Source: a virus. Taken from it: a stretch of 44,683 nucleotides of DNA. Both the position numbers and the translations under genes were made by a program. The first letter of the stretch is position 1. The number at the start of each line of letters is the position of its first letter. Positions 1-44,683 of this stretch are shown here, piece after piece. The stretch lies in UHGV virus genome UHGV-0176991; one strand, given 5' to 3'. The notes under the pieces were generated by a model. The model was not told where the DNA came from and made no database searches. It saw only the letters and a program-made list of their open reading frames with translations.

Positions 1-2876
1 ACAATATTTTCGCAGGCTTTGCCGCCGTGTGTGTACAGGGTAGTCCATTGGCGGGTTAACTGGTTTTCACCTTGGTACTTGATTCGCACATTCGTGTTCA
101 CCCGTCCATCTTCGTCTGTTTCCTTTGTCACGCTAACGCCGATTCCAGGGTACGAGAGGATACGGCCTGATGGCAACTCCATACACAACCACCAGCCAGG
201 AACCTTCCTGCCCGACGAATCAAATTCAACGGTACGCCATATGCGGATAGCCCTTTCACCATTCCGGCGCAAGTGTGCCCCCGCCCAAAATTCACGGCCA
301 GGATTACGAACAGCGGCTAAAATTCCGTCTTTAAGGTCGCGCCAGAACGCTACTGTTTCCGGGTGTGACTCGCGCCACATACGCTTGATTGCGTCACATG
401 TGCGCCACACTTTCTTGTCCAGAATATACGACGGTCGGTCGTCCTTTTCGCCCGGATGCGGCGGTCGCTTTGCTTCCTGGATACGCGCCCACTCATAACC
501 GCGTGCGGTAGCGGCCCATATGTGGTCGGGGAATGTACCGTCCATTGTTTTTGCCATCTCGATAAGGTCAAGACCTAAGTTTTTAGCAAACGTAACGAAC
601 GCCCCGACGCCCCCCTCATAGCCGAGACCGAGCTCGCAGTTATGCGCCACAAGAAAGCCAGAGTCGGAAGCTATAAGAAAACGGTTGCCGTCTTCCACAT
701 CAATCAGGTCGTACACTGGCTCGCAGTAGGTTAATTTCCCGTTCAAGCTCAGCAATGCGGGCAACGGCTGCATCATACTTTCGTTGAAGCTCAGGTATTC
801 GCCGTCTGTTACGGCAGTTTTCAGAACGGCTGACAAACCGAATGTTTCCAGGTTCGTAGTTACCGTCTGTGTCGATTCTGTCCATTTCGAGGTTCGGGTC
901 ATCCCAGCCTTCCAGAGTTTGAACATATCTAAGAAAAGACCTTTTATCAGTCCTCCACTGGTCAAATACCGTGATGCCTCTTGCCCCATAGTTTTTATAA
1001 CCCTTATCCCTGGGGCTTGTTGTTCGCGTGATTGCCGCGGACAGCCGGTTGAGTAATCGCGTTCTGTGCACATCATCCGGCATTGCGTCTTCGTAGCAGA
1101 AATATTGTTTACGATATTTTTTTGTTGCTTCAAGGGCGCAACGGTTGCATTGAGTGGTTTTACCTGCTCTGACATTGTCATAATAGACCCGCCCCGGCAT
1201 CTCTCCGCAATCACATTGGACGAGTAGTTGTCTTTGGCCTTGTCGTTTTGGTAACTCGCGCAGGATAACCAGGCGTCCATACCTATCTCCAGGGCTCGGT
1301 CCATCATATATTTGTTTGAAACGAGTTGCTTTGCCTGCTTCCAGGAATGCGTCAAGATTTTGTGGTCTTCGGTCATTAGCACCCCGTCCACATTTATTAC
1401 CGGTTTCCACCCCATAAGGTGCGCGCCTTTTGTATTCACCCATTTTTCACCGCTCCATACTTTATCTGTCGATGTGACCGCCATAATATCCTTAAATCCG
1501 CCATCGGTCAAAACTTGGGTATGGCGGTGAAGGCAGGCTTTACCAATCTGGCGTAAGTCTTTGCGTTCTTTCTTAATGTAATCCGGCTCCATGCCGAACA
1601 TCTTACCTGCGGTTACGCAGTAAATATCCAACCCAGCACGGAACGTATCGAGCGCGGTTTCTTCGCCAGCCAGCCACGCAAGCCCCCGGCCTTCAACGTT
1701 AGAGTAATCGGCAATAACAAACTTATGTCCGGCTTCCGGTATTATGCAGCTACGGACCGTCGATGCTGTCAGCTTGGCTACATCAAAACGGCGATGCGCC
1801 CGGCCCTTAAGTAACGCTGAAATGCCTTTATCGAGTTCATCATCGTGATAGTACCCTCGCGCCAGGTTCTGCGGCTGGAAGCCTTTACCTGCCCATCGCA
1901 GAGTACGTTTTGCCCCGCCGTACTGCAAGCAACCGCGGCGGCGGTCGTCAGAAGAGCGACCTAATAGCAGCGGGTTATATTTCGTGGATGCTGTGGACGC
2001 CGCCCCGAGTCGCATTTCGATAATAGTGCGCGCGTCGTCTGGCAAATCATCGTCCGCCAGCAGGTCGTTAAGCGTCGACTTCTGTGCGTTGTGAATACGG
2101 TGCGCAGGCGCAAGTTCACGCAGAATAGGCAGGAAATCTTTACCAGTAAGCGACCCGCCGTATTTGCGTTGGGCTTCTTCCTGTAACTGCGCTTTGTGCT
2201 TCTCTACGGCTTCAATCGCGGCTTCTGCCAGCGCGACGTCAACCTTAAACCCTCGGTCGTTAATTAACTGATCCAGTTCCAGTACCCGGTCCTCGAACTC
2301 GGAGTTACCCCACCGCGGCAGCTTATGGAAGACTTCACGCATCGCAGTGATGTCGCTCACGGCGTACTTGATGAACAGCGCCCACTCGTCCGGGTGCGTT
2401 TCGGCGGTGTAGCGGCGGATTTTGTAGTTCTTTGGCGTAGGTTTAGAAAAACGTTGAATCAGCGCCTTGCCGCGTTTATCTTTCGCATTGTCCGCGGACA
2501 CGCCCAGCACTTCGCACAACGCATCAAGTGAACCAGGCAGCGCGTGACGAAACGCCCAAATCATCGTATCAATGGTGTTGCTTACTGGAATATCAAAGCC
2601 CCAGCAGTGCTTCATGATGAGCCTGTCGAACATTGAACCGTTGTGCCATACCATCTTGATGCGGCTGTTAGGCTTCACCAGGCGGCGCAAGGCGCGGTGC
2701 AAATCTCCCGGCATGTCGCTGCCATCAGTGCAATCCCATACCTGCACAGGCTCGTCGTCAAAAGCATAGGTACAGATAAGCACTTCGGTAGTTGGATGTT
2801 CCGCGTAGGCATAGGAACCGACTTTCTTTAAATCGGCTTCGGAGAATGTTTCAAAGTCTAAGAACAGGTAACTCAT
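1..2876 (-). CDS. DNA polymerase, family A (Pol I/T7-like), N-terminal and central part; intein-containing; gene continues across the window junction into 44461..44683
   Basis: Hand translation of minus strand from ATG at 2876: MSYLFLDFETFSE (3-5 exonuclease motif), motif A IADYSNVEGRG, motif B split RQIGKA / CELGLGYEGG by an intein; frame open to position 1. Not in ORF track (no stop in window). Confidence 0.85.
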   Translation of the reverse strand, partial: MSYLFLDFETFSEADLKKVGSYAYAEHPTTEVLICTYAFDDEPVQVWDCTDGSDMPGDLHRALRRLVKPNSRIKMVWHNGSMFDRLIMKHCWGFDIPVSNTIDTMIWAFRHALPGSLDALCEVLGVSADNAKDKRGKALIQRFSKPTPKNYKIRRYTAETHPDEWALFIKYAVSDITAMREVFHKLPRWGNSEFEDRVLELDQLINDRGFKVDVALAEAAIEAVEKHKAQLQEEAQRKYGGSLTGKDFLPILRELAPAHRIHNAQKSTLNDLLADDDLPDDARTIIEMRLGAASTASTKYNPLLLGRSSDDRRRGCLQYGGAKRTLRWAGKGFQPQNLARGYYHDDELDKGISALLKGRAHRRFDVAKLTASTVRSCIIPEAGHKFVIADYSNVEGRGLAWLAGEETALDTFRAGLDIYCVTAGKMFGMEPDYIKKERKDLRQIGKACLHRHTQVLTDGGFKDIMAVTSTDKVWSGEKWVNTKGAHLMGWKPVINVDGVLMTEDHKILTHSWKQAKQLVSNKYMMDRALEIGMDAWLSCASYQNDKAKDNYSSNVIAERCRGGSIMTMSEQVKPLNATVAPLKQQKNIVNNISATKTQCRMMCTERDYSTGCPRQSREQQAPGIRVIKTMGQEASRYLTSGGLIKGLFLDMFKLWKAGMTRTSKWTESTQTVTTNLETFGLSAVLKTAVTDGEYLSFNESMMQPLPALLSLNGKLTYCEPVYDLIDVEDGNRFLIASDSGFLVAHNCELGLGYEGGVGAFVTFAKNLGLDLIEMAKTMDGTFPDHIWAATARGYEWARIQEAKRPPHPGEKDDRPSYILDKKVWRTCDAIKRMWRESHPETVAFWRDLKDGILAAVRNPGREFWAGAHLRRNGERAIRIWRTVEFDSSGRKVPGWWLCMELPSGRILSYPGIGVSVTKETDEDGRVNTNVRIKYQGENQLTRQWTTLYTHGGKACENI
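639..1535 (-). mobile_element. intein (Hint-type splicing element) inserted in DNA polymerase motif B
   Basis: In pol frame: CLHRHTQVLTDGGFKDIMAV (block A), VLMTEDHKILT (block B), VYDLIDVEDGNRFLIASDSGFLVAHN then extein Cys (blocks F/G); 897 nt = 299 codons, in frame with both exteins. Confidence 0.8.
700..1443 (-). CDS. HNH homing endonuclease (zinc-knuckle plus YKNYGxRGI and RIDxDGNYEPGN motifs), encoded in a different frame nested inside the intein
   Basis: ORF track protein: CDCGEMPGR...QCNRCA, GYKNYGARGITVFDQW, EMDRIDTDGNYEPGNIRF; GGAG 9 nt upstream of ATG (minus strand); frame differs from intein/pol frame. Confidence 0.75.
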   Translation of the reverse strand: MGEYKRRAPYGVETGNKCGRGANDRRPQNLDAFLEAGKATRFKQIYDGPSPGDRYGRLVILRELPKRQGQRQLLVQCDCGEMPGRVYYDNVRAGKTTQCNRCALEATKKYRKQYFCYEDAMPDDVHRTRLLNRLSAAITRTTSPRDKGYKNYGARGITVFDQWRTDKRSFLRYVQTLEGWDDPNLEMDRIDTDGNYEPGNIRFVSRSENCRNRRRIPELQRKYDAAVARIAELEREINLLRASVRPD

Positions 2877-2893
2877 TATTTTCGACCCTTAGT

Positions 2894-2917
2894 AAAAAGG
2901 CCCAATAAAGGGCCTTA
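2894..2917 (-). terminator. hairpin plus T-run between SSB gene and polymerase gene (possible attenuator)
   Basis: Minus-strand reading: ggccc-tttatt-gggcc followed by ttttt. Confidence 0.4.
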
Positions 2918-2935
2918 GTTAAATTGATTCAGATA

Positions 2936-3562
2936 TTAGCGGCGGCGACGTTCGCGGCGTGGTGCTTCATCTTCTTCGTCGTCTTCCAGGTCGTCGACGC
3001 TTGCGGCGACTTTAGAACCCCCGAACGCTTTACCTTCACCGACGTATTTAATCGCCAGCAGGTTAACACCGAGAACTTTGTATTTCTGGCTGAACCAGAT
3101 TTCAACGCTTACGTTAGCGACGCAGCCGCTGTAAACCTGTTCACCTTCAATCTGTTCGCCGTCTACGTTGAAGTCTTGCTCTACCTGAGTTTCGCCTTTT
3201 TTAGAGGTTACAATCAGCGGCTGTTTCTGCGCCTTCGCTTTGAAGTAGAAGCCTTCCGGGAAGTCTTCAAACGGATTGTCGCGCTCAGCAATGTCTTTAA
3301 TAGCGCATTTATCCATGTGCTTACCTTCGCCGTAGTTGGACTTCATCCATTTCTCGGCGGCGGCTGAACCTAACGCTTCTTCAACTACAGCGTAAACCGT
3401 ATCGTAGAGCGCGTCGATTTGCGCATGGTCAGACGGCAGGATGATAGTCGCGCTGTACTGGCCCTTAGTGATTGAGCCATCATCGTTTTCACGGTCTTTT
3501 TCGCGTTCGAATACGTTAACCCATGCAGTGTTTACTTTACGCAGATTCAGTTTAATACCCAT
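2936..3562 (-). CDS. single-stranded DNA-binding protein, T7 gp2.5-like, with acidic DDLEDDEEDE segment near C-terminus
   Basis: 208 aa; FYFKAKA...LIVTSKKGE and YSGCVANVSVEIWF...GEGKAFGG architecture resembling gp2.5; acidic tail. Confidence 0.5.
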   Translation of the reverse strand: MGIKLNLRKVNTAWVNVFEREKDRENDDGSITKGQYSATIILPSDHAQIDALYDTVYAVVEEALGSAAAEKWMKSNYGEGKHMDKCAIKDIAERDNPFEDFPEGFYFKAKAQKQPLIVTSKKGETQVEQDFNVDGEQIEGEQVYSGCVANVSVEIWFSQKYKVLGVNLLAIKYVGEGKAFGGSKVAASVDDLEDDEEDEAPRRERRRR

Positions 3563-3616
3563 CTTAATTTCTCGCTTTTCAGTTTACTCCGGGAAGCTGC
3601 CCGGCCAGTGATTAGA

Positions 3617-3645
3617 ACTATAATAGCTAACTATTCAGGTGTCAA
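3617..3645 (-). promoter_or_regulatory. sigma70-type promoter (minus strand) TTGACA-17-TATAGT
   Basis: Reverse complement reads TTGACAcctgaatagttagctatTATAGT; upstream of SSB gene. Confidence 0.5.
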
Positions 3646-3878
3646 CCCTTCCAGCCAGTTATTTTCTCAACTATAGTTAAATATACGTTAGGCCACTCCA
3701 AATTCTGCACCCATTTAAGTTCCTTCGTCGAGTCCAGTTCCTCAGGGTCTACTATTTCGTACTTAATCGCAACGTAGACCACGAGTGGGAGTAAGATAAT
3801 TAAAAGCGGTGTTACCATAGCCCAATAAACAACAAACGCCATAAATCCACCAAGCACCCTGAACATTTTACGAATCAT
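3642..3878 (-). CDS. small membrane protein
   Basis: Hydrophobic segments (FMAFVVYWAMVTPLLIILLPLVVYVAI); start chosen at internal ATG 3878 overlapping upstream stop (ATGA) with GAGGAGGA SD. Confidence 0.55.
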   Translation of the reverse strand: MIRKMFRVLGGFMAFVVYWAMVTPLLIILLPLVVYVAIKYEIVDPEELDSTKELKWVQNLEWPNVYLTIVEKITGWKG

Positions 3879-5116
3879 TCCAAATCCTCCTCTGTTACCT
3901 GATTCCACTCAGGCCGTTTGTCGTCTGCCGTTGCGACGCATGGCGCGCCTGGCTTACGTGTAATGAAGTCTTTCAGTTCTTCTTCCGGTATGACTTTAAC
4001 AGCTTCGGTCGGCGTCATGAGTACTACTTTTTGCAGCATAGTACCGTACTTCTCGAATACAGCATCGGTATCTTTCCATGCACGATTACCAGGGCGACCT
4101 TCAACCAGCTTGTAACCCGGCACTTTCTTACCGAAATGCAATGCGGCAGCCATAGCTTTTTCAACCTTGTCGATGTGCTGGCGCAACAACGGTAACTTCT
4201 CATACTCAGCTACGAGTTGCTCCGGCGTAAGTTCCAGCGCAAAGTCGTCCTCCAGTTCTTCCGCGAGTACAGAGTTAACGGTCTTTGTACGCGCGGCGCA
4301 CTGTTCGGAGAACCGGCACCACTGACAACCATCATCCGACGGCCTGAAGTCCGACGCTTTCAGGTTCTTCTTGCCACGGAAATACGCGTCTAGTGCTAAT
4401 AGTGCACGTTTATGTGCAAACTTAGCGAACAGTTCCAGGCCTTCAACAGAGATGTCCCACTCTGACGCGCCTCCAGCGTACGGCTGGAAGATGACCAGAC
4501 GAACAACTGTTATGTTATAACGTCTCTTTAGCCGGCGATAAACACCGAGAGCGTAAAGCATAAGCTGCTTGTTTTCTTTTGCTTCGACACGATGTCGTCC
4601 TGTTTTCAGGTCGCCGATAATGAGCATGTGCTCGTCTGTGTTAGCCAGTTCCTGCACAGCAACAAGGTCAGCGGTTCCGAACGTCTCAACGCCTTCATAT
4701 CCAGGGTGCAATACCTCAGTGAGATTGATGCGCATTTCCAGCTTGGCATAAGTCGCTACGTCGATAATCGCTTTGCAGTAGTCCGTGTACTTGCGTACCT
4801 GCTCAATCATGTCCGCTGTAATCGGTACTGCACCTTTCATCGGGCTGATAAGCGCCTTAATCTGGCCTTTGCCCTCATCCAGCACGTAAGCGCCAACTTC
4901 ACGCTCTAATGGCAACGCAGTGCCTTTGATGTACTGGTTAAGGTGCATCTCGGCTATGGTGTGCATAGCTGTGCCCAATACAGCAGCTTTACCCGACGTG
5001 TTAGGAATATCTTTCTCACAGGCCAGCGAAGCTGCACAACTTAGCCATTTCTTAGCGCCTGACGGCGACAGCAAGGCGTGTACATCGTTATTGCCGCCGC
5101 GTTCTTTTAAAATCAT
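3875..5116 (-). CDS. PD-(D/E)XK exonuclease, Cas4/RecB-like (DUF2800-type)
   Basis: 413 aa; GTADLV...IGDLKTG...QLMLYALG nuclease motifs and C-terminal CQWCRFSEQC cysteine cluster. Confidence 0.7.
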   Translation of the reverse strand: MILKERGGNNDVHALLSPSGAKKWLSCAASLACEKDIPNTSGKAAVLGTAMHTIAEMHLNQYIKGTALPLEREVGAYVLDEGKGQIKALISPMKGAVPITADMIEQVRKYTDYCKAIIDVATYAKLEMRINLTEVLHPGYEGVETFGTADLVAVQELANTDEHMLIIGDLKTGRHRVEAKENKQLMLYALGVYRRLKRRYNITVVRLVIFQPYAGGASEWDISVEGLELFAKFAHKRALLALDAYFRGKKNLKASDFRPSDDGCQWCRFSEQCAARTKTVNSVLAEELEDDFALELTPEQLVAEYEKLPLLRQHIDKVEKAMAAALHFGKKVPGYKLVEGRPGNRAWKDTDAVFEKYGTMLQKVVLMTPTEAVKVIPEEELKDFITRKPGAPCVATADDKRPEWNQVTEEDLE

Positions 5117-5373
5117 TATTTAGCGTCCTCTGGTAGTTCCGGTAAATACATCCAGTGCGTTATGCCCATCTCGATATACTGTTTCGTATATAACTGATTT
5201 CCGTTTTTATCCAGCCCAGCAGTAATGTCGTCGAAATAGTCCTGTATATGTACAAAATCAATTCCACCTTCCGGGAACCCGTTATCGCCATATTTACGGC
5301 CATCTACTGAGCAAACTAAAACAGAATCGTCTTTTGACTCCGGTAATGCTTCGTTTACGCTAATCCAATTCAT
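5116..5373 (-). CDS. DUF551-like phage protein
   Basis: MNWISVNEALPE...ITHWMYLPELP pattern; start at internal ATG 5373 overlapping upstream stop. Confidence 0.5.
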   Translation of the reverse strand: MNWISVNEALPESKDDSVLVCSVDGRKYGDNGFPEGGIDFVHIQDYFDDITAGLDKNGNQLYTKQYIEMGITHWMYLPELPEDAK

Positions 5374-5642
5374 GCCCTGCTTTCCCACTGGTCGATTAAA
5401 TGTCGTGTCTTGTGATGACAGTGCATAGCCCACCCATACATCGACTCGAAGACATAAAAGTCAGGTTTAGCGAAAGTCGTGCGCTTAATCTGCGACACGT
5501 GGCGGCCTATATCTTTAGGCCGTGGTGCCTGGCCTAAGTACGCCATCTCTTCCATCTGGTGCGCACCGGACGGCGCACGCAAGAGCCATAGCGCCTCTGT
5601 GTTATCCCGCCTGTCTACGGCGCGGTAGAGTTGGTAAATCAT
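5370..5642 (-). CDS. hypothetical protein
   Basis: ORF in tight ATGA-overlapped early gene string; start at ATG 5642. Confidence 0.45.
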   Translation of the reverse strand: MIYQLYRAVDRRDNTEALWLLRAPSGAHQMEEMAYLGQAPRPKDIGRHVSQIKRTTFAKPDFYVFESMYGWAMHCHHKTRHLIDQWESRA

Positions 5643-5869
5643 TCGGAGTCCCTCGCTTCCAACATTGCATCGGCCATGATATATGCCATTTGCGCGACCT
5701 GCGCGGTGTTCCCCGCGGCTACAGGGTGCACTGCGTCCGCTGGGTAGCTGGCAAGCCACCCTTGAAGAGCTTTAGCCGCGAAGTAATCGCGCAATGACAC
5801 GCCTTCTTCGGCGTAATTATGGTCCGACCCTGCGACAGGAAAAGCCTGTCCACCATTATTTCCACACAT
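5639..5869 (-). CDS. hypothetical protein
   Basis: 76 aa ORF in early gene string. Confidence 0.45.
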   Translation of the reverse strand: MCGNNGGQAFPVAGSDHNYAEEGVSLRDYFAAKALQGWLASYPADAVHPVAAGNTAQVAQMAYIMADAMLEARDSE

Positions 5870-5912
5870 AATTCCGGCCCTCAGTTAAAGCGGCCCGAAG
5901 GCCGCAGGATAG

Positions 5913-6389
5913 TTATTCTTCTTCGAAATACTTGTTCTTGATTGCTGTCAGGCGTTCCAGATATTCAGCCAGGTCTTCGTCTTTAATCGCAGCAATCTTC
6001 ATCTTCTTACCGGTGAACTCTTCCAGCAGTTCATCTGAATCATCGCACGCGGCGTCACTCGGACCTTCGTTAATCGCATCGTCGATAGCCTGAATCTGGT
6101 CTCGCAGAGACTGGTAATCGACTTCTTCTTCCGGCTCTGGTGTTGGTTCCTCTACTTTAGCTTTACGCGGCTTGCGTTTCGGTGCCTCAATTACCTCTCC
6201 TGATTTATTTGTTGATTGCGCCTTGTTCTGTTCAATTACTATTTTAACAGCGGCTTCTTTCGCCTGTTCAAGGACGTTTTCGACTTCTAACGGCGCTGCA
6301 ACTTGTACTGACTGTTTCGCGATATTCGCGGCAATCAGTTCATGCGCAACTACGAAACGTTCCAGTAATTTTAAGAATTGGTCTAACAT
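5913..6389 (-). CDS. hypothetical protein with strongly acidic C-terminal half
   Basis: 158 aa; EEPTPEPEEEVDY...DDSDELLEEF...KYFEEE. Confidence 0.5.
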   Translation of the reverse strand: MLDQFLKLLERFVVAHELIAANIAKQSVQVAAPLEVENVLEQAKEAAVKIVIEQNKAQSTNKSGEVIEAPKRKPRKAKVEEPTPEPEEEVDYQSLRDQIQAIDDAINEGPSDAACDDSDELLEEFTGKKMKIAAIKDEDLAEYLERLTAIKNKYFEEE

Positions 6390-6413
6390 TATTTGTTCTC
6401 CTGTTTATTTAGG

Positions 6414-6650
6414 TTACTCGCTGTCGCCTTCTGTAAGGCTATCGTCTATTAATTCAAATTTACCGTTTGAATGTTGAATGGCTTCTTGCCCACAATGGTC
6501 GCAAACCACCAGTTTATCGAATCCGTCAAACTCATCCCCGACTACACAAGAAAGTACAAATTTATGTTTTGTACATACTTCTTGCGGTTCGCCGAAAATT
6601 GCCCAGAAACCTTTAGCTATAGCTCCTGTGATTATGTTCATATCTGTCAC
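6414..6650 (-). CDS. small zinc-ribbon protein (CxxH...CDHCG)
   Basis: 78 aa; CTKHKF...VVCDHCGQ. Confidence 0.5.
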   Translation of the reverse strand: MTDMNIITGAIAKGFWAIFGEPQEVCTKHKFVLSCVVGDEFDGFDKLVVCDHCGQEAIQHSNGKFELIDDSLTEGDSE

Positions 6651-6670
6651 CTCTCGTTTGGTATGGGCTA

Positions 6671-6700
6671 ACTATAATAGCTAACTATTCATTATGTCAA
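6671..6700 (-). promoter_or_regulatory. sigma70-type promoter (minus strand) TTGACA-18-TATAGT
   Basis: Reverse complement TTGACAtaatgaatagttagctatTATAGT; shares 22 nt with the promoter at 3617..3645. Confidence 0.5.
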
Positions 6701-6764
6701 TGGGCTTTTCTAAAATAATTAATATGGTACTATTCACATATCAACTGACTAAGGAGTAATTGAC

Positions 6765-6980
6765 ATGCAACCATCTGAACTAGGCATCCGTGTAGAACAA
6801 CGCCGCAAAGAACTCGGCATCTCCCAGCGCCGTCTGGCAGTCCTGGCCGGCATTTCCCAGGGTGCGATTAACCAGCTGGCACTCGGGGTAACTCAGGACG
6901 TCCGCCCGGCGACGCTGTTCAAGCTGGCGGAAGTGCTGCAAGTAGACGCCAAGTGGCTGGCGTTAGGTGAAGGGGCTTAA
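6765..6980 (+). CDS. HTH XRE-family (Cro/CI-type) transcriptional regulator
   Basis: 71 aa; LGISQRRLAVLAGISQGAINQLALG helix-turn-helix; strong SD aaggag; opposite strand to neighbours. Confidence 0.7.
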   Translation: MQPSELGIRVEQRRKELGISQRRLAVLAGISQGAINQLALGVTQDVRPATLFKLAEVLQVDAKWLALGEGA

Positions 6981-7000
6981 CGCCCCTTTCTTTTTATTGC
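6971..7000 (+). terminator. intrinsic terminator (aggggc-ttaac-gcccct + T-run)
   Basis: GC hairpin followed by ttctttttatt directly after HTH gene stop. Confidence 0.6.
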
Positions 7001-7011
7001 AACTTGTTGAG

Positions 7012-7308
7012 TTATTCCAACTTTTTAATCCTGCGTTGCAGCATCAGGTATTGAAGTAGAGACAAAGGCCACACACTTACCGGGAAGCTGATTACAATCG
7101 CCAATCCAAAAATTGATGTATAGATGGCTTCGATAATCTCCCCTAGTGTCATATCTAAAACGTCTTTAAACCTCCAGACACTCCCCGCTGTCCATTTACA
7201 AAAAGTCCACCAGTTGTTTGCTACGCAAGAAACACATGTCAGGTACGACGGGCGGTAGCCTGCGTTCACTGCTTTAATTGGGTCATTGGTGAAGTCGTAA
7301 ATATTCAT
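7012..7308 (-). CDS. membrane protein
   Basis: 98 aa; hydrophobic C-terminal region; ATGA overlap with primase-helicase stop and same GAGGAGGA SD element as at 3878. Confidence 0.5.
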   Translation of the reverse strand: MNIYDFTNDPIKAVNAGYRPSYLTCVSCVANNWWTFCKWTAGSVWRFKDVLDMTLGEIIEAIYTSIFGLAIVISFPVSVWPLSLLQYLMLQRRIKKLE

Positions 7309-9572
7309 TCCAAATCCTCCTCTGTCACTGTCAGCATTTCATTCGGTTCGTATATTGTCTTCGGAATCTTGTTATCCGTTATCCGGGTGTTAAGTCTGTA
7401 ACGGCCCGGGATTATCTGATTGTTCTCGTCGGTACCCGGCACGAGATACCCAGCCTCAACCATTTTCTTAATCTTCCCGCGTTCTATGGCTTCTTTGGAG
7501 TTAAACGCCTTTGCGTTAGGGTCAGACTGTGCGAGCTTATTCGCTGCGGCTACCGTGATACCTTCGTTGCCGTTGTAGGTTCCTTCCGCCAGTTCAAACG
7601 CTGCCAGTATCGTGGCCTCTGAACCGTTGACTGCGTTCTCTACGGTTTTACGTACGTTTTCTTTACCTTCCTTTGTCAGCCCTTCTTCCCGCTCTTTCTC
7701 CTCGTCAGTTTTGAACGGCTCGAAGCCCCACGGCATCAGCACAAGCGCCTTGTGCGGCTCAGGCAGGTCGAGGTTTACGATTGTGCCATATACATCTGTG
7801 CTACCGGGGAACTCAACCGCGCGGTACTCTTTCGGCGGTGGCGCTTCACGAAACTGTACTGACTCAAGCACCATGCCAACCGTCTTCTGTTGAGGCCCGT
7901 GCTTAAATTTTGAGTGGTATACGTTTATCTGACGGTCGGTAGCGCGTTCGATTGTCAGCTCCACATCGACACCGGCATACAGCGCACCGCTACCACGAGC
8001 TTTCTTCCCACCCTTCGGCGTATGGTGGACAACACCCACCGCGGCTTTAGTAGCGTCACGTACTTCTTTCAGGATGGCGATAACTTTACCCATACCGATT
8101 GCCGTTGATGAACTGTTCTCGTCGAACTTATCAATCGTCAGGGCCAGCGTCTGGTTGAGAGTATCGAACGCAACCATGCCAATTGGTTCATCACCTGCAG
8201 TTTCGCGCATTAACTTAATCAGGCTTTTCAGTTTGCCGACTTCGCCCATATCGATAACATGTACATAATCTTTACCTTCCTCGCCATATTTAGCGGCGAG
8301 TGCATCGATACGAGTGCGTGTGGCTGCACCCCCCTCACCATCTATATAGAAATGGTGACATCGCTGGGTATCCGCCCCCGCAAACCGGTATCCGGCGGCG
8401 CTAAGATACATCATCCCCAGCGTATAGAATGATTTGTACGTGCCAGATTCCCCGACGATATCCCAGATACAATCCGATGGCATGTAACCTTCGACGACGA
8501 AATCAGCCTTTACCGGTTCCGGTAACTCGTCCTCCTCGGAGTCCTCGTCGTCTTCCAGGTCGTCGAGGCTGCATGAAACAGATTCACGTACACCCCAACC
8601 GATGGCCTCGGCGACTTCACTGAATGGCAGCCCAGTCGCATCGCACGCGTATTTCCACACATCTTTCGGCGACATGCCTTCGGTCGCCGTAATGTCGGTG
8701 TCGTGAATCATAGTTACGTTCGGCGCTTCGTATCCCTCGCGAGGGAAGCATAGCAGGAAGTCGTCCGTGCGCGGCGTCGGGTCGCTGTAGTTTTCTGCGT
8801 GTTCATGTGTAGCTGGCATCTTAAGGCCTCGGGGGGTCATGATGCCACCGTACTCGAACGCCAGTGCCTCGAACGCGTCTGTAAACGCGGTGCGCAGTTC
8901 TTCCGGTATCTGGTAATCCGATGCGCTGCTCACCTCGTAATCCGGGATGCCTTCCAGTAACTCGCCGGGGTCAATCAGGTCGTTGCGGCGCGACCAGATA
9001 ACCTGAGAGCCAACCGGCGGCAGATACATAGGCTGGGACAGAGTGAAACCGCTGCGGTCAGCGCCCATGCCTTTGAAGAAGTACTCAAGCAATCCGTGAC
9101 GAACACGGATGATGTCGCCACCCTCAACCGGGCGGGCCAGCGGCATGACGACGCGAAAGCGCGGTGACTCATCGGTATGGGATGCCGTGGTGTAGAGGCA
9201 CATTACCCGGCGGCTGCGTTTAACCAGGCGCACCGCGTCCTGATACTCTTCCGGCGTCGCACTGTCGAAGTCCAGATACGCCAGCGACGATTTGCTTACA
9301 GACGCGTCACAGCGGTAAAAGAAGCCTTTACGCGCCTGCTTAAAGTCACCAGTTTCCGGGTCTTTTACGGTGCTGTGCGTTGAGTCGCACGCGGCGGTGA
9401 TATAGCCGGGTGCGGTCTTCGGGTTAATCCCGTCACGAACGGAATCGAGCGGCTGGATTAACTCTTTCAGGTCGTCCAGCGTTGCCGTGTGTGTGGTTCT
9501 GACGTTTATATCCTTTTTCTCCGCCCGCGCGTTGCGACGAGACCACGAGTAGGATAAGATTACATCGGACAT
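7305..9572 (-). CDS. bifunctional primase-polymerase / RecA-fold helicase (primase-helicase)
   Basis: 755 aa; N-terminal LAYLDFD and TASHTDESPRFRVV (prim-pol-like), C-terminal Walker A-like IVGESGTYKSF and later VVHHTPKGG. Confidence 0.6.
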   Translation of the reverse strand: MSDVILSYSWSRRNARAEKKDINVRTTHTATLDDLKELIQPLDSVRDGINPKTAPGYITAACDSTHSTVKDPETGDFKQARKGFFYRCDASVSKSSLAYLDFDSATPEEYQDAVRLVKRSRRVMCLYTTASHTDESPRFRVVMPLARPVEGGDIIRVRHGLLEYFFKGMGADRSGFTLSQPMYLPPVGSQVIWSRRNDLIDPGELLEGIPDYEVSSASDYQIPEELRTAFTDAFEALAFEYGGIMTPRGLKMPATHEHAENYSDPTPRTDDFLLCFPREGYEAPNVTMIHDTDITATEGMSPKDVWKYACDATGLPFSEVAEAIGWGVRESVSCSLDDLEDDEDSEEDELPEPVKADFVVEGYMPSDCIWDIVGESGTYKSFYTLGMMYLSAAGYRFAGADTQRCHHFYIDGEGGAATRTRIDALAAKYGEEGKDYVHVIDMGEVGKLKSLIKLMRETAGDEPIGMVAFDTLNQTLALTIDKFDENSSSTAIGMGKVIAILKEVRDATKAAVGVVHHTPKGGKKARGSGALYAGVDVELTIERATDRQINVYHSKFKHGPQQKTVGMVLESVQFREAPPPKEYRAVEFPGSTDVYGTIVNLDLPEPHKALVLMPWGFEPFKTDEEKEREEGLTKEGKENVRKTVENAVNGSEATILAAFELAEGTYNGNEGITVAAANKLAQSDPNAKAFNSKEAIERGKIKKMVEAGYLVPGTDENNQIIPGRYRLNTRITDNKIPKTIYEPNEMLTVTEEDLE

Positions 9573-9630
9573 GTTGTATTTCCTTCAGCAAGTAATTTGG
9601 CCTCGGCGTTCACCGCGTCGGGGCTTTCTT

Positions 9631-9864
9631 TTATTCCAGGTCTTCTAAGGTGGCGGTCACCCCACGAACTTCTACAACGGCGCTATATTTTCCGCCAACA
9701 TTTTTCACGACACCAGATTTAACCAGCACCTTCAACGACCCTTCAATAATGGTGGAACTATAGTACTTAAAATAACTACGGCGCAAGTCGATAACGCTGC
9801 ACGACCCTTTTTTGCGTGTTAACGAAACGACCGCCGTAAATACGCGCGACTGGAACTCGGTCAT
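9631..9864 (-). CDS. hypothetical protein (possible winged-helix)
   Basis: 77 aa ORF. Confidence 0.4.
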   Translation of the reverse strand: MTEFQSRVFTAVVSLTRKKGSCSVIDLRRSYFKYYSSTIIEGSLKVLVKSGVVKNVGGKYSAVVEVRGVTATLEDLE

Positions 9865-10079
9865 TTTACGTTCTCCTTAATCCACGCTTCCACTTTCTCC
9901 CGGTCAAACGTACCAGGCTGACGGCGGCCCATAATGCGGATACAACAATCCGGGAACTTCCCACTCTTTAACCAGTTGTTCAGCGTGCGGCGAGTAACCC
10001 CGATACGCTCAGCTACCTCATTCTGCGTCATCTTTAATCTCCTTAATTGTTTCCCGCGCGAACGCTGTAGCTGTGCCAT
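9861..10079 (-). CDS. small HTH DNA-binding protein
   Basis: MTQNEVAERIGVTRRTLNNWLKSGKF helix-turn-helix; true start may be the internal ATG at 10031. Confidence 0.5.
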   Translation of the reverse strand: MAQLQRSRGKQLRRLKMTQNEVAERIGVTRRTLNNWLKSGKFPDCCIRIMGRRQPGTFDREKVEAWIKENVK

Positions 10080-10203
10080 ATTTATTGGGGCAGTATCTGC
10101 TCTCGTTATGTCCGTTAAACCACGCTTCTATAAGCAACTCTTTCAACTGCTCTTCTGTCAAAGTAACCATTCTCAAACCCTCATTATCAGTTAACGAAAC
10201 CAA
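10018..10203 (-). CDS. hypothetical small protein (start more likely at internal ATG 10170)
   Basis: ORF track only; first gene downstream of the predicted minus-strand promoter. Confidence 0.3.
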   Translation of the reverse strand: MVSLTDNEGLRMVTLTEEQLKELLIEAWFNGHNESRYCPNKYGTATAFARETIKEIKDDAE

Positions 10204-10231
10204 GTATACATTGCGAATAATGGGAAATCAA
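10203..10231 (-). promoter_or_regulatory. sigma70-type promoter (minus strand) TTGATT-17-TATACT
   Basis: Reverse complement TTGATTtcccattattcgcaatgTATACT at the head of the minus-strand early block. Confidence 0.4.
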
Positions 10232-10601
10232 ACATAATCGCACCTATTGACATTATGAAAATCTTCGTTTAAGGTGCTTCTATATCTTAGTTACTTTGAT
10301 TCCTGTTCACCTTGTAAGAATGTTTAACCCGTGCGTCAAGCAAAGGGTTAAACACAGGCTTACTGAACATGAGAATTATCGTAACTTTACTTCCTAAGTA
10401 TCTCCGGTTGCCTTGGGCAAGCTCTATTCTCATCGGCAGCATATCTCTTAAGTATCTGATTTTCTTAATATGCCGTAGATTCGCAACCGTAAAAATGTAA
10501 CGATTATTGGGCAGGCTTAAGGCCTGCCCTTTAGTTACCAAGTAAAAAGAATAAAGGCACAACAGTTTCTAAAGAATCACAACGGCATCGTAACTATTTA
10601 C

Positions 10602-10630
10602 TTGCACACCCCAACATAATAGGGTACTAT
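10602..10630 (+). promoter_or_regulatory. sigma70-type promoter (plus strand) TTGCAC-17-TACTAT
   Basis: ttgcacaccccaacataatagggtactattcac; near-identical 35-nt element also at 30933..30961 in reverse orientation. Confidence 0.5.
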
Positions 10631-10744
10631 TCACTTATCGGGGCGAGGCAGGGAGCCAACCTTTAATAAGGTCAGTAGCGGCGACGAGCATACGAAGAGT
10701 CGATAAGCCCGGTAAATAAATTAATGAAGAGAGAGAGAAGCCAG

Positions 10745-11038
10745 ATGAAAAAGTTAATAATAGCAGCAGCGGCAATTTTAGTTTCAGTAAACGCAACGGC
10801 AGCAGATAAAGTGATGTGCGATAACTTCGCAGATATTACTAAGGCTGTTGGTGTGCAGCGTGATGCCGGTTTAAGCCGGTCAACTATTTATATGGGGTTA
10901 CTGGAGATTACCAGCAAAGAAGTTAAAAATATTCTTAACTCTGCGGCTCTTGCCGCGACAGAAATCGCATTTGCAATGCCTGAAAAATCCCCAGAGGAAC
11001 TTTATACGTGGACCTACAACGACTGTGTGAAACACTAA
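10745..11038 (+). CDS. secreted/periplasmic small protein with signal peptide
   Basis: MKKLIIAAAAILVSVNATAADK signal-peptide-like N-terminus, two Cys; first gene of plus-strand block. Confidence 0.5.
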   Translation: MKKLIIAAAAILVSVNATAADKVMCDNFADITKAVGVQRDAGLSRSTIYMGLLEITSKEVKNILNSAALAATEIAFAMPEKSPEELYTWTYNDCVKH

Positions 11039-11154
11039 CGGCATCGAATCATGATGCCAGTGCCGACGACTCTGAGGGAGGTTGCCGTGAATAATTATCC
11101 GTTTATTTTAATTGTCAGCGCCGTTTATTTGGTGCACGCGTTGCGGGGGTTGGT

Positions 11155-11328
11155 ATGAGAGAAGCATTCGAACGGTGGGCCGTCGTCGAGGGGTTGCCGG
11201 TTAACAAGGGTTCGAAGAAAGAGTACCTGAACGTTAAGACGCGTCTCGCGTGGCGGGCGTGGAAAGCTGGTGCGCAAGCTCGTGCTGGTGTAACAGGTGG
11301 TGTAACAGGTGGTGTAACAGGTCAATAG
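11155..11328 (+). CDS. small protein ending in (GVTG)x3 encoded by a 12-nt tandem repeat
   Basis: Hand translation: MREAFERWAVVEGLPVNKGSKKEYLNVKTRLAWRAWKAGAQARAGVTGGVTGGVTGQ (57 aa, below ORF-track cutoff); GGGGG upstream of ATG. Confidence 0.4.
   Translation: MREAFERWAVVEGLPVNKGSKKEYLNVKTRLAWRAWKAGAQARAGVTGGVTGGVTGQ
11287..11322. repeat. tandem repeat, 12-nt unit GGTGTAACAGGT x3
   Basis: Three exact adjacent copies. Confidence 0.9.
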
Positions 11329-11465
11329 GTTACTATTTGGCTTTGTGACTTACGCTGCTACACAGCAGCGTATCATTTTTCTCATTTTTGTTCTATTTCA
11401 CCAAACGCAACAATCGAAGCGACTATTGCAGGAGGCGCAACAATACAAACACCAATAAAATTTAC

Positions 11466-11494
11466 TTGCACACTAAGATAGAATAGGCTACTAT
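11466..11494 (+). promoter_or_regulatory. sigma70-type promoter (plus strand) TTGCAC-17-TACTAT
   Basis: ttgcacactaagatagaataggctactattca. Confidence 0.5.
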
Positions 11495-11525
11495 TCATTT
11501 ACACGAACGAGAGGAGAGATGGAAG

Positions 11526-11654
11526 ATGAAAGATTATAGCGAAGTGACTTTAGGTGAGTTGCAGGACGAGTACGAAGATATGCTCTACCCGTTCATCTGC
11601 GACGGTGATTACAACGGCGTCTATAACGGAGTGAGCGAAGAATATGAACAATAA
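11526..11654 (+). CDS. hypothetical small protein (42 aa)
   Basis: ATG with GAGGAGAGA SD 8 nt upstream; overlaps start of next gene. Confidence 0.35.
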   Translation: MKDYSEVTLGELQDEYEDMLYPFICDGDYNGVYNGVSEEYEQ

Positions 11655-12288
11655 AAACGAAGTATTCGAGTACCTGATTGACCAACTACGGCAGCAGGTG
11701 AATAACAACCAGTGCGAAGACCTGGTGCACGAGGTGCAGTCACTTAAGAACCAGTTACGTGACGCGTCGGCGCAGATTAAGGAGTTACATCTGGCACTGG
11801 CCAAAGCTACTGGTGATGCGGAGGCGTACAAACTTATCCGCAAACAGGAGCAATCTGGTTGCCGTAAAGAAGATACTCAGGTTACAGAACCGTGGGTTAA
11901 GTGGGAGGGCGGGGAGTGCCCGGTGGACCGTGGCCAACAAGTTGACGTTATATTTCGGGATGGGGGGAGTGCCGGACCCCTCGGTGCCAGCTATTTCAGA
12001 TGGAAACACATCGGCAACATGGATGACGTCATCCGTTACCGTGTCGTAAGGCTGGATTGCAAGCACGATTGGATTATCGCTCCCGGATTGTTTATTGCCG
12101 AAGGCCACAAGGATAATGTGCCTGGTAGTCGGTTTTGCCGCGAGTGCGGTGCTCATGAGTGGGATGACCCAGAGTATGAACCGAAAGACCATACGCAGAA
12201 ATGCAAACACGAGTTGGAGTGGGGGCATTACTACCCTAACGGCGAACAGTATAGGCGTTGCGCTAAATGCGGGGTGATAGCCGAATGA
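11644..12288 (+). CDS. hypothetical protein, N-terminal coiled coil, C-terminal Cys/His zinc-ribbon repeats
   Basis: 214 aa; CRECGAHEW and CKHELEW...RCAKCG. Confidence 0.55.
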   Translation: MNNKNEVFEYLIDQLRQQVNNNQCEDLVHEVQSLKNQLRDASAQIKELHLALAKATGDAEAYKLIRKQEQSGCRKEDTQVTEPWVKWEGGECPVDRGQQVDVIFRDGGSAGPLGASYFRWKHIGNMDDVIRYRVVRLDCKHDWIIAPGLFIAEGHKDNVPGSRFCRECGAHEWDDPEYEPKDHTQKCKHELEWGHYYPNGEQYRRCAKCGVIAE

Positions 12289-12488
12289 CCAGCATCTTAT
12301 TTATCTGGGTACTGACCGCGGGTCATATGCAACTCGCGGCATCAGAAACGTTTTATTCTGTGGAGGCGTGCCAGTCAGCGGCACGCGCCGCAGAGAACGC
12401 GCACTTCCTGTTTCAGGGCGACAAGCCCAACGATTCAGAGGTACGCGCTATCTGCTCACCTAAGCGACTTGGTAAACAGGAGAAATAA
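12285..12488 (+). CDS. small protein with N-terminal hydrophobic/signal segment
   Basis: MTSILFIWVLTAGHMQLAAS...; start at ATG overlapping upstream stop (ATGA). Confidence 0.4.
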   Translation: MTSILFIWVLTAGHMQLAASETFYSVEACQSAARAAENAHFLFQGDKPNDSEVRAICSPKRLGKQEK

Positions 12489-12769
12489 TGTCTCTCGCAA
12501 CTGACATCCTGAAACGAAGCGGCCTTGCGCCGCTGTCGCCTAAAGTTAAGACGCGAGCGCGCAACTCAACGTACCGAGAACTGGCAGAACGGCGTAAAGC
12601 TATACGTGCCTGTGGGTTCCAGAACGGGAAGGCCGTGAATCTCGGTGAGTTTAAAACGCAGGAACGTGCCGCAGTCGCTAATCGGTTATTTAATTACTGG
12701 AAATCGCTGGGGTACGAGGATATTCCGACGAAACCGCAGAGACGGCAATACATATGGAGGCACAAATAA
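12488..12769 (+). CDS. small AP2-like DNA-binding protein
   Basis: GFQNGKAVNLGEFKTQERAAVANRLF resembles AP2 fold signature. Confidence 0.4.
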   Translation: MSLATDILKRSGLAPLSPKVKTRARNSTYRELAERRKAIRACGFQNGKAVNLGEFKTQERAAVANRLFNYWKSLGYEDIPTKPQRRQYIWRHK

Positions 12770-12844
12770 ACCGTTATTAAGATAATTCCTAACCGTGCTA
12801 TCCTCCAGTTACTGCATACTTAATACGCACCTGGAGGATTCATC

Positions 12845-13153
12845 TTGGATAAATTTACTGAAACAGTGACGGGGTGGCTTCTGGCTGCCGCACTAGCTGG
12901 CGGGGTAATCGGACTACGGCAACATAAGTCCGCTATTTCTGGCCCTATCGACGGATTCTGCTTTATCGCAACTGGATTCACTTGCGCCGTATTTGGTGCA
13001 CCTCTTGCTGCTCAATGGTTCGGTATTACCGGTGAGCGCGAGATAGCTGGCCTCGGATTCATCATCGCAATTCTCTGGATGCCCATCTATTCCCGTCTCT
13101 CCGGTATCGTAGCCGGAGAATACATCGCACGTAGAGGAGGCACGGATGAATGA
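12845..13153 (+). CDS. holin (multi-TM small membrane protein)
   Basis: 102 aa, three hydrophobic helices, immediately upstream of endolysin. Confidence 0.6.
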   Translation: MDKFTETVTGWLLAAALAGGVIGLRQHKSAISGPIDGFCFIATGFTCAVFGAPLAAQWFGITGEREIAGLGFIIAILWMPIYSRLSGIVAGEYIARRGGTDE

Positions 13154-13418
13154 GTTATTCTGGTTCGGCGGTATGCTGGCAATCGGGGGCACATCGCTGT
13201 TTAATGTGTATCATCCCAGCGTTGACGACGGATTATTTGGCCGGGTGCTCTATATCCTGACTGCTATTGTCTGCGCGGCCGGATGCATCCACCTGTTACA
13301 GGGTAGCATGTCCCCGACGCTGCCTGAGACGTTAATCACATTAGTTGCGCTGCGCCAGATTCGCCAGGCGTGGCTGTCATACGGAGGGCATAAGCGTGTC
13401 TCGAAATATTTCAGATAA
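13146..13418 (+). CDS. second small membrane protein of lysis cassette (holin/antiholin-like)
   Basis: 90 aa, two hydrophobic segments. Confidence 0.45.
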   Translation: MNELFWFGGMLAIGGTSLFNVYHPSVDDGLFGRVLYILTAIVCAAGCIHLLQGSMSPTLPETLITLVALRQIRQAWLSYGGHKRVSKYFR

Positions 13419-13881
13419 TGGATTGCATTTTACCGCAGCGTTTGAGGGGTTCCGCGGAACTGCGTACCGTGCTACGCCCAACGAGAAGTACCTGACTATT
13501 GGTTACGGGCATTACGGACCGGACGTAACACCGGGCAAGACCATCACACCTGGTCAGGGCCTCCTGCTACTGAATCGCGATATGGCTAAGGCTGTAGCCG
13601 CGGTTGACGCCGCAGCCCACCATTCGCTTACACAAGCTCAGTTCGATGCAGTGTGCGACCTGGTGTATAACGCAGGCGCTGGTGTGATTGCCGCTACTAC
13701 CGGCACGGGTAAGGCACTGCGTTCCGGTGATGTTGCGACGCTGCGGGCTAAGCTGGCGCTGTTCATCAACCAGAACGGCAAACCGATACTTGGACTGCGT
13801 CGTCGTACAGCCGGTCGTCTGGCGCTGTTCGACGGTAAACCGTGGCAGGAGGCTGAGTCTATCGGGAGGGCTGTTAAATGA
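13396..13881 (+). CDS. endolysin, glycoside hydrolase family 24 (T4/lambda R-type lysozyme)
   Basis: FEGFRGTAYRATPNEKYLTIGYGH catalytic signature; start set at GTG 13396 with GGAGGG SD (ORF track start 13345). Confidence 0.8.
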   Translation: MSRNISDNGLHFTAAFEGFRGTAYRATPNEKYLTIGYGHYGPDVTPGKTITPGQGLLLLNRDMAKAVAAVDAAAHHSLTQAQFDAVCDLVYNAGAGVIAATTGTGKALRSGDVATLRAKLALFINQNGKPILGLRRRTAGRLALFDGKPWQEAESIGRAVK

Positions 13882-14007
13882 TGGACGAATACGAAGGCGT
13901 TTAGTAAACTTATCCCTACTCCGCTTGTGCTTGCACACTAAGCCCCGGTAAACCTGAAGCAGCAGCCCAAGCGGTGGAGACTGCGTATGGTTCATGGGCT
14001 TATGACC

Positions 14008-14040
14008 AAAACCCGGACCGCGAATCCGGGTTTTATTTTA
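14008..14040 (+). terminator. intrinsic terminator
   Basis: acccgga-ccgcgaa-tccgggt followed by tttatttta. Confidence 0.65.
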
Positions 14041-14113
14041 CCAATTGACACCTGAGACTAATCCGACGATACTTAAATCACCTCCTGTTCCATCCCTCTG
14101 CTCTCCAGTTTTA

Positions 14114-14148
14114 TCCCGGCCCTGACCCAGCCGGGATTTTTTTTATCT
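14114..14148 (+). terminator. intrinsic terminator
   Basis: tcccggc-cctgaccca-gccggga followed by tttttttta. Confidence 0.65.
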
Positions 14149-14166
14149 ATTTTCTGTAATGACTAG

Positions 14167-14195
14167 TTGACTATTACCTTAGACCCTATTATATT
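14167..14195 (+). promoter_or_regulatory. sigma70-type promoter TTGACT-17-TATATT
   Basis: ttgactattaccttagaccctattatatt upstream of small-gene cluster. Confidence 0.5.
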
Positions 14196-14228
14196 TACTT
14201 CATCGACAACGAGAACGGAGTAGAGAAG

Positions 14229-14378
14229 ATGAAAATCACAGATATTGAAGCATTCAAAGACGCACAACTGATGGCACGCATCGCCGTTAGCAACCTGAGC
14301 AACAGTATCCCGGCGGATGCGTTCTGGTTCGCCGCGATGCAGACACTGAAAGCAGCTTATGCAGGAGAGAAGAAATGA
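14229..14378 (+). CDS. hypothetical small protein (49 aa)
   Basis: Hand translation; GGAG SD; ATGA overlap with next ORF. Confidence 0.4.
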   Translation: MKITDIEAFKDAQLMARIAVSNLSNSIPADAFWFAAMQTLKAAYAGEKK

Positions 14379-14533
14379 GCGAACACGGTGAAGTAAGCCA
14401 ACCATTACGAGTAGGCCGTAAAGTCAATCACACCCCGTTCCCGACACGCGAGGAACTGATGAAACGTAACAGTTTCCCGGGGCCGGACAAGAACAAGTAT
14501 CTCAATCGCATGTGGGGAGAGCGTAAAGAATGA
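14375..14533 (+). CDS. hypothetical small protein (52 aa)
   Basis: Hand translation; translationally coupled string. Confidence 0.4.
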   Translation: MSEHGEVSQPLRVGRKVNHTPFPTREELMKRNSFPGPDKNKYLNRMWGERKE

Positions 14534-14700
14534 AAAAGTTAATTGCAGATGTTGAGCTTGGCGATGTTATCCGTATTGATGATGACTACGGCGGCTACGA
14601 CGTAGTGGTGAAGCGCATCGAGTGGGATTCTATGTTGCCGTTTGTCACGATTAACCGCGAAATCATGTTCGCTAAAACTGATTGGGTAGAGGTTCGATAA
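14530..14700 (+). CDS. hypothetical small protein (56 aa)
   Basis: Hand translation; overlaps neighbours by 4 nt. Confidence 0.4.
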   Translation: MKKLIADVELGDVIRIDDDYGGYDVVVKRIEWDSMLPFVTINREIMFAKTDWVEVR

Positions 14701-14945
14701 TGACTGACCGCGAATACGAAAGGATGATGGTAGAGGCCGTTGACGGCGGCGTAGACATCGGACACGTGATGCACGTCCTGAATACTAAAATTGCAGTAGC
14801 CGAGCAAATGGTAGAGTCGCTTTATGAGACGCGCCGTGAACTGATTAACCGCTTCAACCTGAACAAGTGCGAACATGAGTTCGACTACAATCCGAAGGAT
14901 ATGTGCGGGCAGTGTATTAAATGCGGGGTACAGCGTCATGCCTAA
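14700..14945 (+). CDS. small zinc-ribbon protein (CEHEF...CGQCIKCG)
   Basis: Start at internal ATG 14700 of ORF 14682..14945. Confidence 0.5.
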   Translation: MTDREYERMMVEAVDGGVDIGHVMHVLNTKIAVAEQMVESLYETRRELINRFNLNKCEHEFDYNPKDMCGQCIKCGVQRHA

Positions 14946-15177
14946 AATCACAATAGCATCACTCGAACGCCGTATTCTGGTGCTTGAGTCTGAGAAACAG
15001 ACGTTAGGCGGGCAACTGTCAATTAACGGTGAGTTTCAACTGGAGGCGTTTAAGTTGTTGCTTGATAAGTTGAAAGAGGGTGAAAAGCCTTGTGCACATG
15101 ACTACTACCTACATGTGGTTGGTGGGTTACATCGCGCCACATGCATTAAGTGCGGTGAAACGTATGGAGTCGCCTAA
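14938..15177 (+). CDS. small zinc-ribbon protein (CAHDYY...CIKCG)
   Basis: Start at internal ATG of ORF 14875..15177. Confidence 0.5.
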   Translation: MPKITIASLERRILVLESEKQTLGGQLSINGEFQLEAFKLLLDKLKEGEKPCAHDYYLHVVGGLHRATCIKCGETYGVA

Positions 15178-15346
15178 ACCAGTAGTTATTGATGGCGTCC
15201 TGTGGAAACCCTACTCGGTTAACCACATCGACGCCGACGGGAAGAAGTTCAGCTTCTACATTTTTGCGATTAGCCGTGAGCACGCCGCCTGTGTGGTAGA
15301 CGATATACGAGAAACGGCGCGGCTTGGTGACGAGATAGTGGGGTGA
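15164..15346 (+). CDS. hypothetical small protein
   Basis: Internal ATG of ORF 15080..15346. Confidence 0.35.
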   Translation: MESPKPVVIDGVLWKPYSVNHIDADGKKFSFYIFAISREHAACVVDDIRETARLGDEIVG

Positions 15347-15609
15347 GTATGGAACAGATTGAACAACTCAAGAAGAACAACAAAGACCTAAAGAAGGCGC
15401 TTGATAGGATTAACGGTAAGTATTCAAAAGCAACTCAGGAACTAACCGCTGCGAAACTGGAGATTGAACACTTAACGCGTGTTCGCGACATTCTGGAGAA
15501 CGCAGAAACTTTGCGTAGGCAACGGGCGTGGACGAATACAACCGTATCAATTCTGATTGGTGTTGCGGTTGGAATGTTAGTTATGTGGGGTATCGGGTAT
15601 GTTCAGTGA
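15343..15609 (+). CDS. coiled-coil protein with C-terminal transmembrane segment
   Basis: 88 aa; VSILIGVAVGMLVMWGIGYV. Confidence 0.45.
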   Translation: MSMEQIEQLKKNNKDLKKALDRINGKYSKATQELTAAKLEIEHLTRVRDILENAETLRRQRAWTNTTVSILIGVAVGMLVMWGIGYVQ

Positions 15610-15769
15610 TATTAGCGCAGCAATCGAAGAAGCAATCTGGCGCCGCTACAACGGCGAGCAACAGCGGCACTTCTGCCTGGTGCAACGGGGTAACATGATT
15701 GCCGTAGTGCAGGACCGCGATAACAAATATCCGAATACGATGTGGACGACGAGGAATTTCTTAGGATGA
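15599..15769 (+). CDS. hypothetical small protein (56 aa)
   Basis: Hand translation; overlaps next start. Confidence 0.3.
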   Translation: MFSDISAAIEEAIWRRYNGEQQRHFCLVQRGNMIAVVQDRDNKYPNTMWTTRNFLG

Positions 15770-16002
15770 TTACCAGCATTCCGAACCTTATTAAAGAATT
15801 TGGTACGATGGCGGAGACATGCCGACAAACCGGCATCAACGAAATGACGATTGCGAAGTACAGCAAAGACGTTAACTGCGAGCGCCACGTAATTTATAAC
15901 AACCGTCTGATGACGCATGTTAAGACAAGCCCGGTGTTATTCACACGCCGCGGTATCACTAAAACTGAGCAACGCATTGCTAAAGAGGGGAGCGGGGAAT
16001 GA
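15766..16002 (+). CDS. hypothetical protein
   Basis: Internal ATG of ORF 15742..16002. Confidence 0.4.
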   Translation: MITSIPNLIKEFGTMAETCRQTGINEMTIAKYSKDVNCERHVIYNNRLMTHVKTSPVLFTRRGITKTEQRIAKEGSGE

Positions 16003-16178
16003 ATATTTTAGAATTACTTAGCAACATCGGTCTCAAGGTGTTTTGGTTTGCGTTTTTAATGGCTTTCTGGGTCAATCCCAAAACATTTACCAATCTACCA
16101 CGCTACATTTGGTGGCCTATGTTTTTCGGCCTGGTAACATCAGGTATTGCTGATGCCCTGTTGAGATTCGTAAAATGA
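15999..16178 (+). CDS. small membrane protein (59 aa)
   Basis: Hand translation MNILELLSNIGLKVFWFAFLMAFWVNPK... Confidence 0.4.
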   Translation: MNILELLSNIGLKVFWFAFLMAFWVNPKTFTNLPRYIWWPMFFGLVTSGIADALLRFVK

Positions 16179-16280
16179 GACTACTAATCATACCTGACGC
16201 ATGGGCTATTGCCGTAGCTAACGACCACTACGGCGGCGATGGTAAAAGAGCACCACGACACGGCCTATACAACTGATACA

Positions 16281-16304
16281 AGCCCTCTACGGAGGGCTTT
16301 TCTG
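16281..16304 (+). terminator. intrinsic terminator
   Basis: agccctc-tacg-gagggct followed by tttctgt. Confidence 0.5.
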
Positions 16305-16397
16305 TACATCCCGCCCAATCCCCTTATATAATCCCTTTAGACGCGTAGGGCGCGTCTGGTGCGCTCTGATGGTCAGACGCATATGCAAGGGGATTCT

Positions 16398-16943
16398 ATG
16401 AAGCTGAAACTAAAGCAGCCGTCGCCAGAGGTGGTGCAAGCTGCACATGAAGAAGCTGTTAGCGCAAACCGTCGCCGTAAACGGCCACGCGGTAAACAGA
16501 GCCTTTATCAATCATCCCGTAATTCCGCCGCGTTGTGGGACCCGGACTACTGCGACGCTTTAATCGAGTTCTTCGACCGCACGTCGTGGGAGCTTGTTCC
16601 TACGTCCAAAGGCGACGAGCGCCCGCTGATTCAGGATAAGCCGCCGTCGCTGGCCCGCTTCGCCTTACACATCGGCGTCACTATCCCGATTATTAAGCTG
16701 TGGCTGCGTGAGATTCCAGCATTTGCAGAAGCCTGGGAGACAGCACAGGCGCTGGAAGAGGCGTACTTCACTGAGACAGGGGCCGCGGGCATCTCCGCTA
16801 CGTTTGCTGCGGCTAAGCTGGGCCTCAGCAAAGAGAAACCGGTTGAATCGACCGAAGAAACGGCACCGACCGAGATTGTTTTCAGCGTTGCGGAGCCTGT
16901 AGGTAAAATCGTAACAACGAATATGGGAGAGGTAGAGGAATGA
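16398..16943 (+). CDS. terS: terminase small subunit
   Basis: Directly upstream of and overlapping terL; HTH-like SLARFALHIGVTIPIIKLWL; AAGGGGA SD. Confidence 0.6.
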   Translation: MKLKLKQPSPEVVQAAHEEAVSANRRRKRPRGKQSLYQSSRNSAALWDPDYCDALIEFFDRTSWELVPTSKGDERPLIQDKPPSLARFALHIGVTIPIIKLWLREIPAFAEAWETAQALEEAYFTETGAAGISATFAAAKLGLSKEKPVESTEETAPTEIVFSVAEPVGKIVTTNMGEVEE

Positions 16944-18190
16944 GTATTCAGCTATCCGCTCCACAGGCGCTGTTCCTGAATTGCGATAACAAATACAAGG
17001 CATACGTCGGCGGCTTCGGTAGCGGCAAAACCTTTGTTGGCTGTCTGGACCTGCTTACGTTTATACTAAAGCACCCCGGTACACGCCTCGGCTACTTCGG
17101 CCCCACATACCCGGCTATCCGCGACATTTTCTACCCGACATTCGAGGAAGCGGCTAACCTACTCGGCCTCGATGTGCTGGTTAAATCCGGCGACAAAGAA
17201 GTCGTGGTTACGCGAGGCAAGACGGTGCTCGGTACGGTTATCTGCCGTTCAATGGATAACCCGGGTTCGATAGTTGGTTTCAAAATCGCGGCTGCGGTCG
17301 TCGATGAGTTGGACGTATTGAGCCGTGAGAAAGCGGAACTGGCGTGGAACAAAATCGTAGCCCGTATGCGTCTGGTTATCCCGGGCGTAATTAACCACAT
17401 CTCCGTCACCACGACGCCGGAAGGGTTCAAGTTCGTCTACGCCAAGTTCAAAGAGAACCCGACGCCGAGTTACTCGATGGTTCAGGCTTCCACTCATGAG
17501 AATGCGCGATTCCTGCCGCCGGATTACATTAGCTCGCTGACCGAGACTTACCCGGCGCAACTGATTAACGCGTATCTGAACGGTGAGTTCGTTAACCTGA
17601 CATCCGGCAGCGTGTACTACGCCTATGACCGCCGTAAGCACCGCAGCAAAGAGACAATTCAACCGGGCGACACTCTGTATATCGGGCAGGACTTCAACGT
17701 TACAAAGAACGCAAGCGCCGTGTATGTGCAACGTAAAGACGGCTGGCACGCTGTCGCTGAACTGAAAGGCCTGTTCGATACGCCGGACACCGTGCGCGTA
17801 ATTACCGAGAAGTGGAAGTCGCAAGGCCACCGCATCGTCGTTTACCCCGACGCCAGCGGAAAGAACCGCAAAACCAACTCGGCGTCAATCTCTGATATCG
17901 CCTTACTACAGCAGGCCGGGTTCGATGTTCGCGCTAAATCCGCCAACCCACCGGTTAAAGACCGTGTTTTAGCCGTGAATACCGCGCTGGAAAAAGGTAA
18001 GCTGTGGGTTAACGACCACTTATGCCCCGAGATAGCGAAGACGCTGGAGCAGCAGGCATACGACGATAACGGTGAACCAGCTAAAGACGGCGTTATTGAC
18101 CATATGGCGGATGCTCTCGGCTATCCTGTAGTTTACGAGATGCCGGTGGTTAAACCAGTAATCAACATCCCGGTGACTTTCGCACTTTAA
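16940..18190 (+). CDS. terL: terminase large subunit
   Basis: Walker A GGFGSGKT, Walker B AAVVDELD, C-terminal nuclease-type acidic residues. Confidence 0.9.
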   Translation: MSIQLSAPQALFLNCDNKYKAYVGGFGSGKTFVGCLDLLTFILKHPGTRLGYFGPTYPAIRDIFYPTFEEAANLLGLDVLVKSGDKEVVVTRGKTVLGTVICRSMDNPGSIVGFKIAAAVVDELDVLSREKAELAWNKIVARMRLVIPGVINHISVTTTPEGFKFVYAKFKENPTPSYSMVQASTHENARFLPPDYISSLTETYPAQLINAYLNGEFVNLTSGSVYYAYDRRKHRSKETIQPGDTLYIGQDFNVTKNASAVYVQRKDGWHAVAELKGLFDTPDTVRVITEKWKSQGHRIVVYPDASGKNRKTNSASISDIALLQQAGFDVRAKSANPPVKDRVLAVNTALEKGKLWVNDHLCPEIAKTLEQQAYDDNGEPAKDGVIDHMADALGYPVVYEMPVVKPVINIPVTFAL

Positions 18191-18202
18191 GAGGATTATT
18201 CA

Positions 18203-19672
18203 ATGTTAACTATGAACGGTCAGAATCAGGGTGTTAAGACAAAACACCGGGAATGGCTGCATCACTTCGATAAATGGCAGAAGGTACGCCACGCGCTGGA
18301 AGGCGACCTTATTCGCTATCTTCGCAACGTCGGGAAGAACGAGCCGGACCCGACCTATGCAGCCCAGCGCCAGGAAGAATATGAGAACGGCGCTATCTGC
18401 TACAACTTCACTAAACGTACCCTGGCCGGGATGGTCGGGTCAGTGATGCGCAAGGACCCCGAGCAGATTATCCCGCCTGAGCTTGAGTACCTGTTACGCA
18501 ACGCCGATGGTTCTGGTGTCGGGCTGTGGCAGCACGCGCAGGATACGCTAATGGAGATTGACTCGGTAGGCCGGGGCGGGTTGCTGGTGGACGCCCCGGA
18601 GACCGCCGCTGCAACGGCGGCAGAGCAGAACGCGGGATTATTAAACCCGGTCATCGCATTCTACACCGCAGAGAACATCATCAACTGGCGACTTACCCGC
18701 GTCGGTTCGGTTAACCGTGTGACGATGGTCGTGTTGCGAGAAGTATGGGAGTACTCGGAGACAGGTGCAGAGTTCGAAACAAAGTTCGGCGAGCAATACC
18801 GCGTTCTCGATTTGATTGACGGACGATACCGCCAGCGCATTTATCGCTTCGATGCCGAAGGTGGTGCTCAGGGTGAAGTAATCGAAATATTCCCGGAACT
18901 TGGCGAACAGTTGCGCGGCAAAATTCCGTTCACGTTCATTGGGGCGAGCAACAACGATGCAACTATTGACGATGCACCTTTGCTGCCGCTGGCTGAGCTT
19001 AATATCGGGCATTTCCGCAACAGCGCGGACAATGAGGAGTCCAGCTTCGTCGTAGGCCAGCCTACTCTGTTCATCGCCCCGGGCGATAACATGAGCATGG
19101 AACAGTGGAAAGAAGCCAACCCCCGCGGCGTCCGCATGGGGTCTCGTTCAGGCCATAACATCGGTTACGGCGGCAATGCGTTTCTTGTTCAGGCAGGAGA
19201 GAACAACCTGGCCAAGCAGAATATGCTGGATAAAGAGAATCAGGCCATCCAGATTGGCGCGCAGCTTATCACCCCGACGCAGCAAATCACCGCTGAATCA
19301 GCTCGCCTGCAACGCGGCGCTGACACGTCTGTTATGGCGACAATCGCACGTAACGTAAGCATGGCGTATACTGATGCGTTGCGCTGGGTGGCCGCAATGC
19401 TGGGGCTACGTGAAGGCACAGAGATTGAGTTCAAGCTGAATATGGAGTTCTTCCTGCAACCGATGACCTCTCAGGACCGCGCTCAGTGGATGGCTGATAT
19501 TAACGCGGGCTTGTTACCGGCTACCGCTTACTATGCTGCGTTGCGCAAGGCGGGTGTAACTGACTGGACAGACGAGGACATTCAGAACGCTATTGAGGAT
19601 GCACCGTTGCCGTTAGGCGCGGTTACTCCGGTAGCAGGAGAGATTCCGCAGTCGGCGCAGCAACAGGAGTAA
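18203..19672 (+). CDS. portal protein
   Basis: 489 aa immediately after terL; position and size. Confidence 0.7.
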   Translation: MLTMNGQNQGVKTKHREWLHHFDKWQKVRHALEGDLIRYLRNVGKNEPDPTYAAQRQEEYENGAICYNFTKRTLAGMVGSVMRKDPEQIIPPELEYLLRNADGSGVGLWQHAQDTLMEIDSVGRGGLLVDAPETAAATAAEQNAGLLNPVIAFYTAENIINWRLTRVGSVNRVTMVVLREVWEYSETGAEFETKFGEQYRVLDLIDGRYRQRIYRFDAEGGAQGEVIEIFPELGEQLRGKIPFTFIGASNNDATIDDAPLLPLAELNIGHFRNSADNEESSFVVGQPTLFIAPGDNMSMEQWKEANPRGVRMGSRSGHNIGYGGNAFLVQAGENNLAKQNMLDKENQAIQIGAQLITPTQQITAESARLQRGADTSVMATIARNVSMAYTDALRWVAAMLGLREGTEIEFKLNMEFFLQPMTSQDRAQWMADINAGLLPATAYYAALRKAGVTDWTDEDIQNAIEDAPLPLGAVTPVAGEIPQSAQQQE

Positions 19673-19675
19673 AGA

Positions 19676-19702
19676 AAAAGGCCCCGTAATGGGGCCTTAA
19701 TT
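19676..19702. terminator. bidirectional GC hairpin terminator
   Basis: aggcccc-gtaat-ggggcct flanked by A-run and T-rich tract. Confidence 0.55.
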
Positions 19703-19912
19703 TCAATACCAGTGTTCTAGCTCTTCCGCTATAGCCTTGTTGTACGTGTCTTGTGACATGTTCGCAATAAGTAACAAATCTATTTTGTTATCGAATCCGA
19801 ATATCTCGACGGAGTTACGGTAGTCGTAAGCCGCGTTAAACGCGTCTTTCTCATCGAAGCCATTATAGATAAATGCGTATATTAATTTGCCGACGTCCAA
19901 CTTCATTTTCAC
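19703..19912 (-). CDS. hypothetical protein, reverse-oriented between portal and head-morphogenesis genes
   Basis: 69 aa; aggag SD; divergent from 19993 gene. Confidence 0.5.
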   Translation of the reverse strand: MKMKLDVGKLIYAFIYNGFDEKDAFNAAYDYRNSVEIFGFDNKIDLLLIANMSQDTYNKAIAEELEHWY

Positions 19913-19992
19913 ACTCCTGTTTGGTTTACATGACTAGTGTCGTATTATGTTGCTAATCGTTCAAATCAACTTCTTAATCGAGACGATAAAAT

Positions 19993-21036
19993 ATGAGCTT
20001 ACTGACATCACTAATCAGCCACCAGATTTGGCTGCAACGCGCCGCATCCGGCGAGGTGAAAGACCTTGCGCCGTTCATTCAGGAGATGCGGGACGAAATC
20101 AAACGGCAGGTGCTGTTATTCGGTGACGACGGACGCAGTACTGCACGACTGAACAAACTGTTACGCGACCTCGAAGAAGCACTAACCGGGCTTACTGGCG
20201 ACTGGCAAACAAAGCTGACAGAAGACCTTAAGGAACTGGCGGTGTATGAGGCCGAGTGGAATGTAAAGACACTGACCGCCAACGTTAACGCGGAATTTGT
20301 TACGCCTACAGCCGAGCAGGTGTGGGCCGCTGCCGAGTTTCAGCCCTTATCGTTAAGCGACAAGCCTGTTGACTTCACTAAGCTGATGTCGGGCTGGGGC
20401 GAAACAGAGGTATCGCGCCTGGTAACAGGTGTTAAGATGGGTTTCGTACAAGGTCAAACCACACGGCAGATTGTTAAAAATGTCGTAGGCGCTGGTGGAC
20501 TGGCAGACATCTCTGAACGTAATGCGGCTACAGTAATCCGCACTGCTCTGTCTCACGTATCCAACGAAGCCCGCAACGAGACGTACCGCCAGAACGACGG
20601 CATTATCGAGAAGTACGAGTGGGTGTCGACGCTGGACAGCCGCACCAGTACGATTTGCAGGTCCAGAGACGGAATGACATGGGAAATTGGTAAAGGGCCG
20701 ATGCCCCCCGCCCATCCGAACTGCAGGTCGTGCACGGCTCCGGTAATAAGTTCCGAGTTCGACTTCCTCGATAAAGGTGCAAAACGTGCTGCTAAGGGCG
20801 CGGACGGGGGTACTCAGGTAAGTGCAGACACCACTTACTACGAGTTCCTGAAACAGCAACCGGCGTGGTTTCAGGACCAGGCGCTCGGCCCTGTTCGCGG
20901 TAAGATTTTCCGTAACAGCGGTATATCGCCGGAAGAGTTTCGCGTAATATCTGTAGATGGTTTCGGGAATCCGCTCACGCTTAAGCAGATGGCGGAACTC
21001 GATAAACGTGTTGCTGATTATCTGAAAGGGGAATAA
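19993..21036 (+). CDS. head morphogenesis protein (Mu gpF / SPP1 gp7-like)
   Basis: VSTLDSRTSTICRSRDGMTWEIGKGPMPPAHPNCRSCTAPV signature. Confidence 0.75.
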   Translation: MSLLTSLISHQIWLQRAASGEVKDLAPFIQEMRDEIKRQVLLFGDDGRSTARLNKLLRDLEEALTGLTGDWQTKLTEDLKELAVYEAEWNVKTLTANVNAEFVTPTAEQVWAAAEFQPLSLSDKPVDFTKLMSGWGETEVSRLVTGVKMGFVQGQTTRQIVKNVVGAGGLADISERNAATVIRTALSHVSNEARNETYRQNDGIIEKYEWVSTLDSRTSTICRSRDGMTWEIGKGPMPPAHPNCRSCTAPVISSEFDFLDKGAKRAAKGADGGTQVSADTTYYEFLKQQPAWFQDQALGPVRGKIFRNSGISPEEFRVISVDGFGNPLTLKQMAELDKRVADYLKGE

Positions 21037-21497
21037 TGATGGGCTTTTTTAAAGTAACTGATGTACCGTCGCGTCGCGTAGTCCAGTACGCCCGCGTGTC
21101 TGGCTCTGGCGAGAACGTAGTGTTTATTGAAGACGAAAGTGTACTAGGTACACCAGTAGACGATATGCCGTTTGCAGATAAAACTGGTATTGCGCTACCG
21201 GCGGCGGGCATGCTTTATGAAATTCCGTATCTGGCGGATGCTGGCGAGGTGTATTTCTCAGTGCAACCCGCCGATACAGAACTGACCGACGGCAGCGTGA
21301 CTATCGCTGTCGAAGTTAAGGCGGGTAAAGCGCCGTATGCGCTGACCTGGTATAAGGACGGTAAGGAAGTGGTAAACGCGCCGGAAGAGGCTTTGTCTCT
21401 GACGGTTAATGCAGTCGGTGAATACTTCGTGAAAGTCACTGATGTCGATGGTGTAGAGGCGGTAAGTAAAGCGGCGAAGGTAACTAAGCCGGAATAA
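21036..21497 (+). CDS. Ig-like domain protein
   Basis: YALTWYKDGKEV...GEYFVKVTDVDG Ig-like pattern. Confidence 0.45.
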   Translation: MMGFFKVTDVPSRRVVQYARVSGSGENVVFIEDESVLGTPVDDMPFADKTGIALPAAGMLYEIPYLADAGEVYFSVQPADTELTDGSVTIAVEVKAGKAPYALTWYKDGKEVVNAPEEALSLTVNAVGEYFVKVTDVDGVEAVSKAAKVTKPE

Positions 21498-21500
21498 ACT

Positions 21501-21524
21501 AAGCCCCCGAAAGGGGCTTTTTAG
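21501..21524 (+). terminator. intrinsic terminator
   Basis: agcccc-cgaa-aggggct + ttttt. Confidence 0.7.
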
Positions 21525-21586
21525 TGCCTATGATTATTCCAGTTATTCCACTGAATTGTAAATGTTGGAATAAACTATTCGAATAG

Positions 21587-21615
21587 TTGACTTTTCACTA
21601 AAAATATGCTAAGCT
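21587..21615 (+). promoter_or_regulatory. sigma70-type promoter TTGACT-17-TAAGCT
   Basis: ttgacttttcactaaaaatatgctaagct. Confidence 0.45.
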
Positions 21616-21793
21616 CCACCTGAGCTTGTGAAGTATGAACAAGCGACCGCGGCGCGGGAGGGTAACGGAGCGGGACGTAAGTCCTGAGTGTAGTTACGCT
21701 GACGCGTTCGGAAGGGTCATACTCTATTGCTTGTGTAAAAAGTAACTGGTTTACTGAGATTACGCCGTTTCTATGTTTAAATGATAAGGCCTA

Positions 21794-21822
21794 GCGCCCC
21801 GCTTTATGGCGGGGCTTTACTT
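21794..21822 (+). terminator. intrinsic terminator
   Basis: gccccgc-tttatg-gcggggc + tttactt. Confidence 0.6.
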
Positions 21823-21839
21823 ATCGAGAAAGGAGAAAC

Positions 21840-22226
21840 ATGAATCTTAAAGCAACTGTCGTAGCGGGGGCATGTTTCATCATCCTGGCTTACGCACACG
21901 GCATCTGCCAATACCGCAGTGGCTGGAACGAAGGCCGGGCGAATCTCGTTTCGCAGCAACAGCAGAAGGCGCAGGCTGAATTAGCAAAGAAAACACAACG
22001 GCAGCAGCAGGATGAATCAAAGGCCGCAGCCGCCGACAACGAAGGCAAGACGAAATCAGAGGTGATTACCCGTGAAGTCGTTAAGTACATTAAAACGCCT
22101 GGTCGCAGCGTGTGCACTTTCGACGATGCTCGCGTCCTGCTCAAGTCCCGCGCCGTCGCAAACGCCAATTCCATCCCCGGATACGACGATGATGCAGCCG
22201 CCGTGCAAACTGGCACTGCCAAGTAG
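21840..22226 (+). CDS. Rz: i-spanin (Rz-like)
   Basis: N-terminal TM then Q/A-rich coiled coil; overlapped by lipoprotein ORF in +1 frame. Confidence 0.7.
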   Translation: MNLKATVVAGACFIILAYAHGICQYRSGWNEGRANLVSQQQQKAQAELAKKTQRQQQDESKAAAADNEGKTKSEVITREVVKYIKTPGRSVCTFDDARVLLKSRAVANANSIPGYDDDAAAVQTGTAK

Positions 22227-22335
22227 CGACGCCGACGAGGATTTAGCTATCGACGTTCAGAATACTGAATGTGTACGGCAACTGAGACTGAAAGTGTTCA
22301 TGTTGCAGGATTACGTGAGGAATATTCTGGAATAG
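22072..22335 (+). CDS. Rz1: o-spanin (Rz1-like lipoprotein)
   Basis: Signal peptide with lipobox LASC, proline-rich mature region SSPAPSQTPIPSP; starts inside Rz in another frame. Confidence 0.7.
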   Translation: MKSLSTLKRLVAACALSTMLASCSSPAPSQTPIPSPDTTMMQPPCKLALPSSDADEDLAIDVQNTECVRQLRLKVFMLQDYVRNILE

Positions 22336-22417
22336 TTGCCTTGCATGTTGGAATAATTTATTCTTGACATGTAAATCCGGGTGGCCCGGATTCCAACGTC
22401 CAGGGGACATACTGACT

Positions 22418-23119
22418 ATGAATCGTTTTTTATGTTATCCGTTCCAGGAAGAAGCTGGGGCAGAAGATAAAGCCGGCGGCGGTGATGCGCCGAAAATGTT
22501 CACAGCTGAAGAAGTTCAGGCGCTGATTGAGAAAGAAGTTGCCGGACTTAAGGCCAATCAGGAAGCATTGCTGGCGGAGAAGAAAGAAGCTGCTCGCAAA
22601 GCAAAAGAGGCCGAAGACGAACGGCAGCGCGCACACCAGGAGGCGTTAAAAGCCGCTGGTAAGATGGACGAGTTCGAAAAGACGATTCGTAGCCAGTATG
22701 ACCCGGTGTTAGCCGAGAAAGATGGTCGCATCTCCCGAATGGCAGAGCGCATCCTCGGCAGCGAACGTAAAGCGGTGTTAGGCTCTTTCGCGGGTGATTT
22801 TATTACCCCGGAAGCAGTAGACATTCTTGCTCCGTTCGTTAAGACTGAGTTCGAAGGCGATGACGTGGTTACTAAGTTTGTCGGAGCAGACGGCAACGTA
22901 ATCACGACTGACCCGGAACAGTTCCGCAAATACCTGCGCGAACACAAAGCGTTTTCGCATTTGATTAAAGCAAATGCAGCTTCCGGCGGCGGGGCTTCCG
23001 GTAGCAAAGGCGGCGGGGCCGCACCAGCGTTTAAAGACATGAGTGAAGCGGAGCGTTTAGCTCTGTATAAATCGAACCCTGCCGAATTTGAACGGCAACT
23101 TAAAGCCCTGAGGAAATAA
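22418..23119 (+). CDS. scaffolding protein
   Basis: Charged, alanine/lysine/glutamate-rich helical protein immediately upstream of major capsid gene; ATG 22418 preferred over TTG 22364. Confidence 0.55.
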   Translation: MNRFLCYPFQEEAGAEDKAGGGDAPKMFTAEEVQALIEKEVAGLKANQEALLAEKKEAARKAKEAEDERQRAHQEALKAAGKMDEFEKTIRSQYDPVLAEKDGRISRMAERILGSERKAVLGSFAGDFITPEAVDILAPFVKTEFEGDDVVTKFVGADGNVITTDPEQFRKYLREHKAFSHLIKANAASGGGASGSKGGGAAPAFKDMSEAERLALYKSNPAEFERQLKALRK

Positions 23120-23121
23120 TA

Positions 23122-24171
23122 ATGGCAATTACCACTATCGGCGATATCGTAACTGGCAACATCCCGGTCCTGGCGTCTTATATGACCGAGGACCCGGTAG
23201 AAAAAACCGCGTTCTTCCAGTCCGGTATTCTTACCCCGACTCCGTACGCTGCCGAGATTGCCCGCGGCCCGTCCAACATCGCTAATATTCCTTTCTGGAA
23301 AGCGATTGATACCTCTATCGAGCCTAACTACTCGAACGATGTATACCAGGACATCGCAACCCCGCGTAACGTGCAGACCGGTGAGATGATGGCCCGCGTT
23401 GCGTACCTGAACGAAGGTTTTGGTCAGGCAGATTTGACCGTTGAACTGACCAGCCAGAACCCGCTGCAATCCGTAGCGTCCCGCCTGGATAACTTCTGGC
23501 AGCGCCAGGCGCAACGTCGTCTGATTGCTACCGCGCTCGGCCTGTACAACGACAACGTAGCCGCTACCGATGCTTACCACGAGCAGAACGACATGGTTGT
23601 AGACGTGTCCTCTACTCTGGGCTTCGATGCCGGTGCATTCATCGACGCTACCCAGACTATGGGTGATGCACTGATGGGTAACGGTGGTGAAGTGCTGGGC
23701 GCTATTGCGATGCACAGCTTCGTTTATGCGCAGGCTCGTAAGCAGCAGCTTATCGACTTCATCCGTGACGCTGACAACAACACCATGTTCGCCACCTACC
23801 AGGGCTACCGCGTTATTGTTGACGACAGCATGACCGTAGTCGGTACAGGTGGCGACCGTAAGTTTATCTCCATCATCTTCGGCAACGGCGCTATCGGTTA
23901 CGGTGAAGGTAACCCAACCAATCCGCTGGCCTATGAGCGCGAAGAGTCTCGCGGCAACGGTGGCGGCGTTGAAACCCTGTGGACCCGCAAGACCTGGTTG
24001 CTGCATCCGCTGGGCTACAGCTTCACCAGCGCGGTAATCACCGGTAACGGCACCGAGACTATCGCCCGCTCTGCTTCCTGGCAGGACCTGGCGAACGCCT
24101 CCAACTGGAACCGCGTTGTTGACCGTAAGCATGTGCCGATTGCCTTCCTGGTAACTGGTGTTGGTGCTTAA
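23122..24171 (+). CDS. major capsid protein
   Basis: 349 aa after scaffold, followed by strong terminator. Confidence 0.7.
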   Translation: MAITTIGDIVTGNIPVLASYMTEDPVEKTAFFQSGILTPTPYAAEIARGPSNIANIPFWKAIDTSIEPNYSNDVYQDIATPRNVQTGEMMARVAYLNEGFGQADLTVELTSQNPLQSVASRLDNFWQRQAQRRLIATALGLYNDNVAATDAYHEQNDMVVDVSSTLGFDAGAFIDATQTMGDALMGNGGEVLGAIAMHSFVYAQARKQQLIDFIRDADNNTMFATYQGYRVIVDDSMTVVGTGGDRKFISIIFGNGAIGYGEGNPTNPLAYEREESRGNGGGVETLWTRKTWLLHPLGYSFTSAVITGNGTETIARSASWQDLANASNWNRVVDRKHVPIAFLVTGVGA

Positions 24172-24187
24172 TTTGTAGGTATAATCT

Positions 24188-24215
24188 AAGGGGACTTCGG
24201 TCCCCTTTTCTTTTA
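24188..24215 (+). terminator. intrinsic terminator
   Basis: ggggac-ttcg-gtcccc + ttttctttt. Confidence 0.7.
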
Positions 24216-24229
24216 CTAAGAGGTAAATT

Positions 24230-24529
24230 ATGGCTAAGACCGGAAAAGGCTTACCGCGCAGCCTTCAGAACGTTGACTTTAGCGACCTAGATATCCCAGT
24301 GACGCCTGCTACTACCAGCGTAGTTGGTGGGGTTAAAAAGTCAGCTACTGTGGCTGCACCTGCGGCCATTACCGCCGCCGCCGGGGTGCAGTCCGCTGCG
24401 GACCCGACTAAAGCCGAGTTCGATGCGCTTGTAGCGGAGTACAATAAACTCCGAACCGATGTTACCGCGCTGCGTACTACCGTAGCGAACCTGTTAACCG
24501 CGCTTAAAAACGCAGGAACTGTAAGCTAA
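24230..24529 (+). CDS. head-associated protein (possible decoration protein)
   Basis: 99 aa, Ala-rich; position. Confidence 0.4.
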   Translation: MAKTGKGLPRSLQNVDFSDLDIPVTPATTSVVGGVKKSATVAAPAAITAAAGVQSAADPTKAEFDALVAEYNKLRTDVTALRTTVANLLTALKNAGTVS

Positions 24530-24541
24530 AGGAGCTTAAAA

Positions 24542-24892
24542 ATGGTTGATGTAATTAAACGTCGAATTACTGGCGTCTCTGACGACTCCCCGGCCGATGG
24601 TCAGGTAGAAATCGACATGGCAAATATCTCACCAGCATCTTTTTCTACCGCGCTCGCGGCTACCACCACAGTTACGGCAGGACAGACTATGACCCTGACC
24701 GTCGCGGTAACTGGCGGTCTGGGGCCATATTCCTACCAGTGGTACAAGAACAACAACGCTATCGCCGGGGCAAACGCTGCTACCTATGCGAAGGCGTCCA
24801 CTACTACCGCAGATTCAGGCACGTATAAAGTGGTTGTTCACGATGTGTATGGTAATATTATCTCCAGCAGCACTGTAGCAACTGTGTCTTAA
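24542..24892 (+). CDS. Ig-like domain protein (possible capsid decoration)
   Basis: YSYQWYKNNNAIAGA...DSGTYKVVVHD Ig-like pattern. Confidence 0.5.
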   Translation: MVDVIKRRITGVSDDSPADGQVEIDMANISPASFSTALAATTTVTAGQTMTLTVAVTGGLGPYSYQWYKNNNAIAGANAATYAKASTTTADSGTYKVVVHDVYGNIISSSTVATVS

Positions 24893-24928
24893 TACAACGG
24901 CCCTTCGGGGCCGTAATAAGGAAAGGTC

Positions 24929-25108
24929 ATGGCAGATAATTATGTAATCCGCGAAAAGTACACCCGCGTTGACGTTGTTGACGGTCAGGTGATGCCTGTT
25001 CGCGGTGTGGTAGAGGCTGATGAACTGGTTGCGACTCAACCGGACAACGAAGAAGCGCACAACAACGGCGGTGGTGCTAAGCGTCGTCGCCGTAAATCAG
25101 AGGAATAA
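24929..25108 (+). CDS. hypothetical small protein (59 aa)
   Basis: Hand translation; AAGGAAAGG SD. Confidence 0.4.
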   Translation: MADNYVIREKYTRVDVVDGQVMPVRGVVEADELVATQPDNEEAHNNGGGAKRRRRKSEE

Positions 25109-25111
25109 TTT

Positions 25112-25624
25112 ATGCCGCTAATCGTGGAAGATGGGTCAATAGTACCTGACGCAGACAGTTACATTAGTCTGGCTGACGCCCGCGCGTTAGCGGCTAATTA
25201 TGGTCTGGAGTTACCAGCAGACGATACCGACGCAGAGGTGGCATTGCGCAACGGTACTACTTATGTCGGGCTTGCAGAACCGCAGATGTGCGGTCGCCGC
25301 GTGTCAGCAGAACAGTCTCTGGCGTATCCTCGCACTGGGGTAACGTCGAACGGCTTCCCTGTAGCTAACAATGCCATTCCGAAACAGGTAATTCTTGCGC
25401 AAGTAATCGCTGCGGTTACATATGGTGCAGGCACAGAGGTTCGGGCCAACTCAGACGGACGTTCGGTACAGACCGAGCGCGTAGAGGGCGCAGTGACCGT
25501 GACATACTTCAACAACGGCAACAGCGGAGCTACTACCGCGATTACTGCTGCGGACGACGCCTTACGCCCGTTACTGTGTGGCGGTCTTAACAATGGTTTC
25601 TCGTTTAACGTGTACCGGGGTTAA
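25112..25624 (+). CDS. head-tail connector protein
   Basis: Position between capsid and tail genes. Confidence 0.4.
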   Translation: MPLIVEDGSIVPDADSYISLADARALAANYGLELPADDTDAEVALRNGTTYVGLAEPQMCGRRVSAEQSLAYPRTGVTSNGFPVANNAIPKQVILAQVIAAVTYGAGTEVRANSDGRSVQTERVEGAVTVTYFNNGNSGATTAITAADDALRPLLCGGLNNGFSFNVYRG

Positions 25625-25626
25625 AA

Positions 25627-26241
25627 ATGGCGAAAACTAAGTCAGAGATGTTTACCCTTATCGGTGCGAACCTACCCGATAACACCACCGGACTTATTAC
25701 CCCGGCAGCATTGCGCGAGGTAATGACGCAGATGGCCGACTCGCCTATTTACGCCACTCCGGGGGTTAAAGAGGTTGAAGTTCTCCGCGCGGCGTCGACC
25801 GTAACACAAGCGCCCGCGGCAGTAGATACGGCACTGCAGTTAACTTTCGGCTCTGCTCAGGGAAGCGCCTCCGACCCGGTAATGATTAATGCTGCGGGGC
25901 TGGTTACGTTCAACACCGCAGGTAACTACGCCGTTCGCATCAAGTTACAGGCGGGGCGCACGGGTGCTAGCGGAACGTCCATCCTGCTATCGCGGGTTCT
26001 TCTTAACGGCGCTCAGTACGGCTCGCCCGCTGCCACGAAACTGGTAAGCGCGGATGTAACGATTCCGATTGAGTCTCGCGTCGTTATTAACCCAACCGCG
26101 GGCCAGACGTTTGCCGTTCAGATTATGCGTGATAGCGCCGGAAGCAACTTCGGTGGTGTATACCCGCAAGCGGCGACCGTAACTGCATGGGGTACTGCAC
26201 CGTCCGCATTACTGGTTATTTCGAGACTGGAGGCTGCCTGA
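25627..26241 (+). CDS. head-tail joining protein
   Basis: Position. Confidence 0.4.
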   Translation: MAKTKSEMFTLIGANLPDNTTGLITPAALREVMTQMADSPIYATPGVKEVEVLRAASTVTQAPAAVDTALQLTFGSAQGSASDPVMINAAGLVTFNTAGNYAVRIKLQAGRTGASGTSILLSRVLLNGAQYGSPAATKLVSADVTIPIESRVVINPTAGQTFAVQIMRDSAGSNFGGVYPQAATVTAWGTAPSALLVISRLEAA

Positions 26242-26600
26242 TGAGCACCGCTTTCAGTAAACGTATGCAAGGCGTTGGTACACGCCTGTTAACCAAATTC
26301 GGTAGCACGGTATCCCTGATTCGCGCTGGCTCGAAAGTGTGGGACGAAGTTCTCGGTGAATACGTCTGGTCTGCGGATGAAGTGTTGCCGTTGAAGGCCG
26401 TTCCGGTTCCGGTAAACGCGGAACGGGTAAACGGTACGACGATTCAGGCTGGTGACATGATTGTTAAAGCCGATTACAGCGTCGTTCCGAAGATGGAAGA
26501 CAAGGTACAATTCGGCGGAGAACAATGGTCTGTTGTAGCCATCGAGAAGAAGATGGTTAACGATGATGTCGTGGCCTACTTTATTCAGGTGAGAAAATGA
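26241..26600 (+). CDS. head-tail joining protein
   Basis: Internal ATG of ORF 26187..26600 overlapping upstream stop. Confidence 0.4.
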   Translation: MSTAFSKRMQGVGTRLLTKFGSTVSLIRAGSKVWDEVLGEYVWSADEVLPLKAVPVPVNAERVNGTTIQAGDMIVKADYSVVPKMEDKVQFGGEQWSVVAIEKKMVNDDVVAYFIQVRK

Positions 26601-26992
26601 GTTTCGCGCTTGATGTCTCTAAGTTCGTAGAAAAGGCGAAGAAGAACCCTGAGAAGGTGATGCGCCAGGTGTCTATCAAGCTGTTTTCCGCTATTATAAA
26701 GGCGAGTCCGGTAGACACGGGCCGATTCCGTATGAACTGGATGGCATCTGGTGGGGCTCCTGCTTCAGGTACTACAGACGCCGTCGATAAATCAGGAAAC
26801 ATAGCTATCGGAAACGCTACAAGTTTCGTACTGAAAGCCGCCGACTGGCACGAGTTTACACTGGCAAATAACCTGCCGTATGCGCAACGGCTGGAGTATG
26901 GCTGGTCGCAACAGGCCCCCGCTGGGATGGTTAGGACCAATGTGTCTCGCTTCCAGCAACTCATTAACGAAGAAGCCAACAAGGTGAAATGA
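26597..26992 (+). CDS. tail completion/neck protein
   Basis: Position. Confidence 0.4.
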   Translation: MSFALDVSKFVEKAKKNPEKVMRQVSIKLFSAIIKASPVDTGRFRMNWMASGGAPASGTTDAVDKSGNIAIGNATSFVLKAADWHEFTLANNLPYAQRLEYGWSQQAPAGMVRTNVSRFQQLINEEANKVK

Positions 26993-27405
26993 TGGGCTAC
27001 TTTGAGGACTTAACAAAAGCGTTCGATGTGCCGCTGGTAGCCTTCGGAACCGCCAACGGCATCAGGGTTGCGCTTGAAAACATCGACGCGCCGACGTCAA
27101 CCGATACACCATATCTGGCAAGTTACATGTTGCTGGCGGATACCGAGCAGGCTGATTTGTTCTTCACGGAACAACGCGCCGGTGTTTATCAGGTCGACAT
27201 TAACTACGCATCGGTGAAAGGTAGCGCGCCAATCAATAAAATGGCAGACTTACTTAACACGGCGTTTAAAGCAGGTAAGTCATTTTCTCGTAACGACATC
27301 TGCGCCGAGGTTCAATCGGTTAGCCTGGGGCCGCTGATTGTAGAAAACGGATGGGCCAAACGACCATTGTCAATTAACTTTATTGCATTCACCAAGAGGC
27401 TGTGA
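26989..27405 (+). CDS. tail terminator-like protein
   Basis: Position immediately upstream of major tail gene. Confidence 0.4.
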   Translation: MMGYFEDLTKAFDVPLVAFGTANGIRVALENIDAPTSTDTPYLASYMLLADTEQADLFFTEQRAGVYQVDINYASVKGSAPINKMADLLNTAFKAGKSFSRNDICAEVQSVSLGPLIVENGWAKRPLSINFIAFTKRL

Positions 27406-28577
27406 ATATGGCTACAACTCCTTTTAAGGGCGCGAATACCGCGCAATTCTATGTGGCAGAAGTGACCCCGGGTGTAACACCAAGTAGCCCGGTATGGTCG
27501 CCGTTGCGCAACACAGGTGGCGTTCCTGCGGTAACCCGTGATGCGCTGACCTCCAACGAACTTGACGGCAGCCGTGAAACTACGTCCATCCGCACCGGTA
27601 ACAAGCAGGTTAGCGGGGAGTACGCCATCGAACTTAGCTCCCGTAGCCAGGATGATTTCCTTGCTGGCGCTATGACTTCTACGTGGCAGGATGGCGTGAC
27701 GTTATCCGCTGTTGGTATTACAGTGGACCCGGTAGCGAAAACCTTCACCCGAGCCGCAGGAAGCTTCATTACTGACGGTGTAGAGGTTGGGGACCTTCTG
27801 TATTTTGACGCTTTAACTGGCGACAACTCTAAGCCGTTCATCGTTACCGCCGTAACAGCTACGGTTGTTACGGGCGCAGGTATCCAACACACCCTGACCG
27901 CTGAGGGCCCTATTGAGACCGACGGTAAAACCGGCGACAAGCTGGAAACCGGCAACGCATGTAAGACGTTCTCCATCCTGACGTGGTTCAAAGGCCAGTG
28001 CGGTAACCCTGACGCATACATGCTCACCAAAGGCGTGGAAATCTCTGGCTTCACCGTGGAGCAGGCGGTTAACGCTATGGTCACCGGCAGCTTCCCGTTC
28101 ATTGGCCTGAGTCAGGAGATTCTTACCGCACCACCGACAGGTTCCGACTTCTCTCAGGTCACCTTCGCCGACGAGCCGTTCTCATCTGTAGATGTGTCTG
28201 TGTTCGACGGTTCTACGCCGTTGCGTTGTGATACTCTCACTATCACCAACGATAACGGTGCTTCCGCGCAGTTCGAACTCGGCAACAGTAGCGTGGCGTT
28301 CGTGGAACGTGGCCGCGCAACTAACACCTTCTCCATCTCAGGTAAGCTGTACGACATGGCAATGATTCAGAAGTTTATCAACGAGCAGCAGGTAGAGATT
28401 AACTCTATTCTGGCGGGGGTAAATGGGGCTATGTCTTTCAGCCTAAAACGCGCAGAGCTTACGGCGGTTACACCAGAGATTGGGGGGCCTGAGTCAATCA
28501 CTCAGAGCATAGAAGGACAGTCCACAGGCAATCAATATCAATCTTCAATTGTAATACAGCGTATTAGCTACGCGTAA
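27402..28577 (+). CDS. major tail protein
   Basis: 391 aa, last structural gene before chaperone/tape-measure unit; followed by terminator. Confidence 0.55.
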   Translation: MNMATTPFKGANTAQFYVAEVTPGVTPSSPVWSPLRNTGGVPAVTRDALTSNELDGSRETTSIRTGNKQVSGEYAIELSSRSQDDFLAGAMTSTWQDGVTLSAVGITVDPVAKTFTRAAGSFITDGVEVGDLLYFDALTGDNSKPFIVTAVTATVVTGAGIQHTLTAEGPIETDGKTGDKLETGNACKTFSILTWFKGQCGNPDAYMLTKGVEISGFTVEQAVNAMVTGSFPFIGLSQEILTAPPTGSDFSQVTFADEPFSSVDVSVFDGSTPLRCDTLTITNDNGASAQFELGNSSVAFVERGRATNTFSISGKLYDMAMIQKFINEQQVEINSILAGVNGAMSFSLKRAELTAVTPEIGGPESITQSIEGQSTGNQYQSSIVIQRISYA

Positions 28578-28580
28578 GGA

Positions 28581-28603
28581 AAAGGCCCCGAAAGGGGCCT
28601 TAC
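28581..28603. terminator. GC hairpin terminator aaggcccc-gaaa-ggggcctt
   Basis: Perfect hairpin; reverse complement of the hairpin at 29111. Confidence 0.55.
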
Positions 28604-29097
28604 TATTTACCGTGGTTCTTGTGAAACCCTAAATCTCTTTCAGCAACTCTCCTCGCGGCAACTGCATCTAGTAGCGTTTTAAAGCATCCGATGTGTGTTT
28701 TTACGTTATTGTTGAATATCTGCGCATACCACAACCTTTCTTTCGCGTTCCAGTAAACCCCGGTTACTCCTGATTTATTATTACGCTGTTTTGACATATT
28801 TTTATGGTTTTCCGCATTGGACTTTTTAGCTAAGTTAAGCGGTCTATTGTTTATTCGGTTATGGTCTAGATGGTCTATTTGATCTGACGAGGTTAGCTTA
28901 TCGTTAGGATTGTTTAAGTCCCATGCTATACGGTGTGCCGCGTGCCATTTGCCTCTGAAAAATATCCTTCTATATCCGTCTCGCTGTATAGTACCTGCCT
29001 CCTCTCCAGCCTTAGCCCTCCCGGACCGTGTTACTCTGTTAAATATCCTTCCTGAAATTAAGTCGTATATGAAAAATTCATTCCAATCCATAATCAT
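28603..29097 (-). CDS. HNH homing endonuclease with AP2 DNA-binding domain
   Basis: IDHLDHNRINNRPLNL (HNH) and SGVTGVYWNAKERLWYAQIFNNNVKTHIGCFKTLLDAVAARRVAE (AP2); AT-rich relative to flanks. Confidence 0.75.
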   Translation of the reverse strand: MIMDWNEFFIYDLISGRIFNRVTRSGRAKAGEEAGTIQRDGYRRIFFRGKWHAAHRIAWDLNNPNDKLTSSDQIDHLDHNRINNRPLNLAKKSNAENHKNMSKQRNNKSGVTGVYWNAKERLWYAQIFNNNVKTHIGCFKTLLDAVAARRVAERDLGFHKNHGK

Positions 29098-29110
29098 CTC
29101 CTATTGTCAT

Positions 29111-29137
29111 AAGGCCCCTTTCGGGGCCTTTTTCTTA
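29111..29137 (+). terminator. GC hairpin aaggcccc-tttc-ggggcctt + T-run
   Basis: Identical 22-mer also at 40997. Confidence 0.5.
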
Positions 29138-29311
29138 CTCACTTTTGAATGGCATTTCATAGAAGTTAGTTAACTGGCCCCGGTTACTCCGTTCTGTCAT
29201 TTCTTTAGAGGCCTCTTCCTTACTACCGACGGCATAAATATCGACCCACTCGTCCCATTCTTCGTCGTATACTCGGATTACATATATTGTTTTCATAATA
29301 TTTTCACTCAT
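29135..29311 (-). CDS. hypothetical small protein
   Basis: Internal ATG of ORF 29135..29353. Confidence 0.35.
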   Translation of the reverse strand: MSENIMKTIYVIRVYDEEWDEWVDIYAVGSKEEASKEMTERSNRGQLTNFYEMPFKSE

Positions 29312-29534
29312 CGATATTGCTTCGGTACTCCCGTAACTTCTCCAGGCTTTCAATTGCTTCTGCTAAGTCGGTTCCCGTGTCCTTGTGGCCGCGCAAGCCC
29401 ATACACAACAGCTTCTTCAATGCGTGCTGTAGCGCCGGGTCGCGGATGTCGAAGGCACGCAGCACATCATAAACGTCTACTGTCATAGTGCTGCCGTGGG
29501 TGTTTGTCATTGTGCGGTTATATTTTGAAGTCAT
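29304..29534 (-). CDS. DUF3310-like phage protein
   Basis: TVDVYDVLRAFDIRDPALQHALKKLLCMGLRGHKD...DLAEAIESLEKL pattern recalled for that family. Confidence 0.4.
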   Translation of the reverse strand: MTSKYNRTMTNTHGSTMTVDVYDVLRAFDIRDPALQHALKKLLCMGLRGHKDTGTDLAEAIESLEKLREYRSNIDE

Positions 29535-30661
29535 CCCAGCATCTCCGGTGAAATAGTTAAACGTGCGACCTCACCGTATTCGGCGCTATAAGTAATTACA
29601 TTCGCACTGCGCCCTGACATCCACCCGCCGCGCGAGGCGTAGGCGTCTTTAGCCGCCAGGGTGCGGTGTTGCTCAACAATCATGTTACGACTTTCTACAA
29701 TCTTCTGATGGTGCAGGTGGCCTACGTGGGCGTAGCTGTAAACGCTCTCGCCGAACGCTTTACGGAACTTGGCAATCATAACCGGTTCGATAGCGTCGAA
29801 GCGCACTTTATGCCCGTGATGGAAGAACAGCGTCGTTTTGCCGTGTTGCACCATTTTGTAAACATCCGGCGACGTGTCGACGAACACCCGCGGCTCGTTG
29901 TCGTACAGCGTACTGAACATCTCAGCCAACCAAATCATTCCGCTTTCGTCGTGGTTCCCTTGCACGATAAGCAAGCGGACATTTTTATGTTTAACCAGCG
30001 CCATATCAATAACACGGCGCACCATACGAATCATGTAACGGACCAGTTTCTGATAGCGCGTGTCCGCATCAAGAACATGACCGCTTGCTGGCGTAACGGC
30101 GTCCAGACTATCGAAGTGCGCAAGGTCACCAAGCAGGTTAATAACCCCTGTTCCTGCATCCGGCGCTTTCTGAAACGCCGCATCGAACCATCGAGAGAAC
30201 AGGTCTTCTGCAATCTTCATGTCCCAGTCGTCGCCGCTCTCGTCGGCCCAGGCCAGCATACCGAGATGGAAATCAGATACCGTGTAAAGATTGAGTAGCT
30301 TATCGTCGCGTTTGGCTCGAGTCGCTTTAACAGGGGTAACTGGTGTAATCTCCGACTTCATGCCCTCGATTACGGCCTTCATTAACTCTACCTGACGTTC
30401 GGCATCGGTGTCGGTCTTAACCCATTGCAATTTAGTGTTGCCGAACTCGTCCACTAGTGACGACGTTCCTTTAATCTTGTAGCCGTCCGGTACAAGGTGA
30501 CTAACGTCACGCCCGTGGCCTACACCTTTCTTAGCCAGCTTCGCTTTACGGATACGAATAACGCGGTCGGAGATGCCATATTTACGAGCGATGTCTACAT
30601 TCTTCATCCCGGCGTTCAATTCTTCCTGTAATTGTTCGTCGGTTATTTTCTTCTGGGCCAT
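29531..30661 (-). CDS. HTH-fused calcineurin-like metallophosphoesterase (SbcD/Mre11-like motifs)
   Basis: N-terminal HTH (NVDIARKYGISDRVIRIRK); SDFHLG, GDLAHFD, GNHDE, HHGH, GHLHH metallophosphatase motifs. Confidence 0.7.
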   Translation of the reverse strand: MAQKKITDEQLQEELNAGMKNVDIARKYGISDRVIRIRKAKLAKKGVGHGRDVSHLVPDGYKIKGTSSLVDEFGNTKLQWVKTDTDAERQVELMKAVIEGMKSEITPVTPVKATRAKRDDKLLNLYTVSDFHLGMLAWADESGDDWDMKIAEDLFSRWFDAAFQKAPDAGTGVINLLGDLAHFDSLDAVTPASGHVLDADTRYQKLVRYMIRMVRRVIDMALVKHKNVRLLIVQGNHDESGMIWLAEMFSTLYDNEPRVFVDTSPDVYKMVQHGKTTLFFHHGHKVRFDAIEPVMIAKFRKAFGESVYSYAHVGHLHHQKIVESRNMIVEQHRTLAAKDAYASRGGWMSGRSANVITYSAEYGEVARLTISPEMLG

Positions 30662-30699
30662 GCTTACTTCCTCGTGTTTAGGATTTGTCCTATACTAGC

Positions 30700-30891
30700 T
30701 CACTTCTCTTTGACATTCGAGTTGCACGCCCAGATTAAAATAAAGACCCACGGCAGTAGAACCCAGCCAAGAAACAGATTAGCCATGAATATCGCTAATT
30801 TCGCTTTATGACCACGCATATGGGCCACTAAAAACGGGATAAAATAAACTAAAACGATAATGATTAAGAAGAACATAGTAATACCTGTCAT
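30700..30891 (-). CDS. small two-TM membrane protein, superinfection-immunity (Imm)-like
   Basis: VYFIPFLVAHMRGHKAKLAIFMANLFLGWVLLPWVFILIWA pattern. Confidence 0.5.
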   Translation of the reverse strand: MTGITMFFLIIIVLVYFIPFLVAHMRGHKAKLAIFMANLFLGWVLLPWVFILIWACNSNVKEK

Positions 30892-30932
30892 GGTGTAGCT
30901 CCTGTTTGAGTTAACATTGTCGGTGTAAGTGA

Positions 30933-30961
30933 ATAGTATCCTATTATGTTGGGGTCCGCAA
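30933..30961 (-). promoter_or_regulatory. sigma70-type promoter (minus strand) TTGCGG-17-TACTAT
   Basis: Reverse complement ttgcggaccccaacataataggatactattcac, near-identical to the 10602 promoter. Confidence 0.5.
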
Positions 30962-31068
30962 GTAATGTGTTAGAATTATTTTGCGCCTAGTGTCGCACAC
31001 GAAAAGCGGGTGGTTCCCGCCTGGCGCATTCACCTTAACCAGTAACCTCTTAACCAAAGGATTAAAGA

Positions 31069-31485
31069 ATGAAACTTTCCGATTTTTATTACGAAGCTGA
31101 GGCGGAAAAAGGCGCCCGTATGCCGATCCCACTGAAAGACGGCACCGATTCAGGGGAGTGGCTGAACGTTGTTTCACCTGAGGCAGACGTTGCAGTTAAA
31201 GCTATGAGGGCGTTTACACTTGCGTACCGCGCGGCATTAGGTAAATTGAAACCGCTTCGTGATAAATGCGAGGAACTGAAAGATTTCTCGGAATACAATA
31301 TTAAGATGGAAGACGCTGCGACGGACCTTAACCGCCAGTTAGCACTTGAACTGGTTAACGGTTGGAGTCTCGACGATGAATTTAATAAAGAGAACCTGAA
31401 TACTCTTTTCTCACAATATAAACGCCTCGCTGAACACGTTGTCGTTTTCCACAATGAACAGCTACGCCAATTGCAGGAAAAGTAG
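31069..31485 (+). CDS. tail assembly chaperone (gpG-like)
   Basis: Position between major tail and tape-measure genes; followed by -1 frame extension ORF. Confidence 0.55.
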   Translation: MKLSDFYYEAEAEKGARMPIPLKDGTDSGEWLNVVSPEADVAVKAMRAFTLAYRAALGKLKPLRDKCEELKDFSEYNIKMEDAATDLNRQLALELVNGWSLDDEFNKENLNTLFSQYKRLAEHVVVFHNEQLRQLQEK

Positions 31486-31490
31486 ACGCG

Positions 31491-31850
31491 TTGCTCCAGT
31501 TTGCCCGTTGGAACTTCATAACCCGCCACAAACGGCGGGAGTTTGACAGTATCGCAGATGGGCATAAAGCCGCGCTAATTGCTATGGGGGTTATGCAAGA
31601 TGCGCCGGAAGCAACGCAGGACACAGGGCCGGAATGCCCCCCTGAGCTATTAACCACCTTCGAGAAGTACAGGGAAATCAAATTCACCCGCCGAGTGGAC
31701 GATGATGGCATCAAGATGTACCCGCGCGAACAGTTAAGATGGTCGGATTTAGTGGCATACAGCGCCGTTTCAGGCCAGAATATAGGCATGTTTGAATCTG
31801 ACATCATCATGAGCTTAGACGCTATTTTCGAGGGTAGAAACGATGGCTGA
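31491..31850 (+). CDS. tail assembly chaperone frameshift extension (gpT-like; made as G-T fusion)
   Basis: Open in -1 frame from 31458 relative to G; no own ATG/SD; ends at tape-measure start. Confidence 0.45.
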   Translation: MLQFARWNFITRHKRREFDSIADGHKAALIAMGVMQDAPEATQDTGPECPPELLTTFEKYREIKFTRRVDDDGIKMYPREQLRWSDLVAYSAVSGQNIGMFESDIIMSLDAIFEGRNDG

Positions 31851-34179
31851 TGTAGCTAGTTTAGTTGTAAAGGTATCAGAGCAAGGCGCGAAAGCTACAT
31901 CGGACCGTCTTGATAATCTCTCCAAGTCGGCAAAAGTAGCGGGGGCAGCCGTAGCCGGCCTCGCTTCCATCGTCGCCGCTACCGCGTACAAGGCCGCACA
32001 GGAACTAGTAGACTCCCAACGGCAACTGGACAAGATGTCCGCCAGCCTGAAAACGCTAACCGGAAGCACGCAGGGTGCAAGACAGGCGTTAAGCATCCTG
32101 CAAGACTTCGCGCGCGACACTCCGTATGGCCTTGAACAGGCGGTAGAGGGATTCCGTAAACTGGTGGCTCTCGGCCTTACCCCCTCAGAAGAAGCGTTGC
32201 GCTCCTATGGCAACACTGCCGCTGCTATGGGTAAAGACCTTAATCAGATGATTGAGGCCGTTGCGGACGCCAGTACATTTGAATTTGAGCGCCTTAAAGA
32301 ATTTGGTATCAAGGCCAAGCAGAACAAAAACGATGTTGAATTTACATTCCAGGGCACTACTACGGTGGTTAAGAAGAGCGCCGCCGATATCGAGCAATAC
32401 CTGCTCAACATTGGTAACGTAAACTTCGCGGGGGCTATGGCGGACCAGGCCAACACACTTAACGGGGCCATAGCCAGTGCCAGCGACTCATGGTCACAGT
32501 TAAAAATGACACTGGCTACCAGCCTTGATGTTGGTGCTCTTGCGGAACCCATCCGGTACATCGATGATTTAATCCAGGAACTTAACGCACAGGTGGCATC
32601 CGGCGAACTCGCCGCTGAGATGCGTATGTGGGGTGGCATCGCATCAGAAGTGGGCAGCGCGATAGAGATGTCGTTCGACGCGGCATTTGGTTTCGTAGGC
32701 GACGCGATAAACGGGCTGAATGAACTTTGGGATTTTAGCAGCAAAAGTATCACTGACAGCGGAGAACAAACGGCGACCACTATAGCCGAATCCGCGGCGG
32801 ATGCTCTCGATTTCATCGCAGAAGAATTTACAGCGATGGAACGTTTCTTTGAGGACATGGTTAAAGGTGCACAGGACGCTGGCCGGTTGGTGAAAGCTGC
32901 CTTCACACCAGGGGAATCTGTAGACGTAGCAAAAAACATTAACTTCCAGCTAGGGATGGCACTGGATACTCAGCGTGATGTTGCAGACCTGACCCGTAAA
33001 AGTTTCCGCGAACAGGTGGAGGCTCAGCAAAATATTGTCGCGCTTAAACGCGCGGCATATGACATCGACAAAGAAGCTGCTAAGGAAGAAGGGCTTAGTA
33101 AATTTAAGGTAACGGGTACCGGTGGCGGGTCCGAAGATGATAACGCTAGTGCAAAAGCCGCCAAGAAAGCTGCGGATGCGTTCGAGCGCCAGAAGAAAGC
33201 CGCGGAGGATTTCTACTACCAGTCGATTCATCTCAATGATGACGTATTCCAGAAAATAGAAGCCAACCAGGAACAGCAGCTAACCAAGCTACAGGAGTTC
33301 TACGGCAATAGGCTTCTTAGCGACCAACAATACGAGAACGCCAAAACTCAGATTATGCTGGAGGCGGATACCGCACGGCAGCAAGAATTGGATAAGCGCG
33401 AGAAAGAACGGCAGGAAAAGCAGCAGAAAGGCGACGACTTCATGGCTCAGATTATGGGCCAGAACGCTACTGAGCTTGAGCTTCTCGACATTCAGGAACA
33501 GCAGAAGCTGGCGGTAGCTGATAAGTACCGAGAACAGGGACTGATTAACGAGGAACAGTATCAGGCGGCGCTTAACGCTATCAATGAGGGATATGCCACG
33601 AAACGTGCGGATGCTTTAGGTAGCTCTTTCGGTGACATGGCGGCTAATGCTAAAACAGCATTTGGCGAGGCGTCCACCGCGTATAAAGCGTTTGCTATTG
33701 CACAGGCAACTATCGCCACGTACACATCGGCTATTGAGGCATATAAGTCCACGGCGGCTATACCGGTTGTCGGCCCGTTCCTTGCACCTGTTGCCGCAGC
33801 TACTGCCGTTGCCGCAGGGCTGGCTAATATAGCCAAAATCCGCTCGGCGCGTGAACAGGGCGGTCAGTTATCAGCGGGCCAGATGTCAACTATAGCGGAA
33901 CGTGGTAAACCGGAAGTTATCATGCCCGCGGGTGCATCGCGTGTGCGCACCGCGCAGCAGATGAAAGAAATCATGGGGCAAAACGGCGGCCAGTCCGGCG
34001 GGGATAACGTCACCATCGTCAACAACACCACTGGGCGTGTGGATTCTGCCGTGACGGAACGTGATGACGAAGGGCGTTTACGTATTATAATCAGTGAAAC
34101 AGTAGCGTCGCAGTTACAGGATAACAACTCACCGATTTCTAAAGCTCGCCGCTCTACTCGCGGTCAGCCGGGGTATTAA
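31843..34179 (+). CDS. tail tape measure protein
   Basis: 778 aa, Ala/Gln-rich coiled-coil. Confidence 0.8.
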   Translation: MADVASLVVKVSEQGAKATSDRLDNLSKSAKVAGAAVAGLASIVAATAYKAAQELVDSQRQLDKMSASLKTLTGSTQGARQALSILQDFARDTPYGLEQAVEGFRKLVALGLTPSEEALRSYGNTAAAMGKDLNQMIEAVADASTFEFERLKEFGIKAKQNKNDVEFTFQGTTTVVKKSAADIEQYLLNIGNVNFAGAMADQANTLNGAIASASDSWSQLKMTLATSLDVGALAEPIRYIDDLIQELNAQVASGELAAEMRMWGGIASEVGSAIEMSFDAAFGFVGDAINGLNELWDFSSKSITDSGEQTATTIAESAADALDFIAEEFTAMERFFEDMVKGAQDAGRLVKAAFTPGESVDVAKNINFQLGMALDTQRDVADLTRKSFREQVEAQQNIVALKRAAYDIDKEAAKEEGLSKFKVTGTGGGSEDDNASAKAAKKAADAFERQKKAAEDFYYQSIHLNDDVFQKIEANQEQQLTKLQEFYGNRLLSDQQYENAKTQIMLEADTARQQELDKREKERQEKQQKGDDFMAQIMGQNATELELLDIQEQQKLAVADKYREQGLINEEQYQAALNAINEGYATKRADALGSSFGDMAANAKTAFGEASTAYKAFAIAQATIATYTSAIEAYKSTAAIPVVGPFLAPVAAATAVAAGLANIAKIRSAREQGGQLSAGQMSTIAERGKPEVIMPAGASRVRTAQQMKEIMGQNGGQSGGDNVTIVNNTTGRVDSAVTERDDEGRLRIIISETVASQLQDNNSPISKARRSTRGQPGY

Positions 34180-34180
34180 A

Positions 34181-34207
34181 GGTAGGGGCTAACGCCCCTC
34201 TTTTATC
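34181..34207 (+). terminator. intrinsic terminator aggggc-taac-gcccct + T-run
   Basis: Hairpin nearly identical to the 6971 terminator. Confidence 0.6.
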
Positions 34208-34839
34208 AAGGCGATAACGCGGGCGAACATACCTTCCCTTATCGCCTCTATCTCGCATCTTCTTGATTCTGCTATCCTTATCTTTTCAGCGATGTAGGCG
34301 TCTAGCGCTTCTTCCTGAGTTTCAAAACGTCCTAGATTAATAGTTTTTTTCTCATATTTCACTGAGGCTTTAAATTTACCTCTTGATTCTTCATAAAAAA
34401 CACCTGTAGGTGACTCACTATTTTTCCTTTCCAGTAGAAAAACATTCAACCATTGCGGGATAAAAATGCAAGTGGTGGGGCTGTATATCTTATTAATACC
34501 AGAGAATAAGTCCTTATCTAGTTCCCATCCTTCTACGTAATTACAAAGCCACCATCTACGGAAGGACATAAACCTTTGCCACCCATGCCACACAGTTACA
34601 TCCTTGTATGCAGGTCTTTTGTTTTTATACTCGACGTCTATGCAACGTTGGATCATCCCTCGCCACGTAGCGTACGCAGGACACGGCTCACGGTTGCCGT
34701 TTATCTTAGGACTAACCACATAATCGGCATCATTTATGCCAAAATCGCATATAGTTGCACGCCTAGTTTTGCTGCTTTTGTTCGCGGGATAATTCGCGCG
34801 CAGCCACATACTCTTAGCTACTTTTTCTGTGGGTATCAT
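34189..34839 (-). CDS. homing-endonuclease-like protein with C-terminal AP2 domain
   Basis: TGVFYEESRGKFKASVKYEKKTINLGRFETQEEALDAYIAEKI (AP2); AT-rich; reverse-oriented insert between tape-measure and minor tail genes. Confidence 0.55.
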   Translation of the reverse strand: MIPTEKVAKSMWLRANYPANKSSKTRRATICDFGINDADYVVSPKINGNREPCPAYATWRGMIQRCIDVEYKNKRPAYKDVTVWHGWQRFMSFRRWWLCNYVEGWELDKDLFSGINKIYSPTTCIFIPQWLNVFLLERKNSESPTGVFYEESRGKFKASVKYEKKTINLGRFETQEEALDAYIAEKIRIAESRRCEIEAIREGMFARVIALIKEGR

Positions 34840-34874
34840 GTTAGTATCTCCTAAAATAATAGGAGTATCTTACT

Positions 34875-35369
34875 ATGTCTTCTTTAAGATTTCCAACAAG
34901 TTTAAAGCCTATAGTGTCGAAGGGGTACTCCCAGACCAGGGGGAGTAATATCTGGCGCACCGAGGTTCAGGGCGGCCTACCTCGGCAGGGGCGAGACACG
35001 TACTTCGAACCGGTGCCGATTAGTGTGACGCTCGTCGTGTCTTCTCTCGGGCGTCAGGCGTTCTATAGCTTCCTGAACAACATCGACGGCGGGGCGTCCT
35101 CGTTTATCATGCCGCATGATACAGGTATGGGCATTGAGGACCACCAGGTACTCATCACCTCTACGATTAGCGACAGCACCGACGACGGAAAGAACTGGGT
35201 AATCACGTTCACCGCTACGGCGGAGCGAACAGCGATTCAGGAAGGCACATGCCTTACTAAGAATCTGCCCGATTTGTTCGGCTGTTATGGTGATTGCTTA
35301 GGCGGATTCCTTAAAGCATACGGAACCGCGCAATCAACGTTTCCACGTATTTGGGACCCAATGCAATGA
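34875..35369 (+). CDS. minor tail protein
   Basis: Position after tape measure; aggag SD. Confidence 0.5.
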   Translation: MSSLRFPTSLKPIVSKGYSQTRGSNIWRTEVQGGLPRQGRDTYFEPVPISVTLVVSSLGRQAFYSFLNNIDGGASSFIMPHDTGMGIEDHQVLITSTISDSTDDGKNWVITFTATAERTAIQEGTCLTKNLPDLFGCYGDCLGGFLKAYGTAQSTFPRIWDPMQ

Positions 35370-35881
35370 GTCAGGAATCAGTAGAAGCCGCCTATCGCCG
35401 TAAGCTGGCATCAAACCCAGATGGCGAACTGGATTACATTACTCTTGAAATAACGCACCCGCTTCTCTCGAAGCGGTGGTTGCTTGTGCGCGGTACTTCT
35501 GACCTTACCGCTACTCTTGAAACCGGGGAAACTGTTACGTTCGAGGCCACGCCTATGGACGCCAAGAACGCCGCGAACAATAATGACATGGACCAGACAG
35601 CGTCATTCTCGCTACCGGATGTCCTTAACATTCTCGATGAAGAGATGGGCCGCATCCCCTACAGCAACACAGAGTTGCCTAAATTCATATTCCGCCGCTA
35701 CGTAAGCACGGACCTGTCGTACCCGTGCGACGGCCCGGTGGTGTACGAATTGCAGACGTTGACGCAAGAAAAAGGCGTGTTCACCGCCGAGACCGGAACG
35801 CCTATGCTCAACCAACGGCAGACAGGAATACTGATGACACCGGAAGAAATACCGCTGTTGCGTGGGGTACTCTTGTCATGA
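35366..35881 (+). CDS. minor tail protein
   Basis: ATG overlapping upstream stop. Confidence 0.45.
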   Translation: MSQESVEAAYRRKLASNPDGELDYITLEITHPLLSKRWLLVRGTSDLTATLETGETVTFEATPMDAKNAANNNDMDQTASFSLPDVLNILDEEMGRIPYSNTELPKFIFRRYVSTDLSYPCDGPVVYELQTLTQEKGVFTAETGTPMLNQRQTGILMTPEEIPLLRGVLLS

Positions 35882-36243
35882 GTATCACCGATTATACGGG
35901 CACCCCTTATGACTTCCGTCGTTACAATTGTTGGCATCACGTGCGCAGGGTGCGCGGTGATGTTGGCCTATCTACGCCCGCTTTCGACGTAACATCACCA
36001 ACTGCGATACCCGCGGCGTTTGACGCGGGGCACTCCGACCCGAAAGGTCTGGAACGCGCTACCAGTCCGAAGAATTACGATGCTGTGTTGCTCGGTACTT
36101 ATCACAGGGGGCGTGTAGTGTGGCATGCAGGCGTGTATTATGATGGGATGGTAAGCCACTGCGAGTTAGCGTCCCGACAAGTTCGTCTCGACCGTCTGGA
36201 CGATTTACGGGACACATATCAGGAGATTGAATTTTGGCGATAG
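35878..36243 (+). CDS. tail assembly protein with NlpC/P60-like Cys-His motif
   Basis: YNCWHHV...HAGVYY; ATGA overlap. Confidence 0.4.
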   Translation: MSITDYTGTPYDFRRYNCWHHVRRVRGDVGLSTPAFDVTSPTAIPAAFDAGHSDPKGLERATSPKNYDAVLLGTYHRGRVVWHAGVYYDGMVSHCELASRQVRLDRLDDLRDTYQEIEFWR

Positions 36244-38783
36244 TTATCCACTACACCCGCAACGAAGACGGGACATTCACACAAAAACGGCATAACGACT
36301 CGCCGCTGAATTTCGTCGTAAACCATATCCCTGATGGCGTGCCGTTTCGCGTTTTCCTCGAAGAAATAGGCGAAGATAATGACGTAACAGAGGATTTTGA
36401 CGCCTTAAAACAGGATGCGGTTTTCCACATCCTGGAAGGTGCTGGTGGCGGCGCTATAAAGGGTGTGATGAAAGTGTTCAGCATAATCCTTAAACCGCTG
36501 GCTAAATTACTCACACCGTCAACAAAGGGCGCGTCTAACAATCTCGCTAACCAGCAAGCGGACTCGCCGAATAACAGTCTGACAGACCGAAATAACAAGG
36601 CCCGCCCGTACGAGCGAACTTATGACATCTGCGGTAGGGTGCAGACGATACCTAATAACCTTATGACCACTTATAAGGTTTTCGATAATGCAGGCCGTAT
36701 CATCGAGTATGGCTACTATGATGCCGGGCGCGGGTATCTTGACGTTAAAGCAGAAGACATCACCGACGGTGACACCAAAGTCCAGGAGATAACCGGAACC
36801 TCTGTCGCTGTGTATGCCCCGTACACATCGCCCAACAACACAAGCTCTCCGCAACTTCTTGTTGGGGAGGCTATCGGCCAAAAGTTGTATATAACCATCG
36901 CATCTAATGAAGTAGATGGTGCGGTACTGAAAGCTCAAAACGGCATAAGAGTAAACCCAAGCGACACCGGAGAGATATCGCTGCAAGGGACAACGGGTAT
37001 TGTACGTGATGCAACCGGGGATTCCGCGTTTACAGAAATTCTGTCAGTTGGCGATGTGGCCGTTTTCAATCTCATTCTGGTAAAAGATGTTGCTAACGTA
37101 AGCGGTAATTATACGGTCACTTACGTCGATGATTTCGAGGTTAGAGTCGCTGTAGGCGGTATGCTCACCGAATGGCAGAAGTTGCCGTCTGGTTTTACCC
37201 GGCTGACACAGGGCAATGAGGCGTGGATTTCACCATCAAACACATATGATAAATCATTAACCGACTGGACAACGCTTAACCGTCTGCCGGTAGAACGTAT
37301 CGTTGCTAATATCGCCGCCGCTAACGGCATGTATAAAGACAACGGCAGTAAACTAAGGGCGTCTGTTACAGTCGAGTTGCAGTACCAGTTACTAGATACC
37401 ACCGGAACACCTTACGGGCCTATATACAGTAAACAAGGCACTATCTCTGGGCGCTCCTCGGATTACACCGGCGTGACAATCTACGCTGACCTGCCATCGA
37501 CGTCTAATGTTCGCGTACGGGCGCGCAGGGTAACAAACCTGGACCTTGCTTTCGAAGGTACGGTAGTGGACGAGGTTTCGTACATAAACCTGTACGGGCA
37601 AATACGCGACACCACACCTAACTACGGCAACAGAACCACCGTGCATTCCGCACGTAAACAGACGCCCAGGGCCGCAGAGGTTAAACAGCCACAATTGCGA
37701 ATGGTAGTAACTGAGATGGTGTACAAGTACCTCGGTAACGGTGTTTTTGACTCCGTAAGAACGCCAAACACACAGGCTGTACAGTCGCTGATTCGTCTTG
37801 CCCGTGACCCGGATGTAGGCGCGTTGAATCTGACAACGGCAAATATGGATAAACTGTTGACGGTACAAAGCGAAATTGAAAGCTATTTCGGAAGCACATC
37901 CGCGGGGGAGTTTTGTTACACGTTTGATGACTATAAAACTACGATGCAGGACATAGTAACTACGATAGCGGAGGCAATTTTCTGTACCCCATATCGGAGA
38001 GGTGCGGATATTCTTCTGGACTTTGAACGCCCTCGGATTGGCCCTGAGATGGTATTCACCCATCGCAGCAAAACTACCGCTACGGAGAAGTGGACGCGCA
38101 CGTTTAACGATGCCCAGGTATACGATAGCCTTAAGTTTTCATACATCGACCCGGATACTAACGTCAAAGAGACAATCAGCATCCCGGCCGAGGGTGGGGT
38201 TAATACTGAAACGTACGACTCTAAAGGTATCCGTAATTATCGTCAGGCATACTGGGCTGCATATCGCCGCTATCAGAAAAACCTGTTGAAGAAGGTAACA
38301 GTATCATTCACGGCGACAGAAGAAGGGATTTTTGCGATGCCCGGACGTGTGGTAAGTGTGGTAAAAGGTTCGCGTATGGCCCCACAAGACGGCTATGTAA
38401 TCGCCGTTAATGGGCTTACGCTTACTCTTTCTCAGTCAGTTACATTTACCCCCGGTGACGACCACTCACTGATTCTCAAAAAGCGTGACGGTGGTGTTCA
38501 GAGTGTTGCCGTTGTTCCTGGAAGCCACGACCGTGAAGTGGTTATGCTCTCCGCGCCTCAGGAGGCAATCTACACAGGGAATAGTGCGCTAAAAACTGAG
38601 TTTTCATTCGGCAACGAAGCAAGGCATAATGCTCAGATGATTCTTGTTTCTACAGTTGACCCAGGAGACGACAGAACAGTTAAGATTACCGGGATTAACT
38701 ACGAAGCGGATTTCTACAAATACGACGGCGTCGCACCTTTCGGTCGCGGTTTCTCCGACGGATTAAGCAATGGTTTTAGTTAA
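36234..38783 (+). CDS. tail tip / central tail fibre protein (gpJ-like)
   Basis: 849 aa; TTG start per ORF track with AGGAG upstream. Confidence 0.5.
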   Translation: MAIVIHYTRNEDGTFTQKRHNDSPLNFVVNHIPDGVPFRVFLEEIGEDNDVTEDFDALKQDAVFHILEGAGGGAIKGVMKVFSIILKPLAKLLTPSTKGASNNLANQQADSPNNSLTDRNNKARPYERTYDICGRVQTIPNNLMTTYKVFDNAGRIIEYGYYDAGRGYLDVKAEDITDGDTKVQEITGTSVAVYAPYTSPNNTSSPQLLVGEAIGQKLYITIASNEVDGAVLKAQNGIRVNPSDTGEISLQGTTGIVRDATGDSAFTEILSVGDVAVFNLILVKDVANVSGNYTVTYVDDFEVRVAVGGMLTEWQKLPSGFTRLTQGNEAWISPSNTYDKSLTDWTTLNRLPVERIVANIAAANGMYKDNGSKLRASVTVELQYQLLDTTGTPYGPIYSKQGTISGRSSDYTGVTIYADLPSTSNVRVRARRVTNLDLAFEGTVVDEVSYINLYGQIRDTTPNYGNRTTVHSARKQTPRAAEVKQPQLRMVVTEMVYKYLGNGVFDSVRTPNTQAVQSLIRLARDPDVGALNLTTANMDKLLTVQSEIESYFGSTSAGEFCYTFDDYKTTMQDIVTTIAEAIFCTPYRRGADILLDFERPRIGPEMVFTHRSKTTATEKWTRTFNDAQVYDSLKFSYIDPDTNVKETISIPAEGGVNTETYDSKGIRNYRQAYWAAYRRYQKNLLKKVTVSFTATEEGIFAMPGRVVSVVKGSRMAPQDGYVIAVNGLTLTLSQSVTFTPGDDHSLILKKRDGGVQSVAVVPGSHDREVVMLSAPQEAIYTGNSALKTEFSFGNEARHNAQMILVSTVDPGDDRTVKITGINYEADFYKYDGVAPFGRGFSDGLSNGFS

Positions 38784-38795
38784 AGAGGACTCTAT

Positions 38796-40982
38796 ATGTC
38801 AAGCGGATGCGGTGACGTTTTAAGCCTGGCGGATTTACAAACCGCCAAGAAACACCAGATTTTCGAAGCCGAGGTTATCACCGGTAAACAGGGCGGCGTT
38901 GCGTCCGGTGCTGATATTGATTACGCGACCAACCAGGTTACTGGTCAGACACAGAAGACGCTCCCCGCCGTGTTGCGTGACGCAGGTTTTTCTCCTGTAT
39001 CGTGGGACTTCTCAACGGGGGGCACGCTATCTGTTAATGACCGGGATAAAGTGGTTTACGACCCTGTTAGCGAAACATGGTATTCGTACGCTGGTACACT
39101 TCCTGTTACAGTTCCCGCTGGTTTTAATCCGGTTGGTAACGCTGACTGGAAGCCTCAGACAGACCCGGATTTGCGCGATGACCTGGGGTCGACATCGGGT
39201 GCCGGATTAGTAGGCTACGATACTGCGCAGACGTATCCATCTGGCAGTGTGGGATATGCTATTAACAATCTTCACGCTAAGAAAGTTTACGCTGTTGACT
39301 TTGGTGTGAAAGCTGACGGAAGTGACGATACAGCCGCGCTGCAAGCGCTGTCGGTAGCCGTCAGTGCTATGACTGACGCCGTAGTAGAGGTAGTGTTCCC
39401 TCAGGGGGTATCGCGTGTAGGGTATCAGGACCAGGCTCCGACATCCACTTCCGGCTATTCATTCCGTCCCGGGTATGTAGCCGCTAATGGTAACGTCGGA
39501 TGGTTTTTCGTCAACGGGCGCTCTGGCACTACCATCATTAACGCTCGCGGTTGGACTATAAAGCTCAACGATGGCATGAAGCACGGGTCATTTAACCCGA
39601 CCACTGGTTTAGCTCACGCCAGTACATCTCCTTTTAGAGACACTAATTACCAGGCATGGGCAGGTAGCTTGGTTGCGTTCAAAGGATGTGAGCACGTTAT
39701 TCGTATTGGTTTGACGGTAGATGGTAGTGCCGATACCGCAACATGGGGCGGGGTATACGGTGATACCGGCTGGCAGTGCGCTTCCTTCGGCATATGGGAT
39801 ACCGCTAACGTTCGTGTGGAAGCATACGACGATGCTGTTAATAACTGCTTGCTGGATAATTTATACATATCCGTCGAGTCAGGATGGAGTCCCTCCGCAT
39901 CCGGCGTTCAGCGCAGTGCTGACTATTACAATGGCACTTACACTGACGGTCGTCGTCAGAACATTACTATCGCTGGTGGCCAAAATATACGCTTCCACGG
40001 GGGCACCGCCGCCAGGGCTGGGCGTACCTCCATTAACGCCGGTTCTTACTATTCTGCTCCAGAGGCTAACGTAGATATTGAGACCGAATCCGGGCCAGTG
40101 CAGGATGTAGTTTTTAATGACTTCAAGATGCTGTACGGAGGTATAAACAGCTTTGTAGCGGCTAGCTTTATTAATGGTTTTACCCGTGCAACATTAAATC
40201 GCTGTACTCTGCGTAGCACTAGCAGCATTGCACAGATTTATACAACCGGGTCAGGGATACGCTTCAACGACTGCCTCATCGAAGGTTCTGGTATAGATGT
40301 ACGTAAGACTAATGCCGGGAATACTCCTGTTGAGTTCCGCCGCTGCATTATACGTAACCACATCTCTGGTACTGCGGCCCCATGGCAACGCTTTGTAGGT
40401 GAAATAGGTGTAATGGAGGACTGCTACTGGGACATCATTATGAACGCCGGTGTGAGCAGTACCAGTCCTCTGTTCACCTTCACGGCTAATGATGCAACTG
40501 TATCCCCGCCGTACCCAGCTAAGGGGTTGTGGCGCTACAATATTATTAACCTGTCAGGTAACCAAGACTTAATAACCGCAGCAACTAACGGCCGGGTTTA
40601 TCTTGGTAGCATTCAGTTTTTCTTTGATATGGATATGCGAATACTTACATCAGGATTAACTGGTACGCTGACTCTGGACATCAACACTGAAGGAAGTACA
40701 GTTAACCAGCGAGGTATTACCACTGATACACAAAAAGTAGTAGATAGAACTTCCGGGTCAAGTACTGCTATGGCCTCTGGCGGTTACTTCCTGAACCGAA
40801 CGATGCAAGTAGCCGCTTCTGTACTGGCCCCTAAAACAACGGGATTGCAACTAGGTACAAATACTCTGCGATTAGGTGAAATCTATATTGGACAGGCAGG
40901 TATTCGTATTCAGGATAGTGCGGGCGGCAACTGGAGAATCACAGTTAGTTCCAGCGGAACCATTGTAGTAACCGCAGCTTAA
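38796..40982 (+). CDS. tail spike / tail fibre protein
   Basis: 728 aa last structural gene; Gly/Asn/Thr-rich repetitive C-terminal half. Confidence 0.55.
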   Translation: MSSGCGDVLSLADLQTAKKHQIFEAEVITGKQGGVASGADIDYATNQVTGQTQKTLPAVLRDAGFSPVSWDFSTGGTLSVNDRDKVVYDPVSETWYSYAGTLPVTVPAGFNPVGNADWKPQTDPDLRDDLGSTSGAGLVGYDTAQTYPSGSVGYAINNLHAKKVYAVDFGVKADGSDDTAALQALSVAVSAMTDAVVEVVFPQGVSRVGYQDQAPTSTSGYSFRPGYVAANGNVGWFFVNGRSGTTIINARGWTIKLNDGMKHGSFNPTTGLAHASTSPFRDTNYQAWAGSLVAFKGCEHVIRIGLTVDGSADTATWGGVYGDTGWQCASFGIWDTANVRVEAYDDAVNNCLLDNLYISVESGWSPSASGVQRSADYYNGTYTDGRRQNITIAGGQNIRFHGGTAARAGRTSINAGSYYSAPEANVDIETESGPVQDVVFNDFKMLYGGINSFVAASFINGFTRATLNRCTLRSTSSIAQIYTTGSGIRFNDCLIEGSGIDVRKTNAGNTPVEFRRCIIRNHISGTAAPWQRFVGEIGVMEDCYWDIIMNAGVSSTSPLFTFTANDATVSPPYPAKGLWRYNIINLSGNQDLITAATNGRVYLGSIQFFFDMDMRILTSGLTGTLTLDINTEGSTVNQRGITTDTQKVVDRTSGSSTAMASGGYFLNRTMQVAASVLAPKTTGLQLGTNTLRLGEIYIGQAGIRIQDSAGGNWRITVSSSGTIVVTAA

Positions 40983-40996
40983 TATTGTATAAAACT

Positions 40997-41020
40997 AAGG
41001 CCCCTTTCGGGGCCTTTTCT
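40997..41020. terminator. bidirectional GC hairpin terminator aaggcccc-tttc-ggggcctt
   Basis: Between convergent late (+) and early (-) blocks. Confidence 0.65.
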
Positions 41021-41158
41021 CTACTCTTCTGATAACTTCTCCAGTACAAACGCCAGTTGCGCATTAGCGGCGTCCCTCTGTTGCCGTAGTCGTAGAACCT
41101 CCTCCTCAAGTTCCTTGATACGTTTTTGCAATGCTGGAATCGGGGCTATGATGTTCAT
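41021..41158 (-). CDS. hypothetical small coiled-coil protein (45 aa)
   Basis: Hand translation MNIIAPIPALQKRIKELEEEVLRLRQQ...; ATGA overlap with upstream gene. Confidence 0.3.
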   Translation of the reverse strand: MNIIAPIPALQKRIKELEEEVLRLRQQRDAANAQLAFVLEKLSEE

Positions 41159-41340
41159 TTTTTACCTTCGCTTTTCTTGAAACTGCGCTTTATATCCGAC
41201 AGCGTGTAGCACCGTGATTTTTCGTATTTACCGTCCGAGCTTACCAAAACAAAGCTGTTGCCGTCTTTTGATATGTACTCGATGGTGAAAATATTGAATG
41301 AATGTACGCTGTATATTTCATCGCCAACATTAAGTTTCAT
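41155..41340 (-). CDS. hypothetical small basic protein
   Basis: 61 aa ORF overlapping helicase stop. Confidence 0.4.
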   Translation of the reverse strand: MKLNVGDEIYSVHSFNIFTIEYISKDGNSFVLVSSDGKYEKSRCYTLSDIKRSFKKSEGKK

Positions 41341-42761
41341 CTCTTACCCCGTCTCTTCATGTAATTAAGCAACTCTTCCTGAACCGATTTCTTCTCGTCT
41401 GTACGCGCGGCAACAACCTCGTCCAGCGTGTCCTTAGCAACAATGTGGTAGAGGAACACCGGTCGCTCGTGACCCGCCTGTTTCTGACGTACCGGGCCGA
41501 TGCGCTCGACAACCTGCAAATAGTGCTCGAGGTTCCAGCCTTGCGAAATAAACGCCAGATGATGCCCGCCGTCCTGTAAATTCAAACCATGCCCGGCTGA
41601 CGCAGGGTGTACGCATAATATTTCGATTTCACCTCGGTTCCACGCTTCCATCTGCTTATTACCTTTAGCGCCTTTTGCAAACGCCTGTGCCTGTGGGAAC
41701 CGCTTAAGGATGCGCTCCAGCTCGTGCTTAAACTGATAGGCGACCAGTAACGGCGCACCCTGTAACTCCTCGACAATTGACTCAAGCGCGTCCAGTTTAG
41801 TGTCATGCACTTTCTCCCAGTCTTTGGTTGCTTCTCCGTCTGGCCCTGATACATACACAGCACCGGATGCAATCTGCAAGCACTTCGACGTCTTCGCCGC
41901 CGCGTTAGCCGCTTCAACTTCTCCGCTCTCCAGTTCCGCGAATAACTTCTCCTCCATGTCTATGTACGCCTGACGTGCTTTCTTCGGCAGGTCGATCTCA
42001 ACCGGTACAATAATCGGCGCTTCACAACCAAACCACTCGGCTGGGTCGATGGTCAGACTGATGTCTTTCATCTTCTGGTGAATTTCATTATCGGCACCAG
42101 GGCGCGCGTGATATTCACGGGCCATCGCCGACTTACCTTTCTGTACCGAGTTAAACCAGCGGTCGGTGAACGCAGTGTACGATGAACCGAGGCGCTCGCC
42201 AGCGTCGATAAACCAGTTTTGACCCCACAAGTCTTTGAGGCCGTTTGGCGATGGTGTACCTGTCAGGTTGATGAAACGCTTAACCTTTCCGAACGCCACT
42301 TTGCTTAGCGCCTTAGCCCGTTTGCTTCCGCCAGAACGGCTGCGGAACGATTTCAACTTCGTGCTTTCATCGGCAACGATAACCGTAAAAGGCCAGTCGT
42401 CTTTGCCGTAGTAGTCAATCAGCCACTCGATAACTTCGTAGTTAGTGCACACCACATTAGCATCTGACTCCAGCGCTGCGATGCGGCGTTTCTCTGAACC
42501 AGTAGCGTCGACAACACGCAGACAAGGGAAGCTCCATTTCTCCTGTTCTGCGGGCCACGTACCCGATGCAACTCGTAACGGGGCGAGGATTAACACGCGG
42601 TCCTCTTCAGTAAGCTGTCCGTTGCGAAACAATCTGTTGAGCACCCACATAGTAGAGGAGGTTTTACCCCCTCCCATGCCGCACCAGATATTACAGCGCG
42701 GGTGTTTCAGCATGAACGAAGTCATGAGCTTCTGATATTCGCGCCTTTGAAACTTACTCAT
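41337..42761 (-). CDS. SNF2-family (SF2) helicase
   Basis: Walker A CGMGGGKT, DEST box VADESTKL, TGTPSPNG, SAGHGLNLQDGGH...GWNLEH. Confidence 0.75.
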   Translation of the reverse strand: MSKFQRREYQKLMTSFMLKHPRCNIWCGMGGGKTSSTMWVLNRLFRNGQLTEEDRVLILAPLRVASGTWPAEQEKWSFPCLRVVDATGSEKRRIAALESDANVVCTNYEVIEWLIDYYGKDDWPFTVIVADESTKLKSFRSRSGGSKRAKALSKVAFGKVKRFINLTGTPSPNGLKDLWGQNWFIDAGERLGSSYTAFTDRWFNSVQKGKSAMAREYHARPGADNEIHQKMKDISLTIDPAEWFGCEAPIIVPVEIDLPKKARQAYIDMEEKLFAELESGEVEAANAAAKTSKCLQIASGAVYVSGPDGEATKDWEKVHDTKLDALESIVEELQGAPLLVAYQFKHELERILKRFPQAQAFAKGAKGNKQMEAWNRGEIEILCVHPASAGHGLNLQDGGHHLAFISQGWNLEHYLQVVERIGPVRQKQAGHERPVFLYHIVAKDTLDEVVAARTDEKKSVQEELLNYMKRRGKR

Positions 42762-43575
42762 TTACTGCCCCCATGAACGCCTTTATAAATTCAGCAGCTA
42801 CTTGCGGGACGATGGCATTGCCGTAACCGCGCAATCGTCCCACTCTGGCGGGTATCCCATTAGCCAGCGGGAATGTGCCGGGTTCAACTGGCCTGAATTT
42901 CCCATCCCGGCATCCGAGCCAGTCAGTATCTGACCAAAAGCCGTTATGCGGATTGGTTGTGTTATAGCCGCCGCTTGCGCCACGTCCTGGGGTCCACCCT
43001 TCCTCTGAATTTCGGACAACGCGCCGTCCAGTGTCCGGACATTCTTCTCCCCGTCGGCGCTGCGAGGAGTGGGCCAGGTTGTGTGCGCCAAAGAACAGTC
43101 TGTCTCGCTTGTGCGGTGCGCCGACGCTACAAGCTGGGAGTACGGCAAACCCGACGGCGTAGTCTTCTCCCTCCAGGTGAGTTTGTAAATCACACATCCA
43201 CGATTTTCCAATTGCTGCCGCAACTTGTTCCCCAAAGAGGACTGGAGGTCGGCACTCGCTGATGAGGTCGAGGAATACGGGCGCGAGGTGTCTCGGGTCG
43301 AACTGTCCGAGTTGCTTTCCTGCCGTGCTAAACGGTTGGCAAGGCGGGCTTCCCGTCCAGAGAGGCGTATCTTCCGAAACTCCCGCAAGTCTGAGCGCGA
43401 GAGGCCAGCCGCCGATACCAGCGAAAAAATGACACTGGGTGAACCCGTCAAGGTCTTCTGGTCTAACTTCAGTAATGCTTCTTTCATCTACAACTCCAAA
43501 AGGTATATGACCCTGTTTTATTAGTTCACGCAGCCACGCGGCTGCACCCTTATCCCATTCGTTGTAATAGTTCAT
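42754..43575 (-). CDS. DNA (cytosine-5)-methyltransferase (motifs partly in an overlapping second frame)
   Basis: FAGIGG (I), GSPPCQPFS (IV), LFGEQV (VI-like), HKRDRLFF (VIII), GNAIVPQV (X); motif IX-like sequence lies in ORF 42798..43487. Confidence 0.65.
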   Translation of the reverse strand: MNYYNEWDKGAAAWLRELIKQGHIPFGVVDERSITEVRPEDLDGFTQCHFFAGIGGWPLALRLAGVSEDTPLWTGSPPCQPFSTAGKQLGQFDPRHLAPVFLDLISECRPPVLFGEQVAAAIGKSWMCDLQTHLEGEDYAVGFAVLPACSVGAPHKRDRLFFGAHNLAHSSQRRRGEECPDTGRRVVRNSEEGWTPGRGASGGYNTTNPHNGFWSDTDWLGCRDGKFRPVEPGTFPLANGIPARVGRLRGYGNAIVPQVAAEFIKAFMGAVNE

Positions 43576-43763
43576 TTTGCCACCAGAACTAACTCTTTAC
43601 GCCCGAACGCCGTAACGTTACCGGTTACGTCTTCAATAACCAGTTTGCCGTTCCGCTCGACGAACACCGTATCTACGGCAACAGGACGACGGGTCTTAAC
43701 GTTGAAAATCATGTCGCCAGGTACGATGTCGCGTGCTGGTTTGCGGTCATATTCGTGTTTCAT
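43572..43763 (-). CDS. hypothetical small protein
   Basis: 63 aa; AGGAA SD within 23-nt repeated initiation region. Confidence 0.45.
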   Translation of the reverse strand: MKHEYDRKPARDIVPGDMIFNVKTRRPVAVDTVFVERNGKLVIEDVTGNVTAFGRKELVLVAK

Positions 43764-43780
43764 TTCTCAATTCCTTATAG

Positions 43781-43939
43781 TTAAGCGTATCTATTGTATG
43801 TGTTGGCCTTGCAGGCATAATATTGTCGTTCCGCGACGTGGAACGGCTTACCCATTTCTTTTATAAGAACATCCATAAATTTCTTCATGTCACCACCCAC
43901 AGAGGCGAAAACTTTTTCGGCATACTTCGCTGGTTTCAT
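43781..43939 (-). CDS. hypothetical small protein (52 aa)
   Basis: Hand translation MKPAKYAEKVFASVGGDMKKF...; same 23-nt initiation region as 43572..43763. Confidence 0.35.
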   Translation of the reverse strand: MKPAKYAEKVFASVGGDMKKFMDVLIKEMGKPFHVAERQYYACKANTYNRYA

Positions 43940-43970
43940 TTCTCAATTCCTTATATTGTTGGGGTATGTG

Positions 43971-44258
43971 TTAACTATAATAGTGTGCTATTAGGGTGTC
44001 AACCTGTTTAAACGAACCAACGACAAAAACATTTGCACCGCGTTTACGCATCCGCTCGTGCTCTCGTAACTGGTGCGGGTCTGGCTTCGTGTTTTCGTCT
44101 TTCTTAACCTCAACGAACCAGACGATGCCGCCGGGGAGAATTACCAGCAGGTCGGGGGCGCCGGAACGCCCCTCGTAGGAAAGTTTACGAACGAGGCCAC
44201 CGAGGGCCTCGAATCTGTCTTTTGCGTATTTCTGTACGCGGCCCTCAGGCGTACTCAT
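43971..44258 (-). CDS. VRR-NUC domain nuclease
   Basis: GAPDLLVILPGG...VWFVEVKK PD-(D/E)XK core. Confidence 0.65.
   Translation of the reverse strand: MSTPEGRVQKYAKDRFEALGGLVRKLSYEGRSGAPDLLVILPGGIVWFVEVKKDENTKPDPHQLREHERMRKRGANVFVVGSFKQVDTLIAHYYS
43974..44002 (-). promoter_or_regulatory. sigma70-type promoter (minus strand) TTGACA-17-TATAGT
   Basis: Reverse complement TTGACAccctaatagcacactatTATAGT. Confidence 0.5.
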
Positions 44259-44339
44259 CTATACACCCCTCTCGTTTTGTATGCTCAATTCCACAGCGCG
44301 GGCAGATTCGACAGTCTTCTTCATAAAACCAATAAATTT

Positions 44340-44471
44340 TCATTCCAGCACCCACAGATAAATTGCTACTAACATACACAATACGGCGACCATCATGCCG
44401 TATTGGCCCTCGTGACAGTAGACACCGGCAGCAAATCCAGCCATTACCGCGATAATCAGTTTACTTGGCAT
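44340..44471 (-). CDS. hypothetical small hydrophobic protein (43 aa)
   Basis: Hand translation MPSKLIIAVMAGFAAGVYCHEG...; low confidence. Confidence 0.25.
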   Translation of the reverse strand: MPSKLIIAVMAGFAAGVYCHEGQYGMMVAVLCMLVAIYLWVLE

Positions 44472-44683
44472 AACGTTTTAACTCCTGTCCTTCCGCCACA
44501 AGAGGGAACCCCTCCGCCCATTCCGGTAATTCGCACATCAACCGCTCAAGCTCAGCCACATTGTATTCTGGCGCATCTGGGGTTTCACATACCAGTTCAT
44601 CGTGCACAGAAAGCACGATGTGATACCCGCCACGCTCAACGTTAATCATCGCATACGCAAGTAAATCACGGCACAGCGCCTGA
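44461..44683 (-). CDS. DNA polymerase family A, C-terminal segment (motif C); continuation of the gene at 1..2876
   Basis: YHIVLSVHDELV motif C; frame open to window end; joins codon-exactly with the ORF leaving position 1 (junction codon GTT). Confidence 0.85.
   Translation of the reverse strand, partial: QALCRDLLAYAMINVERGGYHIVLSVHDELVCETPDAPEYNVAELERLMCELPEWAEGFPLVAEGQELKRYAK

Follow-up and report, generated by a model that had tools for sequence, protein, structure and literature searches.

An antisense gene of the IPA-HNH type, probably a free-standing homing endonuclease gene, at the tape-measure–minor tail junction of a Kagunavirus

The open reading frame at 34189..34839 of the DNA analysed here is, with good probability, a free-standing homing endonuclease gene (HEG) of the IPA-HNH family, carried as a compact 731-bp cassette that lies antisense where the tape-measure gene meets the first minor tail gene. 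The DNA, a stretch of 44,683 nt hereafter called the window (UHGV virus genome UHGV-0176991), belongs to a Kagunavirus (Guernseyvirinae) phage of E. coli. We infer the label "homing endonuclease" from family membership combined with the pattern of occurrence in the phage population. An earlier note on this DNA had proposed HEG-type genes at three loci, and all three ORFs (700..1443, 28603..29097 and 34189..34839) were found there, each on the minus strand.

RESULTS

A real gene of unusual composition

ORF 34189..34839 encodes a protein of 216 aa that matched PHROG 953 (E = 6e-65) and is homologous to GP59 and GP209 of phage ICP1. The reading frame was intact, at 214–217 aa, in all 17 of the loci examined, and dN/dS ranged from 0.06 to 0.19. 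Homologues numbered 262 in a set of 5.8 billion proteins, the family comprises 8269 cluster representatives, and the AF2 model of the protein reached a pLDDT of 93. ORF 34189..34839 is a real gene that is kept by purifying selection.

The description of the two AP2-bearing ORFs as AT-rich was borne out. Against a window mean of 50.8%, GC content was 42.7% for ORF 34189..34839 (2.7th percentile among windows of the same size) and 41.0% for ORF 28603..29097 (1.3rd percentile). The superinfection-immunity gene at 30700..30891 has a GC content of 38.5%.

Boundaries, distribution, and transfer of the cassette

The insertion starts directly past the stop codon of the tape-measure gene (31843..34179, plus strand) and is followed by the first minor tail gene (34875..35369, plus strand; 164 aa), so placing ORF 34189..34839 antisense between its neighbors, as the earlier note had stated. 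In HEG-less phages, the minor tail gene begins 0–3 nt past the tape-measure stop, a spacing found in 64 of 66 related IMG/VR loci. The ORF is missing from 64 of these 66 loci and from the nearest backbone relatives, HSE2 and BUCT823; only seven phage records carry the gene at an identity of at least 80%.

Alignment with relatives lacking the ORF, the check that the earlier note had called for, delimited the insertion to the base. Comparison with the HEG-less HSE2 and L011 and with the HEG-bearing XY1 placed the whole cassette at 34180..34910 (731 bp), consisting in order of a left linker with a hairpin, the HEG ORF, a 35-nt spacer, and 36 recoded nucleotides that open the minor tail gene. The window and HSE2/L011, from which the HEG is absent, are 85–100% identical in the flanks, while the window and XY1 share a HEG and cassette of about 91% identity within flanks of only 48–65% identity. 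HSE2-like flanks around an XY1-like cassette therefore point to recent horizontal transfer, and, as judged from these identity levels, the window genome is shown to have gained an XY1-like cassette horizontally into an HSE2/L011-like backbone. In all pairs other than window/XY1, HEG divergence approximately tracks flank divergence; most of the history of the HEG looks vertical, with clear discordance for one lineage pair only.

HEG homologues with 55–94% identity all lie at this one junction and point the same way, and at least three different backbones share both the junction and the exact cassette boundaries. At this junction, locus L062 carries a HEG of an unrelated family (CapR-T5orf172), by which evidence the tape-measure–minor tail junction is an apparent insertion hot spot.

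A recoded 36-nt block travels with the HEG

The right end of the cassette is a recoded 5′ end of the minor tail gene, MSSLRFPTSLKP (34875..34910, plus strand), identified by comparison with HSE2 and with HEG-bearing loci. At the start of the minor tail gene, the window and HSE2 differ at 19 of 39 nt and then at 0–1 of 51. The block is carried by every HEG-bearing locus compared, across HEG proteins spanning the identities given above, and its right boundary is fixed at +36. Among these loci, block identity averages 90.8% (minimum, 83%), compared with 69% for the HEG itself and 60% for the corresponding positions of HEG-less loci, none of which comes within 10 mismatches of the block. Over a span long enough to saturate synonymous sites in the HEG, the block stays about 91% identical, and it is, on these comparisons, constrained at the nucleotide level. 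A pattern scan returned no match in IMG/VR and four in metagenomes, all four with a HEG 35 nt upstream.

Copies elsewhere were sought because a shared operator or promoter motif would recur; the window genome held no further copy with up to three mismatches. RNA structure was rejected as the cause of conservation, as fold energies of the initiation region resembled those of shuffled sequences (z, −1.5 to +0.9). The HSE2-type empty junction reads …GGGGTACTAATTAATGAGCGATTTGAGATTCCCTATGTCC…, and the partial-block allele of L011 reads TAAACTATGTCTTCTTTAAGATTCCC…. For the partial-block alleles (L005 and L009–L011), an origin by microhomology-mediated HEG deletion was rejected after inspection of the junction sequences revealed no convincing repeat. 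A breakpoint exactly at the junction in L005 and L009 was also discarded, the tape-measure lineage switch preceding the stop codon by about 200 nt.

Expression signals within the cassette

A scan located a G+C-rich hairpin, AGGGGC-TAAC-GCCCCT (34184..34199), which encloses the HEG stop codon (34189..34191) and, on the plus strand, precedes CTTTTAT. This apparently terminator-like element is kept with compensatory changes in seven HEG lineages (dG, −14 to −18 kcal/mol); in the XY1 group it is degraded, and another hairpin lies upstream. The spacer (34840..34874) reads as a pair of divergent Shine-Dalgarno sequences, one (GGAGA, complement of 34847..34851) belonging to the HEG and the other (AGGAG, 34861..34865) to the minor tail gene.

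The HEG has a −10-like hexamer, TAAGAT (complement of 34867..34872), at a position where other HEG lineages have TATAAT, TAAGAT, or CAAGAT, and a −35-like TTGGAA/TGGAAA lies inside the 36-nt block on the minus strand (complement of 34890..34896). A sigma-70 scan at a threshold of 9/12 reported no promoter upstream of the HEG on the minus strand. The candidate recognized by eye, TTGGAA-N18-TAAGAT (or TGGAAA-N17), scores 8/12, rising to 10/12 in lineages with TATAAT; its role as the HEG promoter is hypothetical.

Domain architecture and family membership

The protein combines a divergent, His-less, nuclease-like N-terminal domain (residues 1–140; 34420..34839, minus strand) with an AP2 DNA-binding domain (residues 145–192; 34264..34407, minus strand). 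The latter was recognized both by a sequence profile match (PF00847) and by a three-stranded sheet packed on a helix in the model. Invariant residues of the N-terminal domain are GINDADY (34–40), W59, R65, L-D-K-D (107–110), K117, Y119, C124, and N132. DSSP analysis of structure models outlined a putative beta-beta-alpha core (residues 105–135; 34435..34527, minus strand) comprising the strands WELD and IFIP and the helix QWLNVFL, which contains N132.

The earlier note had called the N-terminal domain uncharacterized, and it does lie outside the families of Pfam and NCBIfam: an NCBIfam search with the protein gave no match, and no Pfam HNH family was matched at E ≤ 1 by the protein or by any of 47 homologues. 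Residues 1–140 alone, searched by tblastn, retrieved ICP1 GP59 (E = 9e-9) and GP209 (E = 4e-7) as well as Barba phages, all sharing W59, R65, LDKD, K117, Y119, C124, and N132. The D-K-D...N signature is kept in 262 of 265 family members and without exception across thousands of cluster representatives. A catalytic His at the end of the first strand occurs in none of the 265, and 262 have the Lys of L-D-K-D at this position. The conserved D-K-D...N signature argues for a functional active site.

Profile-profile comparison of this family with the canonical HNH_3 family gave a probability of 96.7% (E = 3e-10) over an alignment covering beta2, the helix, and AP2, and was not significant when only the N-terminal domain was used. 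C124..N132 aligned to N88..N97 of the canonical family, placing the invariant N132, a putative metal-ligand position, on the conserved N97. To our knowledge, DNA cleavage has been demonstrated for no member of the IPA-HNH family. The homologies assign ORF 34189..34839 to the IPA-HNH family and extend this known class to Guernseyvirinae. In the sections drawn on here, Barth et al. 2023 (NAR Genom Bioinform, PMC10448857), who defined the class, describe its genes as adjoining essential genes and sitting at boundaries of genetic exchange.

A canonical HNH-AP2 gene in a second slot

ORF 28603..29097 (minus strand; 164 aa) is a canonical HNH_3 plus AP2 gene with the motif D75-H76...N88...N97. The earlier identification as HNH-AP2 holds, with Pfam HNH_3 (PF13392) scoring 26.4 bits against a gathering threshold of 24.8, a match to PHROG 99 (E = 2e-49), and a family that carries HNH_3 together with AP2. 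D75, H76, and N88 are invariant in the family alignment, and N97 is conserved in at least 90% of members. At an identity of at least 95%, the ORF occurs in only five phage records; its slot is unoccupied in phage Ivi, and in fPoEco01 an IPA-HNH paralogue lies there on the opposite strand.

The proposed orientation opposite to both flanking genes does not apply here. A conserved module of five minus-strand genes (28603..30891) converges on the tail-tube gene and ends with ORF 28603..29097, and orientation alone is weak evidence of insertion at this position. The gene is flanked on the plus strand by two copies of a terminator hairpin, AAGGCCCC-GAAA-GGGGCCTT on the left (28582..28601) and AAGGCCCC-TTTC-GGGGCCTT, followed by a T-run, on the right (29111..29130). 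Phage Ivi, which lacks this HEG, has one copy. ORF 28603..29097 is a putative selfish nuclease gene in a variable slot beside a terminator.

An out-of-frame ORF within a polymerase intein

An intein of 299 aa (639..1535, minus strand) interrupts the family A DNA polymerase gene (2876..<1), with splice residues C1...HN/C+1. It is missing from ZCEC5 and others, the inteinless allele of ZCEC5 reading RQIGKA/CELGLGYEGG (the slash marks the insertion point), and is spread over Kagunavirus, Jerseyvirus, and a Dhillonvirus. ORF 700..1443 (minus strand; 247 aa) is indeed nested in this intein, as proposed, in a different reading frame; its description as an HNH gene was upheld by PHROG 374 "HNH endonuclease" (E = 1.7e-47) and found no Pfam HNH match. 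Its composition is ordinary (48.5% GC, 27th percentile).

Both frames are open in four phages. Compared with Pubbukkers, 67 of 110 substitutions across 703..1290 fall at third positions of the ORF 700..1443 frame, and in the exteins substitutions fall at third positions of the polymerase frame. This pattern supports selection acting on the alternative frame, and ORF 700..1443 appears to be a selfish out-of-frame HNH-like gene within the polymerase intein.

DISCUSSION

The proposal that selfish elements had inserted at these loci agrees with the distributions of ORF 34189..34839, ORF 28603..29097, and the intein. Two outcomes had been named as telling against it, namely presence of the ORFs in all relatives with no compositional contrast and a lack of nuclease or AP2 profile matches. 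We found sporadic presence, low GC for the AP2 ORFs, and matches to both nuclease families and AP2.

For the 34189 cassette, homing would proceed during mixed infection, in which the AP2 domain would bind DNA and the protein would cut or nick the HEG-less allele at or beside the junction. Repair of the break from the HEG-bearing genome would copy the cassette in, and the carrier would be immune to its own enzyme through the insertion, the recoded 36 nt, or both. Cassette-borne ribosome-binding sites for both genes would stand in for the translational coupling that the insertion took from the tape-measure and tail genes, and a HEG promoter or operator is probably also cassette-borne, antisense within the 36-nt block.

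Several points count against homing: long persistence and strong purifying selection exceed what a purely selfish homing cycle predicts, Lys stands in for the canonical general-base His, HEG divergence tracks that of the flanks in all pairs but one, and the sigma-70 scan upstream of the HEG was negative. A more specific model, which we put forward only tentatively, treats the cassette as a fixed unit in which the block would serve as HEG promoter/operator, immunity determinant, and replacement tail-gene initiation region. The His-less D-K-D...N domain would then be either a nuclease or nickase of distinct mechanism, using Lys as its general base, or no nuclease, with spread occurring without classical double-strand-break homing.

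It is unlikely that the gene is a domesticated, nuclease-dead AP2 DNA-binding regulator, acting on the 36-nt block or another site with tail genes, the host, or a competitor as target, and with mobility a relic. The missing catalytic His, the purifying selection over long residence at one site, and a nucleotide-constrained block directly upstream of the HEG, where an operator would lie, would all suit such a regulator, and HEG-derived AP2 repressors are precedented by the CasPR anti-CRISPRs (bioRxiv 10.64898/2026.02.23.707548). However, the absence of the gene from nearly all of the related loci marks it as dispensable, its recent horizontal transfer and sharp boundaries fit poorly with domestication, the invariance of D-K-D...N is typical of an active site, and an unrelated HEG family has used the same junction. 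The CapR/zinc-finger domain of CasPRs is also absent here; a CasPR-like anti-CRISPR identity was rejected, with no CapR match in 47 homologues and no Cys cluster in the alignment.

There is little probability that this is an ordinary accessory gene, or moron, brought in by illegitimate or homologous recombination and encoding a function unrelated to its own spread. Its low GC and antisense orientation do resemble those of other morons, such as 30700..30891, and Guernseyvirinae are generally mosaic; against this stand the identical boundaries in several backbones, the HEG domain architecture, and the position of family members beside essential genes at exchange boundaries in the account of PMC10448857 used here. 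A chance ORF or decaying pseudogene, for which nothing speaks beyond small size and odd composition, is refuted by the intact frames, the low dN/dS, the confident fold, and the number of cluster representatives.

The preferred reading, a free-standing HEG, has clear parallels. Free-standing HEGs of T-even phages (SegG, SegE, MobE, and I-TevIII type) are intergenic beside essential genes, sporadic, and associated with flank co-conversion; their nucleases are GIY-YIG or His-containing HNH enzymes, and their co-conversion tracts vary. The 34189 gene shares the intergenic position beside essential genes, sporadic occurrence, flank co-conversion, and a likely marker-exclusion effect, but differs in nuclease family and in a right boundary fixed at +36 in all lineages. 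I-TevI, an intron-encoded GIY-YIG homing endonuclease, represses itself from an operator that overlaps its promoter, and by analogy such autorepression is a possible reading of the block, which overlaps the presumed HEG promoter region. The restriction endonuclease PacI (PDB 3m7k) is a marginal match (14% identity) and, unlike the 34189 product, is a dimeric restriction enzyme with zinc-binding Cys clusters. Canonical HNH_3 plus AP2 HEGs (I-HmuI-like core; Magnani et al. 2004, cited in PMC10448857) likewise join an N-terminal nuclease to a C-terminal AP2 domain, but have a catalytic His and a middle Asn where the 34189 product has Lys and Cys, and the N-terminal ~100 residues are unrelated at the profile level.

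Closest are the ICP1 IPA-HNH proteins gp59, gp115/116, and gp209, which share the two-domain plan, an N-terminal domain invisible to Pfam HNH_3, a C-terminal AP2 domain, and direct homology including L-D-K-D, K..Y.P..C, and N. As far as the published account was drawn on, they also adjoin essential genes at exchange boundaries. The 34189 gene differs in residing in a Guernseyvirinae siphovirus, at the tape-measure–minor tail site and antisense to the operon; relative to the same portions of Barth et al. 2023 (PMC10448857), its cassette adds a fixed, nucleotide-conserved piece of the neighboring gene. ORF 700..1443 resembles the out-of-frame HEGs of the cyanobacterial dnaX intein (bioRxiv 10.64898/2026.09.14.751524) and the ShiLan element (PMC11855218) in being an HNH-like alternative frame within an insertion that is open in frame, and differs in residing within a bona fide intein, one carried by a phage family A DNA polymerase.

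The 34189 locus is ordinary phage biology, unusually well documented. Its cassette offers a base-resolved example of how a HEG is packaged inside a tightly coupled essential operon, with ribosome-binding sites for both genes and with the first 12 codons of the neighbor rewritten. Because the IPA-HNH hallmark is D-K-D rather than D-H, nuclease activity and its chemistry are directly testable. For phage-therapy genomics, in which Kagunaviruses are candidate agents, the analysis flags three loci where these genomes exchange DNA.

Tail region and endonuclease loci of a Kagunavirus-type phage

The window derives from a Kagunavirus-type (Guernseyvirinae) Escherichia coli siphophage. A megablast search with 31000..37000 returned 438 related phage records, the nearest being Escherichia phages BUCT823 and vB_EcoS_HSE2 (92.5% identity across two pieces, 87% query cover). 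Next to the tail-tube gene (27402..28577, +) lies a conserved module on the minus strand (28603..30891, -), with a metallophosphoesterase/"DNA repair exonuclease" gene and a superinfection-immunity gene among its members; tail assembly chaperones lie between this module and the tape-measure gene (31843..34179, +). The focal ORF (34189..34839, -) then precedes the distal tail genes, which begin at 34875 (+). The superinfection-immunity gene (30700..30891, -; Pfam Imm_superinfect, E 9e-14; GC 38.5%) is moron-like and stands at the start of the minus-strand module within the tail region.

The earlier note had reported three homing-endonuclease-type loci, and our searches confirmed all of them: an IPA-HNH gene with an AP2 domain (the focal ORF), an HNH_3 gene with an AP2-like C-terminus (28603..29097), and an HNH-like gene within an intein (700..1443). 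The proposed compositional contrast also held, with GC contents of 42.7% for the focal ORF (2.7th percentile of same-size windows) and 41.0% for 28603..29097 versus 50.8% for the window. The two lowest-GC stretches of the window, 6201..6800 and 10001..10600 (39-39.5%), contain small ORFs alone, and neither gave an AP2 or IPA-HNH profile match.

Transfer of a cassette into the tape-measure/minor tail junction

In HSE2, which lacks the homing endonuclease gene (HEG), the 164-aa minor tail gene begins, with ATG, 3 nt past the tape-measure stop codon. Of 66 Guernseyvirinae loci taken from IMG/VR, 64 have such a junction of 0-3 nt; the corresponding gap in the window is 695 nt. Insertion boundaries were determined from a four-way alignment and a 40-nt identity profile. 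Through the tape-measure stop (34179), the window shares 85-100% identity with HSE2 and with the HEG-less locus L011, and 50-60% with the HEG-carrying phage XY1. From 34186 to ~34910 it has no counterpart in HSE2 or L011 and is ~91% identical to XY1, and from 34911 onward it is again 90-100% HSE2/L011-like and ~62% XY1-like. Because identity switches at 34179 and ~34910, the window combines an acquired XY1-type cassette (34180..34910) with an HSE2/L011-type backbone. The comparison with relatives lacking the ORF thus defined the insertion to the base, and the short junction in those relatives, together with an XY1-type cassette in HSE2-type flanks, supports the earlier suggestion of a selfish-element insertion.

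The converted stretch takes in the first 36 nt of the minor tail gene. Compared with HSE2, this gene carries 19 differences in its first 39 nt, mostly synonymous (Ser TCT/AGC, Ser AGT/TCC, Leu TTA/CTT), and 0-1 in the next 51 nt.

All homologues above 55% protein identity, from four isolates (XY1, VIPECOTH07, SHAK7693 and fEg-Eco19) and seven distinct metagenome loci, occupy the same junction in antisense orientation, with 35-37 nt between the HEG start codon and the tail-gene ATG in every case. The record of SHAK7693 (OR594180.1, phage vB_EcoM_SHAK7693) is assigned to Autographiviridae/Kayfunavirus in the public taxonomy; since it has a Kagunavirus tail region and HEG, it is probably mislabelled. 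The window and XY1 are discordant (HEG 91%, flanks 48-65%); in most other HEG-carrying pairs, HEG divergence is similar to flank divergence, which therefore suggests that the cassette has also been inherited vertically over long periods. The focal gene is functional, because all 17 orthologous copies examined are intact (214-217 aa) and pairwise dN/dS is 0.06-0.19 in pairs with measurable dS.

The focal protein belongs to the IPA-HNH family

The focal ORF encodes a 216-aa protein whose C-terminal AP2 domain, searched as a single sequence against Pfam, scores 22.9 bits, under threshold. The domain is secure despite this score: AP2 is matched in Pfam by 25 of 47 homologues, and the family profile matches WRI1 and ERF1, both plant AP2 structures (E 3.4e-7). 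Neither Pfam nor NCBIfam matches the N-terminal 140 residues, in the focal protein or in any of the 47 homologues, and at that level the earlier description of an uncharacterised N-terminal domain was fair. In PHROGs, the protein falls in phrog_953, "HNH endonuclease" (E 6e-65). A tblastn search with the N-domain alone matched 1376 phage records, including Rheinheimera Barba phages and two places in Vibrio phage ICP1, the genes GP59 and GP209. Both belong to the founding set of "IPA-HNH" homing endonucleases of Barth et al. (2023; PMC10448857), who describe a class with an HNH-like domain too divergent for Pfam HNH_3 followed by AP2, whose genes lie near essential genes at genetic-exchange boundaries.

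An alignment with GP59, GP209 and two Guernseyvirinae paralogues revealed conservation of W59, M62, R65, C66, Y78, W96, D108-K109-D110, K117, Y119, P121, C124, P128 and N132. The focal family comprises 8269 representatives of 50%-identity clusters (E<=1e-3); the motif [LIVM]-D-K-D-[LIVMF] occurs in 262 of 265 members examined, and a histidine at the D-K-D position in 0 of 265. Relative to canonical HNH_3, the focal domain has Lys for the general-base His and Cys for the structural Asn, while the metal-ligand Asn is kept. Near-universal D-K-D thus takes the place of D-H. Profile-profile comparison with the HNH_3+AP2 family of ORF 28603..29097 placed C124..N132 on N88..N97 and continued through AP2 (probability 96.7%, E 3e-10); restricted to the N-domains, it was not significant. 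In our reading, the N-domain would be a divergent relative of beta-beta-alpha-metal nucleases. These comparisons establish membership of the IPA-HNH family and only suggest membership of the His-Me finger superfamily. The protein is a putative nuclease, and its gene is an additional member of an already-known class.

A recoded block linked to the endonuclease gene

Among nine distinct HEG-carrying loci, mean pairwise nucleotide identity was 58% for the last 150 nt of the tape-measure gene, 69% for the HEG, 73% for the spacer, 90.8% (minimum 83%) for the first 36 nt of the tail gene (34875..34910), and 69% for its next 150 nt. The same 36 nt averaged 60% among HEG-less loci of comparable divergence, where 1.2% of pairs reached 83%, and no HEG-less locus had fewer than 10 mismatches from the HEG-linked consensus ATGTCTTCTTTGAGATTTCCAGCAAGTTTAAAGCC. 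A degenerate pattern of the block gave 0 matches in 2.9 million IMG/VR contigs and four in a metagenome collection, all four with an HEG 35 nt upstream. Because the block has been kept while HEG synonymous sites are saturated between most lineages (pS 0.67-0.84), it is constrained at the DNA or RNA level and not merely young. RNA structure was rejected as the cause, the block forming no significant structure. The block has no repeats elsewhere in the window genome.

On the HEG strand, the block contains a -35-like TGGAAA/TTGGAA, followed after 17-18 nt by a hexamer (TAAGAT in the window; in three lineages, TATAAT; in the XY1 group, CAAGAT). A sigma-70 promoter for the HEG overlapping the block, sub-threshold in a promoter scan, is plausible. 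The cassette destroys the coupling of the tail gene to the tape-measure gene and, because the spacer carries two divergent Shine-Dalgarno sequences, appears to provide a new initiation region for the tail gene. At the other end, a G+C-rich hairpin (34184..34199) overlaps the HEG 3' end, contains the HEG stop codon, and has been kept through compensatory changes in seven lineages. Its T-tract lies on the plus strand directly past the tape-measure stop codon, which is odd for an HEG terminator; the hairpin looks like a late-transcript terminator or attenuator amid the tail operon. A fixed boundary of the cassette, combined with a rewrite of the first 12 codons of the neighbouring gene that is linked to the HEG and constrained at the nucleotide level, was not found in the family literature, as far as our search covered it.

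Four HEG-less loci (L005, L009, L010 and L011) read TAA ACT ATGTCTTCTTTAAGATT at 2498..2520, corresponding to the 3 nt before the ATG plus the 17 leftmost nt of the HEG-linked block; HSE2-type sequence follows. They may represent footprints of HEG loss, tracts of partial conversion or resistant alleles. In L005 and L009, a tape-measure lineage switch occurs ~200 nt upstream of the stop codon.

Endonuclease genes at the tail-tube and polymerase loci

ORF 28603..29097 (-) is a canonical HNH_3 gene in Pfam (26.4 versus a threshold of 24.8 bits) with an AP2-like C-terminus, in agreement with its earlier labelling as HNH-AP2. Its family keeps D75, H76 and N88 without exception, and N97 in at least 90% of members. 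The claim that it is oriented opposite to its flanking genes was half true, holding for the tail-tube gene and failing for the four genes to its right, which share its minus strand. Only five phage records, all Kagunaviruses, carry it at >=95% identity; the rest fall below 60%. Its slot, with the tail-tube terminator on one side and the conserved minus-strand module on the other, varies in content: phage Ivi has a small ORF, KMB36 and Ro145c2YLVW have this HNH_3 gene, and fPoEco01 (L082:1483-2115), fFiEco02/03, ORH_001, Hrm2 and Ec1-ASingh have instead a plus-strand IPA-HNH paralogue that shares 36-37% identity with the focal protein. The ORF is flanked on each side by a copy of the terminator hairpin AAGGCCCC-loop-GGGGCCTT (28582..28601 and 29111..29130); Ivi, which lacks the gene, has one copy.

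The family A DNA polymerase gene (-) starts at 2876, runs off the window, and holds a 299-aa intein (639..1535) that begins with Cys, ends with His-Asn and has Cys as the next residue; in ZCEC5, the inteinless allele is RQIGKA|CELGLGYEGG. ORF 700..1443 (-), described in the earlier note as intein-nested, is contained entirely within this intein but in another frame. Its product belongs to phrog_374, "HNH endonuclease" (E 1.7e-47), also matches free-standing genes of many phages, and has no Pfam match. Both frames are open in this phage, two Jerseyviruses and one Dhillonvirus. Across 703..1290, substitutions fall mainly at HNH-frame third positions (67 of 110 versus Dhillonvirus Pubbukkers); polymerase-frame third positions take up the changes in the exteins and in the N-terminal portion of the intein. 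The frame under selection thus appears to be the alternative one mid-intein and the polymerase one in the exteins and at the N-terminus of the intein. Divergence from the Jerseyvirus copies is 2.7-5.7% for the intein and 11-20% for the adjacent exteins, and this far lower divergence points to recent spread of the intein. Descriptions of out-of-frame endonucleases in inteins are recent, and such cases were called a rarity (bioRxiv 10.64898/2026.09.14.751524; related case, PMC11855218); one annotated Jerseyvirus record lists the intein with no internal gene. In KMB36 (OR525703.1), the match to window 1..3600 is ~460 nt longer and overlaps an annotated "HNH homing endonuclease"; its polymerase region is another variable HEG site adjoining the polymerase gene.

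Proposed homing mechanism and recurrent landing sites

We infer a mechanism in which, during mixed infection, the focal protein would recognise the empty junction via AP2 and cut or nick nearby. Barth et al. (PMC10448857) report a preference of AP2 domains for G+C-rich sites, and a candidate recognition site is the conserved tape-measure 3' end, CGCGG.CA.CC.GG. Repair from the HEG-carrying genome would copy the cassette in, and carriers would be immune either through separation of the recognition site from the cleavage site by the insertion or through rewriting of the first 36 nt.

In locus L062 (IMGVR_UViG_3300044556_000033, 1530-2459, -), an unrelated 310-aa CapR + T5orf172/MUG113 HEG occupies the same junction in antisense. 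A second IPA-HNH paralogue (L075:633-1259, and L076; profile E 3e-53) lies antisense at the junction of the DUF1833 minor tail gene with the following tail gene, on a contig (that of L075) that also carries the focal HEG. These tail-gene junctions are recurrent landing sites, with the tape-measure/minor tail junction a hot spot shared by HEG families that are unrelated to each other.

Follow-up and report, generated by a model that had tools for sequence, protein, structure and literature searches.

A complete 44,683-bp circular genome map of a Kagunavirus, opened within a DNA polymerase gene that carries a predicted intein

The stretch of phage DNA analysed here, 44,683 nucleotides long and hereafter called the window, is a complete unit genome with a circular map, in which no base is missing at the junction between its two ends. 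The ends join seamlessly inside a polymerase gene, and the window thus corresponds to one complete genome. Sequence comparison places the phage among the siphophages of the genus Kagunavirus (Guernseyvirinae). The explanation that we regard as very probable is that the window represents the unit genome of a virulent, headful-packaging Kagunavirus, circularised by an assembler and cut at an arbitrary point in the polymerase gene. That gene contains a predicted intein, inside which an overlapping reading frame, out of phase with the polymerase, would encode an HNH endonuclease.

The junction and the polymerase gene that crosses it

The window starts with acaatatttt... and finishes with ...gcacagcgcctga, and a search for terminal overlap or duplication within it found none. 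When position 44683 was joined to position 1 in silico, a single open coding sequence was obtained on the minus strand, running from 2876 to 1 and then from 44683 to 44461 (3099 nt, 1032 aa), with an ATG at 2876 and the stop codon TAA at 44463..44461. The 5' part of this gene (1..2876, minus strand) comprises codons 1-958 together with positions one and two of codon 959, and its 3' end (44461..44683, minus strand) extends from the third base of codon 959 to the final base of the stop codon at 44461, comprising the C-terminal 74 codons and the stop. Window bases 2 and 1 provide the G and T of the junction codon GTT (Val959) and base 44683 its last T; the flanking residues read ...LYTHGGKACENIV/QALCRDLLAYAMINVERGGYHIVLSVHDELV... 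or, in longer form, ...THGGKACENIV/QALCRDLL.... The first-pass annotation had claimed a shared codon phase for the two terminal reading frames, with GTT as the junction codon, and direct reading of the joined sequence bore this out in one frame of 1032 codons.

The joined gene encodes a family A (Pol I-type) DNA polymerase. Its product matches the Pfam family DNA_pol_A (PF00476) with 61.4 bits (cut-off 34.3; E = 9.7e-17) in two stretches separated by the intein, its N-terminus is a 3'-5' exonuclease-like region, and the polymerase motifs A, B and C follow in order and can be aligned to Pol I across the junction. Motif A (ADYSNVEGRGLA, at about 1677-1712 on the minus strand) reads DYSNVEGRGLA, compared with DYSQIELRVLA in Taq Pol I; motif B reads RQIGKA/CELGLGYEGG once the intein is removed; and the HDE of motif C, located in the 3' segment at 44596-44604, has its His 27 codons downstream of the junction. 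Joining the ends and aligning the product to Pol I, a check proposed on first reading, gave an alignment with Taq Pol I that spans the junction (KACENIVQALCRDLL...VHDELV against KAFNMPVQGTAADLM...VHDELV). The original description of a continuous motif B to motif C region of a family A polymerase therefore stands as regards the family, from both the Pfam match and the Taq alignment, but not as regards the continuity of motif B, which the intein splits in the DNA.

The closest comparison was provided by the Raoultella phage RP180 (NC_048181, Kagunavirus), whose 733-aa polymerase is 98% identical to the joined protein outside one insertion, and identical and ungapped around the junction. The only gap between both proteins is the 299-aa insertion, 212 codons upstream of the junction. 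Neither a gap, nor a frameshift, nor a non-homologous segment was found at the junction in the alignment with the RP180 polymerase.

At the 3' end of the polymerase gene, the stop codon shares bases with the start of a small gene that follows, at 44461-44471 on the minus strand (ATGCCAAGTAA, read as ...Y A K * in the polymerase and M P S K... in the following gene). The product of this small gene has 43 aa and looks hydrophobic, and the overlap suggests that both genes may be translationally coupled.

The nucleotide comparisons lead to the same picture. The window is circularly collinear with RP180, from 29189 to 44691 and then from 2 to 29188 of the latter, a collinearity that extends to gene order, and also with SXAU_B4. 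Window positions 44683 and 1 fall on the adjacent RP180 positions 29188 and 29189, and on the adjacent positions 29047 and 29046 of the circular SXAU_B4 record OQ696342.1. A 484-nt probe centred on the junction matched 211 phage records, over all 484 bases and in a single alignment without gaps. Similarly, GC skew is continuous through the junction, remaining negative from about 40 kb, through 44.7 kb, to 10 kb, in agreement with a single block of minus-strand replication genes spanning the junction.

When two genes close to the right end of the window were looked up by exact protein match, public assemblies also yielded identical contigs. These are broken elsewhere and are 100% identical to the circularised window through the junction; some may have been assembled anew from one sample or from linked samples, and they count as independent assemblies but not necessarily as independent samples. 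In the ENA assembly ERZ19628804 (contig 'k119_68916-flag_3-multi_1571-len_44802', 44,802 bp) the junction lies mid-contig within a 12,288-nt match free of mismatches and gaps, and the polymerase was called as a single gene of 1032 aa. The contigs from ERZ27289070 (44,802 bp), ERZ28625645 (scaffold_118, 44,738 bp) and Logan SRR7658622 (17,700 bp) end at window positions 43109, 43472 and 1156, respectively. The longer contigs exceed the window by 119 or 55 nt (44,802-119 = 44,738-55 = 44,683), and from these lengths we read each of them as a single copy of the genome extended by a k-mer overlap, a pattern characteristic of circular assembly paths. We take 119 and 55 to be the final k values of the assemblers, and the MEGAHIT label 'flag_3' presumably denotes a 'standalone loop'. 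The contiguity, the completeness and the unit length of the genome are thereby direct observations, and the earlier proposal of a 44,683-bp genome without missing sequence at the join is upheld by the 211-record probe, the RP180 alignment and the identical assemblies alike.

Phage identity, packaging genes and the form of the virion DNA

The best INPHARED matches to a 25-kb stretch of the window were Kagunavirus records with approximately 90% identity over 74-82% of its length, the top genome being BUCT825 (about 82% of the stretch at about 90% identity). No record reached species-level identity in this search, and the genome thus represents a distinct member of a well-known genus. The Kagunavirus phages Shashou (MK931440) and K1G (GU196277) share the packaging module of the window and have similar genomes of about 44 kb, whereas the remainder of the window genome is mosaic; furthermore, the intein reported for Shashou is in the helicase and that of the window in the polymerase. 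RP180, in spite of its collinear gene order, lacks the 897-nt polymerase intein, and its large terminase subunit (TerL) is only about 54% identical to that of the window, the N-terminal half being unalignable at the DNA level.

Several other features of the genome were recorded in the course of these comparisons. RP180 carries approximately 800 bp of extra sequence in a head-morphogenesis gene (4468-5269 of the RP180 locus, L001), absent from the window at 21023-21025; this extra sequence probably corresponds to the capsid-morphogenesis intein described in Snoke and vKMB36. The helicase of Salmonella phage vB_SenS-Ent1 (HE775250, Jerseyvirus; hereafter Ent1) has a LAGLIDADG intein; the length of the window helicase (474 aa, 41337-42761) suggests that such an intein is absent from it. 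An open frame of 524 aa at 22558-24132 on the minus strand, antisense to the scaffold and major capsid genes, is probably spurious. A scan of the whole window with ARAGORN returned no tRNA or tmRNA genes.

The virion DNA of tailed phages is linear, and a circular map can be obtained with any of three kinds of it, namely headful-packaged DNA that is permuted and redundant, DNA with cos ends and DNA with terminal repeats. The circle described here belongs to the map and not to the virion. The packaging genes were identified on the plus strand, with the small terminase subunit TerS at 16359..16943, TerL at 16940..18190 (Terminase_6N and Terminase_6C domains) and the portal gene at 18203..19672 (DUF4055). 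TerS is 94% identical (183/194 residues) to that of Shashou, in whose record TerS and portal are annotated as P22-like. TerL is 99% identical (410/416) to Shashou TerL, 99.3% to that of K1G and 57% to that of Serratia phage eta (NC_021563), and the portal is 64% identical to the eta portal; a PDB sequence search with TerL returned nothing meaningful. The identity of these genes is observed directly, and it is from their relatives that we infer a headful mechanism and the physical ends of the DNA.

Two sharply different TerL alleles occur in the subfamily. The type found in the window, that of K1G and Shashou, is present at an identity of at least 95% in 74 records, and its identity falls to only about 54% when compared with the TerL of RP180, of many other Kagunavirus and of most Jerseyvirus genomes, which makes the packaging module mosaic.

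Headful packaging, which would leave the virion DNA linear, circularly permuted and redundant at its ends, is well supported by inference, since TerL and TerS are nearly identical to those of Shashou, for which PhageTerm predicted pac packaging (PMC6776780). The contigs of several newly isolated Salmonella phages were likewise classified by PhageTerm as 'redundant, permuted' (PMC9409062), and the Kagunavirus fBC-Eco01 yielded no termini (PMC9825357), PhageTerm results for relatives being predictions and the outcome of one relative, 'no obvious termini', not a positive pac call. Under the explanation that we favour, replication would generate concatemers, from which the TerS/TerL terminase would start packaging at a pac site and make a second cut once the head was filled with slightly more than one genome length. 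The resulting virion DNAs would be linear, terminally redundant and circularly permuted, so that reads would cover every junction and assemble as a circle. The metagenome assembler would have closed this circle, its k-mer overlap would have been trimmed, and the opening point would have fallen in codon 959 of the polymerase.

It is unlikely, in our view, that the virion instead has fixed ends elsewhere, such as cos ends or short direct terminal repeats (for example near terS), merged by the assembler into a map that would be complete and yet unpermuted. The identical assemblies do not discriminate between these readings, as all three types of ends assemble as a circle with a k-mer overlap, and the terminase of fBC-Eco01 has been described in cos terms, only generically (PMC9825357). 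Against fixed ends stand the pac prediction for Shashou, with its near-identical TerL and TerS, and the clustering of the K1G/K1H type of TerL with those of headful phages (PMC5582158). Phage eta, with homologous TerL and portal, was found experimentally, by restriction analysis, to have permuted and terminally redundant DNA (PMC3918226), although its TerS and replication module are unrelated to those of the window and its lysogens are reportedly unstable. Furthermore, the position of the polymerase in related GenBank records varies between about 2.5 kb and about 39 kb, so that these records have no physical end in common.

Even less probable is that the circle reflects a truly circular molecule in the sample, namely a plasmid-like episome or an intracellular replicative form, and not packaged DNA. 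The source is a metagenome assembly, and infected cells would hold circular or concatemeric intermediates; the window, however, contains a full set of virion, packaging and lysis genes collinear with virulent Kagunavirus isolates, and the literature describes this group as lytic siphoviruses (PMC11990801, PMC9825357). An artefactual join, with unrelated end fragments in phase by chance or bases lost or duplicated in trimming, can practically be dismissed: we found no support for it, and it is refuted by the junction probe, the RP180 alignment and the identical assemblies, with ungapped nucleotide and protein alignments across the junction in hundreds of relatives, three other assemblies 100% identical across it and a window without terminal duplication.

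An intein in motif B and its overlapping HNH reading frame

The insertion in the polymerase gene lies at 639..1535 on the minus strand (897 nt, 299 aa, polymerase residues 448-746). It is a precise in-frame insertion, as the RP180 polymerase lacks exactly these residues, and it splits motif B between RQIGKA and CELGLGYEGG. The insertion shows the hallmarks of inteins, with Cys as its first residue (CLHRH...), a block-B TEDH, the end ...VAHN and a following Cys747; six distant homologues all share the first Cys, the TxDH and the terminal Asn. Neither the insertion nor the reading frame nested within it gave a Hint or HNH match in Pfam or NCBIfam, even at permissive E-values. A mini-intein profile derived from the window sequence and those of five distant homologues matched only inteins in the PDB, including the Neq Pol split intein (3.8e-5), Npu DnaE (1e-3), the Spl DnaX mini-intein (1.1e-3, nearly full length) and Mtu RecA. 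This similarity to Hint domains appears modest but specific, and the insertion is best read as a class 1 intein with a Hint domain. We infer that it is spliced out, because the polymerase should be essential and its motif B is interrupted. AlphaFold2 single-sequence models had a mean pLDDT of 31 for the intein and 38 for the nested frame and were unusable.

A group I or group II intron was also considered for the insertion and rejected. No Rfam match with E <= 1 was obtained for window positions 400-1800, the length of 897 nt equals 3 x 299, all relatives keep the host frame open, and the insert evolves at its two ends as codons of the polymerase frame.

The same insertion is found in Ent1, a phage differing from that of the window in genus and host. 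Its polymerase coding sequence also has 3099 nt and includes an intein of 897 nt at the corresponding position, the intein region being 93% identical in DNA to that of the window; its record describes an 'intein-containing DNA polymerase precursor' and mentions 'splicing domains' only, without an endonuclease. Between Salmonella and E. coli phages the intein is up to 98% conserved, compared with 86-93% for the flanking polymerase, as expected for a mobile element, and this higher conservation suggests its recent horizontal spread between phages of both hosts. In individual phages, identity in the intein region (560-1620) and over positions 1-3000 was 96.4% and 86.4% for Salmonella phage SLMP1, and 98.1% and 93.6% for fEg-Eco19, respectively.

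Nested within the intein is an open reading frame of 247 aa at 700..1443 on the minus strand, in the +2 frame relative to that of the polymerase and intein, with a GGAG 9 nt upstream of its ATG as a plausible Shine-Dalgarno sequence. It matches the HNH endonuclease family phrog_374 with E = 1.7e-47, as well as three further endonuclease PHROGs, two named HNH and one restriction endonuclease. About 160 Guernseyvirinae genomes share this layout, and annotation of the nested frame was absent from the GenBank records and metagenome gene calls that we inspected.

Several comparisons bear on which of the two overlapping frames is selected. Both are free of stop codons in 12 distinct relatives with 82-97% identity. 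In the exteins and the intein ends, variable sites fall on polymerase codon positions one, two and three in numbers of 17/6/57, that is, mostly on third positions (p = 2e-12). In the middle of the intein the corresponding numbers are 18/78/35, and the sites are mostly third positions of the HNH frame (p = 3e-10). When compared with the most divergent relatives (L011 and L012), the middle of the intein retains 58-59% amino acid identity in the polymerase frame and 82-83% in the HNH frame, the reverse being observed at the Hint ends, where the polymerase frame is the more conserved. Shuffling of the HNH codons left the polymerase frame open in none of 5000 trials, with a mean of 8.1 stops. From these site patterns, identities and shuffles, the endonuclease frame encodes the selected protein, under purifying selection, with the polymerase frame in that region merely kept free of stops.

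An origin of this layout in two compensating sequencing frameshifts was rejected, as the layout is identical in the 12 relatives; in addition, neither frame is interrupted in the distant loci L015, L017, L019 and L020 described below. We consider it reasonably likely that the element is a composite selfish element, in which a contiguous mini-intein overlaps a separately translated HNH gene, the stretch between the splicing domains being a stop-free linker that is spliced out, and that this represents an old and stable architecture rather than an in-frame intein in decay.

Distant homologues, related elements and significance

Homologous inteins, again inserted at this site of motif B and each with an HNH reading frame nested inside, occur in very distant family A polymerases of metagenomic phages. 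The polymerase and HNH frames are located at 88-1974 and 492-1277 in locus L015 and at 1938-3776 and 2423-3190 in L016, both with an offset of +2 and with HNH products 49% and 46% identical, respectively, to that of the window. The offset is +1 in L017 (895-3855 and 2333-3172), L019 (662-3559 and 2151-2969) and L020 (679-3576 and 2168-2986). No in-frame endonuclease was found among the loci examined, and L018 and L021 contain free-standing homologues. In L016 the polymerase frame is open and the HNH frame has one internal stop; this copy of the HNH gene may be decaying.

A second insertion was observed upstream in L016 (RFGG/CLVDD...KLVHN/SESINLQNLPRK), where the polymerase is broken into two reading frames in different phases, bridged by another HNH frame (82-1404, 1256-2026 and 1962-3779). 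This insertion looks like a split-intein 'fractured gene', in which a free-standing endonuclease gene lies between the halves of a split intein (Dassa et al. 2009, PMC2677866). The element of the window resembles 'fractured genes' in combining a mini-intein with a separately encoded endonuclease, and differs from them in that its intein is contiguous and the host frame runs straight through the endonuclease gene.

Intein endonucleases encoded out of frame have been described in actinophages (bioRxiv 10.1101/2025.01.02.630785) and in the cyanobacterial dnaX (bioRxiv 10.64898/2026.09.14.751524), and a hidden HNH has been described in a phage methylase (PMC11855218). The window element shares with the known out-of-frame cases a stop-free host frame, an endonuclease on the same strand in another frame and purifying selection on the latter. 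It differs from them in its host gene, a family A polymerase of enterobacterial Guernseyvirinae, in an endonuclease that matches HNH PHROG families rather than LAGLIDADG and, compared with ShiLan, in having recognisable splicing domains. The literature that we searched held no report of an out-of-frame endonuclease for Guernseyvirinae. The element therefore joins the few known inteins with an endonuclease in another frame, a kind that is rare and already known.

The two 'partial' polymerase frames at the ends of the window are one gene, and the window should be treated as circular in downstream work, starting for example at terS (16359). Circular closure is ordinary and expected of a headful siphophage, and brings nothing new biologically. 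The intein with its out-of-frame HNH frame, a side observation of this study, is of greater value. It constitutes a widespread example in enterobacterial phages of a nested reading frame that gene callers and curated records miss, and offers a tractable system in E. coli for the expression and homing of overlapping selfish genes.
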